DNA of 61,251 bases, the filler included, from Thelocarpon superellum (Eukaryota): NCBI GenBank assembly GCA_026025795.1. It is 3 parts of 3 records of this genome, joined end to end, with 100 filler letters (N's around TTAATTAATTAA, not from the genome) between each part and the next. Parts side by side here need not be neighbours in the genome. Positions count along the whole stretch, not along the records: positions 1 to 20,433 come from JAPEUG010000325.1; 2 more parts are not named here. One strand, given 5' to 3'. Shown in pieces: positions 1 to 61,251 of this stretch; the first letter of the stretch is position 1; each line of letters opens with the position of its first letter. The notes under the pieces are model-generated. The model did not search any database. It had not been told where the DNA came from and saw only the letters and a program-made list of their open reading frames with translations. The position numbers were made by a program, and so were the translations under genes.

Positions 1-755
1 GACACGCTTTCTGCAGTAAAGATATTAGCTGCCATGCGGGACGCGTGGTTGAGGCTGTGCTGTGACGACGAAGATGCCGTGTGTCGGTATCGCTCTGCCG
101 CTGCAATTGTATGGTAAGAGGAAACGACCAATCGCATTGATGCGGCGCAGGATGTACGGATTGGCTGCAACGTCAGACGGCGCCTGTAGAAGGGAACTGT
201 CAAATTTTGCGATTGCCTGCCAAGTAGATGAGATTAGTGAGTCTGGGGAGAACATGAGGCGGATTGAGTATCCCGCAGTAGGTACTCGGCCGAATTGCTT
301 GACCAAGGACAGGATGACAAATATTGGCCATCTTGACCGTATGGATGCCTAATGCCAAGCTGAAATGGTACGGATGGAGGGCGGCGGCAGTTCGGCCATG
401 GCGACGCTCCCGTGCAAGGGACCGTTGATTGGGGCGGTGCTTAGCTCCGGGGAGGATGGTTTGCCTTCCTTAGCCGACCCGCTGGCGATGACGATCCTCG
501 TGGCCAGGACATGAGCCGTGACTGCGGCCGTACCTGTGACGAATGTCGATTGCCGATTTGGTCCCTTATGCCGTGAGACCGCTGTTCGACCGCTTGAGGC
601 CCACGTTCCCAGATCCCCTCGAGCTGGCGGAGCGTGCACGATCGGGGTTCGCGCCGTGCTGGTCGGGGAGCTGATCGCTACTTGACCAAGCTGCCTTTCT
701 TGATTCAACGCTGCTCGTGGCCATCGCCGCCTGTCCGCGCTGATTCGTCCTCACC

Positions 756-2506
756 ATGCAAGCTCGCATCCAGCTGGACCGACCTCATGCCCACTTCACC
801 AACCTGGACCACATCACCGGTCGTGTCATCCTCAGCCTCACCACGAGCGAAAGTGTAGCCTCCATCGTGGTTAAATTAGAGGGCGAGAGCAAGACCAGAC
901 TCAGCGGCCCCCGCCTCTCCGCCAACAATGAGCGCCGTAGTGACCGGACCGAGGTGGAACTGCACAAGGTGCGTGTGAGACCCTTTCCATTGGCGGGATA
1001 CTCACCGCTGGCATAGGTTTTGTACAAGGTCGCCGAGGTGTTTCCCTCCAAGGAGATTAAGCAGCGGACGTCCTCAACGGCTGGGTACACGTTGAAAGCG
1101 GGGCAATATGAATATCCCTTTGAGTTCAAGGTCGGCACATCTGTGCTGTGGACATGCTCAAGCTGACCCATCCATTGATAGCTACCCATGAACAATAACT
1201 GTCAAGCAAACAATGGTCTCATCAGCGCCCTCAACTTTTCCGGATCTCGACTGGACATTGGTCGGGACGCGGAACCCCATTGCAAGAACACCTTGCCTCC
1301 GTCCTTGACCGGCTTTCCCGGCGAGGCCGACATCCGGTATTACGTCAAGGTCACGGTGCAACGGCCCAAGTTCTACCAAGAAAACCGCCGCGCTGTAGGT
1401 CTGCCCCGAGCCTGCACCAGCGCCGTCTCATGTGATGCAGTTTGCCGCCTTTCGGTTTTTACCCATCGAGCCACCACGACCCGAAGCCACGAAACAAGAG
1501 ACGTATGCCCGGCGACAACATGAATTCGCTCCGGGACCGCCGGCCGTTTCGCGACGGGGACTGTTCGACTCGGGAAAGAAATCGGCACCTCCGCCGCGCT
1601 CATCCGAGCAGGCACGATTTCGAGTCGATGCACGACTCCCCAACCCAGCCATCATCACCTGCAACGAACCCCTGCCGCTTCGTGTGTTGGTGCAAAAGCA
1701 GTCGGCGAGCTCAGAGTCCGCCATTCTCCAGATGATACAGATCGAGCTGATCGGGTACACGCACGTTCGCGCCCATGATCTCACGCGCGTCGAGGTGGGC
1801 AGCTGGGTCATTATGAGCTACAGCAACATGTCGATTCCGCTCGGCGACGGCAATACCCCGGAGGGGACCGACATCAAGATCGACGAGAAGTTATGGAAGA
1901 ACATCCCGATACCCAACACTGTGGCGCCTTCCTTCTACACGTGCAACATCCGACGCTCGTACGAACTCGAGGTACGGGTGGGATTGGGATACGGTAGCGT
2001 CGGGAAGATCCGGGTACGTCTCCACTTCCACGCATTCGCCGAGCACGCACTAATCTCCTATCAAGCCGGAACTCATCGTGCTCCCGCTCCGACTGCCAGT
2101 AGAGGTGTACTCGGGCATCGCGCCGCCACGGGCACTGCTCGAAGCACTCGCGAAGGCGCAACGGCCCGAGGTCGCTTCGCCCACGGTCGCGCCCCCCTAC
2201 ACCGCCGGCCCGTCTGGAGCATCCAACCCGTACCCAGGCCAAGCGGGACCAGCCACGAGCACGAGCCCCGAAGACCTCCCGCCGCCGCCCAGCTACGAAG
2301 ATGCCATCGCCGAGGACATTGCACCAGTGGATGGCCTACGGCGCGACTACGCAGACATGCCGGCGGAATTGGATGGAGGTGGGCCCGCGTCGTCGTCGTC
2401 GACTGGAAATATCCAGAGTGCGATGAGAGGAGGGCGAGTCGCGGGAGGAAGCGGCGAGAAGGGTGGCGGGAGTGCGGACTCGAGACGGGTTTCATTTCCG
2501 GGCTGA
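756..2506 (+). CDS. Alpha-arrestin / arrestin N-domain protein with PY motifs (5 exons)
   Basis: N-terminus 'LDRPHAHFTNLDHITGRVILSL...SIVVKLEGESKT', then 'GQYEYPFEFKLP', 'IRYYVKVTVQRP' and 'VAPSFYTCNIRRSYELEVRVGL' are arrestin-fold motifs. C-terminal PPY/PPSY motifs. GT-AG introns at about 969-1016, 1131-1181, 1397-1440 and 2014-2065 join the ORF fragments. Confidence 0.85.
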
Positions 2507-2820
2507 TCCTCACTCGCACGTTTCGTGCCTTGCGCTTTATCGCGTGTTACGTTACATTACCTTGTTATAAGGACCGATTCGGTAGCGATTATTGATTGAT
2601 TGATCGATTGCGACGGCGGCGTGCCGGGGCGCGGCACTTCTGTCATAGGGAAGAGGAGAAGCGGAGTGTGATGACACGATTTTGTTCCAGGGACGGACGA
2701 GAAGGGAGGAGATGAGAGGGGGTGTGATAGGTAGAGGTACAGGCATACTTATAATGAAGTCAGGCTCTTAGTAATTGTCTATGTCTATATCTGTATCCAT
2801 GGACGCTCATGTGTCTCCTC

Positions 2821-4823
2821 TTACTCCTGCTCCTGCTCGTGTACGATATCAGAATAAGGCATGACACCAGGAAGAGGAATCGTAGACCCAGGCCCAGGAG
2901 AAGTAGGAGAAGAAGAAGAAGAAGAAGAAGAAGAAGAAGAAGACGAGAATAAAGTAAAGGCCCGAACAACAGCGACCAGCTCCGCCCGTCTAATTTCCGA
3001 GTCGAAGATCTGTGCGTGGTCCAGTTCAGGGAGATAGTGAATCTCCAGTCCGTTTCTTTCTTTTCGTATCTTCCCTTTTCTCATAGCCTCTCTTTTTCGC
3101 TCGCTTTCACTGCCCCTTTCGTCCTCGTCCTCGTCCTCGTCCTCGATCTCGTTCCTGCTGTCGTCGCCTTCTTGTACGCGGGTCGTCCCCGAGTGTGGTG
3201 AAGCAAGCTCAGACTCCGTCAGGTATTCATAGACTTTCTTCGTGTTCACGATCAGGTCGTGCCCGGCGAGAAAGACGGCCGTTCTCGGTTTTGTTTCCTG
3301 CACTTGGATGATAGGGCTGCCAGTAGTGCCAGCGCCAGCGCCAGTGCCAGCGCCAGTGGCAATGGAGATGGAGGCGTCAGAAGTCGACGGGATGTACCCT
3401 GGCAATTCCGTCTTCCAGATGATGTTCTCCGCCCAGAAGAAATGACGTGCCAGCGTATGCGACACCCCCATGTCCATGCTGGCGAAATGCCAGAGCTGGT
3501 GCTCGTTGGCTCGTACTGGTACACGTCGCGTCTGCACATTCATCATGTCAGCGAGGGAAAGGATAGAAGGGAGGAATCGCGGGGGACTGTACAAAGTTAT
3601 ACGCTACATCTGGAAGGTGAAGCAGGATGGTGACGGGGTCAACAAGAACGAGCTTGACAATGCCTGCGGATGTTTCCGGGTCTTGCAGCAGGTGTGTTGC
3701 AAGGACCGAGCCGTATCTACCAGTCCTCACGAGTCAGTCCACGCCGTAACCTGAGCGAGAAAGCGTACGAATGAGTCACCAGGACGTATTTCGTCCAGCC
3801 GTGATGGCGCAAGATGGTCTGGATTTGCATCCGCATCTCGTGCTTGGATAGCGCAGGAGAGGTGATGCGGAATGACACCGGCATAATCTCCAGTGCGATG
3901 ACGCCCGGCTCGCCATCTTCGTCGGGGTGAGGCCGGTTCAGCTCGGCAAGAAAGGGCGCGTATGGGAAAAGGCCAATGCCAATCCCGTGGAGGAAGAGGA
4001 CGGGGAGACGGGTGGTGGAGGTGTGGGGACGGTGCCAGTAGGAGACCTTCGCCGACGGCGAGACATGCCTGCTCAGGAGCGTTTGGGTACGCGGGGGAAA
4101 GACGTGCAAGAAGCGGACGAGGGGGGTGCGGTAGTGATGGAAGCGGTGCCAGTGGAGCCGGAATGAAGTGGCCATGTCAACGATCATGATACACTGCAAC
4201 ACGTCAACACGACCCTCCTGCGTTAACCCGATCGCGGCGAGCCGTACCAGATACCAAAAAAGACTTCGCTCCAACATCGGCACCCGATCCAGGGTCAAGC
4301 GTAGGCACTGGATATCGGCTCGCCCGGGTGGAATGTGGATCCCAAATTTCTCTTCCATCCGACTGACGTAGCCCTCGAGCTCCTCGTCGTCGAGCTCGGC
4401 ATCCGTCATCTGGCCGTCGAGAAAGGCCCAGCAAAAGAACTCCTTGACGTTGTCTCGTCGGATCTGAGCCAACGGGACACCCATGAACCATTTGGACAGG
4501 TAGCTCTCGGGATTGTCGACCGTGGCCAAACATCGCTCGCTCAAGGCAATGCGTTGCTCTCGCGAAACTGCATCCGGGTGGATCGCGGCGCTCTGAAGAG
4601 ACCATCGGCGGGGCAAGTAGACGAACACGATGAAGAGCGTGTCGAGCACGGCCCATGCCTCCAGGACCAGAGGGAGACGAGGAAGACGAGCGAAGGAGGT
4701 GAGGGACAGTAGGACCGCCACGATGAGGTAGCAGAAATAGCCAAGGCTGACGAAGACGAGCGAGCGCAGCAGGACGATCCAGAACTGAATGTGGACATAG
4801 TCCCAGGTCGAAGTGCCGATCAT
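2821..4823 (-). CDS. Membrane-anchored alpha/beta-hydrolase fold protein (4 exons)
   Basis: Two N-terminal hydrophobic segments; 'PVLFLHGIGIGL'; nucleophile elbow 'VTHS|YGS' formed across an intron; 'LVLVDPV'; C-terminal 'LDHAQ' His. Intron 4247-4194 is in-frame, and two more introns lie near 3770-3717 and 3593-3533. Confidence 0.8.
2908..2943. repeat. (AGA)n / (TCT)n trinucleotide microsatellite encoding poly-Ser at the hydrolase C-terminus
   Basis: Direct reading: agaagaagaagaagaagaagaagaagaagaaga. Confidence 0.9.
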
Positions 4824-5655
4824 GATGCGCGATGGTCACCATGAGGGGATTCCAAGGGGAAGAGAACAAGGTCTAAGCTCTACAGGTATGACCATCCTCT
4901 ACGAGACAGGTACTACTGATGTCAATATTGTCACGTCACGGAGCAGTAGTGTTCATCGACAGGGTCCAGTGGCGTGACGCATACATGAGAAACAAGGGCC
5001 ATTCAACCCGCTTCGTCACGTAGTTAGGGCGAAGTAGGTAGCGCAACTGGCACGGTGGCTCAAGTTCGCTTACGCTTGGGCACGGGCTTAGGCGTTGGAG
5101 GCGTTGAGCGATACGAAAGGCGTTGGGACCTGTTCCTCGTCAAGCGCCGAGTTAGGTGGTAACATAACATATTTTTAGGCTTCGTGATTAGGCAGCCTTG
5201 GCGGGGGCCCCTCGTACACGTGCTCGCCACTCGTATTTTGTTCACACGGGTACGACCTTGAGCTTCCATGGACTTCGAGTTGGGAGGCCTTCAAGATTAT
5301 TTGAATTGCACTCGGACACACGGAGCGCTCCCTGGTAGAGATAAACGCCTTCCACCTCTTCCAACTCCACGGAGTGCCCCGAGGCATCCAGATGCTTACC
5401 ATGGAAGATTTCCTCTCCTACTCGAATCGCAAGTCGACTTCTCTGTCCGCGCGATTCGCCGTCTATGGTCCGCGGCAGCCGTGTAGATCACTGGCCGGTT
5501 CCTTGCCCCTCTGGAAACCAGATTCGACCCAGCGCAAACGGGTCAACAGGCCAAGAACACCATGGCTCTCTTCATCCCTGCGTCGGACTTGATCGGACCG
5601 ATGTCACGGAGCAACGGAATGCTTCGGTCGCAATGGATCAAGGTTCGTCCGTTGA

Positions 5656-7480
5656 TCACGTCGGTCGTCGCAGGGGATGCGCCTCGGTGTTACTGCTCCC
5701 GTTAGCTCACCCTCTCCTCGTGGAGGGACCGACTCACAAGACGTATTCGTCCAGGCTTATCAAGCTCGGCTCGCTGAAGATCAGGTAGAAATACTTCAGC
5801 GTCTCGCCAAGCCAGAAGCTTTCCATGCTGTCTGCGTGCTGCGGATTGGCGCTGGTGACGTCGTCAATGGCGGAGCTCGCGATGTCGGTCCTCGTGGCCT
5901 TTTCGATTGCTTGGAACATGGTCCAGGCTTTGTCCTGATAGCTCCGGTCACCCGTGGTTCGATAGTGGATGAAGACGGACTCGATCGCTTCCGGTCGTAA
6001 GATGTATTTACGGTCCCCCCAGGATTGAATCCCACGCGGCACTTCATCGTCCGTGATCTTGACCGCGTTCCACTGCGCCTCGTCCCACTCACAGCGATCC
6101 GCATCCTGGCAGGGGATGACATGAAAAGACTCTGGCATGATGCCGGTTGACGTGACCGAGTATGCCCACACGCATCCGTCCACGAGCCGTCGGCCGACGT
6201 CCATGTCTTGAGGCCGATCAAAGATCTTGCTCGCTAATTCCACCATGCCGCCGACAAAGCAGGCCAGATGCTGCCCTTCTGCGTCTAGCACCGGATTGCC
6301 GGACGCGTGGTCTATGCGGACGTTGCCGGACAGGAGCACATCGCGTGCGTCTGGGAGCATAGGCCGGTAGAAGACGTGGCGCTTGACGACTTCAATGGCC
6401 TTGAGGTACATCTTCCGCGGCTGGTCCAGGACGCCCCCGAGCAGAAGATATTGCTAGCCGGCGCGGTCAGGGCCAGACGGGTTGGGGGCGGGGCAGGGCC
6501 GTTCTCACCTTGGGGAGGTACTCGTATGTTGAGTCACTCAAGGCGCCCAAGGAGAAGCGGTTGTCAATCCGGAACGACAGCTGCCTGGCGTCGTTGATCA
6601 AGGGCCACATGCCGGGCAGCTGGGTGTAGTCCTGCGCCTTCTCCAACTCATCGGAGATGCGCTGCACGGCGTCGTAGAACTTTGGGTCCCCAGTCAACTG
6701 CGACAGCCGGGTGAACTCGAGGCTGAGCGAACCCAGCTCGGCAATGGAGGTAGCGGGCGACGCCGCCTGGCTCTCATTGTCTTGGGCCCCCTTCCACCGC
6801 CACCAATTGACGGGCATCCGGTTGGGCGTATCGAAGGCGGCGTACAGCATATCCGCCATCTCGACCGCCATGTCTAGCAGGATGGGATAGCGGGCGCCGC
6901 TGACATCGTAGGCGGCCAACAGGCCGCCAAAGTGTCGGATCGTGGTCTCGAAGATGCTGCGCGTCTCAGCCTCGATGGCGGTGAGGTCGATGCCGGCGCG
7001 GAGGGCGAGGATGGCTTCCTCAAACTCGCCCTTTTCTCCCATGATCCACAGAGTATCCAAGCTGTCGACCAACGTCGTGGCCCATCCAAAAGAGCGGGTC
7101 GAGCCCCCTTTCACCGGGGTCAGCTCGTCTTGGAGCCAGGCGTGCTGTTTATAGCCGCGCCAAGAATGAAGCAAGCTCGCCTTGACCGCCTGCTGCCTCG
7201 CCAGCCTCGTCGTTCGCTCCCCGGCGCTCTCCCGGCGAGGGTCGTGTTGAATGCGGGGAATCTTGCGTCCTCGGCCGGTGGGCAACGCGAGCATGGCTGC
7301 GACCGGATACTGTTCCACCCGGTGGGCCCAGTCAAATCGATCTGGGGCCGGGATTGGTCGCACGTAGGGATGCCATGGCGTCTGCCATTGTGCACCGTCA
7401 GAGAAGGCCCGTCGAGTAAGTAGGTAGAGAGCGATGGCGAAGATGGCGAGGGCGACCAGCACCCGCGCTCGGAGCTTCAT
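5656..7480 (-). CDS. Class I alpha-1,2-mannosidase (GH47), type II membrane protein (3 exons)
   Basis: Signal anchor 'RVLVALAIFAIALYLL'; motifs 'WATTLVDSLDTLWIMG', 'FETTIRHFGGLL', 'LGALSDSTYEYLPK', 'YILRPEAIES', 'DSMESFWLGETLKY'. Terminal exon 5692-5656 gives 'FNTEAHPL'. Introns 6508-6454 and 5737-5693. Confidence 0.95.
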
Positions 7481-9247
7481 CTTGGAGCAAACGCGAACGG
7501 TCGGCAATCCTTGGCCGTGGTCGTCTCAATCCGGCAGCGCTTTCTCTGGTGCGGGCGTTATCTTGTCGCACATGATGTCCACTCCGCCGCCATGTCACAC
7601 AGGCTCGCAGGCGACGGCCTGGTAGCGCTATAGTTAGGCAGTGGATCGAATACCGGCAATTGGACTTGGCGTCGAGGGGTGAGCACGGGTTGGAGAGCAA
7701 AGAATGAGAAGGCAGTCGTTCAGGAGCCACAGAAGGGCTCGGCGACTCTGTGGTGAAGCATCAATATTCCGCACCCTCAAAATTATCTCCAGAGCCCAAC
7801 AATACTCGGAGTAGTGGGCGCACAGGAATGTGTCAGAGCCAGCTGCTCGCATCGCCGCTGCGCGCTTGTCTACTTGCACGCAGACGGGATGGGATGCGAA
7901 CTCGTACGTGTCCAACCTCCCCTGGTTTGACACCCAACCTGCCAAGACGTGGTGCAGATTCGCAGAGGCGCTATCCTCCGTCTCACACGCCAGACGAATG
8001 GCACCGCTCCTGTCATGGCATGACGCTGCAGCTGCGGGTAGGCCGGCAAGGGCGTGACCGCTGGCCCGTTTCAGGTACGAGTACGGCCGATCGGCAACGA
8101 CGCAGCCCCGCGTCAGGAACCGGCCCGCAGTTGACATCTTGGTCATGCTGCCAAAGCCTACTGTAGCACAATTAGCGACCGGAAGCTTGGATGCCGTTGG
8201 TGGTCGCAATCGTCACGCCAAGGCATCATCCTCGCTGCACGTTTTCACGCAGGCAGGGTCGTGCCCCCTAGGAGGCTAGGCCAAATGTTGTAGTATCTGT
8301 AGCTCCATGCATCTCTCTTCAGTATCGAATAGCCATATCCTCTCCACTGAATGGCGGGCATGTCCTGAACGGCAAGCATTGTGTGCCACTCTCGCACATG
8401 CTGGGAGCTGGGAGCTGGGAGCGACACGCTCGGCTTGCAGCCAAGCGAGCGGTGGAAGATGGCCTCGCGTGTTCGTACGCCGTCTGCACAAACTCAGGAG
8501 CGCACAATCGATTTGATCAATTCACCTCACCACACCACTCTTCACGGATGGTCGATGCCAACCCGCATCAGATGCCGCCTCGTCCGTGGAGTCGGCGCCT
8601 CCCACACCTGAGGTGACCTGTCGATCTCCAACTTCGTTCAGGATATCCAACCCGAATCCCGCTGTTCTCGGGGTGCGGGTGCCGATGGTTTTGGGTCGCG
8701 TCTAGGTTGCGTGGCAGCCATGTGCACACCCGGCATGAAACGTATCCATGTCCTCTCGATTTTCTTTTTCTGACTTTAGCTCCATCTCACCATCTTCACC
8801 CCCATCCGCCCGTCCTCCACCCATGTCATGCTCTGATCCCAAGCCACTGGGCGTCACGCTTACTGTGCCGCCCAGCCACGTGGAGCCACCCACACGACGC
8901 TGCATCGACTACGCATTAGATGCGTCTCGGGCGGCAGGTCCATGCCCCTGGGGAAGCTGAGCCGCCGCTCAACCCTGTCTTGCAGCCATTCTCGGCATGG
9001 AAAAGTCTCACTAGGGTTGTTTCTTTACTTCCTGATACGACTGCTGGCAGGGTCAAGACACCCTCCTACTATTACGCCGGGTATTGGTAGCCGCTGAAGC
9101 CCACCAAATCGATCGGATGGCTGCCCAGCCGGCATGCGGTCTTCACGCGGCCTCGGGGGTGAAGAGGAGATTTGCTGTCCATAAAGGCGGACCAGTCCCC
9201 CTTCCCTGCCCCCGCTATTGTTATCCCATCTATATTCTGCTTCCGCC

Positions 9248-12200
9248 ATGTCTGTCAATAACGATGCCACGAAGGAAGCCAGAAGGGTGGTGGAAGAAAT
9301 CGCCGGCGACAATGGCGTCTTCACTCCCGAGCGCAGGGCGTTGGAAACCCCGGCCAGCTTGAGAACGATAGACAATCTGAAAGGCATTGCCTTGGCAGCC
9401 GCTCAGAAGTACCCAATCCTGTGATGAGTGGACAACAGCAGGGGGAGAACTGACGCTCATAGGCTGGCTGGCGATCTATATGACAAACCGACTCACTTCA
9501 TTCTCGAGTCCATTCAGAACGCCGACGATAATGCGTATGCTCCAGGTGTACTCCCAAAGTTACGCCTCTACCATAGCGTTGGCTGCATCTGGATGGATTG
9601 CAACGAGCTCGGCTTCGAAGAGGCCCACGTCCGGGCCTTGTGCAATGTGGGCAAGAGCACCAAGGGAAGTGGAAAGGGACGCCAAGAGGGCTACATTGGC
9701 GAGAAAGGAATTGGCTTCAAATCGATCTTTAAGGTGGCTGAGCGCGTGCACATTAACTCGCCACCCTATTCCTTTGACCTGGACGGGTCCCGGGAGATGG
9801 GCATGATCACTCCCCGCTGGGTAGTCCCGGATCCGGAGCCAAGCCTGTCGAGAATGGGCTACCAAACTCAGCTCACCCTTCTCCCTCCGGACGGCAAAGA
9901 CTTTCGGAGCCTCGCCGATGCCTTCCGAGAAATTAGGCCGACATTGCTGATCTTCTTGCGTCGCCTGAAGTCCATCGAGGTCACCGTAAGCCCCTGCTTC
10001 GGCGTAGCAGCTTTCCACACCTCCTATACCACCACCTGGGCTTCGGACAGCGAGTCCGTGACCATCGACGCGCTTGAAATGGGACTGGCAGGAAAGCGGC
10101 AAGAACGGCGCAAGTACTTGGTGGTCAAGGATAGATTTGGTCGTCTTCCCAAGGAGCCACTGCGTACGGACATCAATTCGACCGAAGTGGTGCTCGCGTT
10201 TCCCGTCGACGAGGATGCAAACCTGGTGGACGAGACACAATCTGTACATGCCTTCTTACCCGTTCGTGATATCGGGCTCAAGGTACGTCGCACAGACCTC
10301 GAAACTACGCCTGATGGTAATTTAAGATGATCGAGCAGTTCGTCGTCCAAGCCGACTTTCTCCTTACCTCCAATCGCCAGGACGTGCATGGAGCCAGCCC
10401 GTGGAACCTACGTCTCAGAGAGTGTGTGGTGTCGACCTTTGTGAAAGCTATGGCCCGCTTTCGCGAAGCGGAAGGGCTGAGACATACCTGGATCCGCTAC
10501 CTACCAGACGACGGAGCTGAAGATTTCTGGGGCGGGCTGAAGAATGGCATTCTCGAGAAGATCAAATCCCAGCCCGTTCTCCTATCGCGCGATGGGCGGC
10601 TGGCGGTACCAAATGCGCTCAAGTCCATCGAAGCAGGGTTTTTGGACAGGTATGGAGCTCCACTAGCTGGTCCCGACAGCACCTTCATTTCCCCTCGTTA
10701 CTCCCCGGGAGATGTGCACATCCTCGAGCGACTGGGTGTAGGGACTTTAGGGCGGTGGCGTGGCCTCATCAGACACCTCAACGCATGGGACCCGGCGGAG
10801 TTCGCAAGTCGTTCAGAAGCTTGGCACGAGGATTTTGCAGATGTCTACTTTCGGCAATCGATCTTTCAGCGGCAAACTCTTGCACCGGACCTTTTGCCCC
10901 TGCCATTGATCCCGTTAGAAGGCGGAAGCTGGGCCCGGTCGAGCCGTTATAATGGCGGAGGTGCGATCTACTTCCGCGGACCACCGGGTCTCCGCGAGAT
11001 TCCCGCCGACGTGAAGCTCAGACTTGTCGACGCCAAGGCATCCCAACACAATAGCCGACGCGAGCTCTTCAAGGCCATGGGTGTTACTGAATGCCGTGTC
11101 GGCGACGTGGCATCCCTTATCTTTACCATGCACGAGTCGCCATCGCCTCCACCTTTCGCCAAGGCCATCGCCCATGTGCGCTACATCTTCGGACATGAGT
11201 CGGCGAGAGACGACCCCCGAAGTGCCCAGCTTTGGCTCTTCGATTCTAATTGGAGCGCTGTCAAGGGTCCGGCCCTGTACCTCGACACCGATGCCGGACC
11301 GTTCAGTCCATTCCGGCTCTTCAACAAGCAGCAATCAAGTCGTTTCGCGGCGCGATTTCTTCACGGGGATTACAACGTTCCACAAGAAGAGAAGGTCAGG
11401 TGGACTAGATGGCTAAAGGAATCGCTACGCGTGCAGACAATTCCAAAGCTTGGCGACGGTGACCAGATCTCCGCCGACTTCGCTTTCATTCTGAAAGAGT
11501 GGCCCCAACATGTCCTCGAGCTTTTGAGAACACACTGGGGCATCTATCGCCTATTGATGACTATTGGCATTCGACGCGCAATCGAGAAGTTTGAAGTGAG
11601 CTGCTCTGACGGCCGCAACATGACTCTCCAGCCACTGCGCGGCACAATTGCCCCCGAGCCGACTCTCCGCGACGAAGCTGCCCGTCTTTGCTCGCCAGTC
11701 ACTGTTTCCTTCCTAAGATTGGATCATTATTCTCGCCAGGACTGGGTATTCCTATCATACTTTGGCGTTCATTTCGATCTGGATCTTCCGTTCTACCTTG
11801 GTCTGCTGGAACAGATATCTCTGAAAAAACCCGACGATTGGACACATGCAAGCAGCCTCTATCATTGTATCGGACGACAGGCAGCAAAGTCCCAAAGTGC
11901 ACGTGATCTGGCCAAGTATGCTGTGGGCGATTTCCACTTGAATTCGATTAGGCTGACACCGAAAAGAAAGACTTTCCTTGCTGGCATTCGCATATACTAC
12001 GACGCGTCCTTCTGGTCGGTCAAAAACTGCGTTTGGGATGCTCCGGACGGCTTCACGGCCAGAAAGGCCCTCAAATCAACGTATGGCGACGATGAGGATA
12101 CTTTACGATTGTTCCACGAGATTATCGGTATCAAGAATGCTTCCCCCGCAGCGGTGCTTCGACATCTTGAAAACCGGTCTCTCGACAACACTCCCTTCGA

Positions 12201-15200
12201 GCAGTGGCTGTCCATTTACCGCTATCTGAGCGATGCACTGGAGGCTAAGGTTATAGTCTCAGAAGACCGTGATGTGATGTCAGCAAGGCAGCAAGTCCAG
12301 TAAGTCGAGCGAAGTAAGTTGCCACCTCCTGGTCGATACTCATTCTCAGCAGCGCTGCATCTCGCCAGAGAGCCTTTCTTCTGCTTCGGAAAAGGGACGG
12401 AGAGTCTCTTGTGACGACTAATGAGTGCGTCTGGGACTCCCCTGTTCCACTACCTGGAAAGAACGTGTTGAAAAGCACGTACATGGTCCATGAGTTTATG
12501 CCTGACTTCCTGCGAAATGTACTGGAGATCCACGACGCCACATCAACCGAGGTTTGTCTCCAGTTGGCACAATCGAACAGGGGAGGTTGTTGCTCCCTAA
12601 AGCATGCCCAAAAGATCTACGCGTACATCCACTGTAGACTCAAACATGAGGACGTTGGGTACATATGGTAAGTCATCTGAAGAGGGGTGTGTCTAGAAGC
12701 TTACTCGTGGCTCCTCTAGCTCAACGTTCGAAGCAGCGAGCATGATATATGTGCCCATCCCTGAGGGATGGAAGTGGCTCAAGCCATCCGAATGTGTCTG
12801 GAGGACTGCCGACCATCTGACACATGTCACTCCTCTTGTCGGGCACTACTCGAACAACAAGAATGCCACGTATTTCATCAGGAATACGCTTGGTGTGGGG
12901 GATGCTGGCCTGAGGCACTACGTGGAAGAGTTACGCCTTCTTTCTATTAAACAGGATATGACTTCCATCGAAGTTAAGCACGTGTCTCAACTGTACACCG
13001 ACATTCAGCGCTTTGGCGTCAGCGATCAATCCTACCTCAGGTATGTTGAACCTTGTTTTGCTTGTTCCCACCTGCAGTCTAATGCCCGTAACTCTCTCTC
13101 AGGCAAATGTTCGGGGAGCACGCTTTGATATACATATCGGGACGGGCCGAGAACAGCTGGAGACGCCTTGCCGAATGTGTATGGCATGGAGCCCAGGCGC
13201 TCAAGTCGCGTGTCTCTCTCTCACGCCGCTACGCCATGTTTTCCGAACTTTTTCAAACATTTTTGGAGATCGAAAACGCCACTCCCAAGATGCTGCTTGA
13301 CGAGATCCAGGACATCTCTTGCACGAATGCTGAGCCATCTGCCGAACAGGTGAAGTCCGTTAAAGACTTGCTCATGGGTCTCAACGACTTTGCCAAGGAC
13401 TCCAAGCGGCCGGGCATGCCGGAGGGAGTCTGCGAATCTCTGAAGACTCAGAGGTGTTGGCCGTGTCAGCAAGGAACAGCTACCACCACCTTCGTCTCGC
13501 TCGATGCAAGATTCTTCATCAACGATCGTCGCGACATTGCCGCCTTGTTCCAAGGAACAATACCAATCCTTGACTGCACCGTTGAAGAAGTTGGTCAACT
13601 CGAGCATCTCCTCAAAATAATAAGTCTCGACGATCGCTACCTGTCCAAGACTGAGGGGACCAACGAATCCCTGGGCCCGAAATTCGTGGATGGGGAGCGG
13701 ACAGCGCGCTGGAAGATGAAGGCAGAAGCAATTGCTCGGTAAGATGCCTTCCCGTGGCTCAGCTTGATTCCTGAAGCTTATTCTCGTAGCTGTGCCCTCC
13801 ATCGAAGAGTTCGGCTCAGCCCCGAATACAAGATACGACTTCGGCAGAAGTTGCGATCCGTAACGGTGTTCACTGTGGATAGTATCCGGTATAGCTTTTT
13901 GATAAATTCGCAAGGGTTTAACATCCGCAAAGATGACAAAGGCTTTGTCAAGATGGACCTGGACGCCGAGAATCCCACCATTGAACTTCCACGCGACTCA
14001 GAAGATGCTGCAGTTGCGGTTGTCGACCATCTGCCGAAAGGCTTGATCGCTTTCCTCAAGATATTCAACCCTGCCGCCCAAGAAACACTCAAGACGATTA
14101 TCGCCCTCCCGACTCCTCGGACGGTTGAGGCTACTCTTGATAGGAATGGCATCGATCGACTTGCTGAATCTCCGACTGCTTCCGAGATTGACGATCCAGA
14201 AGAGGTGATGATTCCGGGTCGTTCGACTGAGGCTGTCGCAGAGCCTTCCCCTGATCGCCCAACACCTGACTTGCCTCGTCCGATGTCTTTTACACCAATG
14301 GCCAGTCTGGAGAGAGAGAATAGATCTCATTCTGGTTCTGCACTGAACGTTATCTCAAGGTCTCTATCGCAGATTCTAGATGCCCCACGTGAAGAGAGTC
14401 GAACGCCGACCCCATCTAGGGGGAGCATCGATTTGCAGCACATCTCAGCGCCTATATTTGCGGTCGGCTCAATCTCAGCAGCTCGAAAGGCAAGGGCACC
14501 TGCCGATCCAACCAGACAGGCTCCGCCACCAGTATCACCTCCACCTCCACCGCCGGCATCGCCCTCACCACCAAGAAGATCAGCATGGGAACTACCATCT
14601 CGCAACGAGATAGGAGAGGTCCTTGGGGACACGACGGCCCGCAGGGAACGGGTGGTCAATGCGGCGCGAGCATTCGACGTGGGCCAAGTCGAAGTGATAT
14701 CATCTTTGCAGGCCTTGCGTCCGACTTCCAGGCCTGCCCTGGCTGCTGCCTTCAACTTCTCGGAACTGGCTGCTGCCCTCCCTGAAACCCCTTTGATAGC
14801 CGTGAATACGATTCAGCCAGCGCGGACAACCGCGGAGAAGTCGGGGTTTGTCACGAACGAAGCAACTGTACCGTCTCCTCGAGGAAACACAAGTAGCCGC
14901 GGTTTCGCCCCAAGAACAGATAGACAGCGGGCTCGCGATTTCGGGATCGGATTCGAGGGGGAGTTGTTTGTGAGACTCCCGTTCAATTCCTGTTTGGCCA
15001 ACCATACTGATCTGTGATGCAGGTAGTGGAAGCACTACAGCAGCGATTCCCATACTTCAACAAAGAGCGGGATTGGACCAGCAAGCTACGCAGATACGAC
15101 CCGGAAATGAGTGAATATCGCCATGCCGAAATCACGGACATCACGTACGCAGACACCGACGGGCAGATGACGGCGTGGCTATACGAGCTCCAGACGAATG

Positions 15201-15804
15201 GGAGGCAGGAAGTGCCCACGTGGCTCCGAAGAGCAAGAGAGGTCAACTTCGACCCGTCGTTGTCCTGGCCGACGTTTTATCTCGAGGTGAAAAGCACCAC
15301 GGCCGCCTGCCAGACGCCGCTTTTCATCAGTCGCAATCAGTACCGGACGGTGAGTTTCTCTCCACCATCACGATCCCCAAGCGGCCGTGGCGTCCCCAGT
15401 ATCACCAAATTGACGAAATATGCCTGTAGATGGAACGCATGACCGTCGCCACACCTCCGTCCGGCGCCGGCAGCGAGACCGAGAACGAAGAAGCAACGAC
15501 CCCGAGAGAGATCTACGTCCTAGTGCGTGTCTACGAATCCCCCGGCACCGAGAAGAAGATAAGGCTCTATCTCGATCCCTGGGCGCTGCGGAATTCCTTG
15601 CTAGTGATAGAGCCCGTGGATTATTCCATTGTACCGCGGGATCTGACCGCTGCTGCTGCTTCCAGTGCCTCTGAGGCTGATGCTTCTCCTGTTGCTGATA
15701 CTTCTTTCGCTACCATCTCTACTGCTACTGCGAGCGCCTTGGTCGTGGACTTAAGCATGGACTTGGACGGGTTCGAGAGCGAAGGAGTAGACGAGGGAGA
15801 CTAG
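9248..15804 (+). CDS. Large (~2015 aa) sacsin/NOV-like GHKL ATPase with central tandem repeats and C-terminal DUF3883/NOV-C-like PD-(D/E)xK domain (10 exons)
   Basis: Exons 9248-9408, 9463-10282, 10339-11915, 11967-12299, 12350-12667, 12720-13040, 13103-13738, 13790-14969, 15023-15349 and 15430-15804; all GT-AG and frame-consistent, 6048 nt total. GHKL boxes 'HFILESIQNADDN', 'CNELGF', 'IGEKGIGFKSIF'; transducer-like 'FLPVRDIGLKFVVQADF'; C-terminal 'GFEGELFV...DITYAD...FYLEVKST...ISRNQY'. Confidence 0.88.
11967..13440 (+). repeat. Four diverged protein-level tandem repeats, one per phase-2/phase-2 exon
   Basis: CVW-x11-L-x3-Y with Cys codons at 12028, 12426, 12793 and 13176. Each is followed by (I/L)(G/E)(I/V)x(N/D)A: IGIKNA, LEIHDA, LGVGDA, LEIENA. 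Confidence 0.85.
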
Positions 15805-15884
15805 TGGGTGGATGGAGCCATTGTGTATGACACTCGTTTACCTCGTTCATGATATCCATGGCCTCCCCCTCGCATCACGTCACA

Positions 15885-17819
15885 TCAGATCTTGATCGCG
15901 CTAGGCACAGCAACGGTCAAGACGTCCAACCCGCCCTTCAAATCCTCCTTGGACGGCATCTTTGCGCGACGCATCAGCTCCGCAGAATGCGACATGACGG
16001 GATCTTTCTGCATCGTCGCCACAGCCACCACCGTCTCCCCGGCCGTGTAAAAGGCGGCGAACGAGCCGGATTCCAGTGACCCTTGAACCACCACGTCGTC
16101 CCATCCACCCGGCGTCGCGCCGCAGTATCGTAGCTGGCTGCCGAGCGCGGACCAGAAGATGGGGATGAACGGTTTGGGTTTGGGTTTCGCTTTTGCGTGA
16201 GTCGCGCTCGAACCCAACTGCACCGCCACGGCCCGCCCTGCGTTCTGCGCTACGTTCCAGTGCTCGATGCGCGCCGGCTTGCCGTTGCCGCCTGGGCCGT
16301 GGTAGGGGTATGTCGCGATGTCCCCGATGGCGAAGACGTCGCCGTGGAGGCCGGCGACGGCGAAGTTCTCGTCGGTCGTCAGCGACCCGTCCTTTTCGAG
16401 CCGGATGGCGGAGTTGTTCCGTAGGTACTCCGTGGCGGGGCCGACGCCGACGCCAAGAATGACCAGGTCGGCTGGGATGGTGGTCCCGTCTTTGAGGTGC
16501 ACGGCACCCACGACGCTGCCGTTTGCGCTGGACGCGCTGGCTTTGTCCACGCTCGCTTCCATGTAGAACTTCACTCCGTTCTTCTCCAGTGCGGTGCGGA
16601 AGACCTGGCCGACGCTCTCGCCCATGACGCGCTGCAGCGGGACCTTTTCCATCCCCACCACCGCCACCGTGTTCTCTTTGGCCAGCGCGTTGGCGACTTC
16701 CATGCCGATGAACGAGCTGCCAATCACCACGATGTTCTTCTTCTTCGACTCGCCGACGGCGCCCAGGATGGCTTGTACGTCGGGGATGGTGCGCAGCACA
16801 AACACGTTGCCGAGCTCCTTGAACCCAGGGAGCGGTAGTCGCTTGGGCGTTCCTCCTGACGCGAGCACCAGCTTCGTGTATGGGAAGGTGGTCCCGGACG
16901 CAGTGGAGACGCTCTTGGTGCCGAAGTCGACCTTGGTCACCTCGTCCGTCACCAGCTCGATCGATGCCGCCGCGTACCACTCTGCCGGGCGCAGGAGGAG
17001 CTTGGCCGCGTCCGCGATCAGCGCCTTGGAGAGCTTCGTGCGGTCGATGGCGGGATATGGCTCGCGGGAAATGACAGTCACGCGGCCTTTGTATCCGTTC
17101 TTGCGGAGTCCCTCGAGCAGGCCCGTTGCTCCGCTCCCGCTGTTGGAACGGTCAGTCGATTGCTCCACCGTATTCAACGTATCGAAGGAGACAAACCCTC
17201 CCACAACCACCACCTTCTCCGCGCCTTGTGCCTGACATGACACGTTGGATGAGCCACGGTTCGCTTTGATCGTCGCCTCGTCACCGCTGATGTAGATAGC
17301 TCCGTTCTTTTCCACGATCGGGAACTTGGCCAGTGGGTCGAGAGCCGGACTATCCTCGACGTCCCCACTAGCCACATTGAAGCACGCTGGAAGACGGATC
17401 AGTGCATGCATAGTCTCCGATTGAGAAAACACAGCCTCACCTCCATGCCACGGGCATGTCAAGCGGCCCTCGCCCGTCAAGATTCCCTTCACCAGGGGCG
17501 CACCATAATGGGTGCACTTGGGCGACAGGGCATGGACCTGCTCTCCGACCTTGACGACCAGCACCTTACCATCCTCGATGCCCTCGACCGCCACCTCACG
17601 CTTCTCGCCGTCTTCCAGACTCAGCGAGTCGAGCTTGAGCTTGTATTCCTGCGCCATCTTGCGGGAGCTGGTCCGGTACGTCGCGACCGGGAGAAAGTGA
17701 GGCACTGATGACGGATGATGCCAGGACGTCGACGTCGGAAGGAATTTAGGCGCCGCCGGATGACACCGGTGTTGGAAGCTGTAGAAGGCTCTGAGATTGA
17801 AAGCCTTGTAAAGGTGCAT
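15885..17819 (-). CDS. AIF-like Rieske [2Fe-2S] + FAD-dependent pyridine nucleotide-disulfide oxidoreductase (AIFM3/Aif1 type)
   Basis: Rieske 'CTHYGAPL...CPWHGACF'; FAD 'VVVVGGGSG' after removing intron 17196-17140; NAD 'VVIGSSFIGME'; 'FAIGDIA', 'RIEHWNVA', 'PIFWS'. Second intron 17440-17387. Alternative start at 17657 (MAQEY). Confidence 0.92.
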   Translation of the reverse strand: MHLYKAFNLRAFYSFQHRCHPAAPKFLPTSTSWHHPSSVPHFLPVATYRTSSRKMAQEYKLKLDSLSLEDGEKREVAVEGIEDGKVLVVKVGEQVHALSPKCTHYGAPLVKGILTGEGRLTCPWHGGEAVFSQSETMHALIRLPACFNVASGDVEDSPALDPLAKFPIVEKNGAIYISGDEATIKANRGSSNVSCQAQGAEKVVVVGGFVSFDTLNTVEQSTDRSNSGSGATGLLEGLRKNGYKGRVTVISREPYPAIDRTKLSKALIADAAKLLLRPAEWYAAASIELVTDEVTKVDFGTKSVSTASGTTFPYTKLVLASGGTPKRLPLPGFKELGNVFVLRTIPDVQAILGAVGESKKKNIVVIGSSFIGMEVANALAKENTVAVVGMEKVPLQRVMGESVGQVFRTALEKNGVKFYMEASVDKASASSANGSVVGAVHLKDGTTIPADLVILGVGVGPATEYLRNNSAIRLEKDGSLTTDENFAVAGLHGDVFAIGDIATYPYHGPGGNGKPARIEHWNVAQNAGRAVAVQLGSSATHAKAKPKPKPFIPIFWSALGSQLRYCGATPGGWDDVVVQGSLESGSFAAFYTAGETVVAVATMQKDPVMSHSAELMRRAKMPSKEDLKGGLDVLTVAVPSAIKI

Positions 17820-18093
17820 TAAATCTATAGGTTGAGGAGAAGAGTCTGTGAAGGACGGACGGCTGGCCCCGGGATTATTGTGAGGGGCCCCCAACATGCG
17901 GGATACGGGATACGGGATACGACTTGGCGACGGTGTCACGTCATCATCAACAATCGGATCGCTCCGATTGGTCTACTGAGGACGTGAACGCTTGATCGCT
18001 TAGGCCTGAAGACGGTTACTGAAAAAGGCCGTGCGAATGTCAGTCATGACTTCTGTATATTGATATACTTGTACAGGACATGAATGGGTAGGG

Positions 18094-20433
18094 TCAAGTG
18101 GAGCCATCATCTAGTGAGACACCCTCGCCCGAGACCGCCTCGATGATGCGCGGGTCTTGAAGCTCGGCAAAGTTCAGCTCAAGATGATAGTCATCCTCGG
18201 CGTCCCCCTCGGCTTCATCGTCGCTCGGCATCTCAAATTTGCTGTACACTCGCTCCCCCGTGTCTGCGTCGTAGTGCTTCGTTGACGTGGGCCGGTCGCG
18301 TCGGGCGAGCGTCATGCGAAGGGTGCCATCCACGACGTCGTCCACCACGGCGGTACGGTAGTCCGACACTTCTGGTTCCCAATTCGCTCCCATCAGAAGC
18401 TGCTTGAATGCCACGACGGTTCCCCGTTGTAGATCCGTCATGGTAGCAGTCGGATAGATGTTTGGATCTCCCGTCATCGTCGGTAGGTCTGGCACTTCTG
18501 GCTCCAGTGGGGCCGCGTCTTCGACGCCGCTAAACCCATGACCGTTTGACCCCTTTCGACTGCCGTTGGTATTCGCCGAGGATCCATGATCCGCATCGTC
18601 CTGATCCGACTGATCCACGCCATTGGAAGCCTTGCGCTTGCGCTTCTTGCTGGATCGGGTTGACTTGGATGGCCCGCGGTCCCAGCCTTGGACAAAGGGA
18701 AACGGAGGTGTGCTCATTTCCGCATGGTCCTCGTAGCATTCCACTGCCGAGAGAATGATCCGATCCTTCCACGACTCGTCGAGACCGGCGTCAGCAGATC
18801 CGTTGACAGGCCCGCCATGATCCTCTGGCCCAGATGAGATTGCCGCCGGGACCATGCGAGGAGTCACTTGCTTCGTCAGCCTGCGTCGCATCTCCTCCTC
18901 ATCCTCTTTGGTTTTGGGCGTCCTGAGACCCAGCGATCCGAAAAGCATCCGTCGCGAGCTCGCTAGGTCTAACTTGGTCCGGGCTCGCTTCGGCTGCGGT
19001 TCGGATTCGGGAGAATCGACCACCACGATGTCGGCAGCAGGTGCCTCAATCTCCGACAGTCCATTCGCCGGACGTTTGAGCGCAGCGTCGGATGGCGGTA
19101 GGCCATATGAGTCCACGTCACTCCCGCCAGACTGAATGGCCACCAGCAAGTCTTTCTTTTTGGCTGTCAAATCCTCCCCCTTGGAGAGCGCAGACTGGAC
19201 ATGACCCTCGGCGTGTTCGATGGTTGGCTCGGGAACAGATGGCTCGCCAGGGATCGATTGGCTCTGGCGTAGGTATTCCAGGAGTGCATCTTTATCCGCC
19301 GTTGGTGGGAGCGCTCCCATGGCCTTTAATCGCTTCAGCTTCCTGCTGTCTCGACGCCGCTGATTACGCGTCTTGGTTGCGGTCAGCCCCTCCCCTGGGG
19401 GCGCCTGTCTTTGCGAGGGTGGGGTTTTGCTGGTTGCAGGAGCTGCGCGCGGCGGAGACGGAAGCGGAACTTTGGCGGGACGTGGCGGCCGGACGCGGAT
19501 TGGGCGAATAGGTTCCAGAGAGGGCGGGTCGGAGGACTTGACGGACGAGTCGGAGGACGTGTCGTCGTCGTCATCCGAGGACGTGTCCTCGGACGATGAA
19601 GATTGGCCGTCATCCGAGTCCGAGTCATCACTTGTAGACTCCTTCCCGTCCTCTGAAGGCACAACATCATCGAATCGCAATACCTTTCCCTCGCGAATAG
19701 ACCTCTTCGGTGACGATCGCGTTCCATTCCTTGGTGGTCCCTGTGATGTTCGAGACCGTAGACGATACTTGGGTGAGGCCTTTCCCATATTTTCAGACGC
19801 CCTTGGTGAGTCTTCCACATCCTGACTCTCGGATCCACCATCCACGTCGTCGTCGAGGCCAAAGTCGTCATCGTCCTCGTCGTCCTCCGACGGGAAATCC
19901 TCGGCCGCGGAGGCGCCAGCGGTGAGGAGCATGGTCGAGCCATTGCCAAGCATGCGCTCATCATCTTCCCCGTCCGATCCCAAGTGCCTCTTTCTCTTTT
20001 TCGGCGGGATCTTGATTGCGGGCCGGTCCGGGGCGGGACGAAAGAAGGGTCGTCCGAATGGCACGCCGTCGATGAGCCGCCTCCCGTCCGCGGTGATTTG
20101 GTGCCGTCCAGAAAGGGTACGAGCGCGCACGTCAGATGTACGCAACGGCCGAATCCTACACAGCGTGGTCAGTCGGCGAGGGCATGTCGAGTTGGAGAGT
20201 ATTTGATTGGACGAACTCAACTTGATCACCGTCTCGCAAGATGGCGTCGACCTCATGATAATGCACACATTCGAAGCCCTCCACCTCAACCACGTAGTCT
20301 TCCAACCCCCATTCGCCCGCCTCGAGGGGAAATGTCTCGTTGACCTGTTCTAGAAGCTGGGCGACGGTGGTGGAGCGGGTGGTGGAGCGGTCATCTTGGT
20401 TGCCGGTGCTCTTGAGCTTCCAGAGCACACTGG
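18094..20433 (-). CDS. Coilin-like protein (5'-truncated by the segment end)
   Basis: N-terminal ubiquitin-like segment 'TVAQLLEQVNETFPLE..WGLEDYVVEVEGFECVHY...ILRDGDQV'; long S/D/K-rich disordered middle with NLS-like KKRKR; C-terminal 'GTVVAFKQLLMGANWEPEVSDYRTAVV' resembles the coilin Tudor-like motif. Intron near 20216-20156. Confidence 0.65.
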
Positions 20434-20533
20434 NNNNNNNNNNNNNNNNNNNNNNNNNNNNNNNNNNNNNNNNNNNNTTAATTAATTAANNNNNNNNNNN
20501 NNNNNNNNNNNNNNNNNNNNNNNNNNNNNNNNN
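20434..20533. other. Artificial contig-join spacer (44 N + TTAATTAATTAA + 44 N)
   Basis: The six-frame-stop linker at 20478-20489 is centred in Ns, and genes on both sides are cut mid-CDS. Confidence 0.97.
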
Positions 20534-21285
20534 TATCAGAGGCCGAAACGTATTATCCGTGAGGACATAGATGCCCTACCGACACCATATCCCACCATCA
20601 GCTTCTCCTGGCCCTACGGGTGGCTGGATGAATGGACACGACGAGGTCGCCGAAACTCACCCGGTGATTCGTCTTGAGATTGTCGACCTGTTTTCGAAAG
20701 ACCAAGGTCCACAGGTCCTTGCACAGGAACTTGATCACGTCCAGAGAGTCGGTAAAGCGTGGTCTCTCGCGCGTGAACCTGTGCTTGACGAGTCAGAAAC
20801 GTCCATCGTCCTCATCCCATTCCATTCTTCTCCACTCGATGCACTCGATGCACTTTGATCTGGAGATAGGAAACGAGGGGGGGAAGGGGGAAGGTCAACA
20901 CTCACCGCTCCGCTAGACCCTGGCCCACACGATACCCCAGCGCTTCGAGACGGAAAAACACAGCGTCGCGCGCCTCGTCATCCTCTAGCATCTTGACGAC
21001 GGTCTTGCTACCATCATTCTTCTCATTGTTCTTGATCGCGTCCCCGGCGGCACCACCACCGCCACTGCTGTTATTGGAGGTAGTGGTGGTCTCGGCGTCG
21101 ACGGCCACGCCCACGCCCACGCCCACGCCCACGCCGCCGTCCTTAGTCCGCGCCGCTACTTCATGCGCCAGTCGTTGTGCCATGGGCACCAGCTCGATCA
21201 GAAGCAGGTCGAGACATGAGGAGTTGAGGAAGGTGGCGTGGGGGTCGGACGCGTTGTACGGCGGAATCGGCGTGTCGAAGGACAT
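20534..21285 (-). CDS. TRS33: TRAPP complex subunit Trs33 / TRAPPC6 (3'-truncated)
   Basis: Spliced product 'LNSSCLDLLLIELV...RLEALGYRVGQGLAER|FTRERPRFTDSLDVIKFLCKDLWTLVFRKQVDNLKTNHR|GIYVLTDNTFRPL' runs into the spacer. Confidence 0.93.
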
Positions 21286-21935
21286 TGAAGAGGAGTCGCG
21301 GACGGGTGGCTATCGCAGGCCCATGGAAGGTAGTATGGAGGGATTGTGCGCGGGAGTGAAGCGGTGGCTGCAATGGGGGTCCTTGTGCCGCACGGGCACG
21401 GCGGGGTGAGGTGATCGATCTGACTTCGGTGTCGCTCGCCCGGGTCAAGGTACTCGTACATCCTGGGATCATGATTCCTACCCCTCCACCCGCTTCGACC
21501 CTAACCCTCCGTATCCCCATCTCACCGTATAGCTCTAACGGTACGGGAGCACTCCACACTCACCGAATAGAGCCCGTCCTTACCACTCGTCACTCCATTT
21601 CTCTGAAATACAACTCTATATTACAATTGATGGTCGAGAGATCCTCCAGCGTGCAATTGCCCTTGCCGTGACCCTTCCGTTAATGTGTTCGCGGCCTTCT
21701 GCCAAGTGGAGCTCCCAACGCCGGGCACATGCGTCCGACAGGGAAAACCGTCAAACCGTTGCCAACGCCTCTCTACCTCGCCAAGTCCACGCCATCTTCC
21801 ACGCCGTCGTTCATGTGGGCAATATACGATCAACGCTAAAGCGTCGAGAAATGTCAAATCCGGGCAAAGAGTTCGAATTCGAAAGTCTCCTTGGCCAGTA
21901 GCCATTGAGGCAAAGAGAATCGCGTGATCGTCCTC

Positions 21936-23932
21936 TTATCGAAATGCATGATCCGTACTCGACGACGGTCGAGTATGGACACCATGAAGACGAAACGTGA
22001 TACCATTCGGCCGGTTTCCACTCCCACTCGAGGTGGCACTCTGATATCCATCGAGCGCTGGTGGTAGAGCAGAAGGCGGCGCCCGGACTTGCTGACGCTT
22101 CGGTGGTCTCGGTGGCTCGTCATCGCTATCACTCAGGGTCAAGTCGATGACCTTGCTCATCGGCCGTTTATTGCTGGACGATCGTTGCGAGATACCCGAG
22201 GCTGGCGCCGAAGCCGACGATAGAAAGGAGTTGTTGGGGGTTGTCGACGCTTCTTGCTTGAATGAGCCCACCTTGGTGTCTCGGATCTCCACAATGTCAT
22301 CGTCATCATCCTCGTCGTCGTCGTGATGCCCTCCATTGCCATTGGTGTAGCTCGAGCTCGACTGCGGCTTGCTCTGTGACCAATCCCCGGTGGGTTCAAT
22401 CGTCACTTGCTCGGTCGAGCGCGGGGTCGCTTTCAAGATGTCATGGACGTATCTGGTCGACGGTCAACATCCCTTCGTTGCCACTTCGAGAGACTGCACT
22501 CACTGGTCCACGGCGAGAGCCTCGAAAGAGACAATCTTGTTGCAGATCGGACACGTCCACGTCGGCGCTTGTTGCTGCAGTTGGAGAAAGGACGTAGCGT
22601 CAAAGCACTGAATGTGTGTGCACACTGTCGATCGACATGGGAGATCCATGCGTAGCGTCGACAGCGGACATTTCAGAGACATGACGGTGGACGTCGCAAT
22701 GAGGTCCGTATCCTGGGCCTTGGCGACCACTGCGCCGTTAATGCATCAGCCATCTATGTCCAGTTCCGGCGCGCGCACAATGCACCACCCAAAAATAACG
22801 TACTTTCTCGTATGACACTCTCTTTCGAAATGGCTCTCCGCGCGCTCAACTGACCCACGAGCTCGGTGACAGAATGGGTCCGCACAAGGTTGACGACGAA
22901 GCAATATCTCTACATCACATCAGCTGTCTGTGCCACTCGGTTCCTGCGTGTCAGGGAAAAGAGTCGGTCAACCTTGTGTGTCAAGGCGTACGTCAATGAC
23001 ACCGTGTTCTCGTACTTTTCCACCTTATGTAGGAAGGAAGTGATGTCGGCAGGTCGGGTTGAGCCAGATTTATTCTTCAACCCGCGCAGATTGGCCTTGA
23101 CGTCATCTTGATTGACTTTGAGTTCGACCTGATGCGGGAAGGCAATGTCCAGCTTGGAAAACATGCCCATGCTGCTTTCCGCTCCACAGTAGACCATCAA
23201 GCGAATGGCCGGGTCGGCCTTTACTCGCTCAATCACGGCTCGAGTGAGTCGGAGCGCGGTGGAGACGGAGTGACGATGGTTGTTCATTGCTGGCGTGACA
23301 TGAGTCAGACGCTTGTCTTGACGGGTTTAGCCAGGCTCACAACGCACGACCTGGACATACCTGGGCAGGTCTGCACCGGCGTCACCGGTTCGAGCACTGT
23401 CTCAAAGGGGCTTTCCTTGAAGATCAGGTGTGCTGTAGCGGCGTCAGGATGGCCGGCGGTGATCGGAGACGATCGACAACGGTTCATACCTGTCATGGGC
23501 GAAAAGGAAGACCCGTGGGCCGAGCCGCCATTGGACTGAGGGTATCCTCGTGACGGGCCCTTGGACATGGCGGTGTGAGATGGACTTGAGGGAGTGCCAG
23601 GGCTGTCCTGGCCGTACTTGGAGGAGGTAGGGGTGATGAGGGAATCGGCGTTGAGGATATTGTTCCCTAATCGACGGAGGCTCTCCGTATCGTGCCGTCG
23701 GGCATATTCCTCGATGCCTAGGATGGCGAGCCATCCGTTAGGGCCGGACCACAATTAGAAGATCATGAGCTTGCGCGGGCCACTCACGGCTGATCAGGCG
23801 TGCTTGCATCGCCGCTTTGACGCCCGTGTGTTGGAGCCGCTCCTCTTTGAGGACGCTGACAAGGTGCTTGTTGAGCAAGAGCTTGACTCTGGCGACATGT
23901 TGTCGAGCGTCGAGCGGGACGCTGGACGCCAT
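21936..23932 (-). CDS. SIZ1: SIZ/PIAS-family SUMO E3 ligase (SAP-like, PINIT, SP-RING/MIZ, SIM)
   Basis: PINIT 'IAFPHQVELKVN...NLRGLKNKSGSTRPADIT'; SP-RING 'MSLKCPLSTLRMDLPCRSTVCTHIQCFDA...WTCPICNK'; SIM 'VIDLTLSDSDDE'. Multiple short GT-AG introns. Confidence 0.93.
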
Positions 23933-24770
23933 GGCGACACCGAAGCACGATGCGCGGAGCACGGTGCGGGGAGACACGGGGAGAGGGATGATCACGGTCT
24001 CAAATCCGCCGCGGTGGCGGTTCGTCTTGGATGAGGCATCCAATCGTTGGGGAAGCGTCGGCCGTGAGGCTGCAGGGGGGAGGGCGTTCCAGGAGTAAGG
24101 GCGAGAGGCAACGAGGAAAGGCGAGGGAAGACGAGGTCACGACAACAGGAAGGGCATTAGTGGAAGACACGGTCCTTTGTGCAAGGTGTGGAAAGTCATC
24201 AACGCCTGGCCGTGCCGCAGGTCGACCCCGTTCCTAGAGTGCGGCGTCACTTCTATGCCTCACAGAGACCAGCTATACAGGTCGAGCACACGGTAACTGC
24301 GAAGTCGGCAGGCTCCGATCGATCCAACAATGCCGTTCTTATCCCCACGGCCGATCTAGCCTGCCACCGGGAACAAATGGATCTCCGAGAGTCCGTCTGG
24401 TAGGGGCAAGGAAATGGCCAGGGCCTTTGCGTCTCAGACGCCCGCGGACCCCCGTACTTCCTACATGAAAGTGAATTTTGTCGGCAAGTTCAGCAAGCGC
24501 CGATAATTACCTAATCGGTCTCGGTCACTCGGCGCGTCGATAGCCCACGGGCCCGAATGCCCCCCAACCTCCGCACGTCTTATCGGAGCATACCACGGAG
24601 CGATCCAACACAAGCATCGCCCGTGACCGACCAGTCACTGTCCTTCCTACACGAAAGGGTGTGAGAACCAGACGGTCGCTGTTCTCGTTCAACAGACCTG
24701 GCTGACGGTGCGCTCGCTTGGTGACATCTTCCTAACCACCCCTCACTGCGCTCGACCCAATCGATCCAAC

Positions 24771-25303
24771 ATGGCCAAAGGACTACGCTCCAGCGTCAAG
24801 AAGGCGAACAAGGCCAAGCTGCGATCCCGAGTGTTCGGGCCGGTGGAGAATGCTCGAACGGAGCGCTTGTCCGCCAAATTGCTGGAGCTGGCCGCCGAGC
24901 CCAAAGCCGTCAAGGCCACTGACATGACGATGGATCTCGAACAGAAGCGTAAGAGCCTTCCTCCCATCGAGCGCAGACACGGGCACGCGAGCCTGACCCT
25001 TCGCACAGAGCCCAAGAACCCGGGTCCTTTCGCCGCCGAAGATGCACGACTTGAGAGCGATGGTCAGAGCTGGTCGTCCCCATCGTCCCGAGATACCCCG
25101 CTAACGACCGTGACTCGCGCACAGAAATGGACGTGGATGAAGGTCCCGGCGCGCAAAAGTCCAAAGCGAAAGCGAGCAAACAGAGAAGCCCCGGCCGGAT
25201 CCAGAAGCGAGGACGGGGAAAGGCCAAGAACGCCGTCGTCTTTCCCACCTACGGCAAGAAAGGGAGAGGCAAGGGACCGGGATTCACGGGATCGCGCCGA
25301 TAA
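24771..25303 (+). CDS. DUF2423 small basic nucleolar-type protein (YBL028C-like), 3 exons
   Basis: 'MAKGLRSSVKKANKAKLRSRVFGPVENARTERLSAKL'. Introns 24949-25007 and 25063-25124 give the C-terminus 'EMDVDE...RIQKR...VVFP', stop at 25301-25303. Confidence 0.85.
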
Positions 25304-25788
25304 CTAGCTCATGGTCACACCTGCGCCGGCGTTTATGAGGTATGGTGGTGCGTCCCGGCTCTAAATCGCCTCTTACATGCAATTCGCTCTCTCACACGGT
25401 CCGTATATCATTATAACATCCACATGGCAACGTGCTCGCATCAAATGAGGGGCAGCCTGGGCACCTGAACTGCTGTCGCCGTAGACTGAGCACGACGCTC
25501 ATGCCTTGGGGCCCATCCTTGGTCCATGACCTCGGCTTTCCCTGTTTGGGTGAAGCTCCCATATAGAGTTTGGAGATTCGTCAGACACGAAGACCAGTGA
25601 CGGACTTGGCGCAGCTTGCACGTCAAAGAGTAAACATCGCTCGACTCTTCAGTAGAAGCTCCTTGATGCCAAGCTGCCCCCGGTCATTGGTCGTCGGCAT
25701 GGTCATCACCCATTGGTAACGATCGAACCAGGAGATGTGAAGCTCACGTTGTCGCGGCCGTCAAGCTGCCGGTTGAACGCGGCCTACC

Positions 25789-28700
25789 ATGATGCGGACC
25801 TTACCCCAGGTCCTGCTCCTGCTCGCCAATGTCTTGATCCCAATTGCCATCGTGACCTTTGCCACCGGCTTCTTTCCCTACAAGCCCTTCTTGCCTGGCC
25901 TTGCACAATATGGAAATGCCGACGGCTCGACCCTGCCCGCAGAGGCTCCTTTTGATAAAGTCGTCTTCATGGTGGTGGATGCCCTACGCAGGTACCTCGT
26001 CCCCGACCACACCCGACCGTGGGCGCTGACACCCGCAGCGATTTTGTCTACTCCAATGCGTCCGGTTTTGCATTTACACAGCGGTAGGTCCCCGTCCGCT
26101 CTGCGTCGATCGATGCTCATTCCAACCAGGTTGATCAACGATGGATCGGCCATCCCCTTCACGGCCCATGCCACCTCGCCCACCATCACGATGCCTCGCG
26201 TCAAAGCTATCACTACCGGCTCCATCCCGTCCTTCCTCGATGTCATCTTAAACTTTGCCGAGTCCGACACCACGTCGACCCTAGCCCACCAAGACACCTG
26301 GCTGGCACAGATGAAGGCGAAGAAGGACGGCATGCTCGTCATGTACGGGGATGATACCTGGCTCAAGCTATTTCCCCATACCTTCACTCGGGCGGACGGT
26401 ACCTCGAGCTTCTTCGTGTCGGTGCGTGCCAGGCTCCGCCGTGCATGTGGCGTAGCATCCCAAGTGGCTAAGCATCTTTCAGGATTTCACCGAGGTCGAC
26501 AACAACGTGACTAGACATGTTCCGGATGAGCTTCAAAATGCCGACTGGAACGCGATGATCATGCATTACTTGGGCTTGGATCATATTGGCCATAAGACGG
26601 GCCCGCGCGGGTGAGTCGAGAGCTGGAGCAGATACAAAGTCTTACTGACGGCCAAGCGCAGCCCGCACATGATTCCCAAACAGCGAGAAATGGACTCCAT
26701 CGTGCGCACTATCTATCAGGCCATGGAACGCCAGCCACACCTGCGCTCAACCTTATTGGTCCTGTGCGGAGACCATGGGATGAATGACGCCGGTAACCAC
26801 GGCGGCTCGGCGCCAGGAGAAACGTCTCCAGCCTTGGTCTTCATGTCTCCGAAGTTTAGAGAGATCTCCCACGGTCTTCCATGTCCCACCGAAGCTAGAG
26901 ACGACTTTCAATATTATCGGGTGGTGGAGCAGTCCGATATTGCCCCTACTCTGGCGGGCCTGCTAGGCTTTCCAGTCCCCTTGAATAATCTCGGGGTTTT
27001 CATTCCTGAGCTCCTCGACTTCTGGCCAGGTCTGCAAACCATCCACTGGAGAAGACGTCCAAGCTGATGGCGTGACAGAGGACGACCGGATGCAATTGCT
27101 CCTCAGTAACGCGCGGCAGATCATCAGGATCGTGGAGGCGACCTTTTCGATTTCGCTCTCGGACGACCAAATCCTTCCACTCGATTGCTCCACGACGGAC
27201 TCTGACATGAAGGAGTTGATGTGCACGTGGCAGCAGGTAGCGCTGCTTCAACGTAAGGCGCATGAATCCGGCTCCAAGGGTCGCGAGGCGGTGATGAGCT
27301 CATTGATACACGTATGCTGGAACCTTCATCGCCCCTCTCCACGAATGCTTACGGTCATCAGTTTTCGAAACGAGCCCAAGAAATCATGAGCAGCACGGCG
27401 AGCAACTACGACGTGCCAAGGTTGTACTCTGGTACGGCGTTGGCGGGGGTTGCGTCCATAATCGCTCTGGCCGTTTCTCTGATCACCGTTTACGACTCGA
27501 CGGTGGCCTTGGCCATCTTCCTGGGAATCTCTCTATGCTATGGAGGCATGATGTTTGCCAGCAGCTATGTGGAAGAGGAACAGCATTTCTGGTACTGGAT
27601 GGCGTCCGCATGGCTGGGGTATATTTTCTTGAAAGAGTGCGCAACCATGACGAGGGCAATCTTGCACAGCTAATCCATCTCAGGAGTCGACGACGAGGCA
27701 AGACCACGGAAACACTCGGACTTCTATCGACCGTCATACTCGTTGGTCTCCGACTTACCCGACGATGGAACCAAACGGGCCAGAAACTGGCGGGAGAACC
27801 GGACATCGCCGGAACATTTCTCGCCACGAACCCGTCCATCATGTGGACCTTAGTGATTGCCACGTATCTCGATCTTCTTCAGCGTGTCGCGCGCCGAGGC
27901 TATCCCAACTCGTCCCCCCAGGTCGCGTGGTCCATCTCGACAACCCTCTGCCTAGCGGCTTTCAGCTTCAAAGCGGCCTTCACCAGTGCCGATGCGCCTG
28001 AATTGCTCCGAGGACTCCCTCGACCGTTCTTGGAGAACCTGCAGAACGCGCCGTTGGTCGTACAATCTCGCACCGTCTTCCTTAGCCTTGCCCTCGCCCT
28101 TATCTACGGCATCGCCGTGTATTACATCATGGGACGAGGTGGGAGGAGAAAGGCCGGGACAGGTAGGAGAATTTGAGCATCTCATAATGCCAAAACTAAC
28201 GGGGAACAGGAATGACATGGCTCTTCCACGACCTCATCACCCTCTTTCTAATCACGCAAACTCGCGTGACCAACATCCCTCTCTACCTTATCTTCGAGCA
28301 ACAATTAGGTCTGCTAGGGCCGCTGAACCTCTCCGTCACGGAAATTAGCATCACGTCGCTGCTCTTCCAGTATCTCTCCTTCTTCGCCTTTGGCGGCTCC
28401 AACGCCATCTCCTCAATCGACCTCTCGAATGCCTATAATGGCGTGGCGGGGTACAACGTTCTCGCCGTCGGGCTCCTTACATTCATCAGCAACTGGGTTG
28501 GACCTATCTGGTGGATGTCGGCCACGACGCTGCTGCTGCTACGCAGACGGAAGGGTGGTCCTCTGCACCAATTTGACAGACCATCGCGTCCTATGCCACC
28601 AGCTCCTCACCAATCCCAAGCCCAACCGTCGCCTCGAGCCAGTCTCCTCTCCTCGCACCTCGCGCTTCAAACACTTTTTGTAGCGCTCAGCCTTGTCTTT

Positions 28701-28856
28701 GTCATGGCCGCGTGTACTGCGCTGCGCACCCATCTCTTCATCTGGACCGTCTTCTCGCCCAAGTATTTGTATAGCATGGCTTGGTCTCTTGCGCAGCATC
28801 TGATCGTCAATGGTCTTTCTGGGAGTGTGCTCTTTTGGGCTGGTGAAGGAGACTAG
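25789..28856 (+). CDS. GPI7: GPI ethanolamine-phosphate transferase 2 (PIG-G/Las21)
   Basis: 'FDKVVFMVVDALR', 'PTITMPRVKAITTGSIP', 'HYLGLDHIGH', 'CGDHGMNDAGNHGGS', 'FASSYVEEEQHFWY', 'GGSNAISSIDLSNAYNG', 'LRTHLFIWTVFSPKYLY'. About 8 GT-AG introns. Confidence 0.95.
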
Positions 28857-29042
28857 CATGGGAGAGGAGAGGCTGCTTTCGGAAGGGGGGAAGGCTGGCC
28901 ACTCGTGTATGAAGTATTCGGATACCAGATTATGCATGTTAGATCAGGAAAGATCTTTTGTCCATGTACATGTACAAGTACAAGTACGAGTACAAGAACT
29001 GATACCTTCGATTTGAACCTTCTCGCATGCATCAGTAATTCA

Positions 29043-30015
29043 TCATAACAAGCCGCTGAACAGATCATCGATAGCATCCCCACCAGCACCACTCTTCCGT
29101 ATCTTCTTACCCTTCTTCTTCTTCCTCCCCTTCTCCATTTTTTCTTCGTCTTTCTTCACTCCATCCTCCCACTTCGCATCTTCGGTTCCAACGGCGCCGC
29201 TGCTGCTGCTGCCCTCGGCCATATCTCGCGCACCGAACTGTGGCCGGCCGAGTGCCAGAACGGGGCCATCCCTTGCGAGTGGCTCTTCCTCAATAGAAGA
29301 AGGAGGAGGAGGGCGACGAGGAGGAGGAGGAAGAGCCGATCTGGAAATCAAGACGCCAATATCCTCACCTACTTCCTCCTCCCCATCCCCGTCTCCCTCA
29401 CATCCACCTTCGCCTGTTTCTCCGCCAGCGGCCTTCCTTTCACCATCGGTACCGACGCCAATCCCGACCTCGCCATCTGCCTCCTCACGCACAGGCACAC
29501 CTGGCAGTACACCACCGACAATGCGCGAGATTCTAGCCAGTGCTCCGAGTAGCACGAGGCCCAGGGCGGCGAATTGCGGATCGCTGATGAGGATCTTAAA
29601 CGCCCTAGAGAAGTGAAGAGAGGTCCGTTAGAGGACTGGAGCGTGCGCATAGGTCCAGGGCTTGATCTGATCACCTTGTGTAGAATGCAGGGATGGAGGT
29701 AGTGTGTCTGTTTGTACGAGACAAAGCGGAAAGTGTGACGTACAAGTGACATCTAGGAATCAGAAACCTCCTCATGTACAGCGTGATGGATTCGTAGTCC
29801 ACCTCCTCTCCCACTTCCGCTATCTCTTCCTCTTCCGTTGTCTTTCCCCTTCTAGTATCCTTTGGCAGAAGAGATCTCAAGTGACGACGAAGCATCGAGA
29901 ACCATTTCCACCACAGAGACCGCCGGTGTTGGTTTTTGTTCCGGTGGGCGAGCACGTGTAGGAGGCGCTGTGTCTCATGGAGCTCCGCTACGTTTTCGGC
30001 GCTGATGAAGCTCAT
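29043..30015 (-). CDS. RMP1: RNase MRP protein subunit Rmp1
   Basis: 'LLHVLAHRNKNQHRRSLWWKWFSMLRR' spliced via intron 29743-29605 to 'AFKILISDPQFAALGLVLLGALARI'; C-terminus 'KKKKGKK...DAIDDLFSGLL'. Confidence 0.85.
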
Positions 30016-31207
30016 TATTCCCTGGTGTCATTGGGTTTCCATCGCATTGATGTGGATGGGTTCGGACGGCCAAGCATGGAGCCGGGAGTTGACGTCGAGG
30101 CTGCTCGCTTACTGGCTTCCCCGGAGACATCGTTCTTCCCCCTTCTCGGATCTACTCTCCCCGAGGAGGATGCTGAGCGAGCCCTGTTGACCCGTTTCCC
30201 TCACGTCTGACTCAACAGATACCAGCTACCCCAGTACGCACACGTGATATGTCGATCATTGGGATTGTGAGCTATCTAAGCCATCTATCATCCGTCCCAT
30301 CTGCACCCTTGTACATGGCACCGACAGCAGGTGACCACAAGTGGCATCCGTTGCGCGAGGCAACTACATGTTGGCAGCCAGTCAATGGAACAAGGGGAAA
30401 GGGAAGTCCAAAGCAAGTTGCGCCTCGCCAGGTCTGCACGCTCCCGAAACATGTCCGCCAGAACCTCATGAGCTCATCGACATTTTCCGCGTCACAGCAC
30501 CTTCCATCGAGAACGTGCGCCTCCCAAAGCAACGAAAACAGCCAAACCTCCCTCCCTCATACACGCAAGTGCGCACAGAAATTGGACGAGCGGAGAGCCA
30601 AATGGGGTAGCGAAAGCAACTGAGAAAGAGATCTATCGCGTGGGGTGAGATGAGTTTCTTCGGATCACAGGGAAGGGGGAAATCGGATCGAAAAGGCGGG
30701 GGACAAGAACCGATGATGAAAGCAAACAAGGCGTGTAGGTCGCAGTTAAGAGCGGGCCGGCGGGCCCGCGTCCGGACCGCAGAGCGCTGCCGTGGACGCG
30801 GACGCGGACCATGATACCTCACCCAAGCCCTTGCTCCTATGGTTGCGACGCCGGCGGTCTCTCATCTCTCCAGGGGTCGACACATCTCTCATCTCCAGGC
30901 GTGTCTGCAAGAGACAAAAGAGACCCACCAACGGCTGGCTCGAGGGAAGTCGTACAGAAGGAGGAGCGCCGTGTCTTATATCCGAAGGCGTCGCTAGGCT
31001 TGTCTCGAGCGGCCACCCAAGGTTCCTCGCCAAGTTGCGTGAAAGAAAAAACAGGAGACCGCAGCGGTCAATGAAGGTAGACAAAAGTCAACGACAGGAC
31101 CGGACGCCGACTGGACGCAGGGGGCAAAGCCATCAGAGCGATCGTGGGTAGCGAGGATGAGGAAGCGCTCGAGCGCCGTCGACGGCGAAGCGCGGGTGGG
31201 CCGAGAC

Positions 31208-34200
31208 TCAGTAGGAGGGCTCGTAACGAGCCGGTCCAGGCCGGCGAGGGAACCGGTCTCCTTGCACGGTGCGAAAGGCGAGATCGCGGTAGTAGGCTTC
31301 CTCCTCGCGACGCTGGTATTCATACGCCTCGTCCATCTCCGCCAGACGCGTGCCGCGATCGTACTGGGACCGCCGACGACGCTGCTCGTCACGGTTGTGC
31401 TGGCCAGCGCGGGGCGCGAAGAGACCTGATCGTCCGTAAGCTGACCCACTTGGTCCATGTCGTCCACGTGACGAATACATACCGACGTGCTCGGCATTTT
31501 CGACGCTACGACGCATCTTGGACGGATTGTCCGGTCCGGGAAAGGTGTCTTCTTGACCGGCCAGCGGACCGGTCCCGGTGTGGAAGATCTGCTCGCGTCA
31601 GAAGGGCCATCGAGGTATGCCGAGGAATCGCAAACCTTCGGCCGGAAGGACGGGTGTTCCAACATGACCGAGCTATTGCGGAACTTCTGCACAAGGCAGT
31701 CCTTGCCCTGGATGGCTGCACGCATGTTTAGCATGCATCAGCGGCATGTATGCCGATACGTACTTGCATAAGAAACCTCGGCGACTTTGTCGCTATTGAA
31801 GCGGTTCCTATGATGGGTCAGATGACGATCATGAGGCTGATTGAAGATGGAACCTCGTGGCCTACCAGCGAAGACCGGCGCGCGCTTCAACAAACTAATG
31901 AAGATCAGCATGAGAGTTGATGACTAGAACGGTAGTGGCCCACGTCGATGATGAAGTACGGCTGAGGACCGGTCAGACGCGTATCAATGTTCTCAGATCG
32001 CGAGGAGCACTCACATCCTCAAAGTTGATGAAGGCGTAGCCAACACTATTCCATCAGCGACACGGCCACGATTGTCGGCCAAGGACGACTCACTTGCAGT
32101 TGTTCGCAAAGTCTGCATATGTCTCGGTCAGCAATTGCCTCGTGCGTACTGAACGGCGTTGATCAACTCACCGATGCGTAGATACATGAAGTCATACTTT
32201 CCAGCGCTCGTGTCGTCCACGATCTCCTTCAGCATGGCCTGATCGAGAGTCAGCCAGGCTCTATCAGCGCACTAGAGGATCGAGTGTACCTGGTCGATCT
32301 TGTTCGGGATGTTGCGGAGCATGATCTATGGCGGCATCAGCGGGGGACGTCCACAGAGGTCCTGTAAGCAAGGGCGAGATACCGTCGTTCTCACATCCAG
32401 GCCATGGCGGATGCGGCCCACATCAACCACGTTGTGGTGTCCCGACGTGTGCTCATGGTCATGACGGCCACCCACCCGCATCGCCGACCGACGGTTCGGG
32501 GAGTAACGGTCGGGGGGGAAGAAGGATGGACGCAGCTGGCCACGCTCTTGGCCGATCGCCCCGTGGACGTCACGAGCAGCTCCGTTCCCGGCATAGAAGC
32601 CATCTTCGTGATAGCGCCCGCCATGAAAAGGTGTTGGGAAGAAGGCAGGCCGATCGCGGTGGCGAGGGGTCAGTGGCTCTGGCCCCGCGTAGGCGCCATT
32701 CCATTGGATGGGAGCGGCATCGAAACCCAGAGCGGAGCGGCCCGTAGGGCTCAAGCGAGAGAGGCCTGGCCCTTTCACATACTGCCCATATGGAGCTTCA
32801 CCTTGGCCACGGTACGGGGTCAGGGTCATGGCCCCCATCACTTCTTCGAGACCCGATCCACGCTGCGACAGGACGGTCTCGGGGCGCTGCTCCGACAGGG
32901 TACCGGCGAGAGTCCCTCGAGCGATGGGGGAGACGTTCTCGAGATCCGCCTCGCAGCAGCTCACCGTGAGCTGACATCCCTACTCCATTGGATGGGTCAG
33001 CGGACATTCTCGGCCATTGCGGCGTTCCGCGAAATCACCGACCTGGATCTTGAAGCCATTCAGGGCCTGTGCGGCACCCTGGGCAGCGGTCTTGCTCGAG
33101 AAGACGGTAAAGACGCAGAGGAGCCCTGGCTCATGGACATTGATGAGTTGAAGGTCGTGGACGTCACCATAGTTGGCGAGAAGCTCAGGCAACAGCTGTT
33201 CCATGCCGCCGACGTCGAATGCGTCACTCGGTCCAAGGAAGCGGGCCTTGACCAGGACTCGACAACCACCCTCATCGCCGGACTCCTGCAAGAGATTCAA
33301 TTTCTATCGATAGGCATCAGTCAAACTGAAGGACGATCAAGACTTTTTGCTGGGCACATACTTGAGCGAATTGAGCGGCTGGAAGGTACTCGACACTCCA
33401 ATCGGGGCGGTGGGTACGAGCCTTCAGCACGGCGGCTTCGCAGTCATGAATGCTCGCGAATCCCAGATAGATGACACCCGACCCGACAAGGTCTACGAAC
33501 AACGGCCCCTTCAGCGATGGAAATAGGTGGGCCTATGTGAGGTGAGCCGTCGTACCACATGAGAGTATGAGCGCGACTTACGTTGAAATGTTCCTTGAGA
33601 AGCTGCGATGGGGTGTCCTTCGCAATGTCCTTGATGACCAGGGCACGAACGATCTTGCCATCGATGGCCAGTGCCGCGCTGCCCAACGGAGAGTTCGACG
33701 GTCGCGCGCCGGGGGTCTCGAAGTGGGCACCGACGGGACGTTGGGTGGTCTGCGACAATGGCGTCGAGATCATCGACACATTTTTGAGATAGCTCTTGAG
33801 GTGAGTACCGCCGCCGTCGTGGTCGGGGACGGCATGGAAGTCGAGGGCCGACGGCGTCGAGCGAGAGCTCGCATTGGTGAAGGGGCCGTAGCTGGCACTC
33901 CATGGGCTGGGGCTGGAGGCCGTCAGTGGGGTGAAGGACGAAGCCGTGGGCGAAAGCTTCTGCTCGGGCGGATGCGTGGCCGTGAGCTTAGAACTGAGCG
34001 TGGTGACAAAGGGATCGTGGGGGAAGCTCGGCGTGAGCGTGAGGTGGCCGTTGGTCGGCACCGACGAGGATTTGGGTAGCTCAGGGCTCTTGAGATAGCT
34101 GGGTAGCTGATAGTGACCCGCATCTAGGGCGAAGACGGGCGGTCCGTGAGTGGAATTGCTGAGCCCATCATGATCCTTGGACGTGCGCGGGAGCTCGGGC

Positions 34201-34307
34201 GAGAAGGCCGTGACCTTGGTCTCGGGAGAACTGGGATGGGAGTCAAGCTGACCCTTGGAGTGCGGGCTGCTGGAGGCGGCCACGCTGCCGTGGGTAGAAG
34301 GCATCAT
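31208..34307 (-). CDS. mei2: Mei2-like RRM RNA-binding protein (about 14 exons, C-terminal RRM in micro-exons)
   Basis: Spliced RRM3: 'DVRTTIMLRNIPNKIDQAMLKEIVDDTSAGKYDFMYLRIDFANNCNVGYAFINFED...NRFNSDKVAEVSYATIQGKDCLVQKFRNSSVM'. Two degenerate upstream RRMs. Confidence 0.9.
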
Positions 34308-35578
34308 ATCGAGAGGCAGATGGCGATGCGGCTGAGACGGGCACGACTAAGTGGCGGAGGCTAGATGGTGGGGACGAGTTGGCAGGCAGTCCCGCACGAA
34401 CAGCACCTGTGGTGGGCACAGAAGTGGTGAGAGGGGTATCCTGTGGCAGACCGGGAGTAGGGAGGAAAGAGAGTAACGAGACACTCGTCACAGTTAGGGC
34501 AGATGAAGAAGGACGAGCGTGCAGCCCGCGCGTGACGAGGTTAGGAGAGAGTGGTGGGCAGAGGGCATGAGATGGGGGCAGATGAAGAGAAGGACACGGG
34601 GGGAAATGAGCGGCTATATATGCATTTGTAACATCTGTCATGGTGGGCACCATACCGCCCTGGTAGGTGCTGTCTGGTGCGCGGAAGGGACAGTGGCAAT
34701 CTACACGACCAAACGGAGCGGGCGACATGGTGTTGCAGTCTGATCCACCTCCAGCACGTCCGCACGTGAGACCAAGATGAAAGAAGAGGCAACGAGGGAG
34801 CTGAACGAGGGTTCGCCGCACGCTGGTCGACGGCACCGTGACGCAACGGGGCAGCGATGCTCTTGGAACCTGTGGTGCTCGCTCATCTTGAGCTGGATGC
34901 CATTTGAGATCCCGGCCGCTCCATGGGAGGCGAAATGTCACATTGGGCATTGAAACATCAGCATTACACCATTTTATCACCATGAAAACAATGCATTGGC
35001 CCAGTCTCAGTTGATCGGCTGTGTGGGGGGGGGGAAGATCATCTCCAGTTCGCTGCCATTCACGCAATTGTCCGGCGGAGGTGAGAGCTGTTGACGGGGA
35101 CGCGTCCACCTATCCCCACCGATGGCGAGTGGGCACAGGCGCCAGCTACAATCAGCGCTACCGAGCACTCATGTCAACCATGGAATAGGCGAGAGCAAGC
35201 GCGGACTGGGCTGAGCCGGGAGACAAGCACGTGTCCCAGCCCGGACAAGGCCGGGTAGAGTTTCCGAGGGAAGGATCACGCTGGACCTTTTCGACCTGGG
35301 AGACGTGAGAAAACAGGACGGAGTAACATAAAGTAATACTTGTACAGCGACTGGCTGTATAGCTGCGGCAGGTAAGAAGTACGACTCCGAAATATTGGTA
35401 GAGAAGCTGCATGCTGCCCACCAGCAATCGCGCGGCTGAAGTCACGACCGCCGTACGCTCTCCTCAACTTCGCTGCTCGGGACACACGAGAATGAGGCTG
35501 GCGCGAATCCCCCGCCGGACTACCTCTTCCGTTCAGCCTGTCAGGCTGTGAAACGTGAGCCGCGTCTCCGATCTCAGC

Positions 35579-38286
35579 ATGCCCTCCGCCATTGTCCCGC
35601 GGGGCAGCCTGGAGGCTGCAGTGCAGCAGGTGGGCCACCCGCATCGCGAGTCAGGTCTCGATGGAATATGCCGTGGCTAACCATCTTCCCCAGATCATAC
35701 TGACTCCCGCCGACGCCGACTACATCGACCAGCTCGTCCCCGCCATCAAGAAGGCCAGTTACTCCAATCATGCGTCACAGCTCATCCAGTCTCTCTCCGA
35801 AGTCGCCGATGCGCGCGAGGCCGATATCGAGCAGATGTGTAATACCAATCACCAGGACTTCGTCACTTCGGTAAACCAGCTGCTACATATGCGCGAGGGC
35901 ACAGTCAACTTGACCTCGGAGATACTCAACCTGAATCAGGCCATCCAGACCAGCACCGAGAAGCTTGCCGAACGTAAGAAAGCCTTGGTCGAATCGCGCG
36001 GCGTGCGGCAGAACATCGACGAGGCCACCCAGGCCCTCAGGGATTGCCTGGAGGTGCTCCGACTGGCCAATCATGTGCACGAGCTGCTAGCCAAGAAGAA
36101 CCACTACGGTGCCTTGCGGGCATTGGATGAGCTGCAGACGGTGCATCTCAAGGAGATCACGCAGTACAAGATCGCCGAGATGATCCAGGACTCGGTCCCC
36201 GCCACACAGAAGCTCATCGCCGAGGCTGTCATGGTCGACCTCAATACCTGGCTCTATCGCATCCGCGAGACCTCGCAGTTCCTCGGCGAAGTCGCCTTCT
36301 ACTATACCAAGATGCGACGCGATCGACAGAAGGAACGAGTGGAGAAAAGTGCACATCTGGCCCCATTCAAGCTGAACTCGCCCATCGAGCTTGTCTCGGA
36401 CGAAAGCGTCGAATTCGACGTGCTGGACAACGATGAGGTCCAAGTGGACTTTACCCCCTTGTTTGAATGCATGCACATCCACGCCGCGCTGGGCCAGAGT
36501 GCCAAGTTTCGTGCCGAGTATGCAGCGACGCGTCGACGGCAGAAAGAGCTCCTGTTGCCCGCGTCCATCTCGGTGGCGGACGACGAAGATTTCAGCTTGA
36601 GTGGCCTGCTCGAGGGCATCGCGGGCTTCGCCATTGTCGAGCGAGCGACGATGAAGAAGACGCAGAACTTGCGCTCGACCGTGGACGTAGATGAGCTGTG
36701 GGATTCCATGTGTCAGAGTGCCATTGCCCTCATCTCCAAGGCCCTGAATGACGTCGACAACGCCGAAGTGCTTCTGAAGATCAAAGGCGTGATTGCCTTG
36801 TTCATCCAGACCATGGACGTATGTCTGAGCAATCCGTTCCCTTGTCCGGCTGTCGCTCGCAACTGACCTCCTCGCAGGGCTGGCACTACTCTGTCGCCGC
36901 CTTGGATAACTTCTTGTTGACGCTGTTCGAGAAATATGCGGAACTGCTCAAGCGACGCTTCAGCGACGATTTCCAAGAGATCGTGTCGACCGACGATTAC
37001 ATGCCCATGCCAATCAACAATGTGGACGAGTACGACAAGGTAGTCAACGTTAGCTGGTACGAACCCGACAAGGATCGGGCGGAGCTCAAGTCAGTGAAGC
37101 ACAAGATCCCTCCCCTTCACGGGATACTGACCCTCCAGGTTTCCCAACGTCCTGCCCTTCTCGCAGATGTACCCTCTCTGTTGTATCGATATCCGAAACT
37201 TCCTCAATCAGTTCTACTTCTTCTCCGACGACCACTTCCAGCATCCCAGTGTAATAGATGAGACGCTGAAGAGGGTACGAATGGTCTTGGGCCCAGTCTC
37301 CATCGACACGGCTGACAAGGATTCTAGTCGTTGGACGAGCTCCTCACGCAGAAAGTATGCAAATCCCTCGTCGAGCGCCTCAGCTCGCAATACCTCGGTC
37401 AGATCGTGCAGATCCTCATCAATCTCGAACACTTTGAGGTAGCATGCCAAGAGCTCGAGCAGCTCCTCGTCGCGGCACGCTCGTCGACTTCAGTAGGTGG
37501 GCCGATTGTCCTTGCCGCCACCGAAGCCTTTCGAAGTAACAAAAAGACGGCGGAAAAACGAATCTTTGAATTGGTCAACTCCAAGATTGATGATTTGATT
37601 GGAACCGCGGAATATGACTGGTACGATGCGCTTTCAGGAAGTGCCTCACGACGGATCCTGGGACCCCTACTGACGCTTGCTTTCTAGGATGGCTCTAACG
37701 CTGGAGACTGAACCCAGCAACTACATGCAGACACTGACACGATATCTGTCCAACATCATGAACTCGACCCTGCTTGGCCTTCCCAGAGAGATCAAGGAGC
37801 TCATCTACTTTGATGCCCTCAGCCACGCGGCGGAGTCTATCCTGGTAGCCTACGACTCGCTCTCCATAGATTGACATGCGTGCTGACGGTCGCGTAGGCT
37901 CTCCCGCTGTCGGCGGAGGTCAAGAAGATCAACCCGAATGGCGTGGCGGCCCTGGCCAAGGACGTTCGATACCTAGCCACCTTCGTCGACGGCCTCGACG
38001 TGCCCATCCTGCGCGAGAACCTAGACGAGCTCCAGCAGACCATCCAGCTGATGCAGTCTGACAACGCGGACGAGTATTATGACGTGTCGACGCGCAATAA
38101 GAAATACGGCCGCGTCGACGCCATGAACGGTCCGATCCTCTTGGAGAAGTAAGACACCTTGGATCGAAGCTTCAGCAAAACCGGCTAACTACCTTCCCTA
38201 GGCTCACGCACACCGTGCAACGCGCACCGAGTCAGACGAAAACGGATGCCTTTAGCACCCTGTCCTCGAGATTCGGCATGAAATGA
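35579..38286 (+). CDS. SEC15: Exocyst complex component Sec15
   Basis: Start 'MPSAIVPRGSLEAAVQQ|IILT..DYIDQL'; 'IEQMCNTNHQDFVTSV', 'VDFTPLFECMHIH', 'IVSTDDYMPM', 'PFSQMYPLCC', 'FELVNSKIDDL', 'RNKKYGRVD'. Final exon ends 'SSRFGMK*' at 38286. Confidence 0.95.
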
Positions 38287-38568
38287 CCGCCCGGTCCCCC
38301 TACATCGTCGGCACGAGACGTTGCGACCATCTGCCTTGCGCATGGGAGGTGTCGGGCAATGGGTTGATCTCAAGACACTCAGACGCGATGGTGTTCCTGG
38401 TCTCGTTCCACGAGACCTGACATGCCCTAGGAGCAATCCCATTCCCACGGTGGCGCGTACGCCGGCAACCCATTGTGACGCCAGATAGATCCACATGGAC
38501 ACGCCCTACTGTACACAGCGGCCTTTGACCAGCTCTGCTCCACCCCCCCTTTATCACGCAGTTGCCAT

Positions 38569-40071
38569 TTATCCGACTTCATAGTCTCGTTCACCTTCGG
38601 CGTCAGCGTCGCCTTCACCACCATCATGTCGTTGGTAGGTATGTGCGGGGTCTTGGCCGGCGGAAGGATCCTGGCCTCGCTGGCTCATCTGGTACATCTG
38701 TTGAGGATCATGAGCTGGGCGTTTCAGGCGCGATGGAGGGTAGTGGGTCTGGGATGTTGACTTACTTGTTGCGGGGCCATCTGCGGGTAGCTATACATAT
38801 TCTCCATCTCCGGGTACATTTGCTGTTGAGGCTGGCCGTAGGGACCGCCAGGGCCGGGTTGGACGGGACCGGAGTACAGACCACCTTGTTGGCGGTAGTC
38901 CTGCTCCTGCGCCATGCCATGGGCCCCGAGAGCGTAATCTGGTGGAGGCATGGCGTGCTGCTGTGCAGAGTGCGCTTGCTGCTGCTGCTGCTGCTGCTGC
39001 TGCTGGGCTTGCTGCTGCTGAGGAATGGCGCCTTGTTGTGGGGGAAGCTGGCCCGCGGCGCCGCTGGCCGCCACTTGCTGTCCGCCCGGGGCGCCACCGG
39101 CTTGGGCAGTGGTACGCTTGGTCTGAGCGGCGGCCTCTTCCCGGGGCACGATGTCGATGAGGAAATCAAACATGTCGGATTTGGCCAGGGCGGAAGCGAT
39201 GTCGGAGCGTTGCAGTGTGCGTCGTTTATTCTCCTCGGCGTGGATCCAGGCGCGCATGGTCAACTCGGTGATGAAAATGTCGCAGCCCTTGGCGAACAGA
39301 ATGGGCGCCTCGGCCGAGATCATCTTCACCTCCGGATCGGCCTTCATCACCTTCTTTATGCGCGCCAGCGGTAACTGATGCAGCTTGTAGTCATGCGCCT
39401 CGTTTTCCAGGTGGTGAATGATCTGTTGCCAATAGGTCGTGAGGATGTCGCGGTAGTTGCCGTGAAGGCCTTGGTTCACCTATGGAGGAGACGAGGAGGC
39501 ACGGGTTAGCACAGCGTTTCATGTCTGCGGCCGCCCACGTGGGGCGGGCGGGTGGACGCCGCGGTCCGTGATGGCATTGCGGCAGGGGAGACTCACGTTG
39601 GCCCACGCTCCGCTGTACAGCTCCGGCACGGGCGCATACCCGCGTCCTGATAGCTAGCGGCCGATACGTCAGTGGGTTCGCGCCCGACGGACGGGTGGAC
39701 GGTCGGTAGCTCACCGCGGCGCTGGCGCCTACAAGTCATACCAGGTCAGCGTGATCCATCCCTTTCTAGCGATGACCGGGAGGGGAGTCGTGTGGGGAGA
39801 GAAGGGAGCCGGAAGCAGGGGTAAGGGAGGGAGAAGGATGGCGCGGCAACCGTGACCGTGACCGTGACCGGGGTCGTGTTCGTGGCCGCCGCCGCGACCG
39901 CGACCGCAACGGTGTTCGCGAAGGGCAAAAGCAGATGTCTGAGACACGGGGCGGGGCCGACGAAGCAAACGTACCATAGTGTCCGACGGTAGTGATGTCG
40001 TAAACCGGCTGCTGGCGTTGTTGCTGCTGTTGCTGCCCGTGCGATGAGCCCGGAGGGTTCTGGGGGTCCAT
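38569..40071 (-). CDS. HAP5: CCAAT-binding complex subunit NF-YC (Hap5/HapE), 5 exons including a 14-nt exon
   Basis: Histone fold '[62 protein letters not shown]...[12 protein letters not shown]'. Exons 40071-39975, 39728-39715, 39653-39597, 39479-~38767 and a last exon to 38569. Two polyQ tracts. Confidence 0.95.
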
Positions 40072-40457
40072 TGTTCACAAGATGTCCGGGTGTCGCGTCT
40101 CTCGTCTTCCCGCACGCCCGTTCGCACCAGGTGTGCAGGCCGGCCGCTGCTGCTGCTGTCCTTCCTTTGCGGCTTCTTCTTCTTGTTCTTCTTTCTCGGT
40201 CCCTTCTTCTTCCGCGTTGATCGTGCTGCGTCGACGTCGGGCGTCTGCGCCGCGCTTCTTCTGCCTCGTCTGCTGCGCTTTCTCTTCTCTTCTACGGTCG
40301 ATGCGAGCGGTGTCACGATGCACAATTGTGGTTTCCACGTTGCGTCAATGTCTCCACATATGGCGGGTCTAAATGGGAGGATGGCAAAAATCCTCCGATC
40401 GAGGGTGAGACGGGGATGAGAGGCAAGGTGGCGGTGAGGTGTCAGGGTTGGTGCCCG

Positions 40458-40484
40458 ATGGGATGGGATGGGATGGGATGGGAT
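40458..40484. repeat. (GGGAT)n pentanucleotide microsatellite upstream of HAP5
   Basis: atgggatgggatgggatgggatgggat read directly. Confidence 0.85.
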
Positions 40485-40851
40485 AGTCGGTGAGATTTTT
40501 CCGTGTAGACCTGCACGCTCAGGCGCAGAGACGCATGGACCGCCGCAGTCGTTGTGGTATGGTAGCGCAAGCCTCGTCCTGCAGCTTCGCCCGGCAGGGT
40601 ACTTGCTAGCTTGTCCGGAGACCGGGGGCCGGACGCGTGTGAGATAGCAAGGCGAAGGCTGCAGTAGCACGTGGGGTCAGGATGCCGCGGCAGCAACAGC
40701 TGCTGCTCTTTCGCTCTTCGCTGCCGTCAATAGTGACGACTTCAGTGATGATGGACCCGCTCGGGTTCTGCACGAGGCCGGAAACGGAGGATGCATGCGC
40801 CTCCGCCACGCGATGATCCGGCGCCTTTCGCAGCGGTGCGTCTCTGCAGCT

Positions 40852-40951
40852 NNNNNNNNNNNNNNNNNNNNNNNNNNNNNNNNNNNNNNNNNNNNTTAAT
40901 TAATTAANNNNNNNNNNNNNNNNNNNNNNNNNNNNNNNNNNNNNNNNNNNN
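40852..40951. other. Artificial contig-join spacer (44 N + TTAATTAATTAA + 44 N)
   Basis: Identical to the spacer at 20434-20533; linker at 40896-40907. Confidence 0.97.
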
Positions 40952-42537
40952 TGCTCGCTACCACCGATCGATGCCGCGGCGGGACAAGCGAGGGAGGCTG
41001 CCGCAGAAGCGACGTACCAGCTGCTGGTGTTCCTTGGGTCGGTACGAGTGACTCTGCGGCGGACGGGCTACTCCTCCTCCGAAAGGCAAGTGCCACGGCA
41101 AGTGGCCACTGAACACTGTCCCGAAGATTGGCGCGGGTCACCATCGGCACCAACTGGCCAACGGGGTGGACGGTGACAGGGTCGGGCGACGTATACTACA
41201 CGAGTACGGACCAGAAACATACTCGTCTGGGACGTGTACAGGTACGAGGATGCTGTGGGCACGCTTGCAAAGCTTGGTCGCGGTGTGTGGCAAACACGGG
41301 ACAACGAGGCCGCAAAGCGATATCCGATCGGGCCCATGACAGATGTTGGACCATGAACGCACCGGACGAGTATGCTCGTGCTAGGGTGCGATGGCGATTG
41401 TGCCGCATGGATGAGGAATGATGCAGACCTGGATCGGTACTTGCGCGCTGGTCTCCGGCTTTCTCAGCCACTCGCTGCAGTTGCTGCGGTTGCTGCACTC
41501 ATGGGCATGGGTGCGCGAGGTGTAGGGCGCAGGCGACCAGGGGGGCAGCTTGGAGGGTGGGTGGCCGCTATCGAATGACGCTCGCCAGCCGTGCCAGAGC
41601 TTGATAGCGCCCCAGCGCCCCAGCGCCCAGCGACCGTCCCCCACCGAGCTCGCCAACCTCATTCCCCCCCCTGACCCTTGACCGCTCCATTGGACGAATC
41701 AGCGGGCCTCACCACCGGCCACCGCCCACCGCCCACCGGCCACCGCCGCCGGTCGCGCCTGGCGGCCAAGTCTATCCGAAGCCGAGTCCGGCGCCCAGCG
41801 ACCAAGCCTTTTTCTTTCGTTGCAGACCCTGCCGAAACCCCCCGGCCGCCGTGCGAGGGGGAGAATGAACGGGGAGGGTCGAAAAGAAGGTCGACCATGA
41901 CGACCAAGCCGACCTCGACGACCAATGAGTGGTCCAGCGTGGTGCGAGGTGGGCCCCGACTCCGCTGCACGGCAGCTTAGTTGTACGCTTAGATGGGACT
42001 ATGGGGCACGCCAGCGCCCGCACCACATGGCAGCCGTCCGGATGGCCGCCCCCGGACGTGGATCCTGTCCGGGTGCGCCTTCGCCTTGGCCTTCGCCTTC
42101 GCCACCGCGTTGCAGGTAGAGGAGTACGAGCGCTCGTATCGTAGGGATCTCTCGCCGCATCGCATCGCCCACACCTTTTCTTCAATTTCCTCTGCCTGCG
42201 TCGGGGTGGCGACGACGATTGGCAGCCTCACTTCCTCCTTCTCCCTCCCCATCATCCTCACGTCGACGCTGACGTTGATGCGCGCTCTCCGTCACTTGTG
42301 CAACCGAGTACCGACTGATTCACCCAATCGCCCATTCACCGCTGGGATCGGCAGTGATCCTCCCCTCCGCTCGCTTGTTCGCAGCGGTAACCGGAACCCG
42401 GAGCCAGGAGCTGCCCGGACCAGATCCTCGGGTACTCCTGACATCGACGCCCCCGCTCACCACGGCGTCAGCGTCGCCGTCAGCGTTCGCGTCCGGGTCC
42501 GGGTCTGCGTCAGGACCGCTCGCCGCGCCCGACCATC

Positions 42538-44916
42538 ATGTATTTCCGTCGACGACGTCCCAAGTCCAACTTCTCCGTCCTGCGTCGGGGCCGCGAGCAG
42601 CATGACGGTCTCCGGACCGAGCCCGCCCTCGTCCGTTCCCCAAGCTCCGTCGTGGGTGAGATGGAGGGCGCGCGATCAAGCAAGAGGCAGTCCGTGCAAG
42701 CCAGCTCCCGCCGCCGCGGCCAGGATGTCGCGGGCACCACGACCCATCTCCTACCCCTCACCGACGCCGAAGAATTCGATCAGCGCCTGTTCGAGGCGGA
42801 GGTGTTGTGTCTCCGCAACGGCCTGACCGAGTTGACCATGGACGACACCTACCTGCGCGAGGCCGCCGAGGTCGGCTGTGCCTGGCCCTCGTCGCCGACG
42901 CCCAAGACCGCGTCCGCCGACGCCCTTCTCTCCGCCTCCGAATCCTCGGATACGCTGGCCACGGAACACCTCCCGTCGGGCTCCACCTCCCGTGCCTCGC
43001 ACTCCACCGGCATCACCTCCCGCCTCTCCACCGACCAAGGGGCCGACGAAGTGACCAAGTCGCCCGCGTCCGGGTCGGTGAAGGCGGCCTCGACCTCCGG
43101 CCCCGTCCAGCCCCAAATCCGCAAGTCGCTCTCCTTCACCGACTACGAACGCTTTCTCGCTCAGGCCCAGGCCCAGGCGTTGAGCAAGAAGCCCCGTCGG
43201 GGGGCGTCGCGCCCACCGACCGTCGCCGTGGGCCTGCGCTCACCCCCCCCGGACCCGGACGCGGCCGACACGGCGCCCTCGGTCTTCTCCACCTCGTCGC
43301 GCCGGTCCCGGCACAGCCTGCGTCGACGGCTCCGCCGCTTCTCCGCCTTTCGCACGTCGAAGATGGTGGTGGATGAGATCAGGTCGTGCGTGTGCTGTCG
43401 CGATGACTTCCAGCGGAGCAAAGCCTTGCACCATCTGCCCTGCAGCCACAGCTACTGCGACGCCTGTCTGCGCGTGCTGGTCACGCAGGCCATGCAAGAT
43501 GAGTCCAAGATGCCGCCGCGGTGCTGCAAGAAAGCCGTGCCCGGGGCCGTGGTCAAGACGCTGCTCGATGCGGAAGAGCAGCAGCAGTTCATGAAGCGGG
43601 TGCTGCAGTACGGTACGCCGTGGGAGCATCGGATGTTCTGTCCCAACGCCGGATGCGGCGACTTCATCCCGACCCAGACCATCCACGATCCCCAACATCC
43701 CTTGGACGTCATCTGTACCAGCTGCGACACCGTCGCCTGTAAGCAATGCCGACGGGAAGCCCACGTGACGGGCGAGGATTGCCCGGCCGACTGGGAACTC
43801 GACGCCGTGCTGCAGATGGGCGAGAACCAGGGGTGGCGACGGTGCTACAAATGCCGGACCCTGGTCGAGCTGACCGCCGGCTGCAGCCACATGACGTGTC
43901 GATGCAAGGCGCAATTCTGCTACATCTGTGGAAGCGTCTGGGACGCGGACGTCGGCTGCCCCAACTTCTGCGCCGGCGAGGAAGAGCTCGAGCGTCGACG
44001 GGCCACGGCAGAGGAGCGACGGGCGCGCGAAGAAGGCGAAGCCGCCGGCCGAGAAGCCGCCGCGGCGAGGCGCGCCACCGAGACCCGCGAGGCGGCCGCG
44101 CGGAGTGCGGTGAGCACGGAGCTACAGCAGCTCCGGGCTCTGCAAGAAGAGGAGATGGATCGATTCCTGGGCTTTGAGCAGAAGCAGAATTGGTTGATGT
44201 GGACCCGGCACGGGAAAGAGAAGCTGGAGGCCCTGGACGCACGCACGGCGCTGGAGCGAGCGATGAAGGAGAAGGTGAGCGCACTCGAGATGCCGTCCTG
44301 CGTGCGGACCGCGCTAACCGGCGTGCAGCACATTGACACGGCCAACATGCTCGAGGACCGGCAGGTGGCGGCGGAGATGGAGCTGCGCGAAGCGTTGGTG
44401 CAGGAGCACAAGTCCTGCACCGTACGACTGCGGCACATGGAAGCATACTGTGACCGGGTGAACACGCGAGGCCTCTTCCCGGACCGCGTCATCACCGACC
44501 GGGACCTGCGAGAACTCGGGCAGCAGTACAATCTGCGCAACGACATGGATCGACTGCACCAATCGCGCATCAACGTGCTGCGCGACAAACAAGCTCAGCA
44601 GCTCGAGACCCTGGGCAAGCGACAGGACGAACACCTGCAGCAGACGCGGCGCACCTTCACTGCCGAGCTTCGTGCGCTGGAAGAGCGCATCGCGCGCGAA
44701 GAGAAGGGCTTCACCGTGGTGTTTGGACAGCGCAAGGAGCGCCTCAGCAAGCGGTGGGCGGGCGCCGCGGAGATTTTGCGCAAGAAACTCGAGGAGCGGG
44801 ATGGCGTGGCGTACGGGCCGCTCCCGCGCCTCGAATGGCTCTTCCCCGGCGCATCCTCCTCGGCCTCGACGCCTCCGCCTGTCATGTCCAAGACAACGTC
44901 GTGGGTTTTGATCTAG
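42538..44916 (+). CDS. RBR (RING1-IBR-RING2) E3 ubiquitin ligase with C-terminal coiled coil
   Basis: RING1 'CVCC...PCSHSYCDAC...PPRCC'; IBR 'FCPNAGC...CTSC...CKQC...H...C'; RING2 'RCYKC...GCSHMTCRCKAQFCYICG'. In-frame intron near 44274-44327. Start codon uncertain. Confidence 0.92.
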   Translation: MYFRRRRPKSNFSVLRRGREQHDGLRTEPALVRSPSSVVGEMEGARSSKRQSVQASSRRRGQDVAGTTTHLLPLTDAEEFDQRLFEAEVLCLRNGLTELTMDDTYLREAAEVGCAWPSSPTPKTASADALLSASESSDTLATEHLPSGSTSRASHSTGITSRLSTDQGADEVTKSPASGSVKAASTSGPVQPQIRKSLSFTDYERFLAQAQAQALSKKPRRGASRPPTVAVGLRSPPPDPDAADTAPSVFSTSSRRSRHSLRRRLRRFSAFRTSKMVVDEIRSCVCCRDDFQRSKALHHLPCSHSYCDACLRVLVTQAMQDESKMPPRCCKKAVPGAVVKTLLDAEEQQQFMKRVLQYGTPWEHRMFCPNAGCGDFIPTQTIHDPQHPLDVICTSCDTVACKQCRREAHVTGEDCPADWELDAVLQMGENQGWRRCYKCRTLVELTAGCSHMTCRCKAQFCYICGSVWDADVGCPNFCAGEEELERRRATAEERRAREEGEAAGREAAAARRATETREAAARSAVSTELQQLRALQEEEMDRFLGFEQKQNWLMWTRHGKEKLEALDARTALERAMKEKVSALEMPSCVRTALTGVQHIDTANMLEDRQVAAEMELREALVQEHKSCTVRLRHMEAYCDRVNTRGLFPDRVITDRDLRELGQQYNLRNDMDRLHQSRINVLRDKQAQQLETLGKRQDEHLQQTRRTFTAELRALEERIAREEKGFTVVFGQRKERLSKRWAGAAEILRKKLEERDGVAYGPLPRLEWLFPGASSSASTPPPVMSKTTSWVLI

Positions 44917-45237
44917 TCTCGCTTTCTCGTCATGGCAAATCCATCACCACCATCATCAGCATCATGACCACCAACCGCCACCCACCACTTCTACAAGGTC
45001 TCTTTGCGCACGCGCGCAAGCACCATGATCCATGACACGAGTCCATTCACTTTAGTTTGAGATCAGTTAACAGACGTGATTTTGCGTTGGAGAAAACGAG
45101 GCGATGAGGCGTTATGATTGCTTGTGCTCTTGCGACTGCAATGATATCTGTCTCTGGTCGCCTATGGTCCTCTCTCTCCCTTTGATAGGTAGATTTGATG
45201 TGCTGTGATGTGATCTCAGGATGGCTGGCCATGTCTT

Positions 45238-45321
45238 GCGTTGTGAGGTTTGCGTTGTGAGGTTTACGTTGTGAGGTTTGCGTCGTGAGGTTTGTGTTGT
45301 GAGGTTTGCGTTGTGAGGTCT
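45238..45321. repeat. Minisatellite, 6 copies of 14-mer GCGTTGTGAGGTTT
   Basis: Units start at 45238, 45252, 45266, 45280, 45294 and 45308 with single substitutions. Confidence 0.92.
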
Positions 45322-45832
45322 GCATCTCGCTCGGTTTCCAGATACCCATCCCTACCCTCCTTTCCCTTCCTACATTCTTGAGTGGCCTGTACTGATTCTT
45401 CTTCATCCCCCTTTTCCTGTTCATCATCACAGCCCCCGCTTCTTCCACCACATGGTGTGTGTATACAGACAGACAGACATGCTCACACACACACATACAC
45501 ACATACATTTGAATCCATCCATCATTATCCCTTCCCCTACTCTCTCGCTGTCTCCCCACATCAGCCACTTCACAATCTTGAGCTCTTCCATGGACGGAAA
45601 CAGACGTTTCACCTTCTTGCGTCCTTGGCGACTTGTGTTTGGTATCCGTACGGTGGATTAGGTTGCTGTAAGGTTGACGTGACTCATCCATCAATCAATC
45701 AGATACGCCCCGTCTCTGTATCCTTCCATGCCCTGCTCATATTGGACTGTGTATATGTATTGCGTGGTAAAAGCCAGGGTAAGCCAAGTCAAGCTAATGA
45801 TATATATGTTGCGTTGTGTAGATACAAGTCCA

Positions 45833-45885
45833 GCGAGCAAGCAAGCAAGCAAGCAAGAAACAAGCAAGCAAGCAAGAAACAAGCA
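45833..45885. repeat. Imperfect (GCAA)n microsatellite within a microsatellite-dense intergenic/3'UTR zone
   Basis: gcgagcaagcaagcaagcaagcaagaaacaagcaagcaagcaagaaacaagc; nearby (CA)n at ~45485 and (TGCATG)n/(TATG)n at ~45930-45960. Confidence 0.85.
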
Positions 45886-46359
45886 CGCAGTAAGGATAAG
45901 AGAAGTCTATAGGTAGATGTATGTGTACGTGCATGTGCATGTGCATGTATGTATGTATGTCGTGGGAGCAAAAGGGTGGTATCTGGCAGTAAAACACCAC
46001 AGAACAAAACAGAACACAACCCAAGTATCCGCCCACGCCCTGCCCTGCCATCGCCATCGTGTATTCCCACCATGCTGTGCCATGCTATGCCCGCCCGTGC
46101 TGATGCTGATGCCCTGCGCACACGACCGTGCTTCCAAACTCCAGCCCAGTGTGACAAGAATGAAATGAACCGAAAGAACAAGACACGAGATCACAGTCCG
46201 CCGCCCACGCATGAGTACTGTCGAGATCGCCGCCGAGCGCACATGATACAAGGATGGATGGCAAGGAGAGCAAGAGGAAAAGAATCCAGAGAGGCGGAGA
46301 GAGAGGTGGACATGCAAAGGGAGAGATGTGCAAGGCGGGAGTGTGCAAAGACCGAGCGG

Positions 46360-47874
46360 TCAGTTGTTCCTCACGGTGATGTCCCGCGCCCACATCAACG
46401 GCCCCAGGTAGCCCGCGGGGACCTGGAACCACGAGGAGAAGCGACCGAGATGGGGAGCGAAGCCCGGCATGGTGGGACAATCGGTGAACTCGCAGGTGCC
46501 GGGTTTGTAGCCCAAGGCTTGGGCGTGGCAGGTGGGATCCCAGGTGCAGGTGCTGAGCTGGGACACGCACTGCAGGCTGAACATGCCCTGGTCGACGGAG
46601 AACTCGACGTCCGAAGGCTGGTGCCCGCTGGACTTGCAAAAGGCCGCGTTCTCAAAGAGGGCGGCGCCCGAGGTCCAGCCGTTGGCAAAGACGCTCGACA
46701 GGATCTTGTAGGGGTTGTTCCTGACGTTCTTGCCGTCGATCAACGTCCAGGTGCGGTCGTTGACGTCGTCGTACCACCACGCGTTGCAGATGTTGTACGG
46801 CTTCTCGTACGTGTCGCAGGAGATGTCGTAGCTGAGCGCGGTGCCGTTGGTCGCCAGCTGCTGCACGTTGGTGTTGAGCGCCTGCACCCCCGTGTACTGG
46901 CTGGCGTTGAGGGCGCTCGACACGACAAAGGTGTTGAAGACGGTGCGCAGCGCCCCGACCTGCGAGTCCAGCGCCGGCGGCGGGTGGGTGGAGAAGGTGC
47001 CGCCCGCGGCCATCTGGATGAAGGACGTGACGTTGCTCTCGGCCACGCTGAGGATGGGTTGCAGCCGGCCCGTGATGCCGTTCTTGAGGCTCTCCAGCGA
47101 CTGGCTGAGCTGGCTGATGAGCACCGGCCGCGTGTCGTCCGTGGTCTTGGGGAAGACGTATTTGAACAGCCCCGGCGTCGTCAACGACAGCGTGCCCGCC
47201 GTCGCAATCGCGAGCTGCACCCCGATCTCCGCCTCGCCGGCGATGATGCTGATCGGGCCCGGGATCAGGGCGACGGCGAAGAGGACGTACGTCAGCACGT
47301 TCTGCAGCATGACATTCGAGTCGACGGGCGGGTCGATGAGCTGCACGATGGAGTTGATCGTGTCGGACGAGTCGCCAAACGCTTGCGCCGTCGCGCTCTG
47401 CCAGCTGTTGAAGAAGTTGTTGATGGCTAGGCCTCGGTCAGCGGGGCATGGGCATGAGGGACGCGAGAGCGAGAGCGAGAGCGAGAGCGAGAGCGACGCA
47501 CCATAGATGTTGTGCAGGACATAAAAGACCTGGGGGTTGTCAATGTTGTCGCTGATGGTGGCGCCGCAGCTCTGGGAGTTGATCACGGTGCAGTCGACGT
47601 CGGGCGCGTGGTTCAGGCGCAGGAAGCAGGTGGAGAAGGGCTCGGTGGGGTGGCAGGTGTGCGAGTTGTACCAGTCGAGCACCCAGGAGCTCATGTTCAG
47701 CTGGGCCCAGCAGCCGGCATCCACCCCCGTCGAGACATCATGGCAGTTGACGAGCGGGTTGGCTGTGGCGTTGCCCGTCGCATTGCTCGCCGCCGGCGGG
47801 GGGTCGGCCTGGGCGAAGGGGAGCGCCGCCAGCAGCGCCGCCAGCAGCACCAGGGCGGGACGACAGGAGCGCAT
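46360..47874 (-). CDS. Uncharacterised secreted Cys-rich glycoprotein (~479 aa, 2 exons)
   Basis: Signal peptide 'MRSCRPALVLLAALLAALPFAQA'; strong C/G third-position codon bias; several N-x-S/T sites; 6 Cys in the N-domain and 8 in the C-domain; intron 47501-47427 contains a (CTCTCG)n repeat. Confidence 0.85.
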   Translation of the reverse strand: MRSCRPALVLLAALLAALPFAQADPPPAASNATGNATANPLVNCHDVSTGVDAGCWAQLNMSSWVLDWYNSHTCHPTEPFSTCFLRLNHAPDVDCTVINSQSCGATISDNIDNPQVFYVLHNIYGASLSLSLSLSLSRPSCPCPADRGLAINNFFNSWQSATAQAFGDSSDTINSIVQLIDPPVDSNVMLQNVLTYVLFAVALIPGPISIIAGEAEIGVQLAIATAGTLSLTTPGLFKYVFPKTTDDTRPVLISQLSQSLESLKNGITGRLQPILSVAESNVTSFIQMAAGGTFSTHPPPALDSQVGALRTVFNTFVVSSALNASQYTGVQALNTNVQQLATNGTALSYDISCDTYEKPYNICNAWWYDDVNDRTWTLIDGKNVRNNPYKILSSVFANGWTSGAALFENAAFCKSSGHQPSDVEFSVDQGMFSLQCVSQLSTCTWDPTCHAQALGYKPGTCEFTDCPTMPGFAPHLGRFSSWFQVPAGYLGPLMWARDITVRNN

Positions 47875-50292
47875 GGAGCACGACGAAGCATAGAGTGGCA
47901 GGCGGGCTCACGACGCGCAGGCGCTCTCGACCACGTGCGGGGGCGTGGACACGACGGGAGAGCGGGCGGGGACGGGGGCGACGGGGGCGAAGGGTTATAT
48001 GAGCTGGGTCGGGCCCGCCATCCCCGTGAACGCGTGATCAAGGTCGAGGTTGGAGTCTGGCCGGCCAGGAGCCAGACCAGGCCAAACCGGGCCCGGCGCT
48101 GGCGGCATCTTCGGATCGGAGAACAGGCCTGCGGCGATCCACAGGCTGCTGGGATGAGAGATCGAATAGGTCGAGCAGGTCGTGGCCACGCCGCGTCCGC
48201 GCCAATGCTCGGCGCTGGGGGACACGCGCGCACATGCGCCGGCGCATCGACATGCTGGTCAAGCTCCGGCTCGAGCTCGTGCGTCCACGAGGATGATGGC
48301 GCCGGACCACCCCCCACCCAGCGCTTCCTGACGTCCTGACGCTTCTCCTCTGCGCGATGACGAGCGCGGCGGTATGCTCGTCATCGTAATCCCCATCCTG
48401 TTCCCACTCCTTACGTGACAGACAGCCCGGCGGGATCGACCCACCCGCACTCGGCCATCCTTCGCCTTATCCGACCCAATTCCACGCAGGCGAGCGACGA
48501 GCCGGGGGGCCGCACGTCCCACGAGCACACGGCTGGCGAGCATCGGGCAGATGAGACCGAGTGAGGCAGATTGCACCATCGCGCTGGCCGACGTCGGCGG
48601 CGGATGGATCCATCGTGGGTGGGGGGTGACGAGGCGAGAGCGGTGCTCATTGGGTGGTGGGGGGTGATGGGGCGTGGTCGGGTGGTGGGAGGATGGTAGG
48701 GCAGAGCGAGACGGCCAAGCGACCAGACGATTCCATCGGCCTACCGGATGGGGACAAACGGATGTGTTAGAGCGGTGCCTCATGCGCCACCCGAGAGCAT
48801 CGACGTGCAAGAACCTTATTGCTGACCACCAGCCGGGTCGAAACCCAGCGTGCCTGCCCATGGCCGCCCATGGCCGCCCATGGCCGCCCATGACGGTCCG
48901 CCACGCTGCGGTCCTCCTCCCCCTAGGCCTCGTAGCGTCGTCTCACAATCTCCCTCGTTCCCGGTCCAGGCCGAACAAGCCTGCCTAGCTAGGATCAACG
49001 ACAGGCGGCGACAGGCGCTCCGACAGGCGCTCCGACAGGCATGGACCACGCTGCGAACGCCGGGCAGCCGCAGATTTCCATCCTGTCCATTCTGCCCACG
49101 CCGCCCGCCCGCGCCGCCCACGCCGGCCATCGCGTATCCCACGGCTGCCACTCCGACGTGGGTAGAGGCACTGATAAGGCCACCCCACGGCTGCGAGCGC
49201 GCATCGCACAGAGTTCATCACGCCATGTAGCCGCGGAGTCGGCCATTGGTTCTCCGCCGGCCATGGATGCACCACCAAGGTCTCGCGTAGGCAGAAGATC
49301 GTACTCTGTTGCTGTCGGCAGCCTCGCTCCGCCACCATCACGCGCCACGCCTTGTTTTTTCATTGACTCGATCGGGAGATGGGAGGGGAGGGTAATTCCT
49401 GCATGAATCCACGGCCTACTGGAGGTGCTGTCCGTCGAATCATCCGTGGCGACGTGTTAGTCACGTCCACATCCAGCTACCCTTCTGAGTTTAGCCGCGT
49501 GGGCCCACCCCTGCGTCCAGTGTTTCGGTGCCTCTTGCTCGCCACCGCTACCGCTATGTTACCGCTACCGCCACCGCCGCCGACCGAGTACTCGTGCGAG
49601 GACTCGCAGGAGCCGGCGCGCCAGTCTTCGGAAGAGTGCCGGTCTTCCAGCCCCAGCGTGCCAGAGCCTATCGGATGACTCGCGTTCGCTCGACCCGGAG
49701 ATGAGGACGCGCGGTGGAGGATGCAGTCTCCACGTGCCGGATCCACCCACCAGTACGCCCGTCCACCTCAGCCTTCCTCGCACCGGCGACGCATGTGGCC
49801 GGGGGCCTGGAGTGGTCGATGCCCTTCGGCCCGCGGGACGCTGACGGGCCCGTGCTGGAGCTGAGCGAGTTCTCGGGCGTGCGGACGGGCGTGCGGGTGG
49901 GCGTGCGGCCTTGCAGATGGCCGGCGCTGCCCGCACCACGGCTACATCACGACGGACGTGGGCCTCGATGGCTCTCCGCCCATCACATGTACGGGGCCGC
50001 AGCCCTCGCACCGGCAGCCGAGGGAAGCTCATGTTCGAGCCTGAAACCTCTCGGCACGCACGGGACTGCCTCCAGCACAAGGGCACGGCAGGGGCACAGC
50101 GAGGGCATCGGACTTGCCGAGCTTTGCATGCGCTCGGATGCAAGGTCGACGTGAAACATCCCCAGGGCTCCGGCGAGCGGCGCGGACGGTCATTGGATCA
50201 GCTGCCACGTCGCTCGCTGCACGCCAGGGGCATGTCAAAAGTCGCCAAGCAACCGAAGCATGCGAGCGTCGTCTCGAGAGCCCACAGGCCCA

Positions 50293-51295
50293 TCACGGTC
50301 CCTTGGTGCCCAGAGCGGGGTCCATCGACACCAGCCGAGCCTCCAGGTCCTCGATCCGTCTCGTCCCCGTCATGATCCTTCCTTCCACCCCTCGCTCGCG
50401 CCCCGCCTCCCCAACGACCACGCATCGCTGCAGCTGGCCGCCTTTGCCCACCCGAATCCGTCCCGTCAGCCCGTTCCGCCACTCCAGCCGAAGATCACGG
50501 GCCTCGCCATCCTCATCCACGATGCGTCGGATCGCGTGACCCGTCGACGCCGCCACGCCTCGCTGCAGCTGCGACACCACGGCGGTGCGAAGGTGGTGGC
50601 TGACCAGCTCGCGCCGCACCTCGTGCACCAGCCGCACCAGCCGCTGCCGGGGCGCAGGTTTACGAGCCTCCTCCCCCGACACAGCCGCTGGCACGGGCAG
50701 AAAACGAGCGGCCAAGGTCGAGAGCGGCACCCGTGCCGGCAACGTCGAGCGGTGAATGCACAGCGCGGACGAGTCTGGGCTGACTCGTCGGAGGAAGAGA
50801 TAGTATGGAGTCAGGAAGTGATCTGTCCAAGGTAAGCACGGCGGAGGGGACAAGTAGCTCGGCTCCACGTACGCTGCACAAAGACTTCGATCCGGACGCC
50901 CAGCATCCGTCCATCGGCCAGCGCCTGCGGGTCGGGATCATGCACTTCGAACATGGTCGCGCCTGCCCCCAGTCGATAGAGGCATTGCTGGCTATGTTTG
51001 CGTTGTTTCGTCGCCCCGTCGAGCACCGTCGAGAGCAGCGGGCTGGCCACGCTTCCGGACCGAGAGGTCCCGTCATCGTAGTCGCGCGACGAACAGTATC
51101 GGTCCAGGAGCGGTTGGGTCGACTGCGCCGACAAGATCGTCGACGTCAAGACGGAGCGGCGGTGGGTCAAGGTGGCAACTACCGCCCGGTCAGCGACGCA
51201 TTCCGCTGTCAAGATAGTCAGGGGAGGGGGCGCGGACTTTGCTGTCGAATCCGGGCCATCTCCTGGTCCAGCGGCGAATCCATCGCGTCCGCCAT
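50293..51295 (-). CDS. MCM21: Kinetochore protein CENP-O / Mcm21 (3 exons)
   Basis: Exons 51295-51238, 51178-50873 and 50822-50293 give 'MADAMDSPLDQEMARIRQQIATLTHRR...LYRLGAGATMFEVHDPDP...LGVRIEV...PYYLFL...IHRSTLPARVPL..L...LVHEVRRELVSHHLR', the fungal CENP-O pattern. Confidence 0.8.
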
Positions 51296-51732
51296 GAGGC
51301 TTGCGAGAGCAGGCTAGACAGAGACGTGCCGGACGCGTCACGCTCCCGAGAGAGAGGAGTCGCGGTTGCGAGCGACGTGCTGCGATCCGGTCAAGCCGGT
51401 GTGGAATGGGCTGGCGTCGTGTTTACCTCCGCGTCATGGCCCGGTGGAGACGCATCATTGAGAGCGCCGGCGCGTCCAATGGAAGGTGGAAGCGAGATAA
51501 TCACGTGATATGGCGGGAGTCGGGCGTCGCTCGACAATGGCATCGTTCAGGTGTCGGCTCCCCTTGCCACGACCGGCGACTTGGAGGCCCGGACTAGTCC
51601 TGCCTCTGTCAAGCTTCGTCGGGGACCGGCGACCGGCGACCGGCGACTTAGTGGCGAGCGAGGCGAGAGGCCAACAAGGCACCAAGCATCGACGCCCAAG
51701 CTTCAGGAGTCCCGCCGTCATAAAATGCCCCC

Positions 51733-53902
51733 ATGCCGACGCCGATAGAAGAGGGCCTCTTGCCACAGCTCAATCGACGTGAGTCCCTCTCCGCGCCCGA
51801 CGTCTTGTCCCTCCATGCCCCTGATCCGCATCCACCCCGAGGGCGTGACGAGCATCCGTACGGGGACGACGCTGCGTCGTCCGCATCCCGGACCTGGGAG
51901 CTGCAGCCCCTCCCCTCGGCCGATGCGAACGAGTCCCGGCGGCAGACCGACACGACGCGCGCGGGTGCGCCAGCTTCCGACCAGCCGTGGGCCTCACGGA
52001 CGCACGGCCCGATCCCGGACGCCGCCGACCCCTTGACTCCTCCAATGGGTGCCACGGCCCGCGCCCACCATCACCACGCCCACGCCCACGCCCACGCCCA
52101 CGCCCCGGACCGGCCCGGGTCCGCCTCCTCCTCGACCGCGGGGCCGAACGGGAAGCCGAGCGACGGCATGAATTCGCACGTTGAGTTTCGCGGCAAATCC
52201 TCGTCGCTTGACAGCCCCACCACCACCCTGATGGCTCGCGAAAGCTTCTCGCTCGACGATGAGCCCGCGGAAAGCCCGGCCTCCCCGTCGCCCAACACCC
52301 GGAGCTTCTGGGAGCTCCCCAAGCAGGACCGGAGCAACTTCCTGCTCCTCGTCCTCCTGTATTTCTTGCAGGGCATCCCCATGGGCTTGGCCACCGGCTC
52401 CGTCCCCTTCCTGCTCAAGCAGCACCTATCCTACAGCCAGATCGGCGTCTTTTCCCTGGCCAGTTACCCCTACTCCCTCAAGCTCCTCTGGAGTCCCATC
52501 GTCGATGCCGTCTGGAATCCACGCGTCGGCCGCCGGAAGAGCTGGATCCTCCCCATCCAGTTCCTGTCCGGCTTTGGCATGATCTGGCTCGGTGCCCGCG
52601 CCAAGCAGATGATGCTGGACGCCGGCGCCGAGGATGGCTCGGGCGTCTGGGCCTTTACCGGCTGGTGGTTCTTCCTGGTCTTCATGTGCGCGACGCAGGA
52701 CATTGCGGTCGATGGTGAGCGGCCTCTCCGCCGACGGCGCTCTCCCGGGGCCCTGCTGACGTGTGCTCCCAGGCTGGGCCCTGACCTTACTCTCGCCCGC
52801 CAATCTCTCCTACGCCTCGACCGCACAGACGGTCGGGCTGACGGCCGGCCAGTTTCTGTCCTACACCGTCTTCCTCGCGCTAAACTCGCCCGACTTTGCC
52901 AACCGATGGTTTCGCACGGCGCCCATCGCCGAGGGCGTCATGACCTTGGGCGGCTATCTGACCTTTTGGGGCTGGGCCTATCTGGTCGTCACCGTCGGGC
53001 TCGCCGTGATGAAGCGCGAGGAGCGATCCAAGGAACGCGATGGCATCGTGCAGGTGTACAAGGTCATGTGGGGCATCCTGCAGCTGAAGAACATCCAAAC
53101 CTTCATCGTCGTGCACCTCATCGCCAAGATTGGCTTCCAGGCCAACGACGCCGTCACCAACCTCAAGCTGCTCGATCGGGGCTTCAGCCAAGAGGACCTC
53201 GCCCTCACCGTGCTGATCGACTTTCCCTTTGAGATCTTCCTAGGCTACTACGCCGGCAAATGGTCCTCGGCCTACCCGCCCATGCGGCTGTGGTGCGGCG
53301 CCTTTGTCGGCCGACTGGTCGCGGCCCTCCTCGCCCAGTGTACCATCATGATCTTCCCCCGCGACGGCGTGGTGCATGACTGGTACCTCTTGGTCGTCAT
53401 CGCCGAGCACGTCTTTTCCACCTTCACCAGCACCATCATGTTCGTCGCCATCTCCGCCTTTCACGCAAAGATCTCCGACCCCACCATCGGCGGGACCTAC
53501 ATGACTCTCTTGGCAACGTGAGCGCTCTCCTTGCTCCGTGGCCAGGACCTTGACCCCGGACTAACCGACCGTGCCAACAGCGTCTCCAATCTCGGGGGCA
53601 CCTTTCCCCGCTTCTTCATCCTCAAGCTGGTCGATCTCTTCACCGTGGCGACCTGCTTCCCCCCCGCCAACGCCCCCACCGACCTTAAGGGGGCCCTCAT
53701 CACCTCGTCCTTTTCCTGCGCCTTGGAGGCCGAGAAACAACGCTGTCTGCATGGCGGTGGATCGTGCGTGATTGAGCGCGACGGATACTACATCACCAAC
53801 ATTGTCTGTGTGGCGATTGGCGCCGTCACCTTTTGGGGCTTCATCAAGCCGGCCGTGATGAAGCTACAGGCGCTCCCACTGCGGGCATGGCGACAGACCT
53901 AG
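51733..53902 (+). CDS. ER acetyl-CoA transporter (Acatn/SLC33A1-like MFS), 3 exons
   Basis: 'LLVLLYFLQGIPMGLA.GSVPFLL', 'PYSLKLLWSPIVD', 'GRRKSWI', 'ATQDIAVDG|WAL', 'DPTIGGTYMTLLAT|VSNLGG', 'RDGYY'. Confidence 0.95.
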
Positions 53903-54329
53903 ACCGTGGCGGAAGGGGAACGAGAAGGTGAATCGATCTAGATATAGAGCACAGCTAGAAGCATCATGTACCATGGACACGTCTGCCAGCGATTCGAGGA
54001 TTGTCCACTTGGATCGTTGACCTGGGTCCACCGATGTGGCGTAGAAGAACCTTGAAACTCCGACGTGGCGGGGCGTGATTCACCCCACCAGACGCTGACC
54101 CGTGCCCACGTACAAGACGTAGGAGTAAGACGGCAATCTCTTCTCTCACGCACGCCGATCTGGCCATCGCCCTACCATCCCATCCCGACTCCAGACCGTC
54201 GACCATCCACGGCCCGAGCGTGAGCGTGAGCGTGAGCGGCAGAGGTACGGAACAAGAGACAGGGTCTCGAATGCCATCCGTCCGCCCCACTCCTTCACCC
54301 CCACACAGCACCCTCCAACCTACTCCACG

Positions 54330-55265
54330 ATGGCCACAGCACCAGACGCACCAACGGCGGCACACTCTGCATCTACGATCTCGGCCTCCCAGACACCATC
54401 TGCGCAGACAAGTGTAGATGAAGTTGGAGACGGACAACCAGAACGAGAGGGAGATGTAGAAGGAGGAGACGAGCGCGACGCGTTCCCCGCTTCCCACCAC
54501 GAAGAAATCATATCCTCGCTCCCGCGCCTCCGACAAACGCACGAAACCGCGGGCTACCGAGACGGCATCGCGGCGGCCAAAACATCCACGATCCAAGACG
54601 GCTTCGACGACGGATACGCCATTGGTGCAGACCTGGCCCTGCGTGTCGGCTGGCTGCTGGGTGTTTTGGAGGAAGTGGGAAGGGGTGTGGGCCCTGTGAA
54701 GATGGTGGGGGTAGAAGTGGAAGTGGACGGAGTCGTAGAGGCTGCACCGGAAGACGGAGGAGTCGAGATGGGGCGGGCGAGGGAAAGGAAGACTCACACG
54801 CCCACGGGCGGCGTGGAGAGGAACACCACCACCACGACCCAGAAAAATACGGCGCGGTCGAGAATCTACGCTCTCCTAGAGCGAGCACGGCGCGAGCTGG
54901 TCCTTGAGCGCCTCTTTGCGCCCGAATACTGGAATGGGGAGCCAGGGCGCTGGAAGTGGTTACGAAGGGAGGGAAAGAAAGCGGAGGAGGAAGAGGAAGA
55001 TGCGTCGCACGTTGCTGCTCATGGCCAAGCGGACATCGATGACCATCCACTCTTACGGACGTGGCGGACCTTGCTCAAGGAGGAACTACGCGCGGTCGGC
55101 GTCGACGTCGCCGAACTGGAAGGGTGGGAAGGGGTGCGACGACGACGTGACGCCGGGAAAAACGATCCACATGTTCTACGTCATGCACAGGCTGTAGAGG
55201 CCATAGATCGGACAAATCCAGGTGCGGGTACGGGCTATGAGGCCTCTCATCATGTACCCTTGTGA
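54330..55265 (+). CDS. YAE1: Yae1 (Fe-S adaptor for Rli1/ABCE1 maturation), deca-GX3 motif
   Basis: 'LPRLRQTHETAGYRDGIAAAKTSTIQDGFDDGYAIGADLALRVGWLLGVLE'; downstream 'LF.PEYW...G.W' and 'HPLL..W'. Confidence 0.85.
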   Translation: MATAPDAPTAAHSASTISASQTPSAQTSVDEVGDGQPEREGDVEGGDERDAFPASHHEEIISSLPRLRQTHETAGYRDGIAAAKTSTIQDGFDDGYAIGADLALRVGWLLGVLEEVGRGVGPVKMVGVEVEVDGVVEAAPEDGGVEMGRARERKTHTPTGGVERNTTTTTQKNTARSRIYALLERARRELVLERLFAPEYWNGEPGRWKWLRREGKKAEEEEEDASHVAAHGQADIDDHPLLRTWRTLLKEELRAVGVDVAELEGWEGVRRRRDAGKNDPHVLRHAQAVEAIDRTNPGAGTGYEASHHVPL

Positions 55266-55312
55266 GATGGCTTGCACGACAGACGGACGGTGTCTGCAAA
55301 AAAAGACCACAG

Positions 55313-56521
55313 TCATGCGGCGCGGACCTGGTCGATCAGCTTCATGTGGAGGCGGGCAACTTCAGGCACGATCAGCGACTCAATCTCCGTCTTGGGCTCT
55401 CCCTCGGGAAAGTGGTGGTCGCCCTGGTCGGCGGCAGGCGCGGTGTCCTCGTCCGCATCCTCATCCTCATCCCCATCCGCATGCGTGTCGGCGCCCGTGC
55501 CCTTGGCAGCCAGACCGACCTGCGCCGGCCGACCCGACATGCTCTTGGTGCGCTGATGGTGCGGGATGCGGATCCAGTGATCGGCCGTGTGAGGCGCGAC
55601 GAAAACGACTTCCCATTTCCGGGTCGACAGCAGATTGCCAATGACCAGGTGATGGGCGTATCGCTCAAGCGCTTGCTTCGCCTTGGACACGAGCATCGAG
55701 GGGTCCGTCTCCAGTTTGAAGCTCACGATCATGCACTCGGGCGCCCAGCCATCGACCAGCCGCTTGAGGAACTTGGGCACCGGGTCCAGATCGACGATGA
55801 GCTTCTTTCCTTGCACACCCGAGGACGGAGGCCTTGATGAAGCGGCCGCGCTCCGGTCATCACGCGCGGTCGCAGGCACGTCTGACGATTGGATCTTGTG
55901 TTCCGCCATCCGGTCGCGCGGCACGAAGAAATCCGACACCGCGGCCGCGAGGTAGAAGAGACCGCGTGGACCGAGCGGTCGCATCAAGGTGGCGATCCCT
56001 CGGAGATCCCACAGGTACTCGGTGATGGTGGTAAAGGACAGGAGCAGCAGCATCTGGTGGTCTTGGGCCCAATTGTATTTGCGCAAGACGGACAGCATGG
56101 CTTGCTGGTATTGCTCGTTGACCACCACCGTGCCGCCGGGGCCCTCGCGCATGAAGTCGAGGAAGCAGTTGGTCGAGTGGCTGTAATGGCGCGAGTAGGG
56201 CAAGAGGCTGAACTCGCGGTGCAGGAAGATGACGGCATACCCCGCCTCGAGGAAGTACTCGGCCGACGTGGCGCCGCGGGTGCCGGCGGAGAAGTTGTCG
56301 ACGAAGCGGACCGTCTGGTTCTCCAACGGTACCGTCGTGCCGCCCGAGGTGACGAGGACGACGCGGCGACGCTGTGCATTGTGCCGGTTGATGAAGTCTC
56401 GGGCCAAGGCGGTGTAGGCCTCCAAGTTCCGCGGCGGCGGATTCTCCGTGAAGTAGTCGGCCTCGACTCGCTCGCCCGTCGTCACCCGCTGCAAGCCCGC
56501 GCCAGGCGGAGGGGCAGCCAT
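55313..56521 (-). CDS. CAB2: Phosphopantothenate--cysteine ligase (CoA biosynthesis)
   Basis: 'VVLVTSGGTTVPLE..TVRFVDNFSAGTRGATSAEYF', 'YLAAAVSDFF', 'HKIQS', 'VSFKLETD', 'VIGNLLSTRK'; intronless. Confidence 0.96.
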   Translation of the reverse strand: MAAPPPGAGLQRVTTGERVEADYFTENPPPRNLEAYTALARDFINRHNAQRRRVVLVTSGGTTVPLENQTVRFVDNFSAGTRGATSAEYFLEAGYAVIFLHREFSLLPYSRHYSHSTNCFLDFMREGPGGTVVVNEQYQQAMLSVLRKYNWAQDHQMLLLLSFTTITEYLWDLRGIATLMRPLGPRGLFYLAAAVSDFFVPRDRMAEHKIQSSDVPATARDDRSAAASSRPPSSGVQGKKLIVDLDPVPKFLKRLVDGWAPECMIVSFKLETDPSMLVSKAKQALERYAHHLVIGNLLSTRKWEVVFVAPHTADHWIRIPHHQRTKSMSGRPAQVGLAAKGTGADTHADGDEDEDADEDTAPAADQGDHHFPEGEPKTEIESLIVPEVARLHMKLIDQVRAA

Positions 56522-57624
56522 GGGGCGAGTTGCGAGGGGCGAGAGGCCACGGGTGCGAAAGCGCGAGCGTGCCAGGCCGCTTGGGCAGCGGCATCCACCC
56601 CGGGCGCCCGACCGGTGCTTCCCCTCACAGGCTCGTTCCCCTCACAGGCTCGCAGGCACGCCGCGCACGCTGTGCACGCCGGGACCTGAATGACCCGTCA
56701 CATTCAACGGAACTCTTCGGTAGATCCGTCTTGGTGTGACGGGGGGGGAGAATGGACTCGAGAGTCGCGCGGACCGGTGCAACAGGGAAGGGCGACGCTG
56801 CGTCGGTCGCCGGATCGAGCGAGCTGGAAAGTTTGCCCCGCGGCAGCTGCTGGCGGTGCTGGCCTCTCCCCAGGCACTTGCCTACGTCCGCCGCCGCGCA
56901 GAAGCCGGTCGTCGAGCGATGCCATCTCGGGCGGCCTCTGCCCACCTCGACGGGCGGCCTTCCATGCCCTTGGTCTGCTTCCCGCCGCCGCCTCCGTTCC
57001 CGCTCTCGGAGGCTCCTCCGGTCCAGTGCCGGCGAGGGGGCGGCGGGGCAGCGCCGGCAAGTTGCATCATCGACACGTGACCGGAGCCATGTCCTGAGCT
57101 CTAGCTCCGAAAGCGGTATGGGCCGACGCAGGACGGCACCGAAACGCGGCCGACAACAGCCTAGATGCCATGGCTTTGCCAGGTGACGGAGGGACAGGGA
57201 TCAGATATCGTGGGGACGTGATGCCATCACCTCCGGACAAGTCCCGAGTCTAATCGTCTCGAGTCTGCACGCCTCAGGTACCGCCTCAGCTCGCCAGTCG
57301 CCAGTCGCCAGTCGCGCAGCAGTCTGCGAGCCATCATGGTTGGGCGGTCGATTAGCGCCCCTCATCCAGCTCCCACCCATGTCCGTGCTAGCCCCGGGGC
57401 CCTTCCCACCCCCCCCGGCTGATTGCCCGATCGACCCGGGTCACCCACTGCTTGGCACCGTCATCGGTCCATCTTGCGCCATTGACCGTCTCTCGTCGCA
57501 AACACGAGCGTCTGGGCCACGCTCGGTCCATGTCATGGCCACGCGTTGACGGCCCTCGTCGTCGGCCCTCGTCGTCGCCGCGGCTTTGCTGGCCACCACC
57601 CTCCCTCTACCCTCCACCGTCGAC

Positions 57625-60600
57625 ATGGCTGGCGGCGCCGACGACACTCCGCCCTCCCCGACACCCTACAACCCTCCGTCGCTCCCACGCTCTCCCATCC
57701 CTCCGTCGCAGACGCCGGCACAGCTCGATCGTGGGAGCGCTTCCTCGTCCTCGCTAGCGCCATCGCTTCACCCCCCGGCGCCCTCGGCCGTGGCCTCGCC
57801 CGATGCGCCGGCACCACGCCTCCGCTCCCAGCGACAGGTGAGCAAGGGAAAAGAAAAGGCCACGGGAAAGGGACGGGACAAGGCCAAGGACCACAGGAAG
57901 GGTCGGGACAAGGAAAAGGGCTCCCCGCCGGTGATGCCCCCGCCCATTGCCCCCGCCCCACCGGCGTCAGCTCTGGCCACGACCATTCCATCCGGCCCGG
58001 CCATCGCCCTGGCCGCGCCGCTGCAGCCGGTCGCCGTGCTCCGGCCAGGCGGGCACGCGGTGCCTAAGATCCCCATCCCGAGGCTCCCCCGCGAGTACGA
58101 CGTCGAGACGCCGGGAGGCTTCCGCGAGGGCCGGGACAAGCACCGCGTGAGTCACGCCTGCGAACCGTGTCGCTCCCGCAAGACCAAGTGCACCGGGGAA
58201 CGCCCCACATGCAAGCACTGCCAGGAGTATCGACTGCGCTGCTTCTACGGCGATGGCAAGCGGGATCGGGCCAGAAAGTACCTCCGCTCGCCCGCCGCCG
58301 TGCGCTTGCCCCGGCTGACGAGCGATCCAGAGAGCTATATGATCTCCAGGACAAGGTCGACGAGTACGAGCGCCTGCTGCGCGACCTCAGTCGCATTGGC
58401 GACCCCGCCACGCAGATGGCCATCCAAACCCGCCTGGCCTCGGTAGGTTGCCGCGCTCGTCCGGCTCTCGCGCTACCGCGCTCCACACTGACCGGGATCA
58501 GCCGGAGCTGGGGGGGGACGATGACGCCAGTGCCCTCTCCTACCATGCGCGAAAGCGACTGCACGCCTCGGCGCGAGCCGCCATCGCGTATGAAAGCGGC
58601 GGTGACGGTCCAAAGGGGGAGGATCTGGTCTCGGCCGAGGTGGGGTCGACCGGCTCCATGGACCACGTCACCGAGGACTTTGATCGAGACGAGGACGCCG
58701 TTCAGGCCGGCTACTTTGGGAAGACGTCCGACGTCGCGTGGATCCATCGGGCCAGGACGCTCGCCGATGCCGAGACCGATGCCGTGGCTGGGCCCGAGCA
58801 CGGGGGATCAGGCCCACCGCCGCTGCGTGCGCGCCCTTTCGAGTCGCGCACGCCTTCCGACCGCCGGTCGCGAGATCAGCAGGACTACAAGCACCGTCCC
58901 TCAACCTATCATCTGGATGACCTCCAGCCGTCGCTCGTCGATCCCGTCGGCGAGTGGAACCTGCCCCCCAAGGAGGTGGCGGATACCTTCGTCGAGGCCT
59001 ACTTCGCCACGGTGCATCCGTGCTTTCCGCTGCTGCACAAAGCTCGCTTCCTCGACTCCTACGACCAATGCTACCGCTCTTCTGCTGCGGCCGGTGGCCG
59101 ACGGTGGCGCGCCATGCTCAACCTGATTCTAGCCATTGGCGCCAAGTATGCCATCCTGGTGCAAGCCGATCTGGGTGACGAACGGGACCACCTCATCTTC
59201 TTCACCCGCGCTCGTGCCCTAAGCCTCGACCGCGGCCCTCTCTGGGACGTGGGCGATCTAGAGCAAGTGCAGATGCTCGGGGTGACCGTCATGTACTTGA
59301 TGGCCTCCAATCAGACCAACCGGTGAGTGTCCGCCGGCGAGGGTCGGTCCGGCAGCGGCGAATCGTGCTGATGGAAGGCCTCCCTAGCGCGTGGTACATC
59401 TCCGGCCTGGCGGTGCGATATGCACAGGCCTTGGGCCTCCACCTGCGCAACGAGGCCCGGTCGTACCGCATGTCCCGGGCGCGCAAGGAGCAAGCCGTGC
59501 GGGTCTGGTGGGCCCTCTACTCGCTGGAGAACTTGCTCGGCACCATGACCGGTCGTCCGAGCGCCGTCATGGACCGGGAGATCACCACGCCTCTTCCCCC
59601 GCCCAGTGAAGAGGAGAGCCCCGGCCGCTTCGACGAGGCCTCGTCCGGCGCGGCCTCAAGCGCCAGCCCACACACGTCGGCCTCGCGCTTTGCCTCACGC
59701 TCGCCAGACGAGCCCCGACCACGCTCCTCGACGCGCTCCAGCCCGCCGTTACGCCCGCCGTCGGCCTGGCCGTCCTCGAGGCGCTTCCCCTCGTCTAGGT
59801 CGCCCGGCTCGACGCCGCTCACGCCCGCGACCTTCTTCCTCCTGCGCACCAAGCTGCATCGGTTGATTCATCATGTCTCGTCTGATCTGTACCACGTCGG
59901 CGCGGCGCGCTATTCCTGGTCACGCACGCAGCGATCCATCAGCACGCACCTCGACGCCCTGGAACAGTGGCAGGTCGCGCTCCCGAATGCATACGACTTT
60001 CGCAAGAGCCATCCAGATCCCTCGTACCTACGAGAACGGCTGGACCTGGGGATGCTGTACTGGAGCGCCATCCTCCTGCTCGGTCGACCGTGTCTCTGCC
60101 GCTTCGAGGGCAAGATCCCCAACGAGAGCTTGGCATCGCAAGAATTCAATCGCGTCACCGCCGTCCGATGCGTGAGCGCCGCGCGCGAGTTCTTGAAGTT
60201 GCTCCCGGACGAGCCTGACCCCCCGGGCTTGTACGGCGCGGCGCCGTGGTGGGGTGTGCTACACCACCTGTCGCAGGCGGCCAGCGTCATCATGCTCGAG
60301 TTGTGCTTTCGCGCCCAGCACGTCCCCGCCGAGGCCCACGAGGTGCTGGCCGACGCCAAGAAGGCCGTGAACTGGCTTCGGGCCATGGCGCGCCAGAGCG
60401 TGGCCGCCGACCGGGCCTGGCACCTCCTCGATGGCCTCCTCCAGCGCGTGGCGCCGGGCGTGGGCGGCGACACGTCGGAGATGCCGCACCTCAGTTCGCG
60501 CCGGACGACCGCGACGCCGCCCTCCTCCCTTGCGCTGATGCTCTCCAGCCCCACGCAAGCCGAGACCTTTGGCATGTGGCAACAGAGCGAAGAGCAGCAG

Positions 60601-60900
60601 CGCCTCTTCCGCGAGGTCGAAGACGCCCTCGGCGAATCCTTCCTCTACGGCACCGCCCCCCTCTTTCTCGACCCGACGGCGGGCCCCGGGTACGACACGC
60701 CAGATCCCTCCATGCCTGCCATTCCACCCCCGCTTCCCCCCCTCCCAGTCGCGACGGGCCCCCCCCCGTCGTTGGGCCCGATCCTGAACTGGTCGCCCGG
60801 CGCACCATTGCAGCTATCTCCATCTCAACCTCCGCTGCAGCCACGAACTTCTGGCCGGACGATCGCCGGCTCCACGGAGGACGATGCCATGCGTCCCTGA
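57625..60900 (+). CDS. Zn(II)2Cys6 transcription factor with fungal middle-homology domain (4 exons)
   Basis: 'ACEPCRSRKTKCTGERPTCKHCQEYRLRCFY'; 'GYFGKTS', 'YFATVHPCFPLL', 'AVRYAQALGLHL', 'RVWWALYSLE......GRP'. Introns near 58279-58330, 58443-58500 and 59323-59388. Confidence 0.93.
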
Positions 60901-61251
60901 AGCGACGCCATTCAACCAGGCCCTGCCTTCTCAGGACCGCTCACGACGCGACTGGAGAATTGGATATGCATGGAGAAAGCGTCGAGACTCTAACTTTCCC
61001 CTGTTTCCCACTTTTGGAGGTAAGTATAGTCTTTCTTCGCTCCGCTTCGCCCCTTCGCTTCCCTCGGCCTTACTTCTCGTCTCCTCTCCCATTCCCTTTG
61101 TCCCTGTTCCTCTTCTCTCTCCCTCAGTCTCCATGCATTCAGCTCTGGTCTTCGACAGGTGGGTGGACGGTGGGTCGATCAGGATCAAGGCTTCGTTTCC
61201 ATTACGAGTTACGACGAGACGCCCTCCGCGTGATTCAACAGTCACCCATGT

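Follow-up and report, generated by a model that had tools for sequence, protein, structure and literature searches.

The bacterial antiphage protein Tiamat (TmtA), such as that of B. cereus, is among the closest described systems to the gene analysed here. Its biochemistry is presented in bioRxiv 10.64898/2026.09.30.754977; in that preprint the stretch from the ATPase to the nuclease contains 1-6 copies of repeated folds, and a fast-evolving sensor in the middle region is put forward as a hypothesis. A middle repeat region with variable repeat number, proposed as a sensor, is described in both this preprint and bioRxiv 10.64898/2026.09.30.755639 (October 2026). According to the latter (bioRxiv 10.64898/2026.09.30.755639), Arabidopsis NO VEIN (NOV) and its animal homologues have the same core as the gene analysed here, of ATPase, solenoid repeats, beta-sheet motif and NOV_C nuclease, and the fungal homologues are without the eukaryote-specific NOV N-terminal region and stand apart from the plant and animal NOVs in the tree. 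In sacsin, as the same preprint describes, the whole ATPase-plus-solenoid supradomain is repeated and the protein ends in HEPN and J domains.

Two further systems are comparable in their repeats. Fungal NLR-like (STAND) proteins, a family linked to non-self recognition, likewise have a repeat region (WD40, ANK or TPR) beside an NTPase. Their repeats are highly similar to each other and recombining. Metazoan symmetric-exon modules, typically of the 1-1 class, have one unit per exon, equal flanking phases, exon lengths divisible by three and copy growth free of frameshift, all of which are shared by the gene described below. This gene was found in a window of 61,251 nucleotides, filler included, from Thelocarpon superellum.

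A fungal member of the Tiamat/NO VEIN family

The T. superellum gene encodes a fungal Tiamat (TmtA)/NO VEIN-like GHKL-ATPase/PD-(D/E)xK protein and belongs to an already described family. The PADLOC TmtA model matched exon 2 (E 1.3e-39) and aa 46-701 of the homologue P0001 from Chaenotheca gracillima (E 8.9e-79), and the C-terminus matched that of a second homologue, P0002 (E 5e-20). A profile of the C-termini of the family also matched bacterial-type TmtA C-termini (E 4.6e-9 and 6.8e-7). SACS was the best Pfam hit on the ATPase exon, with 31.0 bits and thus below the curated cut-off of 32.8, and NOV_C gave 13.3 bits on exon 9 alone, below its curated cut-off. The nuclease motifs in exons 9-10 are the D in ..TDITY.. 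and the E-V-K in ..YLEVKST... The original prediction had considered the repeat array its best candidate for an undescribed system, which does not hold, as the gene belongs to this family and both the repeat middle and the sensor idea have been published.

With bacterial Tiamat the gene shares the N-terminal GHKL ATPase and a homologous C-terminal nuclease region, and its repeated unit of ~105 aa is also found in the middle of metagenome ORFs that TmtA models cover largely or wholly. The gene differs from Tiamat in being eukaryotic, with nine introns and a long Pro/Ser-rich linker, and the TmtA HMMs stop short of its four units. The start of the T. superellum protein lies only ~55 aa ahead of the ATPase. 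The SACS hit is a likeness to sacsin; however, only the ~105-aa unit is repeated here. In the ESM Atlas clusters nearest to the third unit (U3), DUF8348 was present in 24-28% of the members and DUF3684 in 18-20%, and precomputed annotations assign PF27504 (DUF8348) to P0001 and P0002. A Pfam scan of the gene gave neither a NACHT nor an NB-ARC domain. Compared with the metazoan modules, the exons are of the 2-2 class, the gene is from a filamentous ascomycete and the introns of the array are 50-62 nt long. A number of homologues carry the name heterokaryon incompatibility protein in their source records.

Gene structure and the repeated unit

The gene runs from an ATG at 9248 to a stop codon at 15804 and has 10 exons and 9 introns (Table 1). 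Translation of the gene model gave a spliced CDS of 6048 nt without internal stop and a product of 2015 aa. Outside the array region there are introns at 9409-9462, 10283-10338, 14970-15022 and 15350-15429. Six of the nine introns are in phase 2, among them all five of the array region, which have GT..AG ends and fungal-type donors. The chance of five phase-2 introns in a row is about 0.001-0.002 if the phase-2 frequency is assumed to be 0.25-0.3. The exon junctions are probably as placed in the gene model, judging from the sequence and from comparison. From start to end the spliced protein aligned colinearly with P0001, another predicted protein of 1982 aa. Identity was 48% across the 2002 columns of this alignment, which had a gap of at most 2 residues at each of the five junctions. 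Read-through of the array-region introns meets an immediate stop in three of the five, and in a fourth (13041-13102) a stop just past the intron end.

Table 1. Features of the T. superellum gene; positions are those of the window.
Feature	Position	Strand	Evidence or remark
Whole gene: fungal Tiamat/NO VEIN-like protein	9248..15804	+	Open spliced CDS; colinearity with P0001; PADLOC TmtA on N-terminal part
Exon 2: GHKL/sacsin-type ATPase domain, motifs ESIQNADDN and GEKGIGFKS	9463..10282	+	PADLOC TmtA; motifs from translation
Exon 3: transducer and first part of middle region	10339..11915	+	TmtA HMMs over its first 90 aa
'Unit 0' at exon 3 end (aa ~800-841): partial, helical half of unit	within 10339..11915	+	
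Intron 3, phase 2, 51 nt, GTATGC..CTGAC..AG	11916..11966	+	Homologous phase-2 intron best candidate in 20/21 loci
Exon 4 = U1 (aa 853-963), 333 nt, phase 2-2	11967..12299	+	Orthologous clade with P0001 and P0004 first units, 98/98
Intron 4, phase 2, 50 nt, GTAAGT..CAG	12300..12349	+	Read-through gives immediate stop
Exon 5 = U2 (aa 964-1069), 318 nt, phase 2-2	12350..12667	+	Orthologous clade, 99/91
Intron 5, phase 2, 52 nt, GTAAGT..TAG	12668..12719	+	
Exon 6 = U3 (aa 1070-1176), 321 nt, phase 2-2	12720..13040	+	Best match to canonical first ('A') unit
Intron 6, phase 2, 62 nt, GTATGT..CAG, after '..SYLR'	13041..13102	+	Conserved intron separating last two units
Exon 7, 636 nt, phase 2-2: U4 (aa 1177 to ~1289) and 'CWPC' module (aa ~1290-1388)	13103..13738	+	
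Intron 7, phase 2, 51 nt, GTAAGA..TAG	13739..13789	+	Away from unit boundaries
Exon 8: conserved folded segment (aa 1389 to ~1510), linker, nuclease-domain start	13790..14969	+	Linker (aa ~1511-1760) Pro/Ser-rich, variable
Exons 9-10 (intron 15350-15429): NOV_C-type PD-(D/E)xK nuclease domain	15023..15804	+	

The units U1-U4 have ~105 residues each and are encoded one per symmetric 2-2 exon. Unit pairs scored 4.5 to 10.1 SD above 500 shuffles in Smith-Waterman comparisons; none of the shuffles reached the observed score in five of the six pairs, and 2/500 did for U1-U3. Invariant across the four units are C, V, W, L and Y as well as an A further on, the CVW-x11-L-x3-Y spacing is gapless, and the starts of exons 4-7 fall in one shared alignment column. 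Mutual identity of the units was 18-24%. The unit profile of the family gave four hits on the 2015-aa protein (P 3.5e-19 to 3.9e-16), with the next best at P 0.007. At the DNA level no repeat was found in 11900-13800 beyond one 14-nt and one 18-nt match, and each unit falls in a stop-to-stop ORF of its own. The original prediction had correctly described the five consecutive phase-2 introns, the exon lengths as multiples of three, the four homologous units with exact spacing, the split over four ORFs and the absence of a visible DNA repeat. It had also claimed that a unit can be removed without frameshift, and at every forward exon-skip junction a sense codon was indeed found in frame. However, the fifth of these introns (13739-13789) is not a unit boundary, as the 636-nt exon holds U4 and a conserved 'CWPC' module that matched the unit profile with a probability of only 0.4% and is not a detectable unit. 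At the point equivalent to this intron, the homologues P0005 and P0010 show a read-through signature (..LLR stop and ..LVRYAI, respectively).

The predicted model of U3 (pLDDT 91.0) consists of a beta-hairpin followed by four helices. In the model of a three-unit homologue, P0007 (modelled over 429 aa, pLDDT 89.5, pTM 0.77), the order strand-strand-helix x4 repeats in every unit. By position we equate the unit with the repeats called 'TPR-like' or 'solenoid' in the two preprints; searches of the PDB with the unit and the three-unit model gave no significant match.

Units and their introns in other genomes

Among 67 proteins of at least 1200 aa, 59 had two units, three had three, four had four and one had none. 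The four-unit proteins are the product of the T. superellum gene, those of two related ascomycetes and one from an amoeba. Unit-bearing loci were also collected from metagenomes (n=46), and 25 of these are single intronless ORFs of at least 2.9 kb with one unit each at a threshold of E<=1e-3. These long ORFs look bacterial in type. Four of them were scanned with PADLOC: TmtA models covered all or most of three (E 6e-197 to 1.6e-252) and matched the fourth chiefly in its N-terminal half (E 3.8e-77). A looser threshold, applied to 20 of the 25, revealed a weaker partial unit directly before the strong one in 13. The T. superellum gene has four strong units against one strong and one partial unit in the bacterial-type ORFs.

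Each of U1-U4 is 1:1 orthologous in the two ascomycete relatives P0001 and P0004 (support 98/98, 99/91, 100/94 and 94/96). The U2 clade was sister to the first unit of three-unit proteins (95/93). The methods disagree on the deep relations among the units: HMM scores (83.4 bits for U3 with the A model against 46.9 with the B model) and FastTree put U3 with the 'A' unit, the first one in two-unit proteins, and IQ-TREE placed U3 and U4 on the 'B' side with a support of only 80/83. Compared with P0001, the units had 38-52% identity, the adjoining part of the middle region without repeats 51%, the folded segment of exon 8 52% and the linker 30%; in this comparison the units showed no excess divergence over the adjoining non-repeat part. 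In the amoebozoan Balamuthia mandrillaris (P0081) three of the four units grouped together (88/86) apart from the fungal unit clades, and its four annotated isoforms differ at the ends only and each retain the same four units.

In the metagenome loci introns were called heuristically, by taking the candidate with the best donor match. Phase 2 was the best candidate for the intron before the first unit in 20 of 21 intron-bearing loci and for the intron between two units in 13 of 16, and a weak phase-0 candidate was best in the others (L003 for the former; L002, L004 and L005 for the latter). As several loci are near copies (L073/L074, L012/L048, L002/L004/L005, L025/L037 and L003/L008), the 16 to 21 loci stand for only about 10 independent lineages. 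A single undifferentiated unit, already with a phase-2 intron before it, is present in five intron-bearing loci. Short single-unit ORFs from other genomes were A-type in 32/32; 19 of them end in R and a stop at the point of intron 6, and five more continue as R-Y-[V/G], which are the products of AG/GTAAGT or AG/GTATGT in phase 2. In P0007 and P0010 three units are found inside one uninterrupted ORF, so introns at unit boundaries are not universal. Across the family the unit number varies from 2 to 4 and phase 2 is widespread at unit boundaries; in the ascomycete relatives found, the number is fixed at four.

Origin and possible role of the array

The best explanation, to which we give a probability of about three in four, is that the array is the middle of a fungal Tiamat/NO VEIN-like gene that underwent old exon duplications and then kept a fixed set of four units. 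The four CVW units are paralogous copies of one module of ~105 residues. In fungi the unit is immediately preceded by a phase-2 intron. Duplication in tandem of this intron and the unit exon would have given the two units of most homologues, and a further stepwise rise would have led to three units and then to four in the lineage of T. superellum, Chaenotheca gracillima and Caeruleum heppii. With symmetric 2-2 exons whose lengths are divisible by three, each duplication would preserve the frame. Expansion by exon duplication, as originally proposed, is a reasonable inference from the homologous 2-2 exons, the varying copy number and the boundary introns of same phase and position in many fungal loci. 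The array introns may be of common descent, but sequence comparison of the five detected no similarity among them (z -0.6 to 2.4).

This dissimilarity would also fit a different history, in which the coding sequence was duplicated in frame, possibly before fungi acquired the gene, and phase-2 introns were inserted independently at a proto-splice site (..AG/G) in the unit-end Arg codon. The unit ends in a conserved hydrophobic residue and Arg, whose codon offers AG/G or CG/G, and a partial unit is already found immediately ahead of the full one in the bacterial-type ORFs. Transfer of the gene from prokaryotes to fungi is considered in bioRxiv 10.64898/2026.09.30.754977 and bioRxiv 10.64898/2026.09.30.755639, and would make all introns later gains. 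However, in the T. superellum gene only one of the four split codons at unit ends is for Arg (AGG at U3/U4; the other three are AAA, CAC and TGC), so a proto-splice site is not preserved at the joints of the extra units. A single gain with subsequent exon duplication also needs fewer events, given the single-unit loci with a preceding phase-2 intron, and we consider parallel gain unlikely.

Still less probable is an active cassette array, in which alternative splicing or unequal recombination would skip, remove or exchange the symmetric unit exons and so form a variable sensor like the hypervariable repeats of fungal NLR-like proteins. The four frame-neutral exons and their sense codons at all skip junctions would permit this, the unit number differs within the family, Balamuthia has expanded to four units, three of which group apart from the fungal clades, and a fast-evolving middle sensor is proposed in bioRxiv 10.64898/2026.09.30.754977. 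Yet with the low identity of the units and no DNA repeat, unequal crossing-over is without substrate. The units are 1:1 orthologous in both ascomycete relatives found, are conserved about as well as the neighbouring middle region, and are kept in all four Balamuthia isoforms, and the predicted three-unit body is rigid rather than beads on a string. On these grounds the analogy to the variable NLR repeats is not upheld, and the array seems to be an exon duplication that is old and stable rather than a cassette system in active use.

An artefact of the gene model, with unspliced introns or a decaying pseudogene forced into an open frame, is very improbable: intron 3 is in frame and stop-free, so that its retention would add 17 aa, but such an insert is absent from both close relatives in the protein alignment, the other four introns lead to stops, the product is colinear with two independent relatives and free of indels at the junctions, the intron positions recur in many metagenome loci and the catalytic motifs are intact.

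Following the old duplications, the four-unit structure would have been inherited as fixed. The protein consists of the N-terminal GHKL ATPase, the repeat region built by the units, the folded segment, a disordered linker and the C-terminal PD-(D/E)xK (NOV_C) nuclease. As the models suggest, the units would pack as one rigid body and make the arm from the ATPase to the nuclease longer. If the protein works like B. cereus Tiamat and other GHL ATPases, the ligand would be held by this arm in the lumen of an ATP-closed dimer, and the nuclease would be the effector.

Gene model and family membership

We rebuilt the gene as a plus-strand model with nine GT..AG introns and a CDS of 6048 nt, encoding 2015 aa without internal stops. 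Six of the nine introns were in phase 2, namely the first intron of the gene and the five that border the repeat region (array introns 1 to 5). The array introns have fungal-type donors and a length of 50-62 nt, and the exons between them measure 333, 318, 321 and 636 nt, so that the phases and sizes of the original prediction were confirmed. Read-through led to an immediate stop in three of the five array introns and, in array intron 4, to a stop just past the intron end. Array intron 1 (51 nt) was the only one of the five found to be open and in frame; its retention would add 17 residues (YAVGDFHLNSIRLTPKR-like) just before the first unit and leave the ORF intact. The spliced protein aligned end-to-end with a predicted protein of 1982 aa from Chaenotheca gracillima (P0001), with 48% identity over 2002 columns and gaps of at most 2 residues at the junctions. 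The exon map as modelled here rests on splice signals, reading frame and this comparison.

The protein was found to combine a GHKL ATPase, a repeat middle and a NOV_C (DUF3883) PD-(D/E)xK nuclease (weak on the window alone), which places it in the Tiamat/NO VEIN-like class. The PADLOC TmtA model PDLC03972 matched exon 2 (E 1.3e-39), and on P0001 the TmtA match covered aa 46-701 (E 8.9e-79). The translation contains both GHKL motifs (ESIQNADDN and GEKGIGFKS) in intact form, and Pfam SACS scored 31.0 bits on the ATPase, slightly below its cut-off of 32.8. Pfam NOV_C was weak on exon 9 (13.3 bits, cut-off 22.1), and the domain is divided by an intron. The nuclease residues D and E-V-K are present in the C-terminal domain, and the C-terminus matched that of another relative, P0002, with E 5e-20. 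A profile made from the last 300 aa of the family members, including the gene under study, also matched two long TmtA-type ORFs without introns at their C-terminal ends (E 4.6e-9 and 6.8e-7). The source names of relatives were 'Protein NO VEIN C-terminal domain-containing protein', 'DUF3883 domain-containing protein' and 'putative heterokaryon incompatibility protein'. No HET domain was detected with Pfam at E<=0.01 on P0013 and P0031, two relatives with the last of these names; P0013 matched SACS alone and P0031 nothing.

In the accessible parts of a recent preprint (bioRxiv 10.64898/2026.09.30.754977, 1 October 2026), Tiamat of B. cereus is presented as an ATPase and ssDNase with homologues across eukaryotes including Ascomycota, and for the B. 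cereus protein alone are ATP hydrolysis, DNA cleavage and a defence phenotype reported. The accessible parts of a second preprint (bioRxiv 10.64898/2026.09.30.755639, 1 October 2026) describe a family core of ATPase, alpha-solenoid repeats, a beta-sheet motif and NOV_C, with fungal homologues consisting of the core only. As the family is already described in these preprints, the system is known. The gene is thus not a new defence system, and not the undescribed system suspected in the original prediction, although the array was rightly placed between the ATPase and the nuclease. There was no sign of a defence island around the gene, and its neighbours are of housekeeping type.

A Pro/Ser/Ala-rich, apparently disordered linker (aa about 1511-1760) connects the folded middle to the nuclease. 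No other part of the protein is conserved so little: identity to the two close relatives is 30% and 25%, with many gaps, and the linker is more variable than the repeat units.

Features of the gene under study and its surroundings (positions in the window)
Feature	Position	Strand	Basis
ORF	1399-2595		No Pfam match
ORF	2821-3603		No Pfam match
ORF	3717-4835		No Pfam match
GH47 alpha-mannosidase, intron-split	5734-7525	-	Pfam
Gene under study, ATG to stop	9248-15804	+	Gene model
Array intron 1	11916-11966	+	Gene model
Array intron 2	12300-12349	+	Gene model
Array intron 3	12668-12719	+	Gene model
Array intron 4	13041-13102	+	Gene model
Array intron 5	13739-13789	+	Gene model
Linker	about 14155-14905	+
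Intron dividing the NOV_C domain	15350-15429	+	Gene model
Rieske and pyridine-nucleotide-disulphide oxidoreductase (AIF-like)	15885-17972	-	Pfam
Coilin-like Tudor protein	18094-20349	-	Pfam
YBL028C-type ribosome biogenesis factor	24627-25307	+	Pfam

The four units of the middle region

The four units (U1 to U4) extend from aa 853 to about aa 1289 and lie in four separate ORFs, as predicted. All six pairwise alignments scored 4.5-10.1 SD over shuffles. The residues C, V, W, L, Y and A are invariant, the motif CVW-x11-L-x3-Y aligns without gaps, and the exon starts of all four units share one alignment column. A family profile built from 141 units gave exactly four strong matches (P 3.5e-19 to 3.9e-16) on the protein, and the match ranked fifth had P 0.007. 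The units share 18-24% identity with one another, and the only direct DNA repeats were 14 nt long (ECVW codons) and 18 nt long (pyrimidine-rich). Both the homology of the units with conserved spacing and the lack of a repeat at the DNA level were thereby borne out. Pfam and PADLOC scans of the unit exons gave no matches.

One unit per exon, with a length divisible by three and phase 2-2 borders, holds for U1, U2 and U3; the 636-nt exon of U4 also carries a non-unit module, here called CWPC. This module was rejected as a fifth unit, with a probability of 0.4% in the comparison with the unit profile, and array intron 5 is therefore not a unit border as originally assumed. In exon 3 there were only hints of further upstream units (P 0.007-0.01), apart from the segment just before U1, which matched the helical half of the unit profile with a probability of 86% (E 5e-6). 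Array intron 1 (phase 2) thus also comes after a (partial) unit.

A structure model of U3 (36-row alignment; pLDDT 91.0, pTM 0.77) has a predicted beta-hairpin, two short strands and four helices. In a three-unit model of a metagenome homologue (P0007, 429 aa; pLDDT 89.5, pTM 0.77) the order of these elements is repeated in every unit, and the CWPC module likewise opens with a hairpin. The high pTM of the multi-unit model suggests that the units would be packed as one body and not as independent beads. Against the PDB, the one-unit model gave nothing at E<=0.001 with Foldseek (best E 2.1) and nothing at Z>=5 with VIA-align on 48,161 chains (best Z 4.0). The best Foldseek match of the three-unit model (E 0.03) was not significant, with assorted helical-repeat proteins on top. 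The unit would therefore correspond to the 'TPR-like' or 'solenoid' repeat of the preprints by position only. In the nearest ESM Atlas clusters a minority of members carried Pfam DUF8348 (24-28%) and DUF3684, and DUF8348 (PF27504) is precomputed on P0001 and P0002; as a name for the unit it is a lead.

Unit number and unit-border introns among relatives

The profile of the four units was searched against 1.84 billion representatives. At E<=0.001 it matched 637 proteins, of which the best 150 were used. We counted units at E<=1e-3 per unit, with two rounds of profile refinement, in 67 sequences of at least 1200 aa drawn from the best 150 matches, P0001-P0003 and the gene under study. This count per homologue, which had been put forward as a check, did not give a uniform number: 59 proteins had two units, three had three, four had four and one (P0003) had none. 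The four-unit proteins are the gene under study, P0001, P0004 of Caeruleum heppii and P0081 of Balamuthia mandrillaris; the three-unit genes include KAH7305596.1 and KAF2008954.1.

The first and second units of the two-unit proteins (A and B) are of distinct types. By HMM scores U1, U2 and U3 were A-type by 20-36 bits, and U4 was B-like or ambiguous. In an IQ-TREE phylogeny of 53 units, U1 to U4 formed orthologous clades in the three fungi (supports 98/98, 99/91, 100/94 and 94/96, respectively). In the three-unit proteins, the first unit was sister to the U2 clade (95/93) and the last grouped with U4 (94/96). The deep A/B split was weak (80/83), with U3 on the opposite side compared with FastTree and the HMM scores. 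The four-unit state is older than the split between the fungus studied here, C. gracillima and C. heppii; NCBI places one of the latter two in Coniocybomycetes and leaves the other unplaced within leotiomyceta. Colinearity in BLAST suggests a duplication of the whole pair, from (A B) to (A B A B), as a route to four units, whereas the HMM scores assign U2 to the A side; the tree of 53 units speaks neither for nor against it.

Three of the four units of the Balamuthia protein, an amoebozoan homologue, clustered together (88/86) and apart from the clades of fungal units, suggesting that the array expanded separately in Balamuthia. Unit gain happened repeatedly within the family. The four isoforms annotated for Balamuthia (P0081 and P0154-P0156) differ at the N- and C-termini only and keep all units, which ruled out unit skipping among them.

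Metagenome loci were found by using the conserved ATPase motifs as a pattern (four-row alignment), which gave 597 stretches, 331 confirmed relatives and 80 kept loci. At least one unit was present in 46 of the 80, and in 25 of these it lay within a single intronless ORF of at least 2.9 kb. Four of these 25 long ORFs were put through PADLOC: TmtA models covered three of them largely or completely (E 6e-197 to 1.6e-252) and the fourth mainly in its N-terminal half. Twenty of the 25 were examined at a looser threshold; each had one strong unit at about aa 835-1086, which was B-like in 19 and directly preceded by a weaker, partial one in 13. A further weak, full-length unit at about aa 370-505 was seen in four of the 20, the bacterial-type TmtA ORFs L011, L019, L032 and L071 (E 6e-6 to 1e-2), where it directly follows the ATPase/transducer, and the unit module may accordingly recur earlier in the Tiamat middle. 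By eye, aa about 400-500 of the gene under study resemble this weak unit; the profile match there was not significant.

In the remaining 21 unit-bearing loci the coding sequence was split into short ORF segments, a sign of introns; two units were present in 16 of them and one undifferentiated unit in five. GT..AG candidates were ranked by frame continuity and donor match, and the best candidate was counted. This candidate was in phase 2 before the first unit in 20 of 21 loci and between the two units in 13 of 16, counts that represent about ten independent lineages, as several loci are near copies of each other. Both introns were at the same position as in the gene under study ('..hydrophobic-R / x-x-F-..-L-I-Y', the slash marking the intron), and candidate phase-2 introns thus mark unit borders in other genes. 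A weak phase-0 candidate ranked best before the first unit of L003 and between the units of the related trio L002, L004 and L005. The five loci with one detectable unit (L001, L006, L027, L039 and L041), neither clearly A nor B and with a phase-2 candidate intron before it, may be intermediate between the bacterial-type and the two-unit fungal genes.

The best 150 matches also included 32 single-unit ORFs shorter than 170 aa, all A-type. Arg and a stop followed within 6 residues of the unit end in 19 of them and R-Y-[V/G] in five more; judged from the sequence, these endings are the expected read-through of a phase-2 donor, AG/GTAAGT or AG/GTATGT. At least one such ORF was on a 20-kb contig, so its end is not a contig cut. 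P0007, on a 22.7-kb metagenome contig, and P0010 have three units and the CWPC module in one uninterrupted ORF (429-454 aa), which means that unit-border introns are absent or were lost in some lineages.

Origin and significance of the unit exon

The simplest explanation is one intron gain followed by successive duplications of the exon plus its intron. The series would start with one unit and no introns, as in the bacterial-type genes; a phase-2 intron would next appear in front of the single unit, then two units with such an intron before each, and then three and four units. After the single intron gain, the unit exon and its intron would have been duplicated in tandem repeatedly, each step being frame-neutral because the unit exon is 2-2 symmetric. 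The graded unit series and the phase-2 introns at the borders agree with the exon duplication put forward in the original prediction. If the protein works as in the GHL model put forward in the Tiamat preprint, ATP would drive the ATPase to dimerise and shut a clamp, the repeat arm would hold a nucleic acid or protein ligand and the PD-(D/E)xK domain would cut; two extra units would lengthen the ligand-holding arm.

A working cassette system, in which fungi would adjust how long the ligand-holding arm is and what surface it presents by skipping or re-duplicating whole unit exons, is in our view very unlikely. Every exon combination was frame-safe in a junction check, and the predicted frame-neutrality of skipping therefore holds. 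Against such a system stand the low mutual identity of the units, the five array introns without mutual similarity (z -0.6 to 2.4), the 1:1 orthology of the units in the two ascomycete relatives, an identity to P0001 of 38-52% in the units compared with 51% in exon 3 and 30% in the disordered linker, and the retention of all units in the Balamuthia isoforms. If such a system did exist, the series from one to four units would slowly record events that also take place within populations or transcripts. The hypervariable repeats of fungal NLR-like (STAND) proteins have high mutual identity and are visible in the DNA, whereas the units here are just 18-24% identical with DNA repeats of just 14 and 18 nt; this, together with the 1:1 orthology, argues against the NLR-like variability first proposed. 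A NACHT or NB-ARC domain was absent from the Pfam results for nine exon translations at E<=1, which consisted of SACS, NOV_C and a chance match to DUF7437 only.

What is new concerns the gene structure of a known family, namely that the fungal middle-region unit lies on a 2-2 symmetric exon. The terms 'intron phase', 'exon duplication' and 'symmetric exon' did not occur in the full texts of the two Tiamat/NOV preprints, nor did the word 'exon' turn up when the Tiamat preprint (10.64898/2026.09.30.754977) was searched for terms. The family itself is newly recognised, in the accessible parts of this literature, as an ancestral immune module common to bacteria, plants, animals and fungi. If the fungal genes are bacterial in origin, which both preprints consider in their accessible parts, the gene would offer a compact case, from a filamentous fungus, in which to study how an intron was gained and its exon then duplicated. 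The series of unit numbers provides natural length variants of a putative sensor arm, which could be used in functional tests.
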